A stretch of 64,000 bases of DNA from Bacillota bacterium. Its GTDB lineage: Bacteria > Bacillota > Clostridia > Christensenellales > UBA1242. The position numbers were made by a program, and so were the translations under genes. The notes below the pieces were generated by a model, which was not told where the DNA came from, did not search any database, and saw only the letters and a program-made list of their open reading frames with translations. Location of the stretch: positions 6,406-70,405 of the forward strand of contig WRBO01000005.1 in assembly GCA_009784555.1 (NCBI GenBank), given 5' to 3'. Below are positions 1-64,000 of this stretch, piece by piece (within the stretch, counting starts at the first letter, position 1; each line of letters starts with the position of its first letter).

Positions 1-1925
1 CGGCCGTCTTCCATTTCCACAGCTATCTCGCCGTTTTGACGGTTTATGTCTGTAACCGTTCCTATGTCGCCGTTGAACACGCCCGAGCCGTCCTCGGACG
101 GCGGCCCAGGGCGCACCCATTCTTGGTTATAGTTGTTTTGGGTTTGCATTACACGGTCGCCCACACGAAAGGTTACCTGGCCGTATTCGTATTCGGCCCG
201 ACCCAAGACGGATGGGTTTAGTTCGCTTTGCAATGCGGTGTTGAGGCTGTTCATGCCCGCCTCCCCCACTTTCATTGGACATAGAACTTGGATTTTTGAT
301 GAGGTCAAACCCAAGTGGGCGGGAATACGTGTAGTGACAAGACCGACGACTTTTTGTTTAATATCAGCAGGGTTTGATGCGGCGACGTAGAAGAAGTCGT
401 TACTGCGGTTTGTTAGGTCTGGCATTTCGCCGCGGTTGATTTGGTGCGCGCTTATTACTATTTGACTGGCTTCGGATTGGCGGTAAATTTCGGTTAGGCG
501 CACGACGGGGATAACGTTGCTGCTTATAATATCTGATAGGACGTTCCCTGCACCGACACTGGGCAATTGGTCAATGTCACCCACAAATATCACACGGGTT
601 CCAGGCAGAACCTTTTTTAATAGATGGTTGGTTAGGATGATGTCGCACATCGAGACCTCGTCAACTATTATGACGTCGGCCATTAGCCCCTCGGATTCAT
701 CATAGTTGAAGCCAGATGCGGGTTTATCACCATATTGAATATCTAGGGCGCGATGAATTGTACTGGCTTCCTTTCCCGTTGTTTCTTCCATTCGTTTTGC
801 CGCGCGTCCAGTAGGGGCCAATAGTTTTGTCGACAGACCCTGGGCATCGTTTATATATAATATCGCGCGGACAATGGTTGTTTTACCAGTTCCAGGCCCA
901 CCAGTAATGACACATATCCCGCGTGTTACGGCGACACGGATGGCCTCGATTTGTTTTTCGTGCAATTTGATGTTGTTGATTTCCTCGTAGTGCGCCAGTA
1001 GTTTTTCAAAGTCGGCCGTGCTCTCGCCCTCGTATTCCAGGGCCAGTTTATTTAGATTTGTTGCGACACCCCTTTCCGCCACGAAAAATCGCGTTAGCAT
1101 GTAACCGCGTTCGTCATCCGTATTTACGACCGTTAGATATTTGTCCAAACACAGGTCATAGATAACGGAATAGAATACAGGGGTAAGATTTTCTTTTTTA
1201 ATTTCAAGTAGTTTGCATGTATCGATTAGTAATTGTTCGTGTGGTAGGAATGTGTGTCCATCTTGTTCACTCTTTTGCTTTAAGGCATATACAATCCCCG
1301 CACGTACGCGAAAAGCCCCGGAATATGCGTGGCCGATTGCCTTTGCCATTTTATCGGCGGTTATAAACCCAATGCCCTCAATCGTTTCGACCAAGGCATA
1401 CGGGTTCGATTGAACCTTTTCAATTGTTCGTTGTCCATAATATTTGTATATCTTCATGGCCATGTTGAGGCTGATTTCAAATTTTTGCAGGAACATTACC
1501 GCGGCCTGCATTTCTTTTATTTGGCCGTATTTTTCGCCAATGATTTTTGCTTTGCGTAATGATATTCCGCGAACCTTTTCCAATTCATGCGGACGGGTTT
1601 CCAAGACTTTTAGCGTGTCTTTGCCAAATTCAGCTACTATGCGTGCGGCGGTGGCTGGGCCAACGCCCTCGAGCAGGCCACTGCCTATGAATTGTTGGAT
1701 TTTACGCGGGCTGTTTGGTGGGACGATTTCGTAGCTTTGCACGCGGAATTGTTGGCCGTATTTTGCATTTTTGACGTACTCGCCCGTCATTTGGATTTCC
1801 TGGCCCACCGCTAGATATGCAAAAACACCAAACGCGGTTTGGTTGCTTTGCTTTAATCGGATAACGGAATAACCGTTGTCCTCGTTCCGAAATACTATGT
1901 CGGTAATCTCGTCAGTGATTTGCAC
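1..1925 (-). CDS. recD2: RecD2-type SF1 DNA helicase (RecD-like); the 3' end runs off the window
   Basis: Own minus-strand translation gives VQITDEITDIVFRNEDNGYSVIRL..., an HhH region IEGIGFITADKMAKAIG, Walker A ITGGPGTGKTT, Walker B IIVDEVSM, and FVGDIDQLPSVGAGNVL. It is absent from the ORF track because the start is GTG (1923-1925) or TTG (1941-1943) and there is no stop in the window. It follows the giant gene's stop in the same frame. Confidence 0.85.
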   Translation of the reverse strand, partial: MQITDEITDIVFRNEDNGYSVIRLKQSNQTAFGVFAYLAVGQEIQMTGEYVKNAKYGQQFRVQSYEIVPPNSPRKIQQFIGSGLLEGVGPATAARIVAEFGKDTLKVLETRPHELEKVRGISLRKAKIIGEKYGQIKEMQAAVMFLQKFEISLNMAMKIYKYYGQRTIEKVQSNPYALVETIEGIGFITADKMAKAIGHAYSGAFRVRAGIVYALKQKSEQDGHTFLPHEQLLIDTCKLLEIKKENLTPVFYSVIYDLCLDKYLTVVNTDDERGYMLTRFFVAERGVATNLNKLALEYEGESTADFEKLLAHYEEINNIKLHEKQIEAIRVAVTRGICVITGGPGTGKTTIVRAILYINDAQGLSTKLLAPTGRAAKRMEETTGKEASTIHRALDIQYGDKPASGFNYDESEGLMADVIIVDEVSMCDIILTNHLLKKVLPGTRVIFVGDIDQLPSVGAGNVLSDIISSNVIPVVRLTEIYRQSEASQIVISAHQINRGEMPDLTNRSNDFFYVAASNPADIKQKVVGLVTTRIPAHLGLTSSKIQVLCPMKVGEAGMNSLNTALQSELNPSVLGRAEYEYGQVTFRVGDRVMQTQNNYNQEWVRPGPPSEDGSGVFNGDIGTVTDINRQNGEIAVEMEDG

Positions 1926-1943
1926 ATGGCAAGTATACCACAA

Positions 1944-4900
1944 CTAGGCCCTGTTTCTGGCACCGCCAAATTCAAATATGCTGCGATTGTTTATTACTAT
2001 TTCGTTTGTACGTGTCCCGCCCATCACGATTGGGTCCGCGCCTTGGATATATCCAACGATACCGCCAGTGAAGGTTACCATGTCCGAACCGCGTCCGCCG
2101 TCCGCAATTGGGCCAGTTCCGAAGGCAGACATCATTTCAGGGGTGCCGCGGAATGTTTCGTTGATTTGTACGCCGTCGGCCTGGCCGCCCCAGATGCTGT
2201 TGACGCCTTGGGCCCCTGTTACGTTGAAGATTGTGTATGCACCCGTGCCAGTCGTGTGGCGAAGATGGTTGTTAATTAATGCCCCGCCATTACGGTTCAT
2301 CCCAACAACACCACCCAACATGAACCCACCAAGGATTGTACGTTCGACACGGCTGTTTGATATTGTTCCGCCAGCATTCTCGCCAACGATTCCGCCAACG
2401 GACATTTTTTGACTGGTACGTATTGGGTGCGTTCCGCCTGTTCCTTCCGCCGTCATTGGAGAATCCAATGTTGCATTGTTTATTGTTCCGCTATTGAAGC
2501 CAGCGATTCCACCAACGAACATTCCATATGTTCGTGATACAGCAGGTGTGCCGAAGAATATGTATCGCGCCCCAGCGTTAGATTGAATATTCAAGTTCAT
2601 TTGCCCAAACAGTGACACAGTTGCCCCATCCAGTCGGCCGAAGTTAATTCCGACAATTCCGCCAGCATAGAACTTTGCACGTAAATGGTTGTGTGTAACG
2701 GCAAGAGTGTTGTTCATAAGGTATTCGGCACCGCGTACACTTATTTCCGAGCCTATTACGCCTATGAGAGAACCGACGACCTCGCCCTCAGCCACTATGC
2801 CGAAGCCGACGTTACCGTTAGGGTTACGGAAGTTTCCAATCATGCGAACATTCGTGAAATCGGCGCGCATTGGGTGTGCGTTTGTTACCGCATTACCGTC
2901 GATGTCGCGCATGAATAATCCACGGTCGATAATGTTGCCCACATCATGTGTCACCATTCCGACCACCCCGCCAGCAATCCCCAGTCGTGTCAAGTCATGT
3001 TGCATATAACCCAAATCAGTCAGTCCACCAATTGCGGATGCGAAGGTGAGGTCTATATGCTCGGCCTGGTGACGGACGAATGTCATGACGGGAACGTTGC
3101 TGTGGACGTTTTCGATTTTGTATGTGTGTGCCGTTCGCACGATACTGCCCCCTGCCGTTTGGGTGTCATAGTCAAAGTTGACCGATACACCGACAACACC
3201 GCCAACAATGTTAAAACCCAAAATTCGTGTATTGACATGGTTTGTTTGGTTTATCACGTTGACGTCGACAATGTTACTGTTTACCGCGATACCCGCCAGA
3301 CCGCCGACAAAAGGCGCGCTGGCAGCGGCTATGCTGTATTCTGCCCCTGGAGATGGGACGAAACTTAAATTAACGTTTTTGACGGTAGCGTACGTCAGGC
3401 GGCTGAATAATCCAACACTGCGAAGCCCTGTTGCGACTGCCTCTGTTGCAACCAGAGAGATATCTGTAATCCCCAAGCCGTTTCCGTCGAGCTCACCTTG
3501 GAAAGTTACTTTGTACGTATGTAAGACCCCACCAAATTCGGACAAGCCGCCTTGGGTCGCCGTGCCGCCCGTTGCCGCACGAACCGAGATGTTGCTGACC
3601 AATCGCATATAGCCCATGAATACGTTGTCTTCCCAGTCATCGCGAACCTGGGCCGCCGATTGTTCAAAGTCACGGTCACGTCCCTCGGCCCCGCTGGCCA
3701 AGTAGATATGGCGGTTGAATTGGTCACCCGTCCAAATTACAATTGGGTTGTAACGGGTACCGTACGCGTGACTGCGGTGGTAGATTATTTCCGGGTGCCC
3801 AGTAGGAAGCAAAGTATCACCCATGACACGAATTGAGACCGCGATGTGGTCAGCCCCGACCAAGCGTGGGCCGTGCGGTGTCATTCGCCATACATTTGGA
3901 TTGCGGTCTTCGTACATTGCACTGATACTGAAACCCTCGAACTCGTTGATGTCTATTGGGTTTGTGAAACCACGGAAGCGTGCCCCATCAGCAAAGTCAT
4001 TTGTCGCAATGAACCCAGGTTGGTTCATGAAGCGGTTGTTCGTAAGAGTTCCCAAGAAACCGCCCGCCAACGGTGCACGCGCAAAGACGAAGTATGCCCC
4101 CATGTCCCCGCCTGGGTTTGGGTTTTGAACGATGCTGTTACGTATGACACCTTGGGCCGTGTTGTTTTCGACGAATCCGCTTCTGAATGTTCCTTCCGGC
4201 AAGAGGATGTTAACATACCCGTCCTCTACCAATCCTGCATTTTGGAAAACGAACCCAGCAGTTGCAAAGGTTGAACGGATTACCCCGCGCGTGACCTGGC
4301 CATTTGATGCCAGGCCGCTTGTTGCACCCATTACGTAACTGCCTCTGACGATACCCTGTTGACCGTTTTGTGCAACGAACCCCGCAGTCCAGCTGAAGGC
4401 AGCACCGCTGCTTGGCCATGCGCGGTTAATGATGTTTCCGTCGCGGAAGAAGCTACTTACAATAAATCCATCGTTTTGTGCCGCAAAGCCCGCCACACGT
4501 GCCTGGCCCACGTTTGTTTGTGTTTCATCGGCAACGGCACCCTCGCGCCCGACGAACATGTCGATTAATACACGGCTGTTTGATATTACGCCGTAGTTGT
4601 TTCCCGCACGCATGTTTATTCCAACCAATCCGCCGACACGCAAGTCCATTGTGCTGTTTGCCATGAAGACGGCAAGGCGACTGCGGGCACTGCCCTGGAG
4701 CCCTGGGAAGACTAGACTTTGGTCAAAGTTACTGCGGTTGAAATCGGCAACCATATTACCGTCTTCGTTACGGGTGAATTGACCTTCTTGGAAACCCGGT
4801 GCGTTTGGCGTACCGACCGAAGCCCCGCCAGACAACACGGCTATGTTTGTCAAAATCCCTTGGTTAACACCAGCAAACGCCCCGACACGCACAGTCGCAT

Positions 4901-7900
4901 TTTGTGGCAAATGTGTCAGGTCGACACGAAGGTCGCTCCTCCCCGATGCTGGGAAGAACGGCAGAACCAAGTTCACATTTTTGATAAGGGAGCCGTGGTG
5001 AACGGTACTGAACAAACCTATGTTGATTGGGCCTGTGGTTTCTTCTGGGATATTGAAGCTGTTTAATATTATTCGGGTGTTGTTACCGTCCAGGCTGGCG
5101 GCACGCCATTCCAATGGCTCCCACCCATTTAGGGTCAATACACCATCATCAGGCATCAGTATAAAGTGTCCGTCGACAATTGACGCCGCATCGCGCAGTT
5201 CTTGGGCCGTGCGGATGATTACGGGGTTATCTTCGGCACTGCTTGGAACGGATACCACATTAAAGTCAGCGGTTATGTTCATTCCCGTTGCCACACGAAT
5301 TTGGTAAAGGCCGCCAATCAATTCAAACGACATACGTACGGACAGGACATTTGTACGTGACGCACGAACGGACGGCGAAACGAATTTGATTCCAGAGGTA
5401 CGGCTGCTGCCCAGGAAGAAGTTAAGGGCATCGCGGTTGGTGCTGGTTGGGCCTACTTCGTTGTGATAGAACTCGTTTACTTCGTCCCAGTTTACATTCA
5501 GCATCCAGCCACCAGTTGCACTTCTCCCCGTCCATTCAACACGCGGGTCGCGGTTAATTTCGTATTGGACACGGGCAATCTCGTTTGAAATCATCATCGC
5601 CAGTTCGGGCGCGTCATGTCCGCTGTGGTGGCTTGCATTAATTGCCAGTTCGACATTGTATTGACTTGGGGTATTCATATGGATTGTGTTGCCACGACGT
5701 CCCGCCAAATACAGCCCGTCAACACGCATCAACACAACATCAATTTCCAATGTTGTGGTCATTTGTAATATCAAGCCGCTTTGTTCCAGTTCATAGCTGA
5801 ACTCTATGAAAATGGTTGCGCCCACCATATTGACGCTTGGGGCAATTGTTACTTGGTACGATTGAGTGTTTGGGATATGAGTCAGCGTTACATATTGGTA
5901 TGGGTCGATATTTGAACCGCCACGGAAGATTGTCATTTCGGTTTCGGCCCCGCTGCCCCAATCCACATTTATAACGCCCGTTGTATTAACGGTAAAAGTC
6001 GAGGTAGTTCCGACAGCTTGGCTGGCCCGCCTGCCTGGCACATTGTCGAATTCAAAGTTCAAGCCAGGGCGGTCCAATGCGAACAATTCAAATTCACGTG
6101 TTAATGGATTTTCCCAGTCTCCCAGGGTTATGAACTCGGCTTCTATGTGGAAGACCTGGCCTTGGGTTATTTGTGTTGGGTTTGCTTGTTCATTGCGTTC
6201 ACGCAATACGGTGTGGATGTAATACACGCCTTCCCAGCTGAACATCCTACCTCCTGCTGTGTCGCGTACAGTAGAGACTTGGTGGAATGCAAAGGTTTCG
6301 GGCAATATTTCACCCGGCGCACCCGTATCAGGCACAACGGGCATACCATCCGGCCCCAGCACCAACGGCACCCCAGGATAGTTTTCAAAGTATCCCGTAT
6401 ACGGGTTGAACACCATTTGGATGAACATGATGTCCCAGTATTTGTAGACATTTTCACCATCGATTTCGCCGATGATTTGGTTCACGGGGATACTGCGCAA
6501 TGTGAATTGGTCAATCCCAGAATAGAACGGATGTGCATAGACTTTTAATATTCCACCCGTGCCGTCACGTTCGGTGTAGACGTTCATGCTTTGCGGTTGG
6601 TTAGGCGGCAGGATGAATTCGCTGATGCTACCTGGAACCGTTATCGTGTTTGCATAGTGTTGGAAGTTCACCGATTGCAATTGTTGGGCAACGACCTCTA
6701 CATCCGCAGAGTCATAGAGGAGCGGACGCAATTCGTTCTCGGCACGGTCGATACTGCGCTCGGCCATATGAATTGTTCCAGAAATTCCATGCGGTATTGC
6801 AACAGGAGGTCGGTATTGTGACACATCAACCGATGCTAGGAAATTATTGTAAACCTCTTCCCTGATTTCCAAGCGCATGTAGATATCGAAGTTGTATTCG
6901 CGGTAACCAAAGTCACGTGCAACCAATCCGCCTGGTGATTGGACGTAGATTGTAAAGACCTCGATTGGGCGGACATGTAATTCAAATACCAAGTTAAATG
7001 CACGGTCGTTTTCAGTTATCTCTATTACTGTTCGCGTTATTTCTGGGTTCGGTGTCCCCGCAACGGGCAGGCCAAACATCTGATGCGTTGTTCCTTCCGC
7101 GCTGAATGCGAAATTGGTTAATGAAAGCAGTTGTTCTGCCCTTTGCAATTCCGTTAATGAACCAATTGCAACATTGCGGTGTACCGTTGGCAGAATGTCC
7201 GTTACAAAGCGGCCGCTGTAGACCGATGCGGTACTGCCGTCTATTGTTGTTCCGTCTTGGAATAATTCCAAATATATCGCACCAGCATAAACCTCGACCT
7301 CGATTTCGATGACCAAGGAATCCAAGTGATAAATATTTCCACCCCACGATATAAACGGACGGAAGCGGAAGATGATTGGTTCGTCATTCAACGGGGCCTC
7401 GTGGAAATATATTGGCGAACCATTTTGGTATGGACGAGGCGCGCCAGATTCAAATATGTAGCTACCCTCGACTTGCCATGTTTGGTTGTCAACGGCGGCC
7501 AAGAGGCTGAAGGTTGTGCCTTTTTGTACCTCGAAGTTGTGGGTGAAGTTATTTGGGTCATCCGTTAACATTGAACGGCGCGCAATCATCCCCAAGATAT
7601 CGCGTGAGACCGTTTGCGTTGTCACCCCAGGGATAACGTCCACGGCCAAGCGGCCCAAGACAGATTGACCTTCTTCGGTACGGGTGCTGATAGCTACCAC
7701 TTGGAACGACCCTGTGCGTCGCAGGTTCAAGAAATATCGAGGAACACCGCCAACCGTGTTACGGCCCAGTTCGGCTATGCCTGAACCGCCCTCTATGGAT
7801 ATGAACATTCGGCGTGAGGCGATGAGGGGGCTGATTTCTACGCTGAATAAATCATCCAGGTAATATCGGTTAGCCGTAACCGCACTTGGTATTACCGGCC

Positions 7901-10900
7901 CCGCCGTAAACATTAACGCAACCGAGTTGACACGTGTGCCATCAATCACCAGCGATGAGGTATGTGGCAGATTGCTTGGGTTAACAATGGCATAGTTAAA
8001 GCCACCGCGGTTATTACGCGCACCTGTGAAACGCTCTGTTAATTGCTCTTGGGATGCCAATGCAAATGTTATGTGTTGTGGGCGGGCGATGAACAATGGC
8101 ATTTCATAGTCCTCGCTTTGGCGAATCATTGGGAAATCAAAGCCCATGGCCGCCGTAAACGCCGCCTCGGACAGACGTCCAACCTGGCCATTTTGTATTG
8201 GAACATTGATATTTTGGAAATTTACAAAGAAGTCGTCTGCATTAAAAACCTCGTCAGTTGCAGGCATTGACGAAATGTTAGAGCGAGCCGCGACCCAGTT
8301 CGACATGTTACCACCAGTTGCGCCGGTTACCGCCGCACGTCCATAACGCGCGCCGATAAATTCGATGGTTCGGCTGCCGCCCGGCATTGCCCCGCCCGGC
8401 AAGGCCGTCGACGCGTTAAATCCAACTGGTTGGTTTTCCGTTATTATTAATGCGGGTGCGGCAGGTGCCCCAGTTGCGGTTACCCAATCAACCTGGGTCG
8501 GTGCCAAAATTGCATACGTCAATACGAAAGATGCGTATTGGAACCCAACACCCGTGTTGTTGTGGGTCGGGTTGCTGTTGTTTATTCGGTTAATTCCAAC
8601 CTTTGGGGATATAACCATTGCATTAGTCCCGCCAAGAGCAAATGCATCTTGAGGGTGGGTGTTCATCCTGAAGTAGTTGTAACTGTAGGCTGCAACGACA
8701 TCAACGTTGGCTGTTTGGTGCAATTCGCCGATAAGTCCGCCGATGATTGGACTGTTACGTTCACCCCCATTCATATAGTGAATAGACAAGGCACTGAACA
8801 CACCTTCGACACGACTCCTGCGCCCTGGGCCGTTTGCCTGGCCCTCTGTTCTTGGGTTTTCTTGGACACCTATTACCCCACCGACGATTACGTTGTTACT
8901 GCCCCGTGCACCGAAGATAAAGATATCTCCCCGGTATGGTATTCCCATAACGGTATGCGTTGTGTTTGTGAAGACACTACTTGCAAAGCTGTGGAATATA
9001 TCTCCGCTGTTGATACCTACAACACCGCCAATAACAGTACGCGGAACGTGCGCGGCCTGTTCAGTTGTGAAGTTTGCCAAGTTAATATTCGCATCACGAC
9101 CGACAATCAAGCCCGCATAGAATGGGTTGTTCGTCCAATCCAAGTGTTGGTTCAACATTGTGCGCGGAATAAAGGTTGTTAGAATTGCATTCAGTTGCTC
9201 GCGCAAGACTGGGTTGATGAAAAAGTCAAAGTAGCTGTTACGTACAGTTCCCGTGTTACGTCCCACAATTCCGCCCAACACACCACGGGCATAGATTGCA
9301 GAGGTGCTGTATGCACTGTTCACCGTGCCCATGTTCAAACCGACCAATCCGCCAACCAATCCACGTGTAGCATTATATAAAACGTTTTGTGTTGAGATTT
9401 CTTCTACCAACCCCTCGTTACGAGCAACTACCCCGCCAACGTTTTTATCGACATCGTTACGGACGATGTTTTGCGCACTGATTATAAGTAATGCGATTTC
9501 ACTGTTTAATGCAACGTTATCGGACAGGACGCCACCAGCATTACGGCCGCGAATTGTCCCGTTTGACATATTGCGTCCCACAAAACCACCCAAGTTGATG
9601 TTAAACACGGTGCGTGCCCCAGCAACATGGTTTGCCTGTTCAGAGCCGAACGACACGGCCATGGCACCAGTAACATTTAGAAAGTACCTCTCGGTTACAT
9701 ATCCCATGTTAATTCCAGCAATTGCGCCCCAGTTCAAATCGGTGTGCCCAGACAATGTAAATTGACCAAAGTTAACTTCCACCGTAACATCGGTAATTGT
9801 TCCCATGTTCACGCCAGCAACAACACCAAAGTTCAGAGTTCGATAGAATTCTTGATATTGTGTAATTGGACTCCTGTTGTACATTATGTTTACCAACACA
9901 TTTGTAAAGGCAATCCCATCCACCAAACCGCGAGTATGGTCAATTTCACCAAAGCCATTCCAGTCGCCCAATCGCCCAAATAGACCAAAGTTTTCCTCGG
10001 CACTGTGCCCCACACCTACCAAGGACATTGTTTGCCAGTTCGTCGCCGATTCAAATCGCATGTTTTGCAATTCGTAACGCGCACTTAAATCTCCACCCGC
10101 AACCGCATACGTTCGCGTACCGATGAATTGACCAACAAATTGATTAATTGGTTGCAATATAACATCGTGAAAATCAATATTATCAACCAAGCGGAAGTAT
10201 CCATCAATTACTTCGCCGCTGTGACGATAGTGTCTGTAACGCCCCGACGGCAGGTCAACATAACGGTCAAAAGTATATCCAAAGTGTAACAGGAATTCGT
10301 CGCGGTTTGAAATCATAAACTGGCCTTCGCCGCTTCGTTGGTCAAATATAAAGATGCTGAACCGTAAATACGTTGCAGGCAGTAGTAACTCACCCTCGCC
10401 GTTATTTGTTCGACGGATACTGTCAAATGCGAAAATTCGTAATACTACTGGTAAATCAACATTTATTCCAACGTTACTTCTGTGCGCGGTTATTACACCT
10501 GCTTCGGACACCGAGACAATTAAATTCCCCGCCCCGTCACGGACTTCGGTAATTATCATTCCGTTTTCGTCGTATATTGTTGTGCTGCCGTCACTGTTTC
10601 TTTGTTCAAACGCAAAGCCGATACGCGGGTTGTGTGCATTCGCAGGGAACGTGTTCAAGCGAACCGCACGTGTAGCCGGCCCGTCAGTAATAACCATGTT
10701 CAGGGAATTTCCAATATCCAGGGTATTAATCATTTGGACGGTGCTTGCATCAACAACACGCACAAAGAAACGCATCGGTGCATTGAATGTGAATTCCATA
10801 CGGAATGTTCCGCCCGCATACGTGTATGTTTGGTGAATATCAAACGCAACAAAGATGAAATCACTTGTTGCCGTCAGACCATGAATACGGTACTGACGAG

Positions 10901-13496
10901 AGCCCAGGGTATCTACATGAACACTGCTGCCTGGCCAATTTGGGTTTATGTGAACATCTACATCGGATTCTGTTCCGCGGGCAAAGGTTAAGTCTAGACT
11001 GAAATCCACAAAGTTCCCTGGCAACGGTAGCCCCGCAAAATGCGAAACCGTCCCGCGGGAAAATAACGTTTCCCAATTTCGGTCGAATTCCGCACTGATT
11101 AACGGATTAATGACCTCGAGATATATTATTATCATGGTTGACGACAATGCCGACAAAACACGTGGGTTATGTGCATGCAGGTCAACTATCAACTGCATTG
11201 TGCCTTCTGTTCTTGGTGTAAAGGTGAAGTTTTCCGTATCAACATCCAATCCCGCGGTCGCCGTTAATGTTGCCCAAACAGACGCATGGGACGGTAATGC
11301 CGAGAGGTTCAATTGATATACACCATCAATGCGAAGGAAAACACGTTCGATTTGATTTACAATGCCAACCTGTTGCATTCGTGTTTCAAATACCTGGCCG
11401 CCCGTTACATTTTGGATGTTCATGCCCAGGCTGGCCAAACGCTCTTGAACCAATATACGGACATCAACGGACATGCCGCTGATATATTCTATTGTTACAC
11501 CGTGATGCACACCCAAGCTGACCTGGTTTAATAAATGCGCATACATAGGTTGCAGGAATCGCGGGTTAACCTCTAGCAGGAACCTCAACCGTCCATCTGG
11601 TTCAAAACCAGAAGGATGGTGTACAACAAACATTGGAATGCGCTCGACAACTATTTCCCCAACCATGATTGGGATAAAGGCACTCTCCCCCAAACGGTCG
11701 GCGAAATACGTTACATCCGCCGCGTATCCGATATCGGTACGGACAAAGAATTCAAACGCACCATTTACATAACCGCGCACAGGGAACAAAATGTCAATTG
11801 GGTTGCCCGCCGCATCCTCGATAGACATTTCCGAAACGGCATGCATCGCACGCAATGGAATGTCTCTGTAGGCCAAAGGCGTGCCATCTGGCCATGCCGC
11901 AACCGACCGAACACGTAAAATCAAATCATTTGATTCAATCAAATCCAATACATGCATGCTTGGACGCATTGACATCGAAAAGGTTGCATAATACGGAATG
12001 CCTTGGGAAAAGTTCAGCGGAGACATAATGATATCAAATGCGGGGTCATGCACAGGACGCGTAGACCACGTAATATCAAACATAAACCCAATATGCACGT
12101 TTGCATGTGCAGGTGAGTTAATTAATTCAAATGTTAATCGGTTGTTATATTGGTGGTGGTTTGTTGTGTTTATATTAATTTGGTCACGTAAGTTCACGTT
12201 AAAATGAAATCTGTCTGTACGTGTCGGGGAATAGAATGCCAACATTTGGTCTAACTCTGTTCCGTTGCGGTGGAATTCCAAATTCTTTTCACCATCGGGG
12301 GCCAGGTCATGGAATATATTTCTGACCTCTACCCTGATTTGAACAAATTCATGTAAATGTGTGTCCCGCGGACGATTAAACAATATAGGGGTGTCTTGGC
12401 CCACATTAACAACCGGAAACACCATTACGGTTACAAAGGTTTGGCCCAAGCCATTTGCCTCTAGACGGAAGATATCTTGACTTGGGGTATCCAAGTGCGG
12501 AAAAACAACCGTTTCATCAAAACCAACCAAACGGTAATGAAAGTTAACGGTATGTCCAGGGCCAAAGTCACCCGCAAAGTTCGGGCGAATATCCCATCCA
12601 TCAACGGCAATACGATAGTCAATGAAATTTGTGAACTGGTTCGCGAATTCACCCTCGGACGGCGCGTTCAAAACCAAACTGGCGAATGTATTTCCAAGGT
12701 TATCAATCCGTGTCGGTGCATTTTCATTTGTTAGTGTTATGTCGCCAAAAGGTGCAAAGATGTAAACAGGAAAATCCAACGTCGCCCCAGTACGTGTCAA
12801 TGTCGCACGCACAGTTACCGGCCCAGCCAACGATGTCCAAGGAACAACCAAACGTTGTCCATCAATATGTGTTCCGCGGTTTTGTCCGATGATTTGGTAT
12901 GTTACTTCATTTTCGGTCGTATTGAATGTCAGGTCACCAACCGTCTGGGTTGCAAAGAAATTAAAATCGCGGCCCGAAAATGGAACATATACTGGCGGTT
13001 CATCATATGCGCCGCGTACAATTCCAAAGCGTACATCTTCTGCCATATTCATACTACGGGCCGGAACATCTACACGCACATCCAAATACATTGTGCGACC
13101 GCCGCCGCCAGACAAAACACGAATACGTGTGCGACCACCATTAACCGCGGTTATCGTCACACGGTTTTGATTTCCGCTTGAACCCGTGACGGCCGCCGTT
13201 GCGACACTGGGGTCAAGTGAATGGACAAAGACTCTTTCCGCCGCACTGTTCGGCGCACCCTCTACCCTGATGGTTACATGTGATTGGGGAAAGTTCCCTC
13301 CCGTTGGACGAGCGATGCCGTTGTTGTCTTCTATGTTCAATGTGATAACAATATTTTGGGTGGATGCGCGCAGACGCATGTCGCCATATATATCACCACT
13401 GCCACCAGCCAGTATAATTCCCAAGACAGCAGCAAACACCAGAACCAGAAGTCCAGCCAGAATTAATTTGTTACGACGGCTTAGTATCTGTGCCAC
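1944..13496 (-). CDS. Giant (3850 aa) N-terminally membrane-anchored surface protein with many GLUG-type repeats
   Basis: Uninterrupted 11.5 kb ORF with a GTG start preceded by GGGGGA. N-terminal TM segment LILAGLLVLVFAAVLGIILAGG. A Big_2-like segment (VTITAVNGGRTRIRVL). Dozens of repeats of the form (V/A)GG(L/I/F)(V/A)G.N.G.I.N(S/A). No C-terminal anchor. Confidence 0.85.
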   Translation of the reverse strand: MAQILSRRNKLILAGLLVLVFAAVLGIILAGGSGDIYGDMRLRASTQNIVITLNIEDNNGIARPTGGNFPQSHVTIRVEGAPNSAAERVFVHSLDPSVATAAVTGSSGNQNRVTITAVNGGRTRIRVLSGGGGRTMYLDVRVDVPARSMNMAEDVRFGIVRGAYDEPPVYVPFSGRDFNFFATQTVGDLTFNTTENEVTYQIIGQNRGTHIDGQRLVVPWTSLAGPVTVRATLTRTGATLDFPVYIFAPFGDITLTNENAPTRIDNLGNTFASLVLNAPSEGEFANQFTNFIDYRIAVDGWDIRPNFAGDFGPGHTVNFHYRLVGFDETVVFPHLDTPSQDIFRLEANGLGQTFVTVMVFPVVNVGQDTPILFNRPRDTHLHEFVQIRVEVRNIFHDLAPDGEKNLEFHRNGTELDQMLAFYSPTRTDRFHFNVNLRDQININTTNHHQYNNRLTFELINSPAHANVHIGFMFDITWSTRPVHDPAFDIIMSPLNFSQGIPYYATFSMSMRPSMHVLDLIESNDLILRVRSVAAWPDGTPLAYRDIPLRAMHAVSEMSIEDAAGNPIDILFPVRGYVNGAFEFFVRTDIGYAADVTYFADRLGESAFIPIMVGEIVVERIPMFVVHHPSGFEPDGRLRFLLEVNPRFLQPMYAHLLNQVSLGVHHGVTIEYISGMSVDVRILVQERLASLGMNIQNVTGGQVFETRMQQVGIVNQIERVFLRIDGVYQLNLSALPSHASVWATLTATAGLDVDTENFTFTPRTEGTMQLIVDLHAHNPRVLSALSSTMIIIYLEVINPLISAEFDRNWETLFSRGTVSHFAGLPLPGNFVDFSLDLTFARGTESDVDVHINPNWPGSSVHVDTLGSRQYRIHGLTATSDFIFVAFDIHQTYTYAGGTFRMEFTFNAPMRFFVRVVDASTVQMINTLDIGNSLNMVITDGPATRAVRLNTFPANAHNPRIGFAFEQRNSDGSTTIYDENGMIITEVRDGAGNLIVSVSEAGVITAHRSNVGINVDLPVVLRIFAFDSIRRTNNGEGELLLPATYLRFSIFIFDQRSGEGQFMISNRDEFLLHFGYTFDRYVDLPSGRYRHYRHSGEVIDGYFRLVDNIDFHDVILQPINQFVGQFIGTRTYAVAGGDLSARYELQNMRFESATNWQTMSLVGVGHSAEENFGLFGRLGDWNGFGEIDHTRGLVDGIAFTNVLVNIMYNRSPITQYQEFYRTLNFGVVAGVNMGTITDVTVEVNFGQFTLSGHTDLNWGAIAGINMGYVTERYFLNVTGAMAVSFGSEQANHVAGARTVFNINLGGFVGRNMSNGTIRGRNAGGVLSDNVALNSEIALLIISAQNIVRNDVDKNVGGVVARNEGLVEEISTQNVLYNATRGLVGGLVGLNMGTVNSAYSTSAIYARGVLGGIVGRNTGTVRNSYFDFFINPVLREQLNAILTTFIPRTMLNQHLDWTNNPFYAGLIVGRDANINLANFTTEQAAHVPRTVIGGVVGINSGDIFHSFASSVFTNTTHTVMGIPYRGDIFIFGARGSNNVIVGGVIGVQENPRTEGQANGPGRRSRVEGVFSALSIHYMNGGERNSPIIGGLIGELHQTANVDVVAAYSYNYFRMNTHPQDAFALGGTNAMVISPKVGINRINNSNPTHNNTGVGFQYASFVLTYAILAPTQVDWVTATGAPAAPALIITENQPVGFNASTALPGGAMPGGSRTIEFIGARYGRAAVTGATGGNMSNWVAARSNISSMPATDEVFNADDFFVNFQNINVPIQNGQVGRLSEAAFTAAMGFDFPMIRQSEDYEMPLFIARPQHITFALASQEQLTERFTGARNNRGGFNYAIVNPSNLPHTSSLVIDGTRVNSVALMFTAGPVIPSAVTANRYYLDDLFSVEISPLIASRRMFISIEGGSGIAELGRNTVGGVPRYFLNLRRTGSFQVVAISTRTEEGQSVLGRLAVDVIPGVTTQTVSRDILGMIARRSMLTDDPNNFTHNFEVQKGTTFSLLAAVDNQTWQVEGSYIFESGAPRPYQNGSPIYFHEAPLNDEPIIFRFRPFISWGGNIYHLDSLVIEIEVEVYAGAIYLELFQDGTTIDGSTASVYSGRFVTDILPTVHRNVAIGSLTELQRAEQLLSLTNFAFSAEGTTHQMFGLPVAGTPNPEITRTVIEITENDRAFNLVFELHVRPIEVFTIYVQSPGGLVARDFGYREYNFDIYMRLEIREEVYNNFLASVDVSQYRPPVAIPHGISGTIHMAERSIDRAENELRPLLYDSADVEVVAQQLQSVNFQHYANTITVPGSISEFILPPNQPQSMNVYTERDGTGGILKVYAHPFYSGIDQFTLRSIPVNQIIGEIDGENVYKYWDIMFIQMVFNPYTGYFENYPGVPLVLGPDGMPVVPDTGAPGEILPETFAFHQVSTVRDTAGGRMFSWEGVYYIHTVLRERNEQANPTQITQGQVFHIEAEFITLGDWENPLTREFELFALDRPGLNFEFDNVPGRRASQAVGTTSTFTVNTTGVINVDWGSGAETEMTIFRGGSNIDPYQYVTLTHIPNTQSYQVTIAPSVNMVGATIFIEFSYELEQSGLILQMTTTLEIDVVLMRVDGLYLAGRRGNTIHMNTPSQYNVELAINASHHSGHDAPELAMMISNEIARVQYEINRDPRVEWTGRSATGGWMLNVNWDEVNEFYHNEVGPTSTNRDALNFFLGSSRTSGIKFVSPSVRASRTNVLSVRMSFELIGGLYQIRVATGMNITADFNVVSVPSSAEDNPVIIRTAQELRDAASIVDGHFILMPDDGVLTLNGWEPLEWRAASLDGNNTRIILNSFNIPEETTGPINIGLFSTVHHGSLIKNVNLVLPFFPASGRSDLRVDLTHLPQNATVRVGAFAGVNQGILTNIAVLSGGASVGTPNAPGFQEGQFTRNEDGNMVADFNRSNFDQSLVFPGLQGSARSRLAVFMANSTMDLRVGGLVGINMRAGNNYGVISNSRVLIDMFVGREGAVADETQTNVGQARVAGFAAQNDGFIVSSFFRDGNIINRAWPSSGAAFSWTAGFVAQNGQQGIVRGSYVMGATSGLASNGQVTRGVIRSTFATAGFVFQNAGLVEDGYVNILLPEGTFRSGFVENNTAQGVIRNSIVQNPNPGGDMGAYFVFARAPLAGGFLGTLTNNRFMNQPGFIATNDFADGARFRGFTNPIDINEFEGFSISAMYEDRNPNVWRMTPHGPRLVGADHIAVSIRVMGDTLLPTGHPEIIYHRSHAYGTRYNPIVIWTGDQFNRHIYLASGAEGRDRDFEQSAAQVRDDWEDNVFMGYMRLVSNISVRAATGGTATQGGLSEFGGVLHTYKVTFQGELDGNGLGITDISLVATEAVATGLRSVGLFSRLTYATVKNVNLSFVPSPGAEYSIAAASAPFVGGLAGIAVNSNIVDVNVINQTNHVNTRILGFNIVGGVVGVSVNFDYDTQTAGGSIVRTAHTYKIENVHSNVPVMTFVRHQAEHIDLTFASAIGGLTDLGYMQHDLTRLGIAGGVVGMVTHDVGNIIDRGLFMRDIDGNAVTNAHPMRADFTNVRMIGNFRNPNGNVGFGIVAEGEVVGSLIGVIGSEISVRGAEYLMNNTLAVTHNHLRAKFYAGGIVGINFGRLDGATVSLFGQMNLNIQSNAGARYIFFGTPAVSRTYGMFVGGIAGFNSGTINNATLDSPMTAEGTGGTHPIRTSQKMSVGGIVGENAGGTISNSRVERTILGGFMLGGVVGMNRNGGALINNHLRHTTGTGAYTIFNVTGAQGVNSIWGGQADGVQINETFRGTPEMMSAFGTGPIADGGRGSDMVTFTGGIVGYIQGADPIVMGGTRTNEIVINNRSIFEFGGARNRA

Positions 13497-13557
13497 TCAT
13501 CATCCCCCACGTGAAAAACTACCCAATACCGACCAAGTTTACATTGTAGTATGTTTA

Positions 13558-13586
13558 ATTATCCGATTTTTACAAGAATGTGTCAA
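13558..13586 (-). promoter_or_regulatory. Sigma70-like promoter for the giant gene
   Basis: Minus strand reads TTGACA (13586-13581), a 17 nt spacer, then GATAAT (13563-13558). It lies about 60 nt upstream of the GTG start. Confidence 0.45.
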
Positions 13587-13597
13587 ACGAATGTAGC

Positions 13598-15226
13598 CTA
13601 TCTCCTGTCAAACCTGACTGTGTTTGATGTATGAACTTCTATGACACGATTCACATTCCCGCCCATAACACGCCAAGGCCGTCCGCCCGCCGATGTCATA
13701 TTCGGAATCTCTACCCCAATCTGTGTATTGCCCGCAACACCACCCTCGATCCACCCGGTAAAATCACGTGCCCCAGCGGTGGTAAAAACCTCTATATTGA
13801 ATGCTTGGAACGGATATTGCGGCATAACCGCAGCCAGTGCCGAGATACGAATGTTTCCCCCGCTACTGCCTGGAGGGGTGCTGCCGCCGTAGTATATTCT
13901 GTGTCTGCCGACCGCAACCGTACGAAATTCGACGATGATTTGTGCCCGTCCAACGGTACCAACCGAGATATCCACGATACCTATCACATTTGTCGCAAAA
14001 ATATTGCCATCAAAGCCAACAAAATTTAAGGACGGTGTACCCGAAGCATTCCGCGCAAACGTAACATTGGTTGGGCCGTAGCGATTTTCAACGGTTATGT
14101 TTCCACGTGCCCCATTTGGACTTGTAATTGGCCCAGAATTATTTCCAAGAGTCAAATTCGCACGCTCTGTTTCCGCACGCACATCGCCCATTGGGCGCGG
14201 AACGCTCAAACTTCCTTGGATACTCATGTAATCCAATTCTCCGCCGATTTCGGTTACGGTTACTGTGCTGGCATTGGCATGAATATAGGCGTCTTGGGTT
14301 ACCCCCAAAAGATTTATCCGCGCCGTGCCAGTGCGACCATGAAAGTTACCATTAATATGTCCACGTCCCGTTAAAGTACCCATGGCTGAACGATAAAAAA
14401 CATCCCCCCACACAGTACCAAAAGACAATGTGACGTTTCGGCCATCTGGTACCGATATAATCGGCTCTGATGGAATGATACCACGCACACCAACATCGCC
14501 TACTGTGACATTCCCGTAATTTCCATTTATGACCAAGCCTTGGCTAACCCCCGTCGGCGCACTTACCGTAGCCGAACCGTTCACAACCAAGTTTTGCAAA
14601 TCCATATGGAACGGATGTGCATCTGTTCGTGCATTTGGAAAAACAAATCTTCCTGTCGAGTTGCCGCCAATAATAACTGAACTCACCACCATGAAATCTG
14701 CATCTTGGTCGGCGGCAAAAGTCACATTACCCCCCCCAGTATTAAAAACAAAACTATACGGACGCGGCGTCCCCCCTATTGCATGGTCTTCGGCCGTGAT
14801 GTTCAAAACCAACAATGCCCGTCGGTTAATCGTCCCCTCGGGCGCGTGAACAACAATTCGATAATACACCTCGCCATTCGGCCGCAATATTTGGTGCCAT
14901 TCAATGTGTGTACGGTTAATACCATTAAAAGACAATCCACGCGCATCCTCGAATAATGTTATTGTTCCTTCGTCACGCTGTCCTGGTTTTCGCATACGAA
15001 TTTGTATATCTGTATTTTGTGCATTAATCATTATGCGGCGATGGTTTAATACCTCTCGTATTTCTTCACCCGCATATCGTGTATATGAGTTTCGCTGGGT
15101 CACACCCGTTAAACCAAAGATACTTAAATTAATTGGCGACCAAAACATAAATACCAGGACGAATCCGAATATCAGAAAAATGGCCAGAACAGCCATTAAA
15201 AAGAATATCGCTATCCGACGCCCCAT
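13598..15226 (-). CDS. Membrane-anchored beta-strand-repeat protein (DUF4097-like adhesin fold guessed)
   Basis: 542 aa ORF with an N-terminal TM (IAIFFLMAVLAIFLIFGFVLVFMF). The rest is Gly/Asn/Val/Thr-rich short-strand repeats (GNVTV, GNITVEN). It sits directly upstream of the giant gene on the same strand. Confidence 0.55.
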   Translation of the reverse strand: MGRRIAIFFLMAVLAIFLIFGFVLVFMFWSPINLSIFGLTGVTQRNSYTRYAGEEIREVLNHRRIMINAQNTDIQIRMRKPGQRDEGTITLFEDARGLSFNGINRTHIEWHQILRPNGEVYYRIVVHAPEGTINRRALLVLNITAEDHAIGGTPRPYSFVFNTGGGNVTFAADQDADFMVVSSVIIGGNSTGRFVFPNARTDAHPFHMDLQNLVVNGSATVSAPTGVSQGLVINGNYGNVTVGDVGVRGIIPSEPIISVPDGRNVTLSFGTVWGDVFYRSAMGTLTGRGHINGNFHGRTGTARINLLGVTQDAYIHANASTVTVTEIGGELDYMSIQGSLSVPRPMGDVRAETERANLTLGNNSGPITSPNGARGNITVENRYGPTNVTFARNASGTPSLNFVGFDGNIFATNVIGIVDISVGTVGRAQIIVEFRTVAVGRHRIYYGGSTPPGSSGGNIRISALAAVMPQYPFQAFNIEVFTTAGARDFTGWIEGGVAGNTQIGVEIPNMTSAGGRPWRVMGGNVNRVIEVHTSNTVRFDRR

Positions 15227-15244
15227 GCCTTATGGTACCGCAAA

Positions 15245-15685
15245 TTATCGTTTTTCTGCAAAGAATTTTCGCAAGATTTCCGAACATACCTCTTGTTCGG
15301 AAATTTCAACCTCTGTCTTCCAATTCAAATTATTATTTGTAAAGATTTCCAAATCGTTTATCCTGTCACTGCGCGCCCCTATTACAACCTTTTTTATTCG
15401 TGAATTTAATATCGCCCCCGCACACATGACACATGGCTGTAACGTTACATACATGGTGCAATCATCCAATCTCCAACTCTTTAATTTTTTACATGCACGC
15501 TTTATTGCTATAATTTCCGCGTGATTTAACGCATTTTGCGTGCGTTCGCGTTTATTAAATCCGCGTGCAATTATTTTATCACCCCGAACAATTACCGCGC
15601 CGATTGGAACTTCTCCCCGATTGTACGCCTGTTCTGCTTCTTTGAATGCATCCACCATGTAATCTTTTGTCACAACAACCCCCAT
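15245..15685 (-). CDS. tadA: tRNA adenosine(34) deaminase
   Basis: CDA zinc motifs are present: NHAEIIAI and TLQPCVMCAGAI. The size (146 aa) is typical. Confidence 0.9.
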   Translation of the reverse strand: MGVVVTKDYMVDAFKEAEQAYNRGEVPIGAVIVRGDKIIARGFNKRERTQNALNHAEIIAIKRACKKLKSWRLDDCTMYVTLQPCVMCAGAILNSRIKKVVIGARSDRINDLEIFTNNNLNWKTEVEISEQEVCSEILRKFFAEKR

Positions 15686-16635
15686 ACCAATGTCATTCCC
15701 GTTATCACAAGTCCCAGAAATATAATACCCGATAACAATGTCCTCTCGCCAGCATCCAGTTTGATTTTAGAAGGTGCGGGTTTAATGGCCCCAGACAAAT
15801 TAAATTTGTATCGAATTATATGCATAATGCATACGTACAACAATATAACAGACAACACATAAAACATCAATGAACCCGCAACATTTGAAAGAAACCACCC
15901 CAGCTCTGTGTTCCCCGCCCATTCATATCGATGAGCAAAAGAAAAATATGTTCCCAAGCCATTGTTCATGAAATGAATGATTATACCTACCCATATACTT
16001 TTTGTTGCCACAACAGCCAAAGCAATAATTATTCCCAATATCGTCGCATAGAACATTTGGACAATATTCAAGTGCATAAAGCCGAACAACAAGGCCGTCA
16101 ACACCACCGCACGAATTGTTCCCATTTTTGCGGTGGATGATTTTAACAACATTCCTCTGTGTGTTACCTCCTCGCACACCCCTGGCATTACCCCTACCAT
16201 AATCATGGCGATAATGAATCCCTCTATCCCCACAAAGGAATTACTCCCCGTTGCTGGAAACCGAAAGCCAACCAAGGTCAGAATCCCACTGAAAAATCCC
16301 GCCACAAAAATATTAAATAAATAGCACAGCACCCCCAGCACAATCGCCCAGAGAATAATTCGTGCACGCGGTTTATCGAAACCGAATGATTTGAATGTTT
16401 TTTCATTTATTTTATTGCGTTTTTTATAAATGATTATGGAAATGATTGGCACGGCGAACATTATTAAAACTTGACTAATAAATGTAAATCCCCATTCCAC
16501 CCATCGTATATCAATGCGCGAAACCCATTCCATTGACGCAACAATACGCAACAATACAAACAACAACAATATAATCAGATACGTTCCGCAAACCCATTTG
16601 AAACTGTCTTTCCATGTACCATCTTTTTCATTCAC
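15670..16635 (-). CDS. CPBP family intramembrane glutamic endopeptidase
   Basis: Polytopic membrane protein carrying the CPBP motifs CEEVTHRG (EExxxR), FGFMHL (FxxxH) and HFMNN (HxxxN). GTG start and TGA stop. Confidence 0.85.
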   Translation of the reverse strand: MNEKDGTWKDSFKWVCGTYLIILLLFVLLRIVASMEWVSRIDIRWVEWGFTFISQVLIMFAVPIISIIIYKKRNKINEKTFKSFGFDKPRARIILWAIVLGVLCYLFNIFVAGFFSGILTLVGFRFPATGSNSFVGIEGFIIAMIMVGVMPGVCEEVTHRGMLLKSSTAKMGTIRAVVLTALLFGFMHLNIVQMFYATILGIIIALAVVATKSIWVGIIIHFMNNGLGTYFSFAHRYEWAGNTELGWFLSNVAGSLMFYVLSVILLYVCIMHIIRYKFNLSGAIKPAPSKIKLDAGERTLLSGIIFLGLVITGMTLVWGLL

Positions 16636-16665
16636 AACAATGTGTATGTGTTGTATACTCGGGTC

Positions 16666-17460
16666 ATGTTGAAATTACAGTCAATAGCAAGCGGCAGCAA
16701 AGGCAACGTAACATACATAGCATCCGACACAACACAAATCTTTTGTGATGTTGGTTTGTCGTTGCCAACGTTGTTAAAACGTTTGTTAACAACCACCATA
16801 GACCCAAACATGGTTGACGGAATAGTCATCACCCACGAACATTCCGACCATATTAACGGATTGAAAAAATTCATGGCGAAGTTTCCGCGGGCGACCCTGT
16901 TTTTACATGCCGATGCCGTGTCAATTATGGAAAATGTTATTGGCGCAATTGATATCAACCGATTACATACCTTTTCCGAATCGTTCGCCATTGGCGACAT
17001 AGAAATCGATTTCTTTCCATTGCCGCATGACAGCCGCTTTTGTTTTGGTTATACATTCAGAAATGCGGACTGTCGGGTTGGTGTTGCAACTGACTTGGGT
17101 ACCCTGCCCCCCACCGCCATCCAGAAGTTGGCGGGATGCCAAGTAGTTTTATTGGAAAGCAATCATGATATGGTAAAGTTACAGCACAACGTCAAATATC
17201 CGAATTGGTTAAAGCGACGTATCACCGGGCCGACCGGTCACCTGTCCAATACCGCATGCGGGGCGGCCGTTTATCGGTTGTTACGCGAGGGGGTTCAGCA
17301 AGTTATTCTGGCCCACCTGTCACAGGAAAACAATTGTCCCAACATAGCGATGGCCACCGTGCGCGAATTTTTAACATCCAAAGGTGTTTGTTGCCAGAAC
17401 GATATCCAAATTGATGTTGCGCACCAAGACCGTGTTGGGGATGTTTATCACGTTAACTAA
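16666..17460 (+). CDS. MBL-fold metallo-hydrolase
   Basis: Contains the HxHxDH motif (ITHEHSDHINGL). The start is probably MLKLQSIASGSKGN at 16666, although the ORF is open from 16642. Confidence 0.8.
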   Translation: MLKLQSIASGSKGNVTYIASDTTQIFCDVGLSLPTLLKRLLTTTIDPNMVDGIVITHEHSDHINGLKKFMAKFPRATLFLHADAVSIMENVIGAIDINRLHTFSESFAIGDIEIDFFPLPHDSRFCFGYTFRNADCRVGVATDLGTLPPTAIQKLAGCQVVLLESNHDMVKLQHNVKYPNWLKRRITGPTGHLSNTACGAAVYRLLREGVQQVILAHLSQENNCPNIAMATVREFLTSKGVCCQNDIQIDVAHQDRVGDVYHVN

Positions 17461-17484
17461 ATCAACTAAACAAAGGAGGTCATC

Positions 17485-18489
17485 ATGAATCTTCGTGAGT
17501 TGCCGATATTTGAATTGCGTACCATTGCACGTGCAATGAGTCTTCCGATTACCAATGACACCGAACGAGCCGAGCTTATTGCAACGATAAGCGCGCATGG
17601 TGTTTCGCCCGTTCCAATGCGGAAATCCGCATATGACGTGTTTTATGAGTTGCCGCCAGAAGAGCCAAAAGATGAGGCCAGCGCGTGTGTGAAAACGCCA
17701 AGCAGTCGGAGTAGTAGCCAATTACATGGCTATGTTCATATGAAGAGCGACGGAGCGGCAATTTTGCTTGCCCAAAACATGACTACACTTATCATATCTC
17801 CGATAATGGCAAGCACGCACAAGTTGGACAACGGAGATTGGATAGCGGCCACCGTTGCACACGACCCAACCAAGAACCGAAGCACAGTACGCGAAATTCG
17901 GGAGAAACATCCGACAGAGCTTTTCAAAAATCAGGAAGCCGTACGGACGAATCGCACAGTCGGACTAATGGGGACCAAAATCACATTGGGCAAGCGTGTG
18001 TTGGTGCTTTGTAACCGTACGCATGACCGCCCCGCCGATATATCAAAAGCCGCAATCCCGAACACACATAAAGTTGCCTTGGTTTTGGATGAGGGCGAGG
18101 ATATCGCCAAGGCCATCGAATGCATGGACGAGGTATTTGTTGCGCCTCCGTCTACCCTGGCGGTTAGGCAAATTCCGATGTGTTTGTTCGCCCTGTTTTC
18201 AGCCCAGCGTGCCGCGGCCGACGGAGCGGATGTTTTGTTATTTATCGATAACTTGCCGAAAATGGTGCGGCTTTACAACAAATGTATTGCGCCGAACGGC
18301 ACATATGACCCAGGCGCATTCAATGATGGAGCGGTTAACGATGTAAAGCACTTTATCCTGTCTGCGCGGGTTTTGGCCAGCGGCGGTTCGTTTACCCCTG
18401 TGGTGTATTTGAACACACCCGAGACACCGTATGACCAACATGTTTACAACGAATTCGCCGACCTGGCTAACTTTATCATCGAGAAATAG
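17485..18489 (+). CDS. Rho-like protein with Rho_N and cold-shock-like domains and a degenerate ATPase domain lacking Walker A
   Basis: SD AAGGAGG precedes the ATG. The N-terminus LRELPIFELRTIARAMSLP resembles the Rho N-terminal domain. The C-terminal half aligns by eye with the Rho RecA domain (LVLDEG versus LLIDER; LLFIDNLPKMVRLYN versus ILLDSITRLARAYN). The P-loop position reads LCNRTHDRP, and no GK[ST] occurs anywhere in the protein. Confidence 0.6.
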   Translation: MNLRELPIFELRTIARAMSLPITNDTERAELIATISAHGVSPVPMRKSAYDVFYELPPEEPKDEASACVKTPSSRSSSQLHGYVHMKSDGAAILLAQNMTTLIISPIMASTHKLDNGDWIAATVAHDPTKNRSTVREIREKHPTELFKNQEAVRTNRTVGLMGTKITLGKRVLVLCNRTHDRPADISKAAIPNTHKVALVLDEGEDIAKAIECMDEVFVAPPSTLAVRQIPMCLFALFSAQRAAADGADVLLFIDNLPKMVRLYNKCIAPNGTYDPGAFNDGAVNDVKHFILSARVLASGGSFTPVVYLNTPETPYDQHVYNEFADLANFIIEK

Positions 18490-18859
18490 CGTTTTGCCCG
18501 AGGCGAAGCCGTGTGATGCACCCGCAGGGTTAACATTATAGTTCGGGCCGAGGCCGCAGGCCGAGCGTTTGGCCCGAAGCGAAGCTTGGGGGGGGTTTTC
18601 TATTTCTTGTTTTTCGCTGGGGGGGGGTTCTCCAGTTGGAGGCGATATTTAATTTTCAATTTTCATTCATCCAAAAACATGGATGATGGCGAGGCGCGCC
18701 AGGTAAGTCTTTCCGCACATCGAGGACTCCCCCATATCTGGCGGATATAACACATCTGATTTATCCGCAGATGAAGGAAAGAGCTTGCCTAGGCAGCCGA
18801 TGCCTTTGCACCTTATAGTAACATGGGATTTTTGGGCGTCAAGGGGGTTGGTGACATTT
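18490..18859 (+). ncRNA. Structured repeat element, copy A (candidate novel ncRNA or structured repeat)
   Basis: The 5' half is near-identical to 38591-38745. The 3' half is homologous to the reverse complement of 42975-43190. Twin G tracts are G8 at 18588-18595 and G9 at 18619-18627. Conserved hairpins include CATCCA-aaaaca-TGGATG (18668-18685). A long helix pairs 18701-18714 with 18776-18790 and covaries with copy C. Confidence 0.5.
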
Positions 18860-19285
18860 TTAGTCGGATGTTACTTTTTCGAGGATGTCTTTGAAAGTTT
18901 CGATTTCTTGTGCAGTTACCCTGTTGACCCAAAACGGTGCCGCTTGCCTGTATTTCGATATTTTATCGTCAAAGTATGCCTGGCCCTTTGGTGTTAGAAT
19001 GATTTTGAAGTTCTTGCCGATGTTATCCGATTTGTCCCGTTGTACTATGCCGTTCCTTTCAAGGTCGGCTATGGTTCGTGAAACCAATCCTTTGTCCGTT
19101 GAGGTCATTTCGGCAAGTTCAGCCATCGAATAGCCTTTTCCGTCTTTGATTATTGGGACGATTACCCGTAACTGCCCCCTGGTGACTTCTTCACTTTCGA
19201 GAAGTTTATATGTACCCTCTATCCGTTTTATAAGTTTTTTAAGCCGTACAACAATATCCTCGGCCATTTCATACTTTGCTTTCAT
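18860..19285 (-). CDS. MarR family transcriptional regulator
   Basis: 141 aa winged-HTH pattern (YSMAELAEMTSTDKGLVSRTIADLERNGIVQRDKSD). It is the last gene of the ABC operon. Confidence 0.8.
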   Translation of the reverse strand: MKAKYEMAEDIVVRLKKLIKRIEGTYKLLESEEVTRGQLRVIVPIIKDGKGYSMAELAEMTSTDKGLVSRTIADLERNGIVQRDKSDNIGKNFKIILTPKGQAYFDDKISKYRQAAPFWVNRVTAQEIETFKDILEKVTSD

Positions 19286-19301
19286 TGCACCTCCCAGATT
19301 C

Positions 19302-20087
19302 CTATAGCGGCAAGTCCTTTTTCAAGAATTTTGTAATTCCGATGACATAGAGTACCGCACCGATGGCGAACATTGCAATGAATTGACCGATGAATCCCCC
19401 GATATCGCCGCCAGTAATTGCGGTTGTATCAAACAAGGTGTTAAGTGAGAAGTATTTCAGGAATTCGGCATCATTCAGGGTAATAAGCGGTGACATAGAA
19501 GCAAACAAGAAGAATGCAACCGGAAGTCCCGCGCCGACCATCAATGATTGGCTGCTCTTGTTGAACCAGCAGCTGGCGAAGAAACAAATCCCGCTGATTG
19601 CGAAACCGAACAATAATGCGCCCAGTATTATTAGCCATAGATTTCCTATGTTTATATTGGCACCGACAGCCGAGCTGACCGTGATGCCCACAAGACCCAT
19701 AGTCAAAATCATAACGATCATCGAACCGATGTAAAACAATGCTTTTGTGAAGATGATTTGTTTGCGGGTTGTTGGTGTGTTTAGGATGAAGCTCATTGTT
19801 CCGCGGTCGACTTCACTGGCGACAAGTTTATTTCCAGTTGTAATCAGGTAAACAAGCATCAATAGGATACCCATGCCACTGGCCCCAAAGAATGCCGCCG
19901 CATACAGGTCGGTCATGTTAGGCGGGGATTGCCCCAATTCGGCCAGTCGGTCAAGGTTTGCAGGTGAGTTCATAACAACAGTTATCATTGTGATAAACAG
20001 GGAAAGTACGACCGTTAAAATAGTCCACATTTTCCAACTGTTCCTGACATTTTGTTTCATTACATGTTTAGACAGCAACTTGTTCAT
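19302..20087 (-). CDS. ABC-2 type transporter permease
   Basis: Six predicted TM segments. The start MNKLLSKH at 20087 is preceded by AAGGAGG, and the ORF is open to 20117. It overlaps the ATPase gene's 3' end by 20 nt. Confidence 0.75.
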   Translation of the reverse strand: MNKLLSKHVMKQNVRNSWKMWTILTVVLSLFITMITVVMNSPANLDRLAELGQSPPNMTDLYAAAFFGASGMGILLMLVYLITTGNKLVASEVDRGTMSFILNTPTTRKQIIFTKALFYIGSMIVMILTMGLVGITVSSAVGANINIGNLWLIILGALLFGFAISGICFFASCWFNKSSQSLMVGAGLPVAFFLFASMSPLITLNDAEFLKYFSLNTLFDTTAITGGDIGGFIGQFIAMFAIGAVLYVIGITKFLKKDLPL

Positions 20088-20853
20088 TTGGTGCCTCCTT
20101 TTGTTCACAATCGGCAAGTTCGTCCTTGTAGTAGTGCATGAAGAATTTTTCGATGCTGAATTTCGCGGGAACCATGTACTTTGCGTCTTTCTTTTTATTC
20201 ATTTCTTCCAAGTCGACCTGGGCCACCAATTTGCCCTGTTTAATAATTGCAACACGGTCACAAGTTTTTTCGATTTCTTCGAAGATATGGCTGCTCATTA
20301 AAATTGTTTTGCCTTTTTCTTTTTCGCGGCGGATTAGTTCACAAAATCGGGCTTGCATAAGCGGGTCAAGGCCGCTGGTAGGTTCGTCAAGAATGATTAT
20401 GTCGGCATCGTGCATAAATGCAATGACCAAGGCGATTTTTTGTTTCATGCCTTTGCTCATACGTTTTAGTTCGCCAGCCGCCTTTAGTTGGAAGTATTGA
20501 CAAAGCTCTTCTGCCCTTTTCAAATCGACCCCGCGAATTGCGGCAATTTGTTTTATAAAGTTCCATCCGCTGGTATTGTCTGGGAAAGCGATTTCACCCG
20601 CGACATAGCCAATGTGTTTTTGTACCTTTTGCGGTTCCATCCAACAATCAAGTCCCATAATTTCCGTTTTGCCGCCATGTGGTTTTGTAAATCCCAACAG
20701 GTGTCTGATGGTCGTTGATTTCCCCGCGCCGTTCGGCCCAAGAAAGCCAAAGACCTCGCCGCGCTTGACCTCGAACGAAACATCAAATACACCCCGTCCA
20801 GAGCCGAAGTCTTTTGTTAGATTAGTGACCCTGATAACAGTTTCTTCCGTCAT
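20068..20853 (-). CDS. ABC transporter ATP-binding protein
   Basis: Walker A GPNGAGKST, signature-like MSKGMKQK, Walker B IIILDEPTSGLD. SD AAGGAG precedes the ATG. Confidence 0.9.
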   Translation of the reverse strand: MTEETVIRVTNLTKDFGSGRGVFDVSFEVKRGEVFGFLGPNGAGKSTTIRHLLGFTKPHGGKTEIMGLDCWMEPQKVQKHIGYVAGEIAFPDNTSGWNFIKQIAAIRGVDLKRAEELCQYFQLKAAGELKRMSKGMKQKIALVIAFMHDADIIILDEPTSGLDPLMQARFCELIRREKEKGKTILMSSHIFEEIEKTCDRVAIIKQGKLVAQVDLEEMNKKKDAKYMVPAKFSIEKFFMHYYKDELADCEQKEAPNEQVAV

Positions 20854-20870
20854 TTTACTCCTTTTAATGC

Positions 20871-20926
20871 AATAGTTGACATGTCAACTATTGGACAGTA
20901 TATGCCCACAAAGTTGATATGTCAAC
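20871..20926 (-). promoter_or_regulatory. Promoter plus palindromic operators of the ABC-marR operon
   Basis: Minus strand reads TTGACA (20925-20920), 17 nt, then TATACT (20902-20897). A perfect 22-bp palindrome AATAGTTGACATGTCAACTATT (20871-20892) lies between the -10 and the SD. A second, imperfect palindrome GTTGATATGTCAAC (20913-20926) overlaps the -35. Confidence 0.6.
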
Positions 20927-20948
20927 CATTTCAAAGGAGGTTTTTTAG

Positions 20949-23900
20949 TTATTTGACCCTCATGCGGTGACGCATTGTGAAGAATAGACCGACACCCACA
21001 ATTAAGAAGCCGACGACACCCACAATGACCATGATTGCAACCATGTTCAGACCCTCGCGGATGACGAATGATTCGGCGAAGATTGTAGCACCGCTGGCTA
21101 CCTCTAGCCTTATTTGATATGAGCCGACCTCGATAAATGGAAATCCCGCCAGGATGTTCGGTGAGCCCGCGTGCATGACGATTCGGTGAAATTCCTCTCC
21201 GTCACGTGTTAGTATCAGTTCCGAGTCGCCGAAGAGTTGGAAAATCAAATACGGGTTGTATCGGATTATGAATACGTCTGTGGTTGTGCTGCCGAATGGG
21301 TGGTTGCTCTGGATTACTGGTTGTTGCATTGGCATTATCATAATTGTAAACGACCGATAGATTGGTGGGCGGATATTGCCCTGGGCCACGCGCATTGTTA
21401 CGATGTATTGGCCACTGCGCCCTACGCCCGCGCGCAGGGATATTTGTGTCAGGTGTCCCTCGGGGAACAGGTGGCGTGCATCCGAACCGTTCAATGCCAC
21501 ACCCACGATTTCGATGTTTGGGGCGCCAGGGACGAAGAAACTCTCCATATGTTCGGTTGGGTTTACCAGTTGAACCATGAAGTCAATTCGCAGGCGGCCA
21601 GCAGGAGTCAAGTTATAAACGTATTCAACGGTAAAGCGATATAGCCCCGGGTCGGTGAAGTTCCAGAAGCGGCGTTCATGTTGACTGGTTGCCCGGAAGT
21701 CCTCTATTACCATGCCGTTACGTGTAACATGCATTTGCGAGATATACATGTGCAGGCCAGGCAAGCTGTTTGATGTGAATGGGATTTCCATCACGTTTAT
21801 ATTTATTTCGTTGTTGAACACCATTCCATCAATGACCGATTCCCCGTTTACCAAGATTGGTGGGCGGGTCAAGTTAATCAAGGTAAAGTGTTCGACCGTA
21901 TCCGTGTCTGTTGTGCCAGGGATGACATAGGTGAATATCCTGTGGTTTCCCGCCCAGTCCATAATTCGGAATGTAATCAATCCGTAATCGTGCGCGGACA
22001 GGCGCAATTCGTCCCCGACGAACAGACGTCCCACAGGGCGGCCGTTGAATGAATAATCGGCAAAATACAGGTTGCCAGGGTGTTGGTTGTGGCGGGCGCC
22101 CCCAGGTGTTTGCAGGGTTACAATCAGCCCAGCCGCGCCCAATTGGTTAAACAGAAGGTAATGCGGCACAGGCAGGCCCGCACCCTCGGCCGGGAAGGCG
22201 TTTGGACTCTCGACATTTATGGATACGTTTGATAACTCGCTGCTCCATATTGGTGTTACGGCCAGGTACATGCGACTGCCCGTTAGGTCGGATTCCAGGA
22301 TGTATATGTATGTAAAGACACTGTTCCCTATTATATCTTGGCCAGACAATTCGACCTGGGGGTCGTCCATGTTTATTACACGGCGCGGATAGTTCAATGA
22401 CGGCACGATTTCCAAGCGGTCTTGCCATTCTTCTTGGTTGTTTTCGACGACGATGAAATAGCTTGGGATACGGCGTTGTTGGAATGTGTTGCCGACGGCT
22501 ATGTTTAGAATGAATGGCTCGGGACTGGCAATTAATTGGGTACGGTCATAGCGCGGGTTTGATTCGCTCTCGGGTTCCCAATCCGCAAAGTCAGGGTTTT
22601 CGGTGTTAAAGAAGACCTGGTACGTTGTGTTGTCGACGTCCGTGATTGTGAATTCGTATGTTGAAACAGCCCATGCATCGTTCATTACGGTTATCACGTA
22701 TCGGCCCGCGTTCGTCAGGTTGAATCGTGTTTGACCGCGGCGCACGGTACGAGTAGTTGTCAGCAGGCGGCGGTTAGTTTCCGATTCGTCCAGTGTAGGG
22801 TCAAAGTTTGGGTTTGGGAATGTACGCGCGTATGTAATTGTAACGTTGAACAGGGTGCTTGGGTTGATGAAGCTGACGGATACTATGCCGTCGACCGAGC
22901 CCATTGCGATGTCCTCGGACACGTCCCCCCCGTTCAGGTTCGAGAATATCATTTCAGGCAGGTTGATATAAAACACCCATTCTTGGTCAAAGATTACGTG
23001 GCCCGTGCCACGGCTGACCAAGACTACCCGCCAATGTGATTGGGCGAAGGCGGAAGGCAGGCCAAAATGTACCGTCATCATATTTTCGTATGGGGTGAAT
23101 GTCATGTTTTCGGCACTGTTGATAAATTGGCCGTTGCGGTAAACACGTAGCTCGTGAACGTTCGAGGTAAAGGATATTTCCACGCCGCGTTCGTCACCCG
23201 TATGGTGCAGTAATCGGTTCTGTACAACGACCGGTTGTGTTCCACCCAGGAACGCAAAGCCAAATTCATTGCCCCAAATTCCGTTGTGTTCGGCGACGAC
23301 TTGGCGGCGGAATGGGTCGGTGACGGTTATGCGCAGTTCACGTGATGCCCCGTTTGGAATGATGACCTCGCCCGTGTGGGGGATGAATTCCTGGCTGACA
23401 TGTGTGCCGTCGAACATATCAAACAGGCCCAGGGTCATGAAGTTGAAACTGCGGAACATTGGGTGTAGTAGATGCCAGTTCACGATGGATACCGTGAGAG
23501 AACCGTTATCCCCCTCGGCCATTGCAATCATAGGCATCAGAGTATTGTTAGTAATTTGGAATACATCCACGTTCCATACATGAAAGCGGTTGTTTATTGT
23601 TAGGGTCATGACACCCTCGCCCAATGCGCCTATCCAACCGTTCAGAACATCGACCAAGTCGGCAGGGCGCGCGTTATTGAATACCATCGGCGTTTCGATA
23701 AAGTGATGGCCGCCCAAGGTTATTCCCGTTTGCGCGGTTTGATTAAATCGGCGGAAGACACGGTTTTCGTATCGAATTTCAAAGTAAGGGTTTTGGTTCC
23801 AGAACTCGGTCACATCATTTACGCGCAAGCCTTGGCCGAAGACACGAACCTGGTCCGCTATTAGGTTGTCGCCGTCAACCACGCCCGCCGTACCGATACG

Positions 23901-26900
23901 GTCGATGTATCCCAGTCCGCGTAGTTGGATAAAGTACTCGCGAGTGTTGCCGGCCTCGTCCCTTTCGGTTATTCGGAAGAAACGCGATTGACCCGGTTGC
24001 AATCCAACACGTTGGGCGAACGGTGCCCCACCGTATTCAAAGTGGATTTCACCCGTCATAGGGGTTAGGGCGGGTGTGACCTCTACATATGATATCGAGA
24101 AAGCCTCTAAATCTGGGTTCAGGATAGGGCGACTAAATATAAAATTATTTGGTACCGCATAGATAAACCTATCTTCGTTCAGGTCATTTGTGGTGAACCC
24201 CGCACGTTCGTTCCAGAGTCTGTCCAAGGCTTGGATATTTCGGAAGTTGTGTTGCGGCGGCGTATTGTCGATGACAATCGAGTGTGATATCGGCGGAACC
24301 ATCGGGTCATCGGTATAGAGGATGACGCCGAATACATCGTTCTCGGCCCATCCCATGTTGGTCAGCATGTATTCAACGCGCACCACCCCGCCGTCGACCG
24401 TTTGGGTCAACGATGGAACGTTTGTAATTGTTGGGTGGTTTGGGGTGTTTAATTGTCCGCGGGTGATGCGGCTGTTTGTTACGTCGGCGAAGAACCTGTT
24501 TGGGTCGGATTGGGTGTACACAAAGCGCAATGTTTCGCCCGTTTGTAATTGTGTCGAGCCCAATGAAACACGGTTAGTTCCGCGATAGAATGCACCTGGG
24601 CTGCCTCCTCTTTCGATTTCAAAGAGGATTTCACTCCTGTTTGGTTCGTTGATACGTTCGCCAAAGCCATAGAGTTGCCATCGCATACCGCCACTGCCGT
24701 CTGTGAATGATAGCCTGTACATTCCTGTGTCTGTGAACGGGATGGATGCGTTGTTTGCGTTACGGTCGCGCAGGGTTGTAAAATCACCGCCCGCGATATC
24801 CCGTTGTTGTACCACCAAATTCAAACGCAAGGATTGAAAATTAAAGGATGTTTGCGGAATACGCGCCCCGAATTCATTTGTGGTATAGAAGTGCAGTTGC
24901 ATGATGCTGGACCCGAAGGCGACCTCCTCTCCGTCCACAATCGCCGTGTGTCCGAACTTTGTTCCGAATGTTGGCATTCGCACGGATGCGGTCGAGTTTG
25001 TTTGCAACACGACATCGTGGCCAGGAACCATGCGGGTGTTATTTATTCTTTGAAAGTTTGTAATGTCAGCAGTTTTCAGGCCAAAGTCGATTTCAATCGC
25101 ACTGTCGAAAACCCCTGGGTTCGCGATAATTGGTGTATTATCAACGATAAAGAAATAGTTTCGTTCGATTTCGTCCAATCGGTCGGCGGGCACCGTGACC
25201 GGGTTAAATCGGCGGGTGATTACATAGACACCAGGCAAGGTTCCCTCGTTACGGTCGGCACGGTTGATTTCGCGATAAACCCAATGTTCGGCCAAGTTCG
25301 TGTTGGCGGGGCGTTGATACAAACGCTCGGTCGATGTGACATCGCGCGCGAACGGATAGTTCGGGTTGACGTGGCGGGTGCGGATGACCTCGTCATCCAC
25401 CGTTTCCTCTGTATAATAAAATCTTTGCCAATTTAATTCGTGGAATGCCATGTCGACCGTATCAACAACAAATTGGTTGTTCATTCCGCCGACGATAAAT
25501 TCACTCTGTAAAAATGCAAATGTCGCAAATTCGCGGTTGGAAATTCCGCCCGGGCGAACGACCGAGGCCGTTTCGCTCCATTCGTCGCTGGCCGCATCGA
25601 CCACCAGTTCGGGCACATCGTCCTCTAGGATTGTTCCACGGCTCATATCGAAATTCACGAAAACGTAATAGAACGATATGTTGCCCAGCGCGTCCTCGGT
25701 ACGGAAGATATAGAAATTTTCGCGGTTCAGATGAACATAGTGGCGGTTGACGTTCGCGGGAACCTCTATGTCCCAATCGGTGCCCTCCAATGCCAAATGT
25801 TCCCCCAATGGGCGGTTGCGGTCAAATACCGTTTGGAAACTGGTTTCCGCCATTTCTAAACTTATCCCTACGTTATCGATTGGAATTGCGAAACCATAGC
25901 GTGTTTCCCATTCCTCGCGCGGGAAGAGCGTTCCGATTGAATTTACACGCGGTACGATGGCCGTGCCGAACATGCCCGCGTTCGCCAATATTTCATAAAG
26001 GGTTTCGGTCGTGTACAATGTTGTGCCAAGGCCGCGGACATGGAAATCCAAGGCGGCGGACATCGCAACGTCCGAGCCGATGATTTTATTTTGTCCGAAC
26101 CCGACCCACGTTGCCTCGGTCGTCATGTTCATGTGGTTCAAATCGTCAACCATCGGGTTTTGGGCAAAGCCCTGGGTTGAGTTATCAATTACCAATGTGA
26201 AAATAGACGTATTTCCCGCCATGTCCATGATGTGGAATATGTACAATCCCGCCGCACGGAAAGTAATCGGTAAACGATATCCGATATGGGTGTTGTTAAC
26301 GTCGCGTATCATAACGGGGCGCAGTTGCAATGGCTCGGCCCCCGTGCCCATCATCGTATATGGCGTGGCCAAGTTCGCCGCGGTATGGTCATCCGTTTGC
26401 AGGAAACTGGTAAACCTGTTTTCAAATGCGTGAAAGAAAACCTGGGCACGGTGAAAACTGACACCGCTTGGTTTTAATCCCCAACGCAATCCGATTTCAA
26501 AGTTGATGTCACCCGCACCCCCCCATATGGCAAAGTCAGGGTGTGTGTTTGGAACGACGAATTCGCGCCCGCCAACGTTTTCCAATTGGAATGAATTGAC
26601 CTTGGAGTTATCGACGATGACACTGAATTGCGCGCTGGCCTGGCCCAATGCCCCGTAAAAAACACGGAAGGTATATATTCCGTCGAAATAACGGCCCTCG
26701 GCATCCAATTGAGTTGCCAGTTGCGTTGCGAAATTTTCCAAATCAAAAGACGGGATTGTGCGAATATGTTGTCCGTCAAAGGTCGTGATGACCAATTCGA
26801 TACGCGGGCGCATCATAAATGGTGACAATTCGGAATACGCCGTTGCCCCGTCCATGAATACGAGGAATGAGCCACTTAACGTAACGCGGCGGTCAACAAA

Positions 26901-28637
26901 AGCGTTCAGCGTATAAACGTCCAAAATATTTCCGCCCGCGTCGGTACGTGCAACGCGCACATCCATAACGTTCAAAATGCGGAAGTTGAATATTTGGCGG
27001 AAGACAACGCGTTCATGGCCGCTGGCCACCGGGAACACGTAATACAGGACAACGATGTATTCGCCCGAGGCGTCAAAGGGACGTCCCTCTACAAATGGTT
27101 GTTGTACCCAACCGCGCCCATCGTTAAATGACACGGTGTTCAAAAATTCAATACGTGGACGGCCGTCCGGCCATGGGGTTGCGTTGACCTCGGTTTCAAA
27201 TGTTGCGGTTCCAAAGATTTGCACAGGTGGGCTGTTTGTTACGACTGGACGGAACCCGCCACGCGCACCGGAGGCCCATTGTTCCATTTGTGTTTGGAAT
27301 GTGCGTGCACCCGCAACCGTTGTTGCGACCGTGTTGGCGGCGGTTGGTAATAGGTCAAGTCCCGATATATCCGCGTTGACCTCGGCATTGCCGAACCATG
27401 CGGGGCGGCTTTGGTTTGGGGTGTCCCAGTCGGGCTGGTTATCGAAAAATTCCTCGAAATGGGCCTGGAACCCGAAAATTTCCAAGGTATATGTGTATCC
27501 GGTAAAATGCAAAACAGGAATTTCGACCCCGTCGAAGACCAAAATCATACGCGAGCGCAGGATGTATTGCCCCAATCGCTCGAACGTTATGCGGTATATG
27601 TCGGTTTCGTCTTCGCGCATTTGTTGCGGCGGGTCGACGGGAATTTGTTGAAAGTTTCGTGTGTCGACGTTGACCTCGAACCTGCGTGGGTCGAAACGTA
27701 CAAATGGGTTTGGCCCCGCAAAGTTGAAAAAGAACTGGTCGGTGCCCTCGCGTTGGACAATTGGGGCCTCGGGCGTGGCAACCCCTGTTTCCGAAATCGT
27801 GTTCAAAATAGGCAATAATTCATAGTGACGCGTGTGGACGATGAAAAATGCGAACTCTACGACGATGTTTGTGCGCACCCATCCCCAAACGTCGCTGGCG
27901 ATTGTTATGTTGAAACGGAAACGGTAAAAGCCCTCGTCAAAAAAGGTCGCGGCGAAACTGTATTGGTTGTTGATGGCGATGCGCCCCGCGTTTGCGGGTT
28001 GGGCCGTCCATGCGCGCATGACATCGTTCGATTGGTTGTCAAAGTTTTGGAACATCCATGGTGTTGTGCTGTAATCAAATCGTGTTGTATCGTATATGAA
28101 ATTTCCGTTTGCATCCGTTGCGTAACCCGTGCCTGTGCTTCTGCGCCCTGTGAATTCAAACCATGTTGCGGTTGGGGCCATGTTACGCCCCGTTAGGTTA
28201 GTTAATTCCACCACCACACGGTTGGCATCGCCCGCGCTGCTGTCCAACATTATCATGCCAAAGTCATGGACAAACACGCCCTCGTCATTTATGGCTGGGC
28301 GGCCGCCGCTGGCCCAATTCAGTGTCGGATCTTCGGATACTATCCGACGCATGTCAACGTCACTAAAAATCGGACGTGCGTCCCCCGTTGTGCCGAAAAA
28401 TTCACTGGTCAGGACCAGGTCTTGGTCCATGCCCCTGTCTCGACCCATTGTCAGGCGGCCGGCATTGTCCCCAACAACAGGGGGGACATAATCAAACCGA
28501 CCATCGGGAACCAATACGTTGTGACCGTCGGGAGATATTGCATTAACGGTTCGCGCAGTGAGAGGCAGCAAAAATCCCCCACCCACCATAAAGGCAAGCA
28601 GGGCGACAATCGCAAAGGACAGAAACCATTTCCTCAT
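20949..28637 (-). CDS. Giant (2562 aa) type-I membrane or surface protein
   Basis: Uninterrupted 7.7 kb ORF. N-terminal signal-like segment (WFLSFAIVALLAFMVGGGFLL) and C-terminal TM plus basic tail (VAIMVIVGVVGFLIVGVGLFFTMRHRMRVK). I recognise no catalytic motif. Confidence 0.8.
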   Translation of the reverse strand: MRKWFLSFAIVALLAFMVGGGFLLPLTARTVNAISPDGHNVLVPDGRFDYVPPVVGDNAGRLTMGRDRGMDQDLVLTSEFFGTTGDARPIFSDVDMRRIVSEDPTLNWASGGRPAINDEGVFVHDFGMIMLDSSAGDANRVVVELTNLTGRNMAPTATWFEFTGRRSTGTGYATDANGNFIYDTTRFDYSTTPWMFQNFDNQSNDVMRAWTAQPANAGRIAINNQYSFAATFFDEGFYRFRFNITIASDVWGWVRTNIVVEFAFFIVHTRHYELLPILNTISETGVATPEAPIVQREGTDQFFFNFAGPNPFVRFDPRRFEVNVDTRNFQQIPVDPPQQMREDETDIYRITFERLGQYILRSRMILVFDGVEIPVLHFTGYTYTLEIFGFQAHFEEFFDNQPDWDTPNQSRPAWFGNAEVNADISGLDLLPTAANTVATTVAGARTFQTQMEQWASGARGGFRPVVTNSPPVQIFGTATFETEVNATPWPDGRPRIEFLNTVSFNDGRGWVQQPFVEGRPFDASGEYIVVLYYVFPVASGHERVVFRQIFNFRILNVMDVRVARTDAGGNILDVYTLNAFVDRRVTLSGSFLVFMDGATAYSELSPFMMRPRIELVITTFDGQHIRTIPSFDLENFATQLATQLDAEGRYFDGIYTFRVFYGALGQASAQFSVIVDNSKVNSFQLENVGGREFVVPNTHPDFAIWGGAGDINFEIGLRWGLKPSGVSFHRAQVFFHAFENRFTSFLQTDDHTAANLATPYTMMGTGAEPLQLRPVMIRDVNNTHIGYRLPITFRAAGLYIFHIMDMAGNTSIFTLVIDNSTQGFAQNPMVDDLNHMNMTTEATWVGFGQNKIIGSDVAMSAALDFHVRGLGTTLYTTETLYEILANAGMFGTAIVPRVNSIGTLFPREEWETRYGFAIPIDNVGISLEMAETSFQTVFDRNRPLGEHLALEGTDWDIEVPANVNRHYVHLNRENFYIFRTEDALGNISFYYVFVNFDMSRGTILEDDVPELVVDAASDEWSETASVVRPGGISNREFATFAFLQSEFIVGGMNNQFVVDTVDMAFHELNWQRFYYTEETVDDEVIRTRHVNPNYPFARDVTSTERLYQRPANTNLAEHWVYREINRADRNEGTLPGVYVITRRFNPVTVPADRLDEIERNYFFIVDNTPIIANPGVFDSAIEIDFGLKTADITNFQRINNTRMVPGHDVVLQTNSTASVRMPTFGTKFGHTAIVDGEEVAFGSSIMQLHFYTTNEFGARIPQTSFNFQSLRLNLVVQQRDIAGGDFTTLRDRNANNASIPFTDTGMYRLSFTDGSGGMRWQLYGFGERINEPNRSEILFEIERGGSPGAFYRGTNRVSLGSTQLQTGETLRFVYTQSDPNRFFADVTNSRITRGQLNTPNHPTITNVPSLTQTVDGGVVRVEYMLTNMGWAENDVFGVILYTDDPMVPPISHSIVIDNTPPQHNFRNIQALDRLWNERAGFTTNDLNEDRFIYAVPNNFIFSRPILNPDLEAFSISYVEVTPALTPMTGEIHFEYGGAPFAQRVGLQPGQSRFFRITERDEAGNTREYFIQLRGLGYIDRIGTAGVVDGDNLIADQVRVFGQGLRVNDVTEFWNQNPYFEIRYENRVFRRFNQTAQTGITLGGHHFIETPMVFNNARPADLVDVLNGWIGALGEGVMTLTINNRFHVWNVDVFQITNNTLMPMIAMAEGDNGSLTVSIVNWHLLHPMFRSFNFMTLGLFDMFDGTHVSQEFIPHTGEVIIPNGASRELRITVTDPFRRQVVAEHNGIWGNEFGFAFLGGTQPVVVQNRLLHHTGDERGVEISFTSNVHELRVYRNGQFINSAENMTFTPYENMMTVHFGLPSAFAQSHWRVVLVSRGTGHVIFDQEWVFYINLPEMIFSNLNGGDVSEDIAMGSVDGIVSVSFINPSTLFNVTITYARTFPNPNFDPTLDESETNRRLLTTTRTVRRGQTRFNLTNAGRYVITVMNDAWAVSTYEFTITDVDNTTYQVFFNTENPDFADWEPESESNPRYDRTQLIASPEPFILNIAVGNTFQQRRIPSYFIVVENNQEEWQDRLEIVPSLNYPRRVINMDDPQVELSGQDIIGNSVFTYIYILESDLTGSRMYLAVTPIWSSELSNVSINVESPNAFPAEGAGLPVPHYLLFNQLGAAGLIVTLQTPGGARHNQHPGNLYFADYSFNGRPVGRLFVGDELRLSAHDYGLITFRIMDWAGNHRIFTYVIPGTTDTDTVEHFTLINLTRPPILVNGESVIDGMVFNNEININVMEIPFTSNSLPGLHMYISQMHVTRNGMVIEDFRATSQHERRFWNFTDPGLYRFTVEYVYNLTPAGRLRIDFMVQLVNPTEHMESFFVPGAPNIEIVGVALNGSDARHLFPEGHLTQISLRAGVGRSGQYIVTMRVAQGNIRPPIYRSFTIMIMPMQQPVIQSNHPFGSTTTDVFIIRYNPYLIFQLFGDSELILTRDGEEFHRIVMHAGSPNILAGFPFIEVGSYQIRLEVASGATIFAESFVIREGLNMVAIMVIVGVVGFLIVGVGLFFTMRHRMRVK

Positions 28638-28730
28638 TTGTTTCGCCTCTCCCCCAACCCTATTGTTTGCTATACAATATTAATTTATCATGTTGATGGG
28701 TTTGAACCAAACGATTAAATGGTGTATTGA

Positions 28731-29606
28731 TTAACGCAGGGCCTCGGCTCCTGCGACGATTTCGGTGATTTCGGTTGTAATCTTGGCTTGGCGGGCGCGG
28801 TTAAAGGCCAACTTGTATTCCTCGGCCTTTTCCCCTGCCTTTTTGGCCGCACCGTCCGCCGCCACCGCGCGCGAGGCATTTTCGCCCACGGCGGATTCCA
28901 ACATCGCGCCATAGATGGACGAATTAACATATTGCGGAACCGCATAGTTCGCAACGGTGTCCAGGTCGGGTTCAAATTGATGAAAGCTGTTATACCCGTC
29001 CGTGGCAGTGGTGGTTTCGTTGCCCGCAAAATCGCCCGCAACAACAGGCAACAATCGTCGCACCCGCGGCATACCCACCGATGATTGTTGGGTGTTGTAT
29101 GCGATGCTGACCTCGTCTACCTGGCCCGTTGTGAACATTTCGACCGCCGTACCGCCAATCATTGTGGCGTCCGCATACATGTCGGTGGTTTTCCCCGGGT
29201 ACATTGCAACGACATTTGTTGCTTGGTTTTTTTCAAAAAAATCGCTGGCTTTGCGTCCTACCGTAATAACATCGTGCGGGGCGGCCTCGGGGTCGGCCGT
29301 TTTTTCCTCGGCCGCCTTGATAACGCCTTTGTTAAATCCGCCGCAAATTCCTTTGTCACTGCTGATTACTATTATCAAACTCTTTTTAACATCACGTTCT
29401 TGCAAGAAGTGGTTGTTTGAACCATCGCCGTCGCGCACGATATTTCCGATGACGTTACTCATACCCTGGGCATATGGGCCAAAGGCCCGTAAATTGCTGT
29501 TTGCCTTTTCCTTGCCAGTTATTGCCATTGTTTTAGTGGTGTTCATCAGGCTGTTTGCACTTTCAAATTTTGTTTGCTTTGATTTCAGTTCCTTTAATGT
29601 TGCCAT
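28731..29606 (-). CDS. atpG: F-type ATP synthase gamma subunit homologue, encoded alone
   Basis: Gamma hallmarks are present: LIIVISSDKGICGGFNKGVIK (compare ItSDrGLCGgfN) and the C-terminal AFNRARQAKITTEITEIVAGAEALR (compare YNraRQaaITqEl.EIvsGA.AL). No other atp gene lies in the window. Confidence 0.8.
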   Translation of the reverse strand: MATLKELKSKQTKFESANSLMNTTKTMAITGKEKANSNLRAFGPYAQGMSNVIGNIVRDGDGSNNHFLQERDVKKSLIIVISSDKGICGGFNKGVIKAAEEKTADPEAAPHDVITVGRKASDFFEKNQATNVVAMYPGKTTDMYADATMIGGTAVEMFTTGQVDEVSIAYNTQQSSVGMPRVRRLLPVVAGDFAGNETTTATDGYNSFHQFEPDLDTVANYAVPQYVNSSIYGAMLESAVGENASRAVAADGAAKKAGEKAEEYKLAFNRARQAKITTEITEIVAGAEALR

Positions 29607-29638
29607 ACGGCACCTCCCCGCCCGATTTTGGGCGAGGC

Positions 29639-29667
29639 ATTATACACGGATTTCCACCAATTTGCAA
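29639..29667 (-). promoter_or_regulatory. Near-consensus sigma70 promoter dedicated to atpG
   Basis: Minus strand reads TTGCAA (29667-29662), 17 nt, then TATAAT (29644-29639). It is followed by a 5'-UTR hairpin CCUCGCCC-aaaauc-GGGCGGGG that overlaps the GGGGAGG SD. Confidence 0.6.
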
Positions 29668-29678
29668 TAGTTAATTTT

Positions 29679-31703
29679 TTACCAGTCAAATACATCATTG
29701 CGTTTTGCGTTTTTGATAACGATGTCGTTTCGGCGGCGGATGTCGTAATAGATATTTTCTTCGTCAAAGTATTTACTTGCCTGCCATTCTTCTGGGGCTT
29801 TGTACAATGTTACCAAGCCATTTTTAACACATTGGTACCATGGTGTAACGGTTGTACGTAACGGGTTAAATCCGAAACAGTAAACATACAACGAACCCAT
29901 TTTCAAATCCAACAATTCGTTAGGCGGCAGGAGGGGCCGCGAGACCTTGTTTTTGTTTATCGATTTCGACCCCGCCTCGCTGTCGTTTTCGGCGGCCTTA
30001 CCCGTTGTTTTGGAAATACTCTCGGTTTCGGTTTCGATTGCCATTTCACCCATCAGGTCACTGAACATCTTTCGCGTGTCCATATCGTTAACCCCGATGA
30101 ATATTTGGGTGTTACAGTTATTCCGAATTGTAACCGCAGATTCGGGGCCGTACACGGCCTCGAGTTGTTTATAGTCTTGTAATATCAATGTAAAGAACAA
30201 TCCACGGGAACGCGCAACGGTGATAATTGTACTGAAATCATTGATTTTTGGCATGTTACCAAATTCGTCCAAAATAAAGTACGTCGGCCATTTTAATGTT
30301 CCGCCCATGTTGTTCGCGGATTCAACCAGGGCCTTGTACAATTGGGCGACCATCAACGTCGCCAACGGGTGACGAATTTTAATTTGGTCGGGGATGATGA
30401 GGAACAATACGGTCGGCTTGTCAACGAACCCCTCGAACATGATTTCGGTTCCCGATGTTATGTAACAAATACCCTTGTCGGCAAACATAGACAGTTTGTT
30501 CGTAACAACACCAAAGAAGTTACGCATTGTGTTTTCACTGTTGGCGACAACCGTTTGGGCCAGCATGGATGCGGGCGAGAGTTTACTCCTCCCCTCGAAA
30601 TAGTTACGGATTGAACCGAAGCTGTTATTCGGGTCGTTATCGCGCAGGGTCAGGATTTTGAAAACGTTATAGAAATTGAAACGTTCCTTGGTCATGCCCA
30701 GTTCCGGGCGCAGACTGTCTTCCAGCATTGCCAAGGCCGTCCCTTGTATCATGTCGCGGGCCCCTTGTTCCCAACTGGGGTCTTTTTCGTTTTCGATTGG
30801 ACAAATAACCGCACAAATGTCCTTGATGTCGGCCTCGGATTCGGACAGTAATCTTTGTTTCAATGTCTTGCGTTCCATATCCGCCATATCAAATGATGGA
30901 AAAGCGACCTTGTTAAATTCATACCATTCGTTCGGGTAATTTTGCGCGATTATACGCAAACCCATGTCGTTTGGGTTGACACCCGAATGTTTAATAAGCT
31001 CTTTGTCCAAACCGTGCGCGCGTTGGAACATGTTCCATGCACGTTCAAACGGGTTCCATGTGGATGATTTTGTTGGTTCGGACAGATTAAAGACCTGGAC
31101 ATCGTAACCGTTACGGCGCAATGTTTCGGCCATCATGTTGTACAATTCGCCCTTTGGGTCGGTGACGACCATGTTTGGCTTTGCACCGCTGTGCCCCAGG
31201 GTATATATAAACGGGTTGACGAATGTTTGACCCTTACCCGAACCGGTGGTTCCCAAAACGATTGTGTGGTAATCCTTTGGTACCATGTTGATGTGGATGT
31301 CGCGGCCGCTGGCCTCGAACCGTACTAATGTCCCCGTTTTTTTCTGGCGCCCTATTCCTGACAATGTCGAATAGATATATTCGCGATTGGCCTCGGATTT
31401 GGTCATCCAACGGTTGGAATAAAATTGTTCGACCGTTTTTGATTTTTCATCGACCAACAAAAATCCACTGACAACTATTGCGACCGCCGCAATCGGTGCA
31501 ACCAACACAATGGTAATAAATGTTGGATTGGTAAAGGCCGCCAACGACAATGCCGGGTCACCGCCCATGACATTGACCCCAACCATAGCCAGGATAATAA
31601 TCACCAACATTATCGCCGCGCCGAACCCCGCATAGATAGGCCATTTTTCTTTTATATTATCAAGACTTATCAAATCATCCCCCTGTGAAAACCCTTTCAC
31701 CAT
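29679..31703 (-). CDS. Type IV secretion coupling protein (VirD4/TraG/TraD family ATPase)
   Basis: N-terminal TM segments, Walker A VLGTTGSGKGQTF, Walker B YFILDEFGNMPKI, and TLILQDYKQL. The start is uncertain: ATG at 31703, with a TTG-initiated ORF open to 31733. Confidence 0.8.
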   Translation of the reverse strand: MVKGFSQGDDLISLDNIKEKWPIYAGFGAAIMLVIIILAMVGVNVMGGDPALSLAAFTNPTFITIVLVAPIAAVAIVVSGFLLVDEKSKTVEQFYSNRWMTKSEANREYIYSTLSGIGRQKKTGTLVRFEASGRDIHINMVPKDYHTIVLGTTGSGKGQTFVNPFIYTLGHSGAKPNMVVTDPKGELYNMMAETLRRNGYDVQVFNLSEPTKSSTWNPFERAWNMFQRAHGLDKELIKHSGVNPNDMGLRIIAQNYPNEWYEFNKVAFPSFDMADMERKTLKQRLLSESEADIKDICAVICPIENEKDPSWEQGARDMIQGTALAMLEDSLRPELGMTKERFNFYNVFKILTLRDNDPNNSFGSIRNYFEGRSKLSPASMLAQTVVANSENTMRNFFGVVTNKLSMFADKGICYITSGTEIMFEGFVDKPTVLFLIIPDQIKIRHPLATLMVAQLYKALVESANNMGGTLKWPTYFILDEFGNMPKINDFSTIITVARSRGLFFTLILQDYKQLEAVYGPESAVTIRNNCNTQIFIGVNDMDTRKMFSDLMGEMAIETETESISKTTGKAAENDSEAGSKSINKNKVSRPLLPPNELLDLKMGSLYVYCFGFNPLRTTVTPWYQCVKNGLVTLYKAPEEWQASKYFDEENIYYDIRRRNDIVIKNAKRNDVFDW

Positions 31704-31761
31704 TATTATAAGGAAAACCCCGCACAATACCAAATAAAAAATTTACACCAACGAAACAAAA

Positions 31762-31778
31762 ACCACCCGCATGGGGTG
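31762..31778 (-). terminator. Intrinsic terminator after the VirB2-like gene
   Basis: Hairpin CCACCC-catgc-GGGTGG followed by UUUUUGUUU on the minus strand. An A-run on the other side makes it potentially bidirectional. Confidence 0.6.
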
Positions 31779-31800
31779 GTTTTGATTATGGCTTTGCGTT

Positions 31801-32148
31801 TTAGAAAGTTTCCCAGTCGGTGATTTCGCTACCTTCGTTTGATATTGCGCCAATAAGGATGTTGAAGATAACTATCAAGAGCACGACAGCGATAACCGCA
31901 ATAATTGTCCAGAGCAATTGTTTTTTCGCTTCTTTACGTTTACCCTCGTCCTCGGCCGATGCCAATTTGAATCCAATGTAAATCGCGAACACAAGCGCAG
32001 CCATACCAAGGAGACCAAGCAAGACGTTAAACACAGTCTGAACAACTGTAACAACGTTGCCCACAACCTCCGAAGCGCTACCGCCAGCACCTTCTACTGG
32101 TTGGATGTCTGCCACGCGCATGGCCATTTTCGCCATCAAGTTCCCCAT
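31801..32148 (-). CDS. Small two-TM membrane protein, VirB2/TrbC pilin-like
   Basis: 115 aa with two long hydrophobic helices (VFNVLLGLLGMAALVFAIYIGF and LLWTIIAVIAVVLLIVIFNILIGAI) separated by the charged loop KLASAEDEGKRKEAKKQ. It lies directly upstream of the coupling protein. Confidence 0.5.
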   Translation of the reverse strand: MGNLMAKMAMRVADIQPVEGAGGSASEVVGNVVTVVQTVFNVLLGLLGMAALVFAIYIGFKLASAEDEGKRKEAKKQLLWTIIAVIAVVLLIVIFNILIGAISNEGSEITDWETF

Positions 32149-32303
32149 ACTTGAAATTCCCCCTTTGTTTCATATGCTCTGCATTAACCCGAACATTTAT
32201 GCAAATGCGATGTTAATTGAAAATTACTATATTAATGCATGGTGTGTCAAACGATTTTTATATAGTTTTTAGAGTTTAGCTATTTAACGCTAATCTCTAC
32301 TAA

Positions 32304-32798
32304 CTACCTACTCATAATTTTGAACATGATTTGGTCGTATTCCAATCCATCGCCGTCCGCGACCACGATTTCGACGACGTCACCCTCTATGTCTGATGTG
32401 ATTTCGTTGTGGAATTCCCCCGTGTCAATCACACACAAAACGTCCCCTTTGTTCACGCGGCGGCCGATTGTAACATACGGTGCCCCGTCATCCAATCCCG
32501 CGATGAAACGGCCTATCAAGGGACTGCGCACCTCGAATATTTTGCCTTTGGCGGGTGACCCGAACGGCAGGACTTCCTCGACCGCCTCTTTGTTCGCCCG
32601 CGCCAATTTGTCCGGTTCCACCGTTGTGCTGCGGGCCTCTTCCTGGCCTAACTTTGGCATTTCATCCCGTTCCGCGGACTCGGTCGATTTTTCGCCACCG
32701 CCCAATTTTACCGACCATGAATCGGTTACCAATTCCAACGACCGAAATCCCTCGACCTTCATGAACTCGGCCAACTTTCGCATTAATTTTACATCCAT
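32304..32798 (-). CDS. Biotin carboxyl carrier protein-like protein lacking the biotinyl-lysine motif
   Basis: The start MDVKLMRKLAEFMKVEGFRSLEL resembles a BCCP N-terminus. The C-terminal biotinyl/lipoyl-type domain reads SPLIGRFI...VNKGDVLCVIDTGEFHNEITSD, where canonical BCCP has LC.[10 protein letters not shown]. The track ORF extends to 33047 only through an antisense overlap with metK. Confidence 0.65.
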   Translation of the reverse strand: MDVKLMRKLAEFMKVEGFRSLELVTDSWSVKLGGGEKSTESAERDEMPKLGQEEARSTTVEPDKLARANKEAVEEVLPFGSPAKGKIFEVRSPLIGRFIAGLDDGAPYVTIGRRVNKGDVLCVIDTGEFHNEITSDIEGDVVEIVVADGDGLEYDQIMFKIMSR

Positions 32799-32865
32799 GC
32801 AACCATTATATGATAAAACCCACGGTTGACAAATCTTTTTGCGGTTGGTACTTTTATGGGTACAT

Positions 32866-33960
32866 ATGAAAAAGATTTTAACAAGCGAATCGGTGAACAT
32901 TGGACACCCCGACAAAACATGTGACACGATTGCGGATGCGTTTTTGGATGCGGCATTGGCGGCCGACCCGCACGCCCAAATGGCGGTTGAATGTGCGATA
33001 AAGGACGACCTGGTGATGATATATGGCGAGGCCACGACAACCGCCAAAATAGATTACGAAAAAATCGCGGCCGCGGTATTGGCCGACATCGGATACAAAA
33101 ATACTTTTCGCTTTGTGACAACGGTATCACAACAGAGTCCCGAGATAAACCGCGCAACCGTCGGCGGCGAAATCGCGGCGAACGACCAAGGCATTGTTTA
33201 TGGTTACGCAACGAACGAGAGTACCGAATACATGCCTCTGCCGATTATCATCGCCCACAAGTTGATGAAACAATACGAAACATTCCGCCGCACGCGCGAT
33301 GACTTTTTCGCCGACGCAAAGTCCCAGGTCAGCATCGAATACACAAACAACAAACCCACCGCGGTTAAAACTATCCTCGTATCCGTATCCCACGGCGAGG
33401 GTTTAACCAACACCGAAATACAATCAATAATCATGGATGCGGTTGTTATGCCTGTGTTGGCGGAATACCCCGACCTGACCCAACATGCAATGGAAATAAT
33501 TATTAATCCAAGTGGTGCGTTCACAATATGGGGGTCATTTTCCGACAGCGGTTGCGTCGGCCGTAAAATCGTCGTTGACACATACGGCGGCATCGGCCGC
33601 GTTGGCGGCGGATGCTTTTCATCGAAAAATGCAACAAAAGTTGACCGTTCCGGTGCGTATTACGCACGTTTTGTTGCAAAAAACATTGTTGCAAATAAAT
33701 TGGCCGACCGCGCCGAGGTCTCCGTCGCATATGCAATCGGTGTTTCCCGCCCATTGAAAATCAACATTGAAACATTTAATTCAAATCACGTACCCCACGA
33801 ACAAATCGAAAAATTCGTCCACGACAATTTCGATTTCCGCCCGTCAAACATAATTCGCGAATTGGATTTATTAAAACCGCAATACAAACAAACCGCATGT
33901 TACGGACATTTTGGCCGTGACGAATTTCCATGGGAAAAAATCAAAGCCATAAAATCATAA
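32866..33960 (+). CDS. metK: S-adenosylmethionine synthetase
   Basis: Begins MKKILTSESVNIGHPDKTCDTIADAFLD, and GGGCFSSKNATKVDRSGAYYAR is present. Length is about 364 aa. Confidence 0.95.
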   Translation: MKKILTSESVNIGHPDKTCDTIADAFLDAALAADPHAQMAVECAIKDDLVMIYGEATTTAKIDYEKIAAAVLADIGYKNTFRFVTTVSQQSPEINRATVGGEIAANDQGIVYGYATNESTEYMPLPIIIAHKLMKQYETFRRTRDDFFADAKSQVSIEYTNNKPTAVKTILVSVSHGEGLTNTEIQSIIMDAVVMPVLAEYPDLTQHAMEIIINPSGAFTIWGSFSDSGCVGRKIVVDTYGGIGRVGGGCFSSKNATKVDRSGAYYARFVAKNIVANKLADRAEVSVAYAIGVSRPLKINIETFNSNHVPHEQIEKFVHDNFDFRPSNIIRELDLLKPQYKQTACYGHFGRDEFPWEKIKAIKS

Positions 33961-34196
33961 TGCTTTATCTCCGCATACCCTGACACATGCGGGGACGAAA
34001 AATAATATCAAATCGGGCAAGCATAACCGCCACAGTTTGCAATAAACAAGTAAAGGTCAACAGTAACATCGTTACCGCACATGTTTTGTGCCACGGGTGT
34101 GATTGTTGCCCCTGCCCTTGTTGTGTATGCCGTGACTGGTTACGGATTTTATGCCGTTTGATATCTTCCCCTTGTTAAATTATAAGGAGAAATAAA

Positions 34197-34634
34197 ATGA
34201 CACAAGAAAACCAAGCCTTTTTGGACATAGAACTTTGTGACGAAGCCGTCATCGTCGAGAGCGAGGTTTCCGAAACCGAAATCCTTGACCTGACGATTAC
34301 AAAGGAATCCGACTGTCCCTATGCCGTTATTGGTGGAACCATTTGCTATACGGTGACAATCACCAATAACACCGACCATACGTTCGATGGTCGCGATGAT
34401 ACGGCCTTTTCCCCGTTGGTATTCCGTGACCCGTTGGCCGAAAATTTGGAATATATCGTTGACACATTTACCTTTTCCATCAATGGCGCAATACCGCCTA
34501 CCCATGGAACCCCAACCATAGACACCGACAACATCATGACTTTTGACGATTGGACAATCCCGCCACAATCAACCGTGGTTGTTGAGTTCTGTGTCCGCGT
34601 AAAACGACCAACACCGCCAACTGTTGAACAGTAA
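34197..34634 (+). CDS. DUF11 (conserved repeat domain) protein with no signal peptide
   Basis: SD AAGGAG. Contains the pattern LDLTITKESDCPYAVIGGTICYTVTITNNTD...VVEFCVRV, typical of the TIGR01451/DUF11 beta-sandwich. The N-terminus is acidic rather than hydrophobic. Confidence 0.65.
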   Translation: MTQENQAFLDIELCDEAVIVESEVSETEILDLTITKESDCPYAVIGGTICYTVTITNNTDHTFDGRDDTAFSPLVFRDPLAENLEYIVDTFTFSINGAIPPTHGTPTIDTDNIMTFDDWTIPPQSTVVVEFCVRVKRPTPPTVEQ

Positions 34635-34648
34635 AAGGGAGGCCCATC

Positions 34649-36013
34649 ATGCCAATCGTTTCGGGCACACTCTATTACGACGGCAACCGAACCGCGTCCG
34701 TTTCAACCGCAACGGGGGTCATTCCAAATGTTCCGATTGTTTTGATGGATATATCGGGAAATATATTGAATACCGTGGTAACGGACACAAACGGAGCCTT
34801 TCAATTTACAAATGTCGCGGCGGGAAATTATGCAATTGCCCAGGCATATAACAACATCCCTGGCACCTGCCCCCCGCCATCCTATGTTCGATTGTATTCC
34901 CCTGGTACCGTGCCTGGGAACGCGTTGGATTGTACCGTGCGGAATACCTGGTTGGAAACGGTTGCCGCCGCACCAATCACGAACATCAACATGATGAACG
35001 GCCCCGTCCAACACACACCAATGGTGATGGACACCAACATCATTGTCGACCCGCAAAACTTGGTCACGGATGCGGACAACGGCACATTCGGAACGTTTTC
35101 CGTGGGAACGGTTGCGAATACGGGGGTGACGTTGACCCCTGGGCAAACCGACCCGTATCACGAAATCATGTCACAATTTACCTATGTTATGGCGGCCACG
35201 GGCACCGCAAACCCCGTACCAAACGACGGACAATATACCGTCCAAAATATAATGAACAACAGCCACAGTAACGCCGCAAACACATGGTGGCGGGTGGCCG
35301 ACCACACGACGGGAAATGAAACCGGCCGCATGATGGTCATCAACGGATACACGGCGGGAACCGTAATTGGCCAAACCACGGTTCCCGTCACCCCAAACAC
35401 AAATTACCTAACGTCCTATTGGATATTGAATTTATGTAAATTGGGCAGTGGTTATATAAACCCGGAATTCAGCGTCCAAATAACCGACCAAAATAACGTG
35501 CCCATTTACACACACGATTTCACCAATGAAATTGGAATAAACACCCAATGCCCCGAGTGGCAGCAAATCGGCACAATATTCAAAACCGCCACCGACACAA
35601 CCGCCGTAACAATTAAATTCATCAGCCAAGGCGGCCCGCAAACGGGTAACGATTACGTCCTGGACGATGTCGCATTGAACCGCATCGACATATTGGAACT
35701 AAACATCACAAAAGACGTCAGTTGCCAATACGCCACCGCGGGCGGAACATTGTATTACGAAATCACAATATCCAACCCCACCGATTACGTTGCAACACAA
35801 ATCACTCTGGTTGATGATATTGACCTGTATGATGTGAAATTCACGCTAGATGGGGAAACTTGGCTGCCTTGGACGGGGACCCTAGACATCGATGACATGC
35901 CCCCGAATGGTTCGGGCAACATCATTATCCGCGGGCGGGTACGTTCCAATGCCGTCGGCACAATTACAAACGCCGCAACGGTCACCGCAACATTTTGCAA
36001 GGAGGATACATGA
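34649..36013 (+). CDS. Multi-domain protein: Cna-B/SdrD-like N-terminal fold, central domain, C-terminal DUF11
   Basis: SD GGGAGG. VVTDTNGAFQFTNVAAGNYAI resembles a carboxypeptidase-regulatory/SdrD B-type strand pattern. The C-terminus LNITKDVSCQYATAGGTLYYEITISNPTD...ATFCKED is DUF11. No signal peptide. The TGA stop overlaps the next ATG (ATGA). Confidence 0.6.
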   Translation: MPIVSGTLYYDGNRTASVSTATGVIPNVPIVLMDISGNILNTVVTDTNGAFQFTNVAAGNYAIAQAYNNIPGTCPPPSYVRLYSPGTVPGNALDCTVRNTWLETVAAAPITNINMMNGPVQHTPMVMDTNIIVDPQNLVTDADNGTFGTFSVGTVANTGVTLTPGQTDPYHEIMSQFTYVMAATGTANPVPNDGQYTVQNIMNNSHSNAANTWWRVADHTTGNETGRMMVINGYTAGTVIGQTTVPVTPNTNYLTSYWILNLCKLGSGYINPEFSVQITDQNNVPIYTHDFTNEIGINTQCPEWQQIGTIFKTATDTTAVTIKFISQGGPQTGNDYVLDDVALNRIDILELNITKDVSCQYATAGGTLYYEITISNPTDYVATQITLVDDIDLYDVKFTLDGETWLPWTGTLDIDDMPPNGSGNIIIRGRVRSNAVGTITNAATVTATFCKEDT

Positions 36014-36522
36014 AAATTCAAAACATCGCCCGCCTGGGCGGAAACATGACGGGCTGCGATTGCGAGGATATTCTCCAACGCCTGACGGCCCTAGAGGAAG
36101 TTGAACCATGCGATTGCGAAGCCATAGACACAGAGCTAAAGCGACTGGACCAAGCAACGGCAATTTCAGGGGTCAGGGTCAGGACATCTCCAACGCCCCA
36201 GATGGCTGGACTAGGGGCTTCGGTCATCAGCATCGGGCCAACATTCAACTATTGGGGTTCAGGTGTAAAAGTCGGTAACAGCGGTAATCTAGTACAGCAA
36301 AATTATTATTTGGTAACTCCTGCTGAATTTCCTGAACTTGCCTGGTACCAGGGTTCTACAACAATTTCCACCGTTTGGATAAGCACCGAGAGCAACCCGA
36401 TGCCCCTTTATATAAACCAAACAGGCATTTGGTTTCATCCAACGAACACCATGACCATACCAAACAACGCCACTTTTAATTTCACCCAAACATTGATTTT
36501 AACACCGCCAACCACACCATAG
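36010..36522 (+). CDS. Hypothetical protein with a CDC-motif helical N-terminus and a beta-rich C-terminal domain
   Basis: SD AAGGAGG lies 5 nt before the ATG at 36010. The protein begins MKIQNIARLGGNMTGCDCEDILQRLTALEEVEPCDCEAIDTELKRLD and continues with an aromatic/Thr/Asn-rich domain. It is translationally coupled to the upstream gene. Confidence 0.55.
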   Translation: MKIQNIARLGGNMTGCDCEDILQRLTALEEVEPCDCEAIDTELKRLDQATAISGVRVRTSPTPQMAGLGASVISIGPTFNYWGSGVKVGNSGNLVQQNYYLVTPAEFPELAWYQGSTTISTVWISTESNPMPLYINQTGIWFHPTNTMTIPNNATFNFTQTLILTPPTTP

Positions 36523-36534
36523 GAGGAGCTGCAA

Positions 36535-36867
36535 ATGGCAACATGTTACGGTCCGTTCAATTTTACCAGCAACATCACTGAAACCGAAATCCTGGATATC
36601 AAAATATCCAAGGATACCTGTCGATACACGATTGCTGGCCGAAATATTTGTTACACGATAACGGCCATTAACAATGGCGATGTTACCCTGTACGAACTCT
36701 TGTTTTCCGACGCATTACCCGAAAACACCCAATATGTAATTGGGTCATTCACGGTTGACGGCACGCCGCACATTCCAATGATGGCCAACAATACAATCCA
36801 GTATCCAATTACCCTGGAACCCAACATCCCCGTGATAATAAAATTTTGTGTGGCGGTTATTATCTAA
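36535..36867 (+). CDS. Small DUF11 protein with no signal peptide
   Basis: SD AGGAGG. ILDIKISKDTCRYTIAGRNICYTITAINNGD...IKFCVAVII places its Cys residues at the same positions as the 34197 gene product. Confidence 0.65.
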   Translation: MATCYGPFNFTSNITETEILDIKISKDTCRYTIAGRNICYTITAINNGDVTLYELLFSDALPENTQYVIGSFTVDGTPHIPMMANNTIQYPITLEPNIPVIIKFCVAVII

Positions 36868-38521
36868 ATGAACTCTTGTCGACGAATTCTTCGTCCAATA
36901 TGGCCAATAACCATGTGTTGCCCAATGAATCAACCAATACGGGCACGGTCATTGTCATTGGGTTTTCAATAACGTTTCCATCTTCGTCATGTGTGAAATC
37001 CATTACTTCGGTTATCGAACGCATGTAAAAGAACGCGTTGCCGATGCGTTCGCCCGCACGGCCAACCGTTTGCAATGCACCAACGCGCAGACCCATTTCG
37101 CGGTCTTGTGGTGTTCCGCCGCCGCCCAAAAAGTTACCCATGAAATCAACTACCGTGACCGCACCGCTGTCGCTCATGTAATAGATACGGTTCGCGCCGA
37201 CTTTGATAATTTCGGAAACGTCGGTTGCAACAATTCCGCCGAACGGCCCGTTCATGTCGAACACAAAACGATTTTGGTCGTTTACATTGGTGTTGCGAAC
37301 ATAACGCAGGATGTTATTCGCCGATTGCGAAAAGAACATTGGTTGTACCCCGCCGCCCGTTTCGGTGGCGGCAAAGAAATTTTCCGAGTCTTGGAAAATG
37401 TCCAAGGCTTGGAAGTGATTGCGAACAACGGCATTGCGGTCAACCGCATTTGGGTGCGTGTTGATAAACATGTTACGGTCATCGCGGTCGGCGGCAAACA
37501 GAATGCTTCCCTCGTCCTCGTGCGTGCGTTCAAACATGAACAATCCGCCGGAAACCGAGTGCGCGACATAATGTGCGCCAATCATGTCACCGATTACCTC
37601 TGGGCGTGCGCTGTACAATGGTGCGCGGCGCAAGATGTTTCCTTGGATGCCGCGGTCTTGTTCGTCTTCGTCACGGGCTTCTGTCCAATAAACGTAACTC
37701 ATCACCCCGCCGAAACCTTTGTGGTTTGTGATGTTTGAACTCTCAAAGTATGATGTTACACGTGGCATTGCAACCGATTGAACCTCTGACGCCAATTCGG
37801 TGACGCGACCCGGGTTACGGGAAACGCCAACGTGAACCAAACGTCCACCGTCATTAACGATGAGGAAACTCTGGCCATTTGCCCATCCAACCGTCCAGTG
37901 GTCTTGGGTCAAGTTTGCGGTGGATGTTGTGAACAGGCGACGGTGACCCGAACCATCCAACCGAACGCGAAAGAAATCTGTCAATGCGCTGTTCAACTGG
38001 CCTTGGCGGTTCATCAGGTTGTTTGGTGATGTGTAAATAAGATAGTCGCCAAAGACCCAAATAGCGGCCTCTTCAAAGCCCGCAATCTTTGGAACGACGA
38101 CATGCATGTCGCGTGCACGGGTGTTCCATGCCGCGCCGTAATGCTCGGCGTTTAATATGTCGTCATTGTGGCGCAATTCGCCGTCTTCCGCCAACCAACT
38201 GTTGTCGTAATCTGGGCGGCCGAATTCGTTCAATCGAACGCGGTATATCGCGCCATAGTTTGCGCGGTCATTGTGTGATAAACGGTTGTGTTCGTTTTGA
38301 CGGTATTGAATTTCGGAACGCGCGATAAAGTTCCCAACAAAGAACAGGTATCCGCCGACCGACACGGCAGGGCCGCCGTTACCGCTGACACTTAATGTGG
38401 TTTCTGGGCCACCCGACAATGGTGTGAACCGTCGTTGTGCGGCATTAATCAGGATGGTTGAAAGACCGCCCACAAACACGATGACGACGATTGCGATGAT
38501 AGTAATAATCCGTCTAGACAT
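36860..38521 (-). CDS. Membrane-anchored hypothetical protein (beta-propeller-like repeats guessed)
   Basis: 553 aa with an N-terminal TM IITIIAIVVIVFVGGLSTILI. Repeated patterns such as GDYLIYTS and NRIYYMSDSG. Convergent with the DUF11 operon and overlaps it by 8 nt. Confidence 0.55.
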   Translation of the reverse strand: MSRRIITIIAIVVIVFVGGLSTILINAAQRRFTPLSGGPETTLSVSGNGGPAVSVGGYLFFVGNFIARSEIQYRQNEHNRLSHNDRANYGAIYRVRLNEFGRPDYDNSWLAEDGELRHNDDILNAEHYGAAWNTRARDMHVVVPKIAGFEEAAIWVFGDYLIYTSPNNLMNRQGQLNSALTDFFRVRLDGSGHRRLFTTSTANLTQDHWTVGWANGQSFLIVNDGGRLVHVGVSRNPGRVTELASEVQSVAMPRVTSYFESSNITNHKGFGGVMSYVYWTEARDEDEQDRGIQGNILRRAPLYSARPEVIGDMIGAHYVAHSVSGGLFMFERTHEDEGSILFAADRDDRNMFINTHPNAVDRNAVVRNHFQALDIFQDSENFFAATETGGGVQPMFFSQSANNILRYVRNTNVNDQNRFVFDMNGPFGGIVATDVSEIIKVGANRIYYMSDSGAVTVVDFMGNFLGGGGTPQDREMGLRVGALQTVGRAGERIGNAFFYMRSITEVMDFTHDEDGNVIENPMTMTVPVLVDSLGNTWLLAILDEEFVDKSSFR

Positions 38522-38590
38522 ATCAAAGATTATACCCCATTACCCCGCACATAGTCAACGTTAAAAGTTTCCATATATAGTATTACAAAT

Positions 38591-38997
38591 CATTTGGCCC
38601 GAGGGCGTTAGCCGTGTGATGCGCACGCAGTGCAAACCGAATAGTTCGGGCCGAGGCCGCAGGCCGAGCGTTTGGCCCGAAGGCAAAGCCCTGGGGGGGG
38701 GGTTTTACTTTTGCGTTTTCCGTTGGGGGGGTTTTCTAGGGGGCCTCCTTGCAGGGAAAACTAACTTTTCGGGCCGAAGCCGAGCGGAGCGAGGAGCGTT
38801 GTACAGTCACGATTGGTTGTGATGCATTGTGCACACTTGCCAGGAGAAATGACCGCCATGTTTATTTAGTTTTATAAAAGCACACAGGGCAGGCCAATTT
38901 CTCTGGTCCTCGGGTGCGAAAAGTTGTTGTTCCCTCGTCGGCCCTGTACCTTACAGTAACATGGATTGATTTTTATTCAAGGGTGTTACTGACAATT
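38591..38997 (+). ncRNA. Structured repeat element, copy B
   Basis: 38591-38745 matches 18494-18640, including an identical 42-nt block ATAGTTCGGGCCGAGGCCGCAGGCCGAGCGTTTGGCCCGAAG. Twin G tracts are G10 (38693-38702) and G7 (38725-38731). The middle is unique, closed by a long-range helix ACAGGGC...GCCCTGT (38884-38890 with 38941-38947). The shared 3' tail is CCTTACAGTAACATGG...AAGGGTGTTACTGACAATTTTA. Confidence 0.5.
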
Positions 38998-39213
38998 TTA
39001 ATCATTTAGATTCCCCAAGATATCTTCATATGAACAATCCAAAGATTTACACAGTTTCTTTAATACTTCCAAACTGGGTAGTCCTCTGCCCGCCGCATAA
39101 TCACCAATCACCGTCGGTGTGACACCAACCTCCTCGGCGATTTTCCTGTTGGTTTTTCCCGAGTATTTTATGTGGCGTTTTATATTATCCGCAATCGCCT
39201 CTCTGAACGTCAT
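38998..39213 (-). CDS. XRE family HTH transcriptional regulator (71 aa)
   Basis: HTH_3 pattern: GKTNRKIAEEVGVTPTVIGDYAAGRGLPSLEVLKKLCKSLDCSYEDIL. Confidence 0.85.
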   Translation of the reverse strand: MTFREAIADNIKRHIKYSGKTNRKIAEEVGVTPTVIGDYAAGRGLPSLEVLKKLCKSLDCSYEDILGNLND

Positions 39214-39222
39214 GCTCTATGA

Positions 39223-39275
39223 TGAGATTTTATCTCACAAAAATACTTGACATGAGATATCATCTCACTTATTGT
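39223..39275 (+). promoter_or_regulatory. Divergent promoter and operator region of XRE module 1
   Basis: Two 15-bp palindromes TGAGAT-N3-ATCTCA lie at 39223-39237 and 39253-39267. They flank and overlap TTGACA (39247-39252), 17 nt, then TATTGT (39270-39275), which drives the small + strand ORF. Confidence 0.6.
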
Positions 39276-39306
39276 TGTTCTAGTAAAACTACAAAGGGGG
39301 CACACG

Positions 39307-39435
39307 ATGGATGAAGTCATTAGGGAGTTGTTGGAGATACTGCGCGGCTATATGGAGGATATGGCGACATTGCGAACACGGATGAACGAAACAATTAGGC
39401 GTATCGCCGAGTTAGTTGCCGACGAGGGCAAATAA
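39307..39435 (+). CDS. 42-aa helical microprotein, paralogue 1
   Basis: Encodes MDEVIRELLEILRGYMEDMATLRTRMNETIRRIAELVADEGK, with SD AAAGGGGG. It differs from 43539-43667 at 7 of 129 nt: 6 synonymous changes and one Asp/Glu change. It is too short for the supplied ORF track. Confidence 0.7.
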   Translation: MDEVIRELLEILRGYMEDMATLRTRMNETIRRIAELVADEGK

Positions 39436-39454
39436 CTTTTCGCATCCGAGGACA

Positions 39455-39492
39455 AGAAAAAATGGCCTGCCCCGCAAGCCATCTTTTTTTAT
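39455..39492. terminator. Bidirectional intrinsic terminator
   Basis: AAAAAATGGC-ctgccccgcaa-GCCATCTTTTTTT lies between the convergent microprotein and permease genes. The stem is short. Confidence 0.45.
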
Positions 39493-39565
39493 TAGTTCCT
39501 TGGCGGTCTTTTTTCCTCCGCAGGAAAGAAAAGCCTATTTGCCCGAAGGAGGCAACGGGTAAACC

Positions 39566-40990
39566 TTACTCCGCCGCTTCTTCCACAACCATTTCCTCCG
39601 CCGCGACCGCATCCTCTGCCCTATCCTTTTTCAACAGAAACAACGCACCAATCCCCATAATGACACCAAAGGCCAAAAGATACCATACAACGTTAAGACG
39701 GTGAATATCCACCGCGGCATATATCATAAAGATACATCCCGCAATCGCGGCACCAGGTGCGATAAATCGGTTAAAGAAATTCAAATCGCGTTGTTTAATC
39801 ATCATCCCAATCAAAATAGGAACAAGGAAAGCCCAGAAAGTTATAGGCGCAAACCCAGGCAAGTCCACAGGCATCGGCCCATCACCCGGCGCCCATCCAT
39901 ACCATCCCGCAAAGTTCCCGCCAAACAACATCAACGCAATCACGGCAACCAGTAATGACATAAGCGCGCTGTTGTGCGGAACGTTTGTCTTTTTGTCGAC
40001 CTGGATAAACAATTCCTGGCCCGGGCCTTTTTTACGTATTGCCAAGGCATAGAACGCACGTTGCCCCGCCATGGTCACACCATTCAATGTTCCAAGGCAA
40101 GATATAACAATAAACACAAACAACACCGTCCCCGCCGCCGAACCGAATATCCCCGTGAATGCACCCATTACCCCGCCCGCACGGGCCAAGTCAGCAATAT
40201 TGCCCGAGGAATAAATTCCTATGAAATAAATCGCATAAACCGCAATGATTATAATCCCGCCGACAATCATGGCCATTGGCATGTTGCGACGGCTGTTTTT
40301 AATCTCGCTGTTCATGCTGGTTATAACCCACCATCCGTCATATGCAAAGGCGGTCGCCACCAAAGCCAAAAAGAACGGGTTTGCAACATATCCCATGTCG
40401 GGCAATGTTGCGCCATAGTTAGAACCAATCGTTCCGCGGGCCAATCCAACAATCAAACCAACAACACCCATCAACAACAACGGTATCAATTTAATCACCG
40501 TCGTCGACACGTGGAAGCGCGCCGCCAATTTCGGCCCCAACGCGTTCATTACATAGATGGCAATCAGGTACACCCCAGCCAGCATCATTGTTTGCCCCGA
40601 AAAGACGGGTGACGCGTTCCAACCGAACAATTCAACGGTAAAGCGGGCACTGACCCATGCCATGACCGCCGTAATCGCGGGGATATAGAATAACGCCATA
40701 AACCATGACAAGAAATACCCATACCGTTTCCCCACCATTGCATCGGCGTAATCGGTCATGCCGCTCATCTTTTCGTGACGGGTCGCCAGAACCGCAAAGG
40801 TATACGCAAAGGCAAGCATTATCAGACCCCCGACAATCCACGCGCCCAAACCCATGAACAGGTTCCCCTGGACCGCGCGGATAACGTCTTCGTTACGAAA
40901 GAAAATACCACTGCCTATGACCACGCCAACAATCATACAGACCGCCATGACGAACCCGTACTTTCGTTTTAATTTATTTTCCGTTTCCAT
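39566..40990 (-). CDS. APC superfamily amino acid permease
   Basis: About 12 TM segments. The N-terminus METENKLKRKYGFVMAVCMIVGVVIGSGIFFR is typical of APC transporters. The ATG at 40990 is preceded by AAGGAG, and the ORF is open to 41083. Confidence 0.85.
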   Translation of the reverse strand: METENKLKRKYGFVMAVCMIVGVVIGSGIFFRNEDVIRAVQGNLFMGLGAWIVGGLIMLAFAYTFAVLATRHEKMSGMTDYADAMVGKRYGYFLSWFMALFYIPAITAVMAWVSARFTVELFGWNASPVFSGQTMMLAGVYLIAIYVMNALGPKLAARFHVSTTVIKLIPLLLMGVVGLIVGLARGTIGSNYGATLPDMGYVANPFFLALVATAFAYDGWWVITSMNSEIKNSRRNMPMAMIVGGIIIIAVYAIYFIGIYSSGNIADLARAGGVMGAFTGIFGSAAGTVLFVFIVISCLGTLNGVTMAGQRAFYALAIRKKGPGQELFIQVDKKTNVPHNSALMSLLVAVIALMLFGGNFAGWYGWAPGDGPMPVDLPGFAPITFWAFLVPILIGMMIKQRDLNFFNRFIAPGAAIAGCIFMIYAAVDIHRLNVVWYLLAFGVIMGIGALFLLKKDRAEDAVAAEEMVVEEAAE

Positions 40991-41209
40991 TTTTTTCTCC
41001 TTATCTTGTAGCACGTCATTGGCTGTGACTTTGCAATTAAAAAACTCGGCTTCACCCATATGGGGGAACCGAGTCAAATGCAATCAACGCCAATAGGCCA
41101 TGTTAATACACCGTCCGGTACCCCGAATCAATGTGCCAACGCCAGAAAAGTCCCTTCACAGCCAATTTCATGTTAATACATTATTATGCAAAAATATTGA
41201 TGTTGTCAA
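40991..41209 (-). promoter_or_regulatory. Promoter plus a roughly 190-nt structured leader with an intrinsic terminator (candidate riboswitch or attenuator)
   Basis: Minus strand reads TTGACA (41209-41204), 17 nt, then TAATAA (41186-41181). The terminator is ACUCGG...CCGAGU plus U7 (41074-41037). An 11-bp long-range complement joins 41156-41166 and 41018-41028. The direct repeat TGTATTAACATG occurs twice. Confidence 0.5.
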
Positions 41210-41848
41210 CTAGGTATTTTTCTCTCTCCATTGTGCAACCGCAGCCGCGTGTATTTCTTTTGTTTCGTTTGAAACGACACGCCCGCCGAATACGGGTTTC
41301 AGGGTCAGAATCCAAACCCACACCGCAGCCGCGCCAAGCAAACCGCCAGGAATCCATAACGCCAATCCAACCAATCCCATTGGTTCATCCAGACTGGAAT
41401 GCCGTGGGTCGTTTGGCCGAAACCACACGGTGAATGTCCCGTATATCAAAACATTTCCGTCGTCGTCCAAAACCTCGGCCCCGCCCAAGTTATTCAAAAA
41501 CCAATTGTGATTGCGGTTAAACAATGTCGACATTTCATGTACAAATGTTTCGCCGTCAACATCGTATTCGATACGTATGTCCAAACGGAATTCGTTCCAT
41601 TGCGGACGGTCTTCACGCACTATGGACACGACACGGCCCTCGGTTCTTTCGCTGTATCTTGTCATAAAATGACTTAAAATAAATCCGCCGGCAATCAATC
41701 CCGCCGCAAAGATGGTTAAAACCATTACCATGATGAAGCTGGTTCGCATTTCGCGTTTTGTCCACACGTCTGCGGGGCGGCCGTTTTTTCGCATTGGTAT
41801 TTGATATCGGTCGATATCCCATTGTGTTACGTTGTTATCCATGGCCAC
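41210..41848 (-). CDS. Membrane protein (DUF3592-like guess)
   Basis: 212 aa with a TM near the N-terminus (FIMVMVLTIFAAGLIAGGFIL), a beta-rich middle and a C-terminal TM (LVGLALWIPGGLLGAAAVWVWIL). Confidence 0.5.
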   Translation of the reverse strand: MAMDNNVTQWDIDRYQIPMRKNGRPADVWTKREMRTSFIMVMVLTIFAAGLIAGGFILSHFMTRYSERTEGRVVSIVREDRPQWNEFRLDIRIEYDVDGETFVHEMSTLFNRNHNWFLNNLGGAEVLDDDGNVLIYGTFTVWFRPNDPRHSSLDEPMGLVGLALWIPGGLLGAAAVWVWILTLKPVFGGRVVSNETKEIHAAAVAQWREKNT

Positions 41849-41854
41849 ATTTTA

Positions 41855-42364
41855 TCACATCATCCATCGCACGACAAGCGCACCCAGGACGGCCGCCAAG
41901 AACGTACATAACAATGCAATTGGAATGGCCGCGCCCAGGTTTTTGATTTTCGTTTTGGAGAAGTAAACGGCACTTATATAAAAGATTGTTTCGCTGCTGC
42001 CTGCTACTATTCCTGCTACTCGTGTTATGTAACTGTCTGGGCCGTGTTCGATTACGATTTGTTCAAACAGGGCGACACTGCCCCCACCGCTGAATGGCTT
42101 TATCATTATGAATGGCGTTAATTCGTGCGGAATGCCCACCAGGTCGAATATAGGGCGCGCAAGCAGCGACAGCAGGTCAAGCAAACCAGACGCCGCGAAC
42201 AATTGCACCGCGACAAGGATTGCCGCCAAGAACGGCAGGATTCCAACAATTAGTTTGATTGCCGAACGCGCGCCCTCTACAAACGAATCGTATGTATTCA
42301 CGCCATGCCATATTGCATAGACAAAGATGCCCAGGATAAATACAGGGATTATATAGACGCTCAT
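41855..42364 (-). CDS. spmB: Nucleoside-recognition (Gate) domain membrane protein, SpmB-like
   Basis: The start MSVYIIPVFILGIFVYAIWHG overlaps the upstream TGA (ATGA). Polytopic membrane protein with IMIKPFSGGGS. Confidence 0.65.
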   Translation of the reverse strand: MSVYIIPVFILGIFVYAIWHGVNTYDSFVEGARSAIKLIVGILPFLAAILVAVQLFAASGLLDLLSLLARPIFDLVGIPHELTPFIMIKPFSGGGSVALFEQIVIEHGPDSYITRVAGIVAGSSETIFYISAVYFSKTKIKNLGAAIPIALLCTFLAAVLGALVVRWMM

Positions 42365-42927
42365 GCACGCTTCCTCCCCAGATATTTCACGATTAACACA
42401 CCAAGGAGGGTTGTAACGGTTGATACCAAAAATGTGGGCCATATTATCCAACCGCTGTTGGTACTGTTATGTTTGTCCAGGATTCCGATGACGGTTGTAG
42501 GCAGGAGTTGCATTGACGTAGCCGACAGGACAAAGAGCATTACCATCGCGTTGCTGGCACGACGCTGTTCGGGTTCGGCCATTTTTTCGATTGCATCGAT
42601 TGCGGCGGGGGTTGCGGCACCGCCCGCACCAATCATGTTTGCGCTTATGTTCGTGGCGAGAAGGTCATTTACATCCTCCCGTTGTTCGCCAAAGAGCCAT
42701 CGTATTACGGGGCGCATCAAGCGGGCCAATCGTTGCACCAGGCCCGAATCCACCGCGATTTGAACGATACCCATCCAAAAGATATAAATTGCGGAAAGAG
42801 TAATTGCCAATTGTACGCCCGAGGCGGCGGCATCCAATGATATGCCCAACACAGATGATGGGGCGGAAAATATCAGCATCGTTATGGATGCGACCATCAT
42901 TGCGGCAAAGATTATGGACATTCCCAT
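42361..42927 (-). CDS. spmA: Nucleoside-recognition (Gate) domain membrane protein, SpmA-like
   Basis: Polytopic membrane protein containing NISANMIGAGGAATPAAIDAIEKM, characteristic of SpmA-type proteins. No obvious SD precedes the ATG. Confidence 0.65.
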   Translation of the reverse strand: MGMSIIFAAMMVASITMLIFSAPSSVLGISLDAAASGVQLAITLSAIYIFWMGIVQIAVDSGLVQRLARLMRPVIRWLFGEQREDVNDLLATNISANMIGAGGAATPAAIDAIEKMAEPEQRRASNAMVMLFVLSATSMQLLPTTVIGILDKHNSTNSGWIIWPTFLVSTVTTLLGVLIVKYLGRKRA

Positions 42928-42950
42928 GTATATGCGATTTTCATGGCAAT

Positions 42951-43252
42951 AAAATGTCAGTAACCCCCTTTACATATATGAGTTCCATGTTACGTTAGGG
43001 TGCAAAGGCGTCGGCTGCCTACGAGATGCTGTTTTTAGTCTTCTGCGGATACACTGTGGATGTTGCTAACTGTAGGTGTACCAGTCCTCGAAGACGAAAA
43101 ACACATCTCGGGCGCGCCTCGCCACATCCATGTTTTTGGATGAATGAAAATTGAAAACTGAATATCCTGCACACCCTGCGGCCCCTTGGAAAACCCCCCC
43201 CAGTTAAAAACGCAAATTCAATAACCCCCCCCAAGGGAATTTACTGACATTT
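42951..43252 (-). ncRNA. Structured repeat element, copy C (inverted relative to A and B)
   Basis: The reverse complement aligns with 18583-18859. Shared blocks are the twin G8 tracts (C8 on + at 43194-43201 and 43225-43232), TTTTCAATTTTCATTCATCCAAAAACATGGATG, GGCGAGGCGCGCC, TCGAGGACT, TATCCGCAGA, TAGGCAGCCGA(T/C)GCCTTTGCACC and GTAACATGG. It is bracketed by inverted repeats at 42951-42970 and 43233-43253. Confidence 0.5.
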
Positions 43253-43459
43253 TTAGATATCGGTGCGGCCAAAAAGGTAATCGGTTGAAACGCCAAAGAA
43301 ATTGGCGAGTTTGTCGACAGTTTCAAATTTTGGTTGCGTTTCATTTTGTTCGTATCTGGCGATTGCGGCGTGGCTGACACCCACTATCTTCCCTACCTCG
43401 CGTAAGGATAACTTTCTTTCGGTACGTAATTCTCGTAATCGTTCGCCAAATATTTTCAT
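43253..43459 (-). CDS. XRE family HTH transcriptional regulator (68 aa)
   Basis: MKIFGERLRELRTERKLSLREVGKIVGVSHAAIARYEQNETQPKFETVDKLANFFGVSTDYLFG is a classic HTH_3 sequence. The track ORF extends to 43489. Confidence 0.9.
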   Translation of the reverse strand: MKIFGERLRELRTERKLSLREVGKIVGVSHAAIARYEQNETQPKFETVDKLANFFGVSTDYLFGRTDI

Positions 43460-43469
43460 TGTAATATAA

Positions 43470-43524
43470 TTGACAATTACCAGTGTCACGCTTATAGTGA
43501 CAATATGTCATAGAAACTGTGACA
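43470..43524 (+). promoter_or_regulatory. Promoter and operator region of XRE module 2
   Basis: TTGACA (43470-43475), 17 nt, then TATAGT (43493-43498). Inverted repeats built from TGTCA/TGACA half-sites are TGTCAC-N7-GTGACA (43484-43502) and TGTCA-N8-GTGACA (43506-43524). Confidence 0.55.
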
Positions 43525-43538
43525 ACGGAGGGGAGAAA

Positions 43539-43667
43539 ATGGAAGAAGTCATTAGGGAGTTGTTGGAGATTTTGCGTGGCTATATGGAGGATATGGCGAC
43601 CTTGCGAACACGGATGAACGAAACAATCAGGCGTATTGCCGAGTTAGTTGCCGACGAGGGCAAATAA
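43539..43667 (+). CDS. 42-aa helical microprotein, paralogue 2
   Basis: Encodes MEEVIRELLEILRGYMEDMATLRTRMNETIRRIAELVADEGK, with SD GGAGGGGAG. See 39307-39435. Confidence 0.7.
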   Translation: MEEVIRELLEILRGYMEDMATLRTRMNETIRRIAELVADEGK

Positions 43668-43844
43668 CTTTTCGCATACGCGGTACCCGTAATATAGGGC
43701 CGACGAGCTGGAAAAGGGTCCGCGCCGCCGAGGACCAGCGGAAACGGCCTACCCTTTATTGTAACTTTTTGCAGTTGACCACATGGTGGTCTTTCCGCCT
43801 CCACAGGCAAGCGGACCCTTTTCCCGCGAAGGAGGCCCCCCTCT

Positions 43845-44669
43845 CTATTGACGCTCCCCCCTGGCACAGCCGCCTTTGCATTTGACGTCGCACATTTTGT
43901 AACAACCGACTTTGAATTCGCCGCCATTATTGAACTTTACGTTGACCGTTTCCTTTATAACATTGTGGTCTTGGGCGATGCCGCGGCCGTCGGGAGTTTG
44001 AACCTCGGACCCGTAACGCGGCATTTTCTCGGACGTTTCCGCGTAATGATTGTTTTCATAGGCCAAACAACAAAGCAAGCGTCCGCACATCCCGTTGATT
44101 TTTTGCGGGTTCAGAGAGAGCCCCTGGGTCTTTGCCATTTTGATTGTGATGTTTTGACCGCATGTTCCGAAACGAACACAGCAACAAATTTCACCACATG
44201 GGCCCAGGGCCCCGGTCACCTTGACCTCGTCCCGTGCTCCGATTTGTTTTAATTCTATGCGGGCCTTTAGGGTGAATGCAAGGTCGCGCACCAATTCGCG
44301 GAAATCAACACGCTTTTCGGCGGCGAATTGAATGATTATCTTGCCGCCGTCCATTGTGTAATACGCGGACAGGGGTTTCATTTCCAGTTTATGCTTTTCG
44401 ACCTTTTCGTTGGCAATACGCAAGGCACGTTTTGCACCGGCCTTTAGCTCTTTTATAGAATTAAGGTCACGTTCATCCGCCACACGAATAATAAGGTTGT
44501 TTTCACCGTGACGGGATTTGGATTCGATTGGTTCGGAACAAACCTCTCCCCATTCCGCGCCGTTTGGTGACTCCACGATAACAATATCGCCGTTTTTGAC
44601 GGGGATGTCCGTATCATATCGCGCAGGGGCGACGATGCCCGCAATTTTAACATTTACCGTTTTTCGCAT
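43845..44669 (-). CDS. PSP1 domain protein (YaaT/RicT-like)
   Basis: The start MRKTVNVKIAGIV overlaps the holB stop (TAATG). The PSP1 C-terminal pattern is present, with Cys clusters GPCGEICCCVRF and MCGRLLCCLAYE. The ORF is open to 44867. Confidence 0.85.
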   Translation of the reverse strand: MRKTVNVKIAGIVAPARYDTDIPVKNGDIVIVESPNGAEWGEVCSEPIESKSRHGENNLIIRVADERDLNSIKELKAGAKRALRIANEKVEKHKLEMKPLSAYYTMDGGKIIIQFAAEKRVDFRELVRDLAFTLKARIELKQIGARDEVKVTGALGPCGEICCCVRFGTCGQNITIKMAKTQGLSLNPQKINGMCGRLLCCLAYENNHYAETSEKMPRYGSEVQTPDGRGIAQDHNVIKETVNVKFNNGGEFKVGCYKMCDVKCKGGCARGERQ

Positions 44670-45292
44670 TATTTGAATAACTCCATTAACAAGAGGTCGG
44701 CCGCGTTGGAAGCGTTGCAGTTTGCCGCAACGTTTCGGTGGATTTCCGCCATTACCCTTATGATAGCATGTGTGCGAGGACAACGCAACGGTAACAGAGA
44801 TGCCGCGGCATCCACAGCCACGAGGTTTACGGGCAGGAATTTCAACGCCGCGTCCAAGGTTTTGCATTCAAGAAGTTTTTTCGCGCGTTCCAGTTCGTCG
44901 GGATTTATTTCGGAGGTGTTGGTTGATTGGATGTAGAGTTTGACACAACGGCTCTTGATAGTTGGGAGGATTTTGTACTCGTCGGTGGCGAGGAGCAGGA
45001 ATATCGTGTCGTGGCGAGGTTCCTCTATTGTCTTTAACATTTTGTTTTGCGCCACGGCCGTCATTGTCGAGGTGTCAGAAATTATCAACAGCTTTTTGCC
45101 GCCCACCGCACCCAATTGAACTTTGTCCAGAAATGTTGCGATGTCCGCGACCATGATAGATTTTTCACCCTCGCGCGGTTTTAGCCAAAATACGTCCGCG
45201 GGGTTAAATTGGCGGGCGTGGGTTTGGGCCGTTGCTTCTAGCGTTGCGAGGTTTGGGCAAAAGAGCAGGTAGGACTGGCTTGTTAAATTCAC
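44669..45292 (-). CDS. holB: DNA polymerase III delta-prime subunit-like
   Basis: Contains AQNKMLKTIEEPRHDTIFLLLA and ILPTIKSRC, which are clamp-loader delta-prime motifs. The form is short and has no Walker A. Confidence 0.75.
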   Translation of the reverse strand: MNLTSQSYLLFCPNLATLEATAQTHARQFNPADVFWLKPREGEKSIMVADIATFLDKVQLGAVGGKKLLIISDTSTMTAVAQNKMLKTIEEPRHDTIFLLLATDEYKILPTIKSRCVKLYIQSTNTSEINPDELERAKKLLECKTLDAALKFLPVNLVAVDAAASLLPLRCPRTHAIIRVMAEIHRNVAANCNASNAADLLLMELFK

Positions 45293-45314
45293 GTATTAAT
45301 GATACCATGAATAT

Positions 45315-45869
45315 GTGAAACAAATCAAAAAGAACACGGGCAAGAAACAAGCCGTCATTATAATGAATGGCCGTGCGGGTGTTGGCAAGGACACGTTGAT
45401 GGATTTTGCCAAGAATTATTATTCCGTGCGAAATTTGAGCAGTGTGTTACGAATTAAAGAGGCGGCGATTGTTGCGGGTTGGGATGGCGAGTATGACAAT
45501 CGTGGGCGGCAGTTATTGGCCGATTTGAAGCAAGCCATGATTAAATATGATTCGTTGTCCATTACCAATTTTATTGTCGAGGAATATAACAAGTTTCGGT
45601 CGGTCGAGCAGGACGTTATGTTTATTCACATTCGTGAAGCCATAGAGATTGAAAAGTTAAAGCGCGCAATTCCAAGTGCGCGCAGTGTCTTTATCAAACG
45701 AGATACAGGTTTCGAGGGAAGTGTTGATACCAGCGAGGATACGGCATTAGAACACAAGTATGATTTTGTCTTTGATAATTCCGCACCGATTGAAAAGAGC
45801 GGTAAGGCATTTGTTAAGTTGATTGAGGAAATTAGGAACGCGGGGGTTGAGTTACCTCTTCTGAAATAA
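45315..45869 (+). CDS. P-loop NTPase / small kinase-like protein
   Basis: Walker A NGRAGVGKDT near the N-terminus. The 184 aa length is dNMP-kinase-like. The specific function is not supported. Confidence 0.5.
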   Translation: MKQIKKNTGKKQAVIIMNGRAGVGKDTLMDFAKNYYSVRNLSSVLRIKEAAIVAGWDGEYDNRGRQLLADLKQAMIKYDSLSITNFIVEEYNKFRSVEQDVMFIHIREAIEIEKLKRAIPSARSVFIKRDTGFEGSVDTSEDTALEHKYDFVFDNSAPIEKSGKAFVKLIEEIRNAGVELPLLK

Positions 45870-46332
45870 AATAGAAGCTATCCCTGTATGGGCATTGGGT
45901 GCAGGCGTTAAGTCCGTCGGTGTCGTAGTTACAGAGTTTGCGCAGGAGTTGGTCGACCTCTCGCGCGGCCGCCGTTTGAATCATTGGCGGGGGTGTTGGT
46001 TCGGGTGTTTTTTGTTCGCCAGTTTTTAGTTCGCCGTTCGAGTTGATTATTCCGCTGCAGAGAAGTTCGATATCCGAGTCTCGCCTGCGCATGATTGACG
46101 CGAAGACTTCGCCTTCCAGGTCAATATTATCATCGAACCAAAATTCCGATTTATTATCCAAGTCGAAGAGTTTATTTATTCCGCCGTAATCAAATGAGAG
46201 CAGCAGGCCGCCGCCATCAAAGTTATGGCCGATGGTCATGGCTATGCGTTCGTGTTCAGTTCGCAGGCGCACGTAACCCATGACCGCACCACCGCGGTCG
46301 TACATAATCAAGTTTTTTATTGTTAAATCCAC
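45832..46332 (-). CDS. Hypothetical protein
   Basis: 166 aa ORF with no motif recognised. Its 3' end overlaps the convergent 45315 gene by 38 nt. Confidence 0.4.
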   Translation of the reverse strand: MDLTIKNLIMYDRGGAVMGYVRLRTEHERIAMTIGHNFDGGGLLLSFDYGGINKLFDLDNKSEFWFDDNIDLEGEVFASIMRRRDSDIELLCSGIINSNGELKTGEQKTPEPTPPPMIQTAAAREVDQLLRKLCNYDTDGLNACTQCPYRDSFYFISEEVTQPPRS

Positions 46333-46356
46333 ATTTTCAAATTAAATGAATTTGAA

Positions 46357-47172
46357 TTACAAAAGACCGCGTATTTGGTCGAATAAATCAATGTATTGAC
46401 GAACGGTTATATTCTCGGGGCGAAGGGTCGCGTCTATGCCGCATTTATGCAGGAGTTCGGCCGTAACCTCTTTTGATAATTTCAAGCCCGATACGGCGTT
46501 CAGCATTGTTTTGCGGCGGGACATAAATATGCCTTTTAACATTTTGCCGAAGCCGTCCCAATCCAGTTCCCTGTCCGTGTGGCGGGTGATTTGGACGAAG
46601 GCAGAGTCCACGTTTGGTTGCGGGATGAAGATACTGCGCGGAACACGGCGAGTTATTTTGCAGTCGCCCCAGGCCTGCATCCCTATTGATAGTGCGCCGT
46701 AGTCGTTGCTGCCTGGCCCTGCGATTATTCTTTTGGCGACCTCTTCTTGGACCAGGACATTTATTTGGCGGCAGTTTGGGTCGTGGGCGAATTTGAACAG
46801 GAGGGGTGTTGTGATGTAGTATGGGACGTTTGCGGTGACTTTGTACTCGCCCGTGATGTGTTCGGATATGTCGGCGCGCAGGCCGTCTTGGAATACCACC
46901 TTTACGTTATCAAGTTCGCGGAATTGTTCGTCGAGGATTTCCTCTAGCCGTGTATCAATTTCATAGACCAAGACATTTCCCGCGACACGAGATAGTGCGC
47001 GGGTAAAGGTGCCCGCCCCCGCCCCGACCTCTACTACATTGTCAGAGGTTGAAAGGCCAAGGTCGCGCACGACCCCGTCGAGATATGTTTCGTCCAATAT
47101 AAAGTTTTGGCCGAGGCCCTTTTTGAATTCAAAGCCCAGTTGGCGCAGACGGTCGAGGAGTTTCATAATCAA
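46357..47172 (-). CDS. rsmA: 16S rRNA (adenine1518/1519-N6)-dimethyltransferase
   Basis: Contains KKGLGQNFILDE and the SAM motif VVEVGAGAGTFT. Size is 271 aa. Confidence 0.9.
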   Translation of the reverse strand: MIMKLLDRLRQLGFEFKKGLGQNFILDETYLDGVVRDLGLSTSDNVVEVGAGAGTFTRALSRVAGNVLVYEIDTRLEEILDEQFRELDNVKVVFQDGLRADISEHITGEYKVTANVPYYITTPLLFKFAHDPNCRQINVLVQEEVAKRIIAGPGSNDYGALSIGMQAWGDCKITRRVPRSIFIPQPNVDSAFVQITRHTDRELDWDGFGKMLKGIFMSRRKTMLNAVSGLKLSKEVTAELLHKCGIDATLRPENITVRQYIDLFDQIRGLL

Positions 47173-47313
47173 TTATACCATGCCCCATAAAAATTCAAAA
47201 GGTTCCCGTAGGAACCTCTTATCTTCTGTGTTTCCGCACCTGTTTTTCATTTGTACGGTCTTTAGCATTCGCAATGCGAAGCTACTTTATACTATTCAAT
47301 TCGACAACTTTTG

Positions 47314-47715
47314 TCAAGGTTTTTTCGGAGATTTCTTTTGGGGTGTTACCAGGTCGTAGCTTATTTTAATCATTTTTTTGACTTCCTCGTTTGGGACGTC
47401 TTTGTTTAGGATGATTGTGTTCCAGTGGCTCTTGTTGCTGTAGTATCCTGGGACGACCGCCGTATACTCATCGCGGAGGACATATATCAATTCGGGTGGG
47501 CATTTTAGGGTGATATTGGTATCTCCCAAGGCAACGGGTGCGCCCGCGTCGGCGTTTAGTTTGATAAAGTTTTTATCAGCCGTTGATAGAATTCCGATGA
47601 GGGCGAAACTCTTGCCCAGTTTATTTTTGGCAACATCGACGTCGGGGCCGTATGGGTTGTCGATAAAGCTGTCGGGCATTGTTAGGCATTCGGCGATTAG
47701 TTGTTCTTTTGTCAT
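47314..47715 (-). CDS. MmcQ/YjbR family DNA-binding protein
   Basis: 133 aa with LTMPDSFIDNPYGPDVDVAKNKLGKSFALIG...HWNTIIL, a typical YjbR pattern. Confidence 0.65.
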   Translation of the reverse strand: MTKEQLIAECLTMPDSFIDNPYGPDVDVAKNKLGKSFALIGILSTADKNFIKLNADAGAPVALGDTNITLKCPPELIYVLRDEYTAVVPGYYSNKSHWNTIILNKDVPNEEVKKMIKISYDLVTPQKKSPKKP

Positions 47716-47724
47716 TTTGTCCCC

Positions 47725-48108
47725 CTAGACCATTAAACACCATCGCAGGCCGAATTTGTCAACCAAATCACATGTGTGGTCGGTGTGTTCAGCCCGTCCG
47801 AGGGGATACAGGATTTGTGCCCCCACGCGCAGGATGTTATAGGCCTTTTCAAGTTTTGCGATGTCGCCCTCTTTATACAACAGACATATTTGCATGGTGT
47901 TACCCGAGTTGGTTTCACCCTCTATGGCCCATTTACCCTCTCGCGCACCCAATGCGAACCGCACGCCGTTATTCAAGATAAGTTCATAAAAGCCATATGT
48001 TCCGTCAGCATTTTTCCATTTGTCGTCCAAGTGTGCCTCGAACGCCGATTTGTAGAATTCCAGTGCCTGGTCAAAGCCTTCTACATATGTACATACAAGT
48101 AAATTCAT
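47725..48108 (-). CDS. VOC (glyoxalase/PhnB-like) family protein
   Basis: The start MNLLVCTYVEGFDQALEFYKSAF is preceded by GGGAGG. The C-terminus reads DKFGLRWCLMV. The ORF is open to 48180. Confidence 0.6.
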   Translation of the reverse strand: MNLLVCTYVEGFDQALEFYKSAFEAHLDDKWKNADGTYGFYELILNNGVRFALGAREGKWAIEGETNSGNTMQICLLYKEGDIAKLEKAYNILRVGAQILYPLGRAEHTDHTCDLVDKFGLRWCLMV

Positions 48109-48176
48109 ATTTTGTCCTCCCTTTTTCATATTAGCCATCATAGCCAAAATCCAAGGTAGCACATTGTAAAAATTCG

Positions 48177-48944
48177 TCATTTATATAGTTTTATCAATTC
48201 GTTTGGTGTAATTCCGATGTGTTTTTTGAAGTCTTTTATAAAATGTGCCTGGTCGTAATAGTTGCTTTTTTCCATTGCATTACCTGGATTTTCCAAACAT
48301 TTTTGAAAGCGCAGGATGTTTAGAACTACCTGGGGTGTTAGGCCAAAGTTCCTGTCGAAATGTCTTTGGCATTGTTTTGGACTGTAACCCATTCGGGTAT
48401 ATAGTTCGCAGGCGGTATCGGGCAGGTCATCATATAGTTCATCGAACAACCGTGTATATTGATTGGGGGTTTTGTTTTGGCAAAGTCGTTCGATTAATTC
48501 AGTAAACAGTTGTTTGGTCTTTGTTTGGTTAGATTCAAAAAATTCCTTTTTATTGAAATTTTTATCTGCCCGTGACAATGGAAGAAATTTATCCATCGCC
48601 ATACTTGCATCCAAGCCCGTGATAGCGTGAAAAGCACCCGGCTTTAGCCGCGCGCCCATATAGCGTGATGGAGTTTTAATTTTGTCATCGAACAAAGTTT
48701 TACCGAACCCCGCGAACCCAATTTCCCCATATTTGAAATCAGCCACCAAGTCGATGCAGCCGTCAGTTACGATTACATTTGTTACCGTGTTTCGTTCGTC
48801 CATTTTTGGTATCATTTCCCAGATGCAAATCACAAAGTCGGAGAGAGATGGCAAAGTTTCCTCGGTATAATTGATTAGCCGAGAGAATTCTTTGTTCAGT
48901 TTATATGGAATTTGAGTTGGATAGTACATAGGTGATTTTAACAT
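48177..48944 (-). CDS. AraC/XylS family transcriptional regulator
   Basis: C-terminal double HTH (YTRMGYSPKQCQRHFDRNFGLTPQVVLNILRFQ...YYDQAHFIKDFKKHIGITPNE). The start MLKSPMYY overlaps the tatD stop (TAATG). Confidence 0.8.
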   Translation of the reverse strand: MLKSPMYYPTQIPYKLNKEFSRLINYTEETLPSLSDFVICIWEMIPKMDERNTVTNVIVTDGCIDLVADFKYGEIGFAGFGKTLFDDKIKTPSRYMGARLKPGAFHAITGLDASMAMDKFLPLSRADKNFNKKEFFESNQTKTKQLFTELIERLCQNKTPNQYTRLFDELYDDLPDTACELYTRMGYSPKQCQRHFDRNFGLTPQVVLNILRFQKCLENPGNAMEKSNYYDQAHFIKDFKKHIGITPNELIKLYK

Positions 48945-49780
48945 TAAATTATATGGAAGAATCGCTTTGTATTGGATAGGGTTAATACCGCAATTTCGAG
49001 TTCGGTTTTGTCGAGCAGTTTGGCGACGTGTTGGGCGACCAGACGGACGTTGCGCGGTTGGTTGATTTGTCCACGGCATGGTACGGGTGAAAGGTACGGG
49101 CAATCGGTTTCAAGTAGTATTCGGTCGTGCGGAACAATTTTCAATGCATCGACCAGACATTGTGTTTTTTTGCCAAAGGTCAATGCCCCGCCGAATGCGA
49201 AGTAGGCATCAAATTCCGCGGTTAGTTTTTCGGCCTCGAGTGCGCCATAGCCGAAGCAGTGAAAAAGCACGCCGTTTTGCAAAAGACTTTTATTTTCGAG
49301 CAGGATGTTGAATGTGTCGTCGAAGGCCTCGCGGCTATGTACCACCAGAGGCAGTTTCAGTTCGTGAGCCAGTCGTATTTGCCGTGCGAAGACATCGCGT
49401 TGTACGTCGCGGGGGCTGTGATCATAATGGTAGTCCAAGCCACATTCCCCAACCGCCACGATTTTTTTGTGGCCCGCGATGTGGCGTGCCCATTCCTCGA
49501 AACCCATTTCAATATCGTCTTCCATGGTTGAGAGGCCGTAGCCAGTTACACGGGTTTCGTAATCCCGTGCCTCGTGCGGGTGGACACCGATTGTACAATA
49601 TACGTTGTCATATTTAGCGGCCAGTTGAAGCGCCCGCTTTGAGTCGATGAAACATGTTCCCGCCTCTACCACGAAGGCGATGCCCTCGGCATCAAAACCA
49701 CGTACGGTTTCATCAATACATTCCAACAAACGTGCATCCAGTAGATGCACGTGACTGTCGGCTAACAATACTTTGCTCAT
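48944..49780 (-). CDS. tatD: TatD family metal-dependent hydrolase
   Basis: Contains LADSHVHL, VAVGECGLDYHY, LPLVVHSREA and LETDCPYL. Confidence 0.9.
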   Translation of the reverse strand: MSKVLLADSHVHLLDARLLECIDETVRGFDAEGIAFVVEAGTCFIDSKRALQLAAKYDNVYCTIGVHPHEARDYETRVTGYGLSTMEDDIEMGFEEWARHIAGHKKIVAVGECGLDYHYDHSPRDVQRDVFARQIRLAHELKLPLVVHSREAFDDTFNILLENKSLLQNGVLFHCFGYGALEAEKLTAEFDAYFAFGGALTFGKKTQCLVDALKIVPHDRILLETDCPYLSPVPCRGQINQPRNVRLVAQHVAKLLDKTELEIAVLTLSNTKRFFHII

Positions 49781-49791
49781 ATTTTAGTAGT

Positions 49792-50265
49792 CTAGTCTAC
49801 TCTGCTGATTTTGACAATTTTATATTTCAGTTTTCCAGTTGGAACTTTGATTTCGACTACATCGCCCACTTTTTTGCCCAGCAGTGCGCTGCCGATTGGG
49901 CTCTTGTTACTTACCCAGCCTTTTTCGATACATGTTTCAAGTATGCCGGTGATGACAAACTCGGCCTTGATAGAGGTGCCCACGCCCTCGACGTTGACAC
50001 GTGTTCCAACATTGACCGACCCAATGTCGGCTTTTTGAAATGAAAAGACTTTGATATTTGGCATCATTGTCTCGATAGATGCGATTTCGGTTTCGAGGAG
50101 ATTCTGGGCCTCTCGCGCGGCGTCGTATTCGGCGTTTTCCTTTAGGTCGCCAAATTCCCGCGCAACCTTGATTTGGTCGGCAATTCCCGCACGTTTCCCG
50201 ATAAGTTCGACGTGGCGTTCTTCCAATGCCTTTTTGCCCTGTGCCGTTGCGTACACTATTTCCAT
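49792..50265 (-). CDS. greA: Transcription elongation factor GreA
   Basis: 157 aa with an N-terminal coiled coil (REFGDLKENAEYDAAREAQ) and a C-terminal FKBP-like domain (SNKSPIGSALLGKKVGDVVEIKVP). Confidence 0.9.
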   Translation of the reverse strand: MEIVYATAQGKKALEERHVELIGKRAGIADQIKVAREFGDLKENAEYDAAREAQNLLETEIASIETMMPNIKVFSFQKADIGSVNVGTRVNVEGVGTSIKAEFVITGILETCIEKGWVSNKSPIGSALLGKKVGDVVEIKVPTGKLKYKIVKISRVD

Positions 50266-50394
50266 AAATCCACCTCCCTGGGTCTTGTTCCCCTGTTACC
50301 AGTTTGACTGGTTCCAGTCTACTGTCTTCTCGCTATTCTGTCAATACATAGGTTCTAGGACATATATGCATATATCGCGATAAGACGTTCGGTT

Positions 50395-50422
50395 ATTATA
50401 CACCCATAATATTCTTTGTCAA
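50395..50422 (-). promoter_or_regulatory. Sigma70-like greA promoter
   Basis: Minus strand reads TTGACA (50422-50417), 16 nt, then TATAAT (50400-50395). A second candidate, TTGACA-17-TAGACT, lies about 60 nt downstream. Confidence 0.55.
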
Positions 50423-50452
50423 CACAAAAAGTGATAGGAAGTTTTGATGCAA

Positions 50453-50477
50453 GAAAAAACACCCCAGGGTGTTTTTT
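50453..50477 (-). terminator. Intrinsic terminator after the DUF378 gene
   Basis: The hairpin ACACCC-ca-GGGTGT is flanked by A6 and T6 runs, so it is bidirectional in form. Confidence 0.6.
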
Positions 50478-50482
50478 GGATG

Positions 50483-50719
50483 TTAGGCAGCACTTGGTTC
50501 TTGTTTGAAGGCCCGAACCAAGATAATTGTTAGGAGTGTTACCGCGGCCGCGCCGACGAGACTGTAGATAACCCTGCTGGCTACGCTGTCTGCGCCGCCG
50601 AAGATTCCCCCGACCAGGTCGAAGTCAAACAGTCCCATAAAAAGCATGTTTAATCCGCCAAGCAAAAGTAATCCAAACGAAATGAATTTTACCCATTTAA
50701 TGACCGCGGCACGTTCCAT
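50483..50719 (-). CDS. DUF378 family small membrane protein
   Basis: 78 aa with two TM segments and the pattern LLLLGGLNMLFMGLFDFDLVGGIFGG. Confidence 0.7.
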   Translation of the reverse strand: MERAAVIKWVKFISFGLLLLGGLNMLFMGLFDFDLVGGIFGGADSVASRVIYSLVGAAAVTLLTIILVRAFKQEPSAA

Positions 50720-50784
50720 AATTTCCTCCGTAATAATTGATGTGATTACTTTGTGTAAATTGGAAAGTATTATACATTAGTAGC

Positions 50785-51732
50785 ATGAGCAAAAAAATAT
50801 GTATCTTGGGGTCGGGCGGTGATGCGCCAGGAATGAATGCGTGCGTGGAATCCGTTTATCGTGAGGGGAAAAAACGCGGGTGGACAGTAGTTGGATGTAT
50901 GTCCGGTTATGATGGATTGGTATTGGAGCGATTTGTACAATTAAACGATGCGGCCGTCACAAACATTGGGTCAAAGACGGGTTGTGTATTAAAGGCGGGA
51001 CGCAGTGAGGTATTTATGACCGATGAGGGATTAAAGCGTGCCATTGATAATGTAAAGAAGCATGGATTTGCGGCGGTGATTGTTTTAGGGGGTAACGGCA
51101 GTTTGAAAGGTGCGTGGGACCGATTACATGTAAACGGTGTTCCCGTTGTGGGGGTGCCATGTACCATTGATAACGATGTGTTCTTTACCAATAACAGTTT
51201 AGGATTTTCATCAGCGGCCGAAGAGTCGGTGCGGTTGGTGGATAACCTGAATGGAACTATGATGACCAATGACCGCGACCATGTGGTTCAGTTAATGGGG
51301 CGTAATTGTGAGAAGTTGGCAGATTTAGTTGGTGTTGCGACCTTTGCCGATATAATTGATGTCGAGCATGACAGGCACACGGCCGTACAAGTTGCAACAA
51401 TATTCGACCAAAACCGTAAACGTGGCCAAACATCCAATATAATGATAATGCAAGAAAAGAAATCCACCGACGTTATTACCGAGGCCATGGACACCGTCAA
51501 ATTCCAAGCAGAGTTGTCAAACGCGTTGGGAAGTTCACGCATCAGGATGACGACATTAGGTCATTTGCAACGGGGGGCCGCCCCGTCCGCACGTGACCGA
51601 TGGTTAGGTGCGATGTACGGCAAAAAAGTAGTTGAACAGATTGAAGCGAACCAGTTAGGTGTGGCAGTTGGATTGGTTGGTGAATATTTTATTGCACACC
51701 CAATTGAAAAAGTCGGCAAAAACAAACGTTAA
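50785..51732 (+). CDS. pfkA: ATP-dependent 6-phosphofructokinase
   Basis: Contains ILGSGGDAPGMNA, IVLGGNGSLKGA, VPCTIDNDV and LGHLQRGG. Confidence 0.9.
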   Translation: MSKKICILGSGGDAPGMNACVESVYREGKKRGWTVVGCMSGYDGLVLERFVQLNDAAVTNIGSKTGCVLKAGRSEVFMTDEGLKRAIDNVKKHGFAAVIVLGGNGSLKGAWDRLHVNGVPVVGVPCTIDNDVFFTNNSLGFSSAAEESVRLVDNLNGTMMTNDRDHVVQLMGRNCEKLADLVGVATFADIIDVEHDRHTAVQVATIFDQNRKRGQTSNIMIMQEKKSTDVITEAMDTVKFQAELSNALGSSRIRMTTLGHLQRGAAPSARDRWLGAMYGKKVVEQIEANQLGVAVGLVGEYFIAHPIEKVGKNKR

Positions 51733-51841
51733 GCATCAATATAATTTCTTCAATATGGTCAAAAGGCTTGCCCTTTTGTGCATTTTGCACTATCCTTTGT
51801 ACTAACCCAAAAATAAAAAGGGAAAGGAGGAAACAAAAAAG

Positions 51842-52477
51842 ATGAAGAAATTTGGAAAACTTCGTAGTGCTGCCCTGGTTGTGATGGTCCTGACATTAGG
51901 TATCATTATGACAGGTTGCGGCGTAAGCCGAAGTGGGAACTGGAGCACGTTGCAACTGCGGGGTGAGAGTGTGAGTCAAGATAACGTCAGCACAACAGTT
52001 ACACACAACTTCCATTTCGCACACCGTGGAAACACATGGGGACAAAACCGTGAGACAAACATGATTGCATTGCGCCGTGATGTTCGCACAACCCTGAACG
52101 ACGAGACAACAACATTTACACTGACCCAACTTGTACTGAACTTTGACCACATTGTCCAAATGAACCTTTTGCCACACCGCGCCGATGACTTTACTGGAAC
52201 AATCCGTTTCCGTAATGGGACTGGTGAAAATGACACATGGAACTCACTAGGAGCTTCGGGAACAGGGTCAATCGTTGTTCAAACGAACAACGCAAGCCAA
52301 CGCACACACAGTCGCATGTCTATAACCCAAGGCCAAGCCCTTCGCACAGTGAACGCAGACCAGCCACTGACCATTGACTTCTACTACCGTTTGTCGACCG
52401 ACCCATTGGCAACAGCCGAGGGTTTCACACCACGTCACTTCTCGTTCACATTTGAATTGCCACGTGGAAACTTCTAA
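51842..52477 (+). CDS. Lipoprotein, function unknown
   Basis: SD GGAAAGGAGG. Signal peptide with lipobox LGIIMTGC. Confidence 0.65.
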   Translation: MKKFGKLRSAALVVMVLTLGIIMTGCGVSRSGNWSTLQLRGESVSQDNVSTTVTHNFHFAHRGNTWGQNRETNMIALRRDVRTTLNDETTTFTLTQLVLNFDHIVQMNLLPHRADDFTGTIRFRNGTGENDTWNSLGASGTGSIVVQTNNASQRTHSRMSITQGQALRTVNADQPLTIDFYYRLSTDPLATAEGFTPRHFSFTFELPRGNF

Positions 52478-52508
52478 ATTGGATTTATAAAAGGAGATAA
52501 AAATTAAA

Positions 52509-53012
52509 ATGGAAAAAGTTGACAAAAAAGTAGTTCTAGCGGCGGTGTTTGGTATAGTGTTGTTTTATGGACTTCACTCTTTAGTAACCGAAATCATCAG
52601 CATCTTCCACAACTGGGGCAACCGGTTTACGGCCGTTAATGCATTGCAGGGCGAAGGGTTCCTGACAATGACACGGATTTTCACCGTAATCATCCTGTTG
52701 TCGTTTATAGCAATCTTGGTTATGAGCCTGATGAGCGTGTTTTGCCAAAAATTCGAGAGCAAGCGTAAATTGTTTGCGTTCATCTCGTTGGGACTTATTG
52801 GCCTGATGGTTGTTCTCTTGATTATTACACGCATTGCAATCCCAACCGCAACATTGGCGCAAGGCACCACTCCTCACTGGGGTGCTGGACTTTACACCTC
52901 TATGCGTACGTTGGTACTGGTCACCCTTGGTATTCCAGCCGTTTTGATGACGGTTATTGCCGCAGGCCCTGTGCTTTGCTGCAAGAAGTCGGAAGATGTA
53001 CCACAAGCGTAA
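52509..53012 (+). CDS. Integral membrane protein, function unknown
   Basis: 167 aa with four hydrophobic segments. SD AAGGAG. Confidence 0.6.
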   Translation: MEKVDKKVVLAAVFGIVLFYGLHSLVTEIISIFHNWGNRFTAVNALQGEGFLTMTRIFTVIILLSFIAILVMSLMSVFCQKFESKRKLFAFISLGLIGLMVVLLIITRIAIPTATLAQGTTPHWGAGLYTSMRTLVLVTLGIPAVLMTVIAAGPVLCCKKSEDVPQA

Positions 53013-53039
53013 TTGTAGGTACAATTAATTAAATAGAAA

Positions 53040-53064
53040 CCCCGTATCCACAGCGGGGTTTTTT
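53040..53064 (+). terminator. Intrinsic terminator
   Basis: CCCCG-tatccaca-GCGGGG followed by T6. The same 19-nt hairpin recurs inverted at 63651-63669. Confidence 0.7.
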
Positions 53065-53110
53065 CATTAGTTCGTGCGCCCTGCGCACATTTATGACACG
53101 TGGTCCGATG
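53059..53110 (+). repeat. About 50-nt direct repeat R1 (3' flank of uvrC)
   Basis: TTTTCATTAGTTCGTGCGCCCTGCGCACATTTATGACACGTGGTCCG aligns with 54793-54842. Its hairpin is GTGCGC-cct-GCGCAC (53074-53088). Confidence 0.7.
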
Positions 53111-53140
53111 TAGGTTTTTGTATACAGCAATAATATCCCC

Positions 53141-54799
53141 CTACTTCAGCCCGGGGATTGTTCGTTTGGCGCGGAGGTTTCGGTGGAAGGTGTTGGCGAA
53201 GCGGTGGGCCTCGTCCCGAACCCGTTGGAGGAGGCGGAGGGAGTAGCTGCGTTTGGAGAGTACGAGCGGAGTACTCTCCCCCGGTTTGAAGATTTCTTCG
53301 TTTTCCTTTGCCAGGGCGATGAAGTTGATTTCAGAGTTTCCCGCGACATCCATAACCGAGGATAGTTGGCCCTTGCCCCCGTCGATGACAATTAGGTCGG
53401 GGGCGATGCCGAATGAGATGTCGGGGGTTCCGATGCGGGCGAGGCGGCGGGTGATGACCTCTTGCATAGAGAGGAAGTCGTTGTTACCCATGCCGTGTTT
53501 GATTTTGAAGCGGCGGTAGAGTTTTTTCTCGGCCACGCCGTTTATGAAGACGACCATTGATGCGACCATATCCGTGCCGTCCGTGTGCGAGATGTCGTAA
53601 CATTCGATTTTTTTCGGCGGGTGGGTAAGGCCGAGTACAGTGCCCAGTTCGTCCACCGCGCCCACCGTGAATTGTTCGCGGAATTTGATTTTTTCAATGG
53701 ATGTGTCGATGTATTCATCCGCGTTGGTTTTCGCCATGTCGAGGAGTTGACGTTTAAGCGCGACCTTTGGGTTGAAGATGGTACAGCCGAGGGCGACAGC
53801 AACTTCCGTCATCGGAAATTCCGCGACGATTTGTTCGGGCACCACGTTTTGTTGATAATATTGCATTACGAAGCCAGAGAGCATGTCTTCCTCTGACTGT
53901 ACCCCCGCATGTTGTTCCGAGAAGTTTTGTATCCCGATTAATTTGCCCGCACGTACGGAGAGTACCGACACAACGAACACGTCCCCGCGGATTGCGTATG
54001 AGAAGACATCCGCGTTCAGGTCGCGCGCGACGTGGGTTATCGTGCGGTCACGCAATTTATCGAGGAAGTTCATACCGTTACGATAGCGGATTGCAATTTC
54101 AAATTGTTCAAGGGCGGCCGCGTTTTCCATTTTTGATTGGAGTTTTTCGCGTGCGCCGAATTCCCGTTCCCCGCGCAAAAAAGATTTAACATCGTCGATT
54201 ATTTTTAAGCATTCTTCGCGCGTTACCCGTTTGGCACAAGGGGCCAAGCACCGCCCGATTTGATGGTTTATGCAGGGTGTTTTTTTCGCAAATTCGACTT
54301 TGGAACATGTGCGTAATGGAAAGATGTCGAGAAGAGTGTCGAGTAGTTCGGATGCCCAGATGCCGTTGAAGTATGGCCCGAAGTATTTGCCGCCTTTTGT
54401 TAGTTTGCGGGTGACCTCTAGATACGGCCAGTCGCCGTCAGTTACCTTTATATATGGAAAGGTTTTGCTGTCTTTTAATAATATATTGTAGTGGGGTTGG
54501 TGTTTTTTGACCAAGTTGGCCTCTAGCCCCAGGGCGTCGTTTTCCGTTTTGGTGATGAAGTAGTCGAAGTCGCGCACCCGTTCCAGCATTGCGGTTACTT
54601 TTGCATCGTGACTGCCGCTCTTGAAGTAACTGCCCAATCTTGCGCGCAGGGCCTTGGCCTTGCCAATGTAGATGATGTGCCCCGCCCCATCGCGCATGAG
54701 GTAGACCCCAGGTTTTGCGGGGACGAGGGCGAGTTTTTCGTGGATTGGCCCTTGGGGGGGGTTATTGATTTTTGATTTTTCACTGGGGGGGGTTTCCAT
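53141..54799 (-). CDS. uvrC: Excinuclease ABC subunit C
   Basis: GIY-YIG domain (PGVYLMRDGAGHIIYIGKAKALRARLGSYF), a UVR domain and a C-terminal (HhH)2. The only plausible starts are the ATG at 54799 (METPPSEKSKINNPPQG...) or upstream to 54871. Either way both C8 tracts fall inside the coding sequence. Confidence 0.9.
   Translation of the reverse strand: METPPSEKSKINNPPQGPIHEKLALVPAKPGVYLMRDGAGHIIYIGKAKALRARLGSYFKSGSHDAKVTAMLERVRDFDYFITKTENDALGLEANLVKKHQPHYNILLKDSKTFPYIKVTDGDWPYLEVTRKLTKGGKYFGPYFNGIWASELLDTLLDIFPLRTCSKVEFAKKTPCINHQIGRCLAPCAKRVTREECLKIIDDVKSFLRGEREFGAREKLQSKMENAAALEQFEIAIRYRNGMNFLDKLRDRTITHVARDLNADVFSYAIRGDVFVVSVLSVRAGKLIGIQNFSEQHAGVQSEEDMLSGFVMQYYQQNVVPEQIVAEFPMTEVAVALGCTIFNPKVALKRQLLDMAKTNADEYIDTSIEKIKFREQFTVGAVDELGTVLGLTHPPKKIECYDISHTDGTDMVASMVVFINGVAEKKLYRRFKIKHGMGNNDFLSMQEVITRRLARIGTPDISFGIAPDLIVIDGGKGQLSSVMDVAGNSEINFIALAKENEEIFKPGESTPLVLSKRSYSLRLLQRVRDEAHRFANTFHRNLRAKRTIPGLK
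54749..54795 (+). repeat. Twin-G8 core motif, copy D (antisense to the uvrC 5' coding region)
   Basis: CCCTTGGGGGGGGTTATTGATTTTTGATTTTTCACTGGGGGGGGTTT, with G8 at 54754-54761 and 54785-54792. It is nearly identical to the reverse complement of 43191-43237. Confidence 0.75.
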
Positions 54800-54842
54800 T
54801 AATCCGTGGGCTGTGCCCACATTTATAACACGTGGTCCGTGG
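54793..54842 (+). repeat. About 50-nt direct repeat R2 (5' end of uvrC)
   Basis: TTTCCATTAATCCGTGGGCTGTGCCCACATTTATAACACGTGGTCCG. Its hairpin GTGGGC-tgt-GCCCAC (54806-54820) carries compensatory changes relative to R1. Confidence 0.7.
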
Positions 54843-54998
54843 TTTGTTGAGTCTTGCACCTTTTTCATCACTTTACCATATCATGGTTTTTTTCATAGTC
54901 AAGAGAGTTCCTGACACTTTTTGAAGAATTGAAACATGTTGTAAATCCCGCCTTGAATTGATATACTATGAGGTAATTGTTGAAGGAGATTTTTTTAC

Positions 54999-57236
54999 AT
55001 GCAAAACAAGCAACAAGCACCAAAGAAAAGCCCGTGGAGTACGATTTTGATTTTGGCCGGGGTTATTGTATTAGTCCTCTTGTTGGCCAATAGCAATATC
55101 ACCGGTGCGAACACACCGCCCCGCAGGGACTTTTCGCATTTTTCCACGCAAATCGGTTTGCAGACAGATGCGAGCGGGAACATGACATTTGTTGACAACC
55201 AGATACACAGTGTGTTCCAGCGCGGAAATACATTTTACGTGTTGAACAATTCCGCCGAGGGGTTGTCGCCAGCGCAGGTTACACGTTTTAACGAGAATCC
55301 AGGGCGTCATGCGGATTTTACGTTCTTTTTCCAGAATACGGATTTCATTGTTGAGATTGTATTGGCCCAGCGTAACCAAGCCCCAGCAAACCAGCAAATC
55401 CAGTTTGATGCACGTAGTGTCGGCACGAACCCGTGGGATTATGTTTTCATGTTCTTGCCGCTTTTATTATTGATTGGGTTTTTTGTTTTCATTATGAGAG
55501 CGATGAGCGGGCGCGGCAGTGGTATCAGCGGCATGGGCCGTCACCGTGCGCAGATGACACGCGACAGCAACGTTCGTTTTGGTGATGTTGCGGGTATCGA
55601 GGAAGAGAAGGAAGAAGTTCGCGAGATTGTACAATTTTTGCGTAATCCAAAGAAGTTTTTGGATTTAGGTGCGCGTATTCCAAAAGGGTTTTTATTGATT
55701 GGTTCGCCAGGTACGGGTAAGACATTGTTGGCGAAGGCGATTGCCGGCGAAGCCAATGTTCCTTTCTTTTCGATTAGTGGCTCGGATTTTAGCGAGATGT
55801 TAGTTGGTGTTGGGCCGAGTCGTATGCGTGATTTGTTCGAGCAGGCAAAGGCAAATGCGCCGTGTATTATTTTCATAGATGAGATTGACAGTATTGCCCG
55901 TATGCGCGGTGTTGGGATAAGCGGTGCCGCCGAGGAAAACGAGCAGACGTTGAACCAGTTGTTGGTTCAGATGGATGGGTTTACAAAGTCCGAGGGTGTT
56001 ATTGTGTTGGCCGCGACAAACCGTCCAGATGTGTTAGACCAAGCGTTGTTGCGCCCGGGTCGATTTGACCGTCAGATTGTTGTACAGATGCCAGACGTTG
56101 CGGGCCGTGAGAAAATATTAAAGGTGCATGCAAAGTCCAAGCCGTTGGCGGCCGATGTTGACCTGAAACGTGTTGCGCAGATTATCAGCGGGTTTACGGG
56201 TGCGGATATTGAGAACCTGATGAACGAGGCCGCGATTATCGCCGCAAAGCGTGACCGTCGTAAGATAACTATGGTTGACATTACCGAGGGGATTAACAAG
56301 GTATTGTTGGGGCCGCAAAAGAAAAGTCGCATTATTACCGAAGAAGACAAGAAAATCACGGCATTCCACGAGGCGGGTCATGCGGTTGTAAGTTACATGT
56401 TGCAACCAAAGCAGGTTGTGCAGGAAGTGTCTATTGTTCCGCGTGGAATGGCCGCGGGATATACCCTGACGAATGACCAAGATGATGTGACGGCGCATAA
56501 GTCCAAGAGTTTCCTTAAAACCCAGTTGGCCGTTTATATGGGTGGACGTGCCGCAGAAGCCGTGTTCATTGGTGATTATTGCACCGGGGCGACCCAAGAT
56601 ATTAAGATGGCGACGGGATTGGCCGAGCGTATGGTTACGCAGTTTGGGATGAGCGAGAAGTTAGGGCCGTTGTATTTCGGTCGTCATGACGAGGCCATGA
56701 TGCGTGCGTACGAGGACAAGCGCATTAGTGACAAGATGCAGGAATTGATTGATAGTGAAGTCCGTGCCTTTGTAGAGGAAGGTAAAGAAACCGCGACAAA
56801 GATAATGAATGACAAGAGGAAAGAAATCAAGTTGATGGTTGACGTGTTATTAGAGCGTGAGACGATTTACAAAGAGGACGTCGAGTTGATTATGAGCGGT
56901 GCGAAGAAGGATGATGTGTTGGCGCAGATTGAGGCACGTTTGACCGCCGCAAAAGAAGCCGAGGCCGCCGAGAAAATCGAGTCGCTGTTGGAGTCGTTGA
57001 ACCGTGATTTGGACAAAATACGCGAGATGGCGAAGTTGTTTATCGCGCAAGGAATACGTCCCGCCGAGTTGTTGGAGCAGTTGGAAGTTAATTTCGAGAT
57101 GGCTCGCGGTGTTGTTCGTGGTGGGGGGCGTTTGGAAGTCCTTCCTACCCTTGACAATGTGGACAATTATGCTAACCTAGTTAAAGTAGAGAAAACAGAG
57201 GAAGTAAAGGAAGAAGTTACAGATGAAACTAAATAA
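54999..57236 (+). CDS. ftsH: ATP-dependent zinc metalloprotease FtsH
   Basis: Two TM segments, AAA Walker [14 protein letters not shown], Walker B IIFIDEID, the SRH region, the zinc motif HEAGHAV, and an acidic C-terminal tail. Confidence 0.95.
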
Positions 57237-57879
57237 AGGCTTTTGGATTACGTGGGCGGTTTCGTCCCTGGCGGTGGTGATGTTCGTTGTTGCGTCCATT
57301 TCGATTGCGTTCAGTACACAGCGCGTGCAGTATGGATTGGATTTCGACATGAACTATATCAACACCGTTGAAGTTTGGTCTAATCCAGACCGCGGGTTTG
57401 TTGCGTATGTTGACCTTTTGCCCGAGCGTATAATGCAAAATCAGGCCGTTCACCAAGTTATGACCGAATTGAACCGCGCGCACAGTACAAACCGTTTGGC
57501 GCAAATCTTTCAGGCATCGGGTGAGAATGTGAGTGTTGGTTGGAATACGGGCGGCAACAACAGTACCGACCAAATTATCCGCAACAACAACGGGTTGTTT
57601 ATTAAAATTAACTTTCGCGTGCCGCAGTTTGGTATTGCGGGTACGGGTGCATCGGGTAACCCGCACCGTATAGTGCCAGCGGCGCAGGCCGAAAGTGCAA
57701 CTATGCGCATTCACCAAATATTCATTCCATTGGGGAACCAAACAAATTCATGGCAGGCCCAAGATTGGTTCGTTAACATTAACGAGAGTCCAAACGACCG
57801 AATTGATTTCCGTATTCAGACATTTGGGAATTACTGGGCCTTGGCGAACTTGGTTCGTGACCTTCACGTGTTCCGATAA
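57223..57879 (+). CDS. Membrane-anchored hypothetical protein
   Basis: 218 aa with an N-terminal TM (WITWAVSSLAVVMFVVASISIAF). Its start overlaps the ftsH 3' end. Confidence 0.55.
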   Translation: MKLNKGFWITWAVSSLAVVMFVVASISIAFSTQRVQYGLDFDMNYINTVEVWSNPDRGFVAYVDLLPERIMQNQAVHQVMTELNRAHSTNRLAQIFQASGENVSVGWNTGGNNSTDQIIRNNNGLFIKINFRVPQFGIAGTGASGNPHRIVPAAQAESATMRIHQIFIPLGNQTNSWQAQDWFVNINESPNDRIDFRIQTFGNYWALANLVRDLHVFR

Positions 57880-57895
57880 TTATGTGAAAATGAGT

Positions 57896-57924
57896 TAAAA
57901 ACCGGCGATTGTCGGTTTTTTTTG
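57896..57924 (+). terminator. Intrinsic terminator
   Basis: AAAAACCGGCGATTGTCGGTTTTTTTT: stem AACCG/CGGTT followed by T8. Confidence 0.7.
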
Positions 57925-58000
57925 TGCCTCTGCTCCGCCCTGTCCAGAATTTTTTGACAGGTGGATTTTTGGTGTGGTAGATTTAGATAAAGGGGTGCAA

Positions 58001-58444
58001 GTGAAAAAGAAGATTTTGATTGGTATAATGATGATTGCTGTGTCGCTGATGTTTGTTTGATGTGGGGGGCGTTCACCTCATCCACCACAAACGCAAGGTG
58101 ACTTCGTGCTGACGATATCTGTTAGCTCAACGTCTTTTCGTCAGGATGAAAGTATCCTTGTCGAAGGTAGACTTGAGAACAGGAGTGGACAATCACATTA
58201 CATAACTCATTGGGGTCTGTTTCGGCCTCATATTCCTGGTGTGGATTTTGGTGACGTCATCGCAGTAGAAACCGTTGTTTATTTTGCAAAAGATGAAGTA
58301 ATTCACCTGTCTTGGGATTTTCTTCACGGCCTAGAACAAGGCAGACATTATGTTGCGTTTAGTTCAGGATTTTTATTGAACCACGCAGAATCTGATGAGC
58401 CAATCGAGTTATGGTCAAACACAATCAATTTGAGAGTTAGATAA
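58001..58444 (+). pseudogene. Lipoprotein paralogue interrupted by an in-frame TGA at the lipobox glycine
   Basis: GTG start after AAAGGGG. The product reads VKKKILIGIMMIAVSLMFV-TGA-CGGRSPHPPQTQGDFVLTISV. The paralogue at 58461 reads SLMFVGCGG with GGA at the same codon (58058-58060). The remainder (58106-58444) stays open. Confidence 0.6.
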
Positions 58445-58460
58445 TAAGAGGAGGTTCAAT

Positions 58461-58931
58461 ATGAAAGTTTTTAGGAATTGGATAGTTGTTGTGATGTTGA
58501 TTACTGTGTCGCTGATGTTTGTTGGATGCGGAGGGAGACCTAAACATCCACAGACACTGGATGGAGATTTTTTGCTGACGATTTTCGCCGAACAGACGAC
58601 AGTTCGACGTGGTGAGAATTTCAGAATAAATGTGTCTTTGAAAAATCAAAGTGATGGGGATATAGAAATAGTTTATTTTGTTGAATGGGTAAGGGCGCAC
58701 ATACCAAATTGGAACGATACAGTTCAGTCATTTGATTTTCCAGAATATCCTCAACGATTAGTTGTTAACAGCGGGGATAGCATTAATACGACATGGCTGA
58801 TTGGTTACAATTTGCCTCGTGGTCGTCACAATCTCATTGCCGAGACACGTTTTCAGATATTTCAAGACGGAGTATATTCAGAGCGTATGGAAATTTGGTC
58901 AAACACAATCAGTTTGAGAGTCCGAAGATAA
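58461..58931 (+). CDS. Lipoprotein, function unknown (paralogue of 58001-58444)
   Basis: SD AGGAGG. Lipobox LMFVGC. It shares the C-terminal WSNTI(N/S)LRVR with the upstream paralogue. Confidence 0.7.
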   Translation: MKVFRNWIVVVMLITVSLMFVGCGGRPKHPQTLDGDFLLTIFAEQTTVRRGENFRINVSLKNQSDGDIEIVYFVEWVRAHIPNWNDTVQSFDFPEYPQRLVVNSGDSINTTWLIGYNLPRGRHNLIAETRFQIFQDGVYSERMEIWSNTISLRVRR

Positions 58932-58941
58932 AGGGGTGTAT

Positions 58942-59103
58942 ATGAAAAAATTTTTAATTGGATTGGCGATTGTGTTAGTGTTAGGTTTTCTGTCATTACT
59001 GTTTTGGCGATATGTCATTTTTGTTCCTCCTGAAGTTGATAGAAATGATTTACTGCCAATAGACCCAACCAATACACAAAATGTAGTTGATGTGATAAAG
59101 TAA
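58942..59103 (+). CDS. 53-aa single-TM protein duplicating the N-terminus of the S8 peptidase
   Basis: Encodes MKKFLIGLAIVLVLGFLSLLFWRYVIF..., preceded by AAAGGGG. Its first 16 residues match the peptidase N-terminus MKKFLIGLAIGLVLAF. It is too short for the ORF track. Confidence 0.4.
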   Translation: MKKFLIGLAIVLVLGFLSLLFWRYVIFVPPEVDRNDLLPIDPTNTQNVVDVIK

Positions 59104-59118
59104 AACAAAGGAGCGCAA

Positions 59119-61496
59119 ATGAAAAAATTTTTAATTGGATTAGCGATTGGATTGGTGTTGGCGTTTGTTGGGTGGGTGATATATGTGGCTTGTATAAGAT
59201 ATCAAGAAGACGGCGGAGCGGAAGGCTTCCCAGAACATGTTACCAGAGGACTTAATGCAGATATGGCAGTTGCCTATTTAAGCGAAGAATATCATATTAG
59301 CACACCATCAGAGGTGAGCTCAATTGTTGTTGTGTTGAATGGCGATGTATGCATTTTCCGAACTTTTACAGTACGTGATTTTATTGGATATGGAGTAGTG
59401 TATGTAGAGGAAATTACACCGAGCCTTGAACTTGCACGAAGACAAATATGGACACGTTCATACAATCCGTCATGGAAAGTTGATTTGAACTACTTTAGGC
59501 GAATATTGTTGTTAGTTGTCTCTGAACTACATCAAGAAAGTGCATTTACGGAAACAAGAATGTCCATGGAAAATAATCTTGTAGGCAACAGATATATTTT
59601 TAGTGCCGAATTGGATAGTTCAATGCATTGCGATTTTTCTGAATCAGTTATTGTGAACGACCCGTACTTTTCACGGCAATGGAATGCTAACCATATTGGA
59701 TTGCCACAAGCATGGTCGCTTACAATGGGTTCGCCAAATATCACCGTTGGGATTATAGATAGTGGCATTCAAACTACACATAAGGATTTTGGTGCAAGAT
59801 TCAATACACGGGCTAGTGCAGGTTTCTATGAAGCTAGGTTATTTGGCAACTATACCGGAATACATACTACTATTGAACCTTTTAATGACGATACTGGACA
59901 CGGTACAGCTACTGCTGGCGTTATAGGAGCCTCTGTAAATAATGGAATGGGATAGCGGGAGTGGCTCCACACGTGCAGATGGCATCGTTGCGAGTTGGTA
60001 GAGCTGGTGGATGGCCGAGGTCAGCTGTTATTCGCGCTTTAGCTCATGCCACTAATAATGGCTTGAGGATAGTAAATATGAGTGGAGGATATAACACGAA
60101 TTACGCTAACATTGAGCAAGCTGTAAGAAATTTTCCTGGGTTATTGATTGCAACTGCGGGTAATAATGCACAAAACAACGGTAGGTTCCCAGGTGCGCTC
60201 AATCTTCCAAATGTGATTGGTGTTGGAGCACTTGATAGCAGTGGTCAACGGTCAATATGGCGAAATAGTGCGGGAGTATACGCAGGAAGTTCAGGCTTTG
60301 GAACGAATATTGATATCTTTGCTCCAGGTACAGATATTTATACTACAGACAGATGTGTTGTGGGTGTGAGGCGCGTTAATGGCACATCAGTTGCCGCCCC
60401 ACACGTTGCAGGTGTTGCGGCGTTGATGTTGTCGGCAAACCCAAATTTGACAGGGCCACAATTACGTAACCACATTTTGAATTCCGCCGACAGGATATAC
60501 ATAGGCACACCCATTGGTACTATGAATGTGAGGAGTCTAAACGCCGAGAACGCGGTAAGATTAGCACATGGCTTGCCCCTTGCCGTTCGCACGTTTGGGC
60601 AACTTCACAATATTCGTCACAACACATCTGGCAGTTTTCAACTGATGAACAATATTGACCTTTCCAGTAATTTTCAAGTCCTTAACCGCGGTATCAATCC
60701 AAATATGCCATGGACACCAATCCCTAATTTCACGGGGGTGTTGGATGGGCGCGGGTATGCGATTGAAAATATGAACATTACGTCCGCGGGAAATGGTGCC
60801 AATGTGGGATTGTTTGGTATTAACAGCGGGACGATTACGAATTTGCGAATACATAATTCCAACATCAATTTACCGTACGACGGGGTCAGTAATAATATCG
60901 GATTTATCGCGGGTATAAATCATGGAACAATACGCAATGTTGGTGTATTTTCCAGTTATATAGAGGCAATTCGATGGAACGCAAACATAGGCGGTATCGT
61001 TGGGATAAATCACGGGGAAATAAACACCGCGCGATTTGAATTTGGTCATGTGATTGGTGCGGGAAATTTGGGTGGAATTGCAGGCGCGAATATGGGAACA
61101 ACCACATCGCATCCGTGGGTAAGACATACCGAAATTCGTCACGCCACAATAGGACATCATTTGGTACATGTTAACCGCGCAGTGGGTGGTATTGTTGGTC
61201 ATAACGAGCGGGCGTTTCTTTGGGATAGTAGTGTGCACAATACAGTTGTTACAAATATAAGCGTTTGGAACGCGTGGCAGTTTTCGCCGCCTATGGGGTT
61301 GATTGTTGGGACTTTGCATTATTCCAATTTAGAGCGTGTTGGGCGAACGAATTCTTATTTAAGGAGGGGCGCGTTGGCCGATAGTCAATTGGCTTTCTTT
61401 GGTAGATTTTGGGACCCGTCATGGCCGTGGGCGGGAAATGTAACGGGGATTACGCATATACTTTCTTTACCTTTGCCAGAAGAATTTGCCGCGTAA
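59119..61496 (+). pseudogene. Subtilisin-like S8 serine peptidase with C-terminal GLUG-type repeats, split by a 1-nt frameshift
   Basis: Catalytic Asp (VGIIDSGI) and His (DDTGHGTATAGVIGA) lie in frame 1, which stops at 59953-59955. The expected continuation IAGVAPHVQMASLRV and the Ser motif NGTSVAAPHVAGVAALM lie in the -1 frame from 59952. C-terminal repeats include VGLFGINSGTITN, IGGIVGINHGEIN and LGGIAGANMG. Confidence 0.75.
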
Positions 61497-61552
61497 TTCA
61501 ATGATTAATTCAAACATTTGCAATGTTTACGCATAAATGCTATATTTTCATC

Positions 61553-62191
61553 ATGCAGAAGAAACGAGTTATTGTTCATAAAATTGCCTGTGGCGTTACC
61601 ATTGCCGTGTCCATTATTTTGTCCATTACCATGTTGGTTACGGCCGATACGAACCTGACGACCGGTGAGCCGATTAATATCCGCACCGATGCCTTTTCCG
61701 TTATTGGGTTTGCCAACCGCGAGATGTTTTTTATTTGGGGTGTTGCCACCGGCTTGGCCGTGTTTTTGAATTTGAGGTTGTTGGCCGTGCGGTTGGGGTT
61801 GGTTCACCGATGGTTTACCGCCCTTTTGGCTTTTGGGTGTTCGATGACGTTGGTTACCGTTAGTGTTATGGGGTACGATTCCATTGCCCGTCCAATCCAC
61901 GTTGGGTCGGCGGCTTTGTTTGGGTTTTGTACGGCAATTTCCTTGATAATTATTTTGGTTAAGAAGTTGAAGAAGAACAAGCGGATTACGTCTATGTACC
62001 TGACCATTTTTGCTATGACCGCCGTTATATTTGTTTTTACGACGATTTATGTAGGGTGGCTGACGGCCCTGACCCAGATATTGTTGACCAATATCAGTTT
62101 GGTTATAATGTTTGCGTCTAACTTTATGGAGAAATGGCCAGCCGAGATTAGCGAGGAACAACAATGCGTAACATGCGAACCAGTACAATAG
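61553..62191 (+). CDS. Integral membrane protein, function unknown
   Basis: About 6 TM segments. The start is probably MQKKRVIVHK at 61553, although the ORF is open from 61523. Confidence 0.6.
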   Translation: MQKKRVIVHKIACGVTIAVSIILSITMLVTADTNLTTGEPINIRTDAFSVIGFANREMFFIWGVATGLAVFLNLRLLAVRLGLVHRWFTALLAFGCSMTLVTVSVMGYDSIARPIHVGSAALFGFCTAISLIIILVKKLKKNKRITSMYLTIFAMTAVIFVFTTIYVGWLTALTQILLTNISLVIMFASNFMEKWPAEISEEQQCVTCEPVQ

Positions 62192-63477
62192 CCGGGATTT
62201 CGACGCCCATCGGTAATGCGGGTGTTGGGATAATCCGTATTAGCGGCCCGCAGGCCGTGAGTATAGTATCAAGGTGTTTTGACGAGCCATTGGTTCCGCG
62301 TGTTGCGACGTTGGGAATTATTAGCACCCACGAGTTTAGTGATACGGTGTTAGTCATACACTTTCCCGCCCCGCGCAGTTTCACGGGTGAAGATGTAGTT
62401 GAAATTCAGGCGCATGGCGGAAGTTTTTTATTGCAAAAGATTTTAGACCATGTGTTAGTGTTGGGGGCCGAGTTAGCCACGCCCGGGGAATTTTCCAAGC
62501 GCGCGTTTTTGAACGGCAAGTTGTCGTTGGACATGGCCGAGGCAATTATCGAAACGATTACGGCCGAGTCGGAGGCGCATTTGCGGTCGACGTCCGCCGT
62601 GCATGGGGGAAGGTTGCGTGAGATGTTGGCGTCTTTTGAGCGCGCGTTGGTAGCCGTGGCCGCACAGATAGAGGCGACATTGGATTATCCCGAGCATGAC
62701 ATTGAACATGCCACACGAGCGGCCATACGGCCCCATGTCGAGTCTACGGTTGCCCAGATTACCGATTTGATTGGCACGGCGCATCAAGGCAGGTTGTTTG
62801 CAAACGGTGTACAGGTTGCGGTTTTGGGGCGGCCGAATGTTGGTAAGAGTAGTCTTTTTAATGCGATATTGGGGCGCGACAGGAGTATTGTTACGAATAT
62901 TGAAGGCACAACGACCGACACGATTTCAGAGTCCATTCCATACAGGGGTTTACGGTTGGTGTTTAATGATACGGCAGGTATTCGCACCGCGACGGGTGAG
63001 ATAGAGAAGATTGGGATTACGCGAACCAAGAAAACCATATCGGAGTCTGATGTCGTTTTGGTGATTTTTGACGGGCCGAGTGATGATGAAATATTGGCCA
63101 TGGCGAACGGCAAACCGACGATAATTGCATTAAATAAATGTGATATTATTTCGCATGAAAATCGTAATGGGATTATTGTTTCCGCAAAAACAGGTGAAAA
63201 CATCGAAAAATTAAAGGAATCCATTTATCAAATGGCAATAGGCGGCCAGACATTGACCGCGGAGATGGCCATTACCAACACGCGGCATTTGGCCGAGTTG
63301 TCGCATGCGCATGCGTGTTTGGCGTCCGCCCTGATTGCGCTTGATGATGAATTATCATTGGATTTGGTTGCGGGTGACATTACCGATGCGTTGGCCCATA
63401 TTGGAAACATCACGGGGACACATACGTCCGACGCGGTTATTGATGAGATTTTTTCACGATTTTGTTTGGGGAAGTGA
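62164..63477 (+). CDS. mnmE: tRNA modification GTPase MnmE
   Basis: Contains IAGISTPIGNAGVGIIRISG, the G-domain GRPNVGKSS and DTAGIR, and the C-terminal FCLGK. Confidence 0.95.
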   Translation: MRNMRTSTIAGISTPIGNAGVGIIRISGPQAVSIVSRCFDEPLVPRVATLGIISTHEFSDTVLVIHFPAPRSFTGEDVVEIQAHGGSFLLQKILDHVLVLGAELATPGEFSKRAFLNGKLSLDMAEAIIETITAESEAHLRSTSAVHGGRLREMLASFERALVAVAAQIEATLDYPEHDIEHATRAAIRPHVESTVAQITDLIGTAHQGRLFANGVQVAVLGRPNVGKSSLFNAILGRDRSIVTNIEGTTTDTISESIPYRGLRLVFNDTAGIRTATGEIEKIGITRTKKTISESDVVLVIFDGPSDDEILAMANGKPTIIALNKCDIISHENRNGIIVSAKTGENIEKLKESIYQMAIGGQTLTAEMAITNTRHLAELSHAHACLASALIALDDELSLDLVAGDITDALAHIGNITGTHTSDAVIDEIFSRFCLGK

Positions 63478-63650
63478 GTTAACTATATCTGCTATATTGG
63501 CAATTATTTTTTTGTGTCAATGACTTCTCCCCTGTGTGGGAAAACAAAATCGTATCCCAGTTTTTCAAGAGGTTTGTATAATTCATTTTCGTAATCAAAG
63601 TTGCTGCTGTGGGAAACGAAGATTTTCATATTCCATATATCACAAAAAAC

Positions 63651-63669
63651 CCCGCTGTGGATACGGGGC
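63651..63669. terminator. Bidirectional intrinsic terminator (downstream of rplL)
   Basis: CCCCGCTGTGGATACGGGG is flanked by A6 and T5. It is the exact reverse complement of the 53040-53058 hairpin. Confidence 0.7.
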
Positions 63670-63758
63670 TTTTTGTTGTTTGATGGATTGCCGTCGGACT
63701 ATATCGCCCGCGGGGGCTCCCCCGCTTATCGCGAAGCACAAGGTTCCCGCAGGGGTTC

Positions 63759-64000
63759 TTATTTGAGTTCGACGGTTGCGCCGGCTTCTTTGAGGGCGGC
63801 TTCGATTTTCTTTGCTTCTTCGGCAGGAACTTTTTCCTTGATAACTTTTGGAGCACCGTCAACGAGGGCTTTTGCCTCGCCCAGTCCCAGGCCGGTGATT
63901 TCTTTTACAACTTTGATAACGTTGATTTTGTTTGCACCAGCGTCTTTCAGGTTGATGTCGAAGTCGGTTTTAGCAGGACCAGCGTCAGCAGCAGGAGCAG
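63759..64000 (-). CDS. rplL: 50S ribosomal protein L7/L12, C-terminal part; the 5' end lies off the window
   Basis: Own minus-strand translation gives ...[79 protein letters not shown], with stop TAA at 63759-63761. Confidence 0.9.

Follow-up and report, generated by a model that had tools for sequence, protein, structure and literature searches.

Within the 64,000-nt stretch of DNA analysed here (the window), the DNA-repair gene uvrC carries near its 5' end a composite repeat that its orthologs lack. We consider it probable, at about 70%, that this lineage-specific repeat inserted into uvrC and was tolerated there, that a leaderless start codon was retained upstream of it, and that the two C8 runs it brought into the coding sequence are incidental rather than parts of a purpose-built switch. 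If this reading is right, the gene is a clean natural case, outside Rickettsia, of a dispersed repeat absorbed into a core DNA-repair coding sequence; it would also illustrate how, with a leaderless start, an insertion farther into the coding sequence leaves initiation untouched, and how a single insertion can leave a gene with two frameshift hotspots. The coordinates of the features discussed are collected in Table 1.

The uvrC reading frame is intact, being open from a GTG at 54871 to the stop at 53141, and both C8 runs (G8 on the plus strand) lie in its 5' coding region, as the initial annotation stated. Its reading from 54799 (ATG GAA ACC CCC CCC AGT ... CAA GGG) likewise agrees with the sequence. 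Two corrections apply: the in-frame start codons are not limited to those at 54799 and 54866-54871, as GTG codons at 54859-54857 and 54820-54818 are also in frame, and ATG 54868-54866 is a more likely start than the ATG at 54799 from which the gene had been read, given the promoter geometry and the NCBI gene call described below. Neither changes the central point: the interval that separates the runs from the GIY-YIG domain has no in-frame ATG, GTG or TTG, and both homopolymers are translated from any canonical start, as had been claimed. The sole near-cognate start downstream of the runs is an ATC codon (54745-54743). Across the window G8 has 11 matches (3.0 expected), and the paired pattern G7-N24-G7 has 16 overlapping matches at four sites (0.7 expected), both in excess of chance.

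Table 1. Positions in the window of uvrC, its insert and the related repeat copies.
Feature	Position	Strand	Basis or remark
uvrC ORF, 575 aa + stop	53141..54868	-	ORF list, Pfam; read from probable leaderless ATG
uvrC promoter-like site: TTGACT 54902-54897, 16-nt spacer, TATGGT 54880-54875, TG upstream	54875..54902	-	promoter scan
Most likely start codon ATG, at predicted transcription start	54866..54868	-	promoter geometry and relatives
Composite repeat insert, 114 nt / 38 codons, VQDSTNHGPRVINVGTAHGLMETPPSEKSKINNPPQGP	54746..54859	-	missing in orthologs; boundaries about ±3 nt
Hairpin module D6: stem GTGGGC 54806-54811, loop TGT, stem GCCCAC 54815-54820	54797..54859	-	repeat D6
Core module: (C)CCTT-G8-22 nt T-rich-T-G8-TTTC as on + strand	54751..54796	-	repeat family D3, alignments, pattern search
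C8 run 1, 5'-proximal in uvrC, part of T-P-P codons	54785..54792	-	
C8 run 2, part of N-P-P-Q codons	54754..54761	-	
ATC, Ile42: first residue aligning with orthologs and solved UvrC GIY-YIG domains	54743..54745	-	
Second D6 copy, directly 3' of uvrC stop, fused to bidirectional terminator-like hairpin	53049..53116	-	
Core copy c1, G8/G9, intergenic, flanking genes convergent	18585..18630	+	runs at 18588 and 18619
Core copy c2, G10/G7, intergenic	38691..38736	+	runs at 38693 and 38725
Core copy c3, G8/G8, intergenic, begins 16 nt past XRE gene stop	43191..43237	-	runs at 43194 and 43225

Comparison of uvrC 5' ends among related genomes delimits the insertion. Five orthologs (L002, L003, L004, L152 and L153) contain neither the insert nor a C8 run, and their products begin with (M/V)NKIHEKLALVP or a similar sequence (n = 5), where the product in the window has MKK, 38 amino acids and then IHEKLALVP. 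Solved GIY-YIG domains in the PDB (1YD6 and 1YCZ) give the same boundary, their residue 5 aligning to residue 42 of the query, with E = 3.6e-29 for the match to 1YD6. It had been suggested that the uvrC N-terminus was either built from the repeat or invaded by it; the comparison supports invasion, since the orthologs lack these ~38 codons and the modules of the insert recur elsewhere.

The insert consists of two dispersed repeat modules, a core of the form C8-N23-C8, whose runs are direct and not inverted repeats, and an adjacent hairpin module termed D6. In uvrC the D6 module includes the ATG at 54799-54797, together with a further promoter-like site (TCAACA-17 nt-(TGT)TATAAA, 54850-54822) that was seen by eye and failed the promoter-scan rule. 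The length of the insert is a multiple of three, and it has no stops in the sense frame used by uvrC (frame 0) and two stops in each of frames 1 and 2. Inspection of the junctions by eye revealed no target-site duplication and no terminal inverted repeats, only a possible AAGG microhomology. A LexA/Cheo box in the D6 hairpin module was considered by eye and set aside, as its spacing does not fit and it is not conserved among copies. No candidates emerged when the translated insert was looked for in other proteins.

Four core copies, including that in uvrC, are present in the window, and at least three more occur in related metagenome contigs (L056, L087 and L106). All six known outside uvrC, three in the window and one in each of these contigs, among the matches listed, are intergenic. 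Copies of D6 number two in the window, with further ones in L056 and L087 among the matches listed, and in these two contigs the stem carries compensatory changes (GGC/GCC, CGC/GCG and AAC/GTT). The element in L056 is of the c1 type, sharing 88.7% identity with c1 across the RNA body, but lies in another gene context and has D6 adjoining its core, so core and D6 appear to move separately. All 14 runs of the seven known copies (among the matches listed) are 7-10 nt long, most often 8, and thus appear to be maintained family-wide. The three contigs are the sole relatives among the matches listed from the metagenome scan for the core; the remainder, about 100 listed loci, are junk or belong to an unrelated repeat (ggcaaaatctggCTTG7-10TCTGTAGTACATAAATTTTCCGCCTG7-10). 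A scan of GTDB representative genomes with the core pattern returned 41 loci, all of them low-complexity poly-G/T assembly junk, so that the MAG containing the window is evidently not among the representatives, and scans of viral contigs with the core and with the RNA body returned nothing relevant. Rfam searches of the whole window gave no match at gathering thresholds and one irrelevant match at E ≤ 5. An association of the core with XRE genes or with one gene orientation was also considered, and proved inconsistent across copies.

On these grounds we propose that the composite repeat, core plus covarying hairpin module, entered uvrC at approximately the junction of codons 3 and 4, and that it may have been kept because its length is a multiple of three and its sense frame is free of stops. 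A random insert would be in frame and stop-free with a chance of about 1 in 10, so the case for retention by selection is suggestive and not proven. UvrC would then be made with an N-terminal extension of ~38 residues, probably disordered and presumably tolerated, in which the C8 runs would be read as Pro-Pro. The runs themselves would be a structural trait of the repeat family that did not evolve in uvrC.

Where translation begins is central to this proposal. Promoter geometry predicts a leaderless uvrC in the window as well as in related genomes. Counting from the -10 element TATGGT identified by promoter scan, the seventh base is the A of ATG 54868, and in the relatives (n = 5) an extended -10 (TGGTAAACT, TGGTAAAAT or TGATATACT) stands 5-6 nt ahead of the GTG or ATG. 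No Shine-Dalgarno sequence was found at the candidate uvrC starts, all of which have energies between -2.4 and -3.8 kcal/mol, as against -9.2 for ftsH. With the -10 so close and no Shine-Dalgarno sequence, ATG 54868 and not 54799 is most likely the start, and the NCBI protein MCL2846492.1, which is identical to the 575-aa product, is called from the same ATG. Gene callers differ on the uvrC start (552 versus 575 aa); the 575-aa call is probably the correct annotation, and several relatives now called from 'MRD...' probably start at an upstream leaderless GTG, as checked in one of them (L004). A leaderless message would place the start codon upstream of the insert, where it would still work.

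The disagreement between gene callers could also be taken to favour a start downstream of the runs, at the non-canonical ATC, which would make the repeat a 5' UTR and leave the runs untranslated. That codon sits exactly at the position of Ile4 in the orthologs and has an AAGGG just ahead of it. However, this Shine-Dalgarno-like motif is only 3 nt from the codon and weak (-3.8 kcal/mol), and ATC is a very poor initiator. An untranslated insert would leave unexplained why it is stop-free only in the uvrC frame, and the promoter lying 7 nt ahead of an in-frame ATG matches the apparently leaderless arrangement seen in the relatives; we therefore regard initiation at the ATC as very unlikely.

Given translation through the insert, the initial annotation held that any +1 or -1 slip in either tract would frameshift uvrC, and simulation bears this out: every single ±1 change truncates UvrC, to between 29 and 143 residues. 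In run 1 the frame closes after 29 aa on a +1 change and after 90 aa on a -1 change, and in run 2 ±1 changes lead to stops after 90 or 143 aa; one compensating combination (-1/+1) restores the frame. If replication slips in either run truncate UvrC in this way, loss of the protein, and possibly its regain, should be expected more often than in an ordinary gene, and uvrC would be mutationally fragile and frameshift-prone.

Fragility of this kind raises the question of an evolved contingency locus, in which the C8 runs would be maintained for the advantage of switching nucleotide excision repair (NER) reversibly on and off, with consequences for mutation and damage tolerance. The two runs lie in the 5' coding region and are as long as tracts that phase-vary in other bacteria, any ±1 slip would turn the gene OFF and the compensating combination adds ON states, and the spread of run lengths among paralogous copies shows that such runs change in length on an evolutionary timescale. 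C7 runs do undergo phase variation in glpK of Mycobacterium tuberculosis (bioRxiv 10.1101/717272; PMC10334774). Against this, the runs came with a repeat that is intergenic in each of its six other known copies, the five orthologous genes have no run, and coding-region runs show no general enrichment in the window, where just one further G8, at 14730, falls in an ORF. Three assemblies (the window, JGI Ga0136643_10124304 and Logan SRR5215140_158322) are 100% identical over 3.1-5.2 kb and all read C8/C8, though they may derive from one sample and therefore carry little weight on population stability; the 90% protein cluster holds no frameshifted UvrC variant, and a full-text search gave no precedent for a phase-variable uvrC among the papers covered. 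A contingency switch as an adaptation is a priori unlikely, and we consider such a locus here unlikely. The proposal that a reversible NER switch was created when uvrC captured, behind a leaderless start codon, a repeat with two C8 runs is likewise doubtful, and unlikely in our judgement. Were a switch real, subpopulations would differ in damage tolerance and mutation spectrum, the NER pathway would have in uvrC its first contingency locus, and simple-sequence instability would be linked directly to the control of a repair pathway.

The same three assemblies bear on whether the runs are assembly or sequencing artefacts, such that the true lengths differ and the in-frame state is wrong. Homopolymers are error-prone and public assemblies hold many junk poly-G contigs; the three assemblies nevertheless agree base for base, the flanks are unique and complex, and related copies on other contigs share the architecture, all of which makes an artefact extremely unlikely.

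It is also conceivable that the insertion has crippled uvrC, either by lowering its expression or by starting pseudogenisation, with the open frame a recent accident. With the insert, an mRNA that has no Shine-Dalgarno sequence gains a hairpin and a C-rich stretch at its extreme 5' end, and the C-terminal (HhH)2 domain is already missing from UvrC of this clade: the product in the window gives no HHH Pfam match and its ORF ends ...RTIPGLK*, and the domain is missing too from the closest ~55 homologs, being present in more distant ones. By contrast, the 575-codon ORF is intact and four Pfam domains score above cut-offs (GIY-YIG at 53-128, UVR, UvrC_RNaseH and the UvrC RNase H endonuclease domain), the GIY-YIG residues align with solved structures, and the protein is 60-68% identical to its relatives over its full length without an internal frameshift. 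Functional decay of the gene thus appears quite improbable, and tolerated insertion remains our preferred reading.

A tolerated insertion has a close parallel in Rickettsia palindromic elements (RPEs), short dispersed hairpin repeats that lie inside housekeeping genes, in frame and stop-free, leaving the host protein intact (PMC10969869). Like RPEs and intragenic MITE-like elements, the uvrC insert is a dispersed repeat with a hairpin that is in frame and stop-free and adds a peptide segment. It differs in that one intragenic copy is known and six others are intergenic, in the lack (by eye) of terminal inverted repeats or a target duplication, in being a mosaic of two separately mobile modules with two long homopolymers, and in its place at the extreme N-terminus, right behind a probable leaderless start. 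With homopolymeric-tract phase variation, as in contingency loci of Neisseria, Haemophilus, Campylobacter and Helicobacter and in the glpK C7 run, it shares C/G runs of at least 7 nt in the 5' coding region and, in silico, the loss of product on a ±1 slip and its restoration by a second. Unlike those loci, uvrC is a DNA-repair gene and not a surface, restriction-modification or metabolic gene, it carries two runs in tandem, and its runs come from a repeat element, are missing in orthologs and read C8/C8 in three assemblies. The predicted layout of uvrC resembles that of leaderless bacterial mRNAs in having a -10 element 5-7 nt upstream of the start and no Shine-Dalgarno sequence, a pattern conserved in five relatives; GTG, the codon used in the relatives, is an uncommon start for leaderless messages, whereas the gene in the window has ATG.

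Short intergenic modules in varied combinations, some with stable covarying hairpins and often beside terminators, are typical of pneumococcal BOX and enterobacterial BIME/REP elements. The core and D6 similarly recur in different combinations, the D6 hairpin covaries and one copy of it adjoins a terminator-like hairpin; there is, however, no sequence similarity, and the core consists of direct G8 repeats with no palindrome. A review of MITEs lists BOX, ERIC and REP (PMC10969869).

The core family further differs from BOX and BIME/REP elements in its link to a conserved promoter-like module and a structured segment of ~200 nt. In all six other known copies the promoter-like module lies 200-330 nt away and is aimed at the core on the C-rich strand, and the segment between them pairs slightly better on that strand. 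Both features favour the C-rich strand, and the putative promoter points to it as the transcribed one, so that the uvrC copy would lie in the same sense orientation as the family; the earlier view, with the G-rich strand as the RNA strand and the uvrC copy antisense, is not supported. No G-quadruplex is predicted for the G-rich strand of the core, its 23-nt central loop exceeding the ViennaRNA limit, and on neither strand do ordinary folds improve on those of shuffled sequence (z = -0.2 to +0.7). The layout of promoter-like module, structured segment and C8-N23-C8 core may represent an undescribed small-RNA family.

Two runs of eight G lie at 54754-54761 and 54785-54792 of the + strand, and in the sense of uvrC, on the minus strand, both become C8 runs, read as ACC CCC CCC and AAC CCC CCC CAA within a frame free of stop codons from the GTG at 54871 down to the stop at 53141; the sequence of this 5' end is thus as the initial annotation had described it. 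Runs of G8 are commoner than expected in the window (11 against 3.0), and their paired layout with a 31-nt period, found at four sites with 16 overlapping matches against 0.7 expected, is far beyond chance. The list of in-frame starts had omitted GTG 54859 and GTG 54820, but its key statement holds, as no in-frame ATG, GTG or TTG lies between the C8 runs and the GIY-YIG domain.

The paired runs belong to an insert of two parts: a C8-N23-C8 repeat module (the core), with three further window copies (c1, c2 and c3), and a hairpin module, D6. A metagenome scan found at least three related core copies, on contigs L056, L087 and L106, all from one JGI sample (Ga0123352). Across these seven core copies the 14 runs measure 7-10 nt with a mode of 8, and by this comparison the repeat family as a whole conserves long runs. 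The two window copies of D6 differ by a compensatory stem change (GTGGGC/GCCCAC against GTGCGC/GCGCAC), and a further variant, GTGAAC/GTTCAC, occurs in L056 and L087, where D6 directly adjoins the core. The L056 element is of c1 type and matches c1 at 88.7% identity along the RNA body, with a different flanking gene and D6 added; since D6 is absent from the similar c1, it would move separately, probably as a miniature element that is mobile in its own right. Its layout is ..CCATTAATCCGTG-stem-loop-stem-CACATTTATAACACGTGGTCCGTGG.., the stem varying in a compensatory manner from copy to copy, and it always abuts GGGG(T/A)TT(T)C, beside which it seems to land.

Comparison with other UvrC proteins indicates what preceded the insertion. 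The identical protein was retrieved twice, called once at 552 aa (P0001, JGI) and once at 575 aa (P0121, MCL2846492.1, 'MAG: Firmicutes bacterium'), and the closest non-identical relatives share only 68% identity. The nearest relatives have short, similar N-termini (for example MNKIHEKLALVP, MTKIQEKLSLTP and MNKILEKLEITP), the window protein reads MKK-[38 residues]-IHEKLALVPAKPGVY, and residue 5 of the solved GIY-YIG domains 1YD6 and 1YCZ aligns with its residue 42. The ancestral start therefore lay 3-4 residues before Ile42, which leaves about 114 extra nt (54746-54859). The proposed invasion of the uvrC N-terminus by the repeat was right: 38 residues are extra relative to relatives, and they are built of repeat modules. 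The remainder of the gene is intact, with 4/4 expected Pfam domains above cut-off. UvrC proteins of this clade (homologs P0002-P0057, about 450-580 aa) lack the C-terminal (HhH)2 domain present in more distant homologs (about 605 aa), and the window ORF stops at ..RTIPGLK* (3' end, 53141-53200), exactly where that domain would begin.

The seventh base after the -10 of the uvrC promoter-like site is the A of ATG 54868, and five relatives, including L004, have a like geometry, with an extended -10 (TGGTAAACT, TGGTAAAAT, TGATATACT and similar) 5-6 nt before GTG or ATG. The candidate uvrC starts in the window lack a Shine-Dalgarno match, with values of -2.4 to -3.8 kcal/mol where the divergent gene ftsH reaches -9.2. 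Most simply, uvrC would have a predicted leaderless mRNA with its start codon upstream of the insertion point, which would explain how initiation survived an insertion after codon 3. ATG 54799 falls within D6 and could be served by that module's putative second promoter-like site; from either ATG both runs are translated, as had been claimed. Translation from ATC 54745, the sole alternative downstream of the runs, is unlikely, with AAGGG lying 3 nt upstream of it. Many relatives (P0011, P0024, P0033, P0039 and others) are annotated from 'MRD...', a start that lies beyond the first catalytic Tyr. For L004 (1417-1440; P0011, the sole relative checked) the gene caller passed over a predicted leaderless GTG 6 nt after TGGTAAACT, probably the true start, and began at 'MMRD'; the 'MRD...' starts may be a systematic miscall across the clade.

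The 114-nt insert has no stop in frame 0 and two in each of frames 1 and 2, and a random insert would be both of 3n length and stop-free about one time in ten; this open frame supports, without proving, translation through the insert and a continuing need for UvrC. The event most resembles the in-frame insertion of Rickettsia palindromic elements and other MITE-like repeats within genes (PMC10969869): the uvrC insert likewise belongs to a dispersed family, is missing from orthologs and keeps an open 3n frame. We do not class it as a MITE because neither terminal inverted repeats nor a target duplication was found at the insert. Homopolymer phase variation comes nearest to the proposed function, an evolved contingency switch on excision repair, and uvrC resembles it in anatomy: in silico, any single ±1 change in either run cuts UvrC to 29-143 residues and a -1/+1 combination regains the frame, and runs of similar length phase-vary elsewhere, such as the C7 run of glpK in M. 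tuberculosis (10.1101/717272; PMC10334774). However, the runs show no association with the gene itself: they came with a repeat known from six other copies, every one of them intergenic, and are absent from orthologous uvrC genes. Three assemblies, perhaps from one sample (the window, JGI contig L001 and Logan contig L151), do not differ at any base over 3.1-5.2 kb, C8/C8 included, the 90% protein cluster holds no member derived by frameshift, and a full-text literature search found no phase-variable uvrC. Nothing points to selection for switching; we consider such a switch improbable, and favor a tolerated insertion with incidental fragility (probability roughly 0.7).

The initial annotation took the G-rich strand as the RNA strand and the uvrC copy as antisense, but the six other cores (c1-c3, L056, L087, L106) argue for the reverse: each has a conserved promoter-like module, AAAATGTCAGTAAC-CCCTTGAC(-35)-16 nt-(TGT)TACTRT(-10), lying 200-330 nt upstream on its C-rich strand. 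Only the c1 module passes the 9-of-12 promoter scan rule, c2 and c3 being weaker matches. By this polarity the copy in uvrC, where the mRNA carries the C strand, is oriented as the rest of the family. The conserved segment between module and core is of type A (c1, c3, L056, L106) or type B (c2, L087). Type A is predicted to fold with a long closing helix in which six pairs show double changes; standard pairs fill 173/190 cells on the C strand against 164/190 on the G strand, a weak difference, the C strand being the one for which the structure had been predicted. The core may supply the 3' part, rich in C and poor in G, of a small RNA, or may act as a Rho entry site or as a stop signal in both directions; a scan flagged a weak CCC/GGG hairpin and T-run on the G strand.

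Coordinates of the uvrC insert, its relatives and associated features (window positions unless a contig is named)
Feature	Position	Strand	Remarks
Core in uvrC	54751-54796		(C)CCTT-G8-22 nt T-rich-T-G8-TTTC
Core copy c1	18585-18630	+	intergenic
Core copy c2	38691-38736	+	intergenic
Core copy c3	43191-43237	-	intergenic
D6 in uvrC	54797-54859		hairpin module
Second D6 copy	53049-53116		just beyond uvrC stop
D6, L056	3214-3271
D6, L087	6074-6131
Ile42 codon	54745-54743	-	aligned with relatives and solved domains
uvrC promoter-like site	54902-54875	-	TTGACT-16-TATGGT, TG upstream; promoter scan
Second, weaker promoter-like site	54850-54822		TCAACA-17-TGT-TATAAA; inside D6; read by eye
Promoter-like module, c1	18842-18815	-
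Promoter-like module, c2	38980-38953	-
Promoter-like module, c3	42969-42996	+
Candidate small-RNA unit	18640-18842	-
Candidate small-RNA unit	38740-38980	-
Candidate small-RNA unit	42969-43190	+
Candidate small-RNA unit, L056	2948-3160
Candidate small-RNA unit, L106	170-364
Candidate small-RNA unit, L087	5830-6070
Unrelated two-G-run repeat	L070, L088, L091, L096, L097, L099, L104, L113, L120, L121, L127, L136, L139		loci among matches listed

As a side lead that may deserve its own study, the module (short form AAAATGTCAGTAAC..TTGAC-16-TGT-TACTRT, often straight after the upstream gene's stop codon, as in c1, c2 and L056), a structured segment of about 190-250 nt of two sequence types and the C8-N23-C8 core form, in that order, a candidate and hitherto undescribed small-RNA family, for which an Rfam search of the window gave no match. 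Two small XRE-family genes (38998..39213 and 43253..43489, both minus) adjoin c2 and c3, and upstream of them lies a 154-nt direct repeat of 92% identity (39298-39451 and 43530-43683), which suggests a duplicated cassette.

A further 8-nt G run (14730-14737), unrelated to the repeat family, reads ..NTGGGNVTF.. inside ORF 13598..15226(-), whose 542-aa product bears a membrane anchor at its N-terminus and belongs to no known family; the run adds a second potential hotspot for frameshifts. Two giant ORFs, 1944..13496(-) and 20949..28637(-), of 3850 and 2562 aa, and a TraG/TraD-like type IV secretion coupling protein, 29679..31733(-), share the window with the housekeeping genes metK, mnmE, ftsH and uvrC. 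An unrelated, abundant two-G-run repeat, ggcaaaatctggCTT-G7-11-TCTGTAGTACATAAATTTTCCGCCT-G7-10-atggttttccgg, is present in JAAUX*/JAAUY* contigs, with runs that differ in length between copies.
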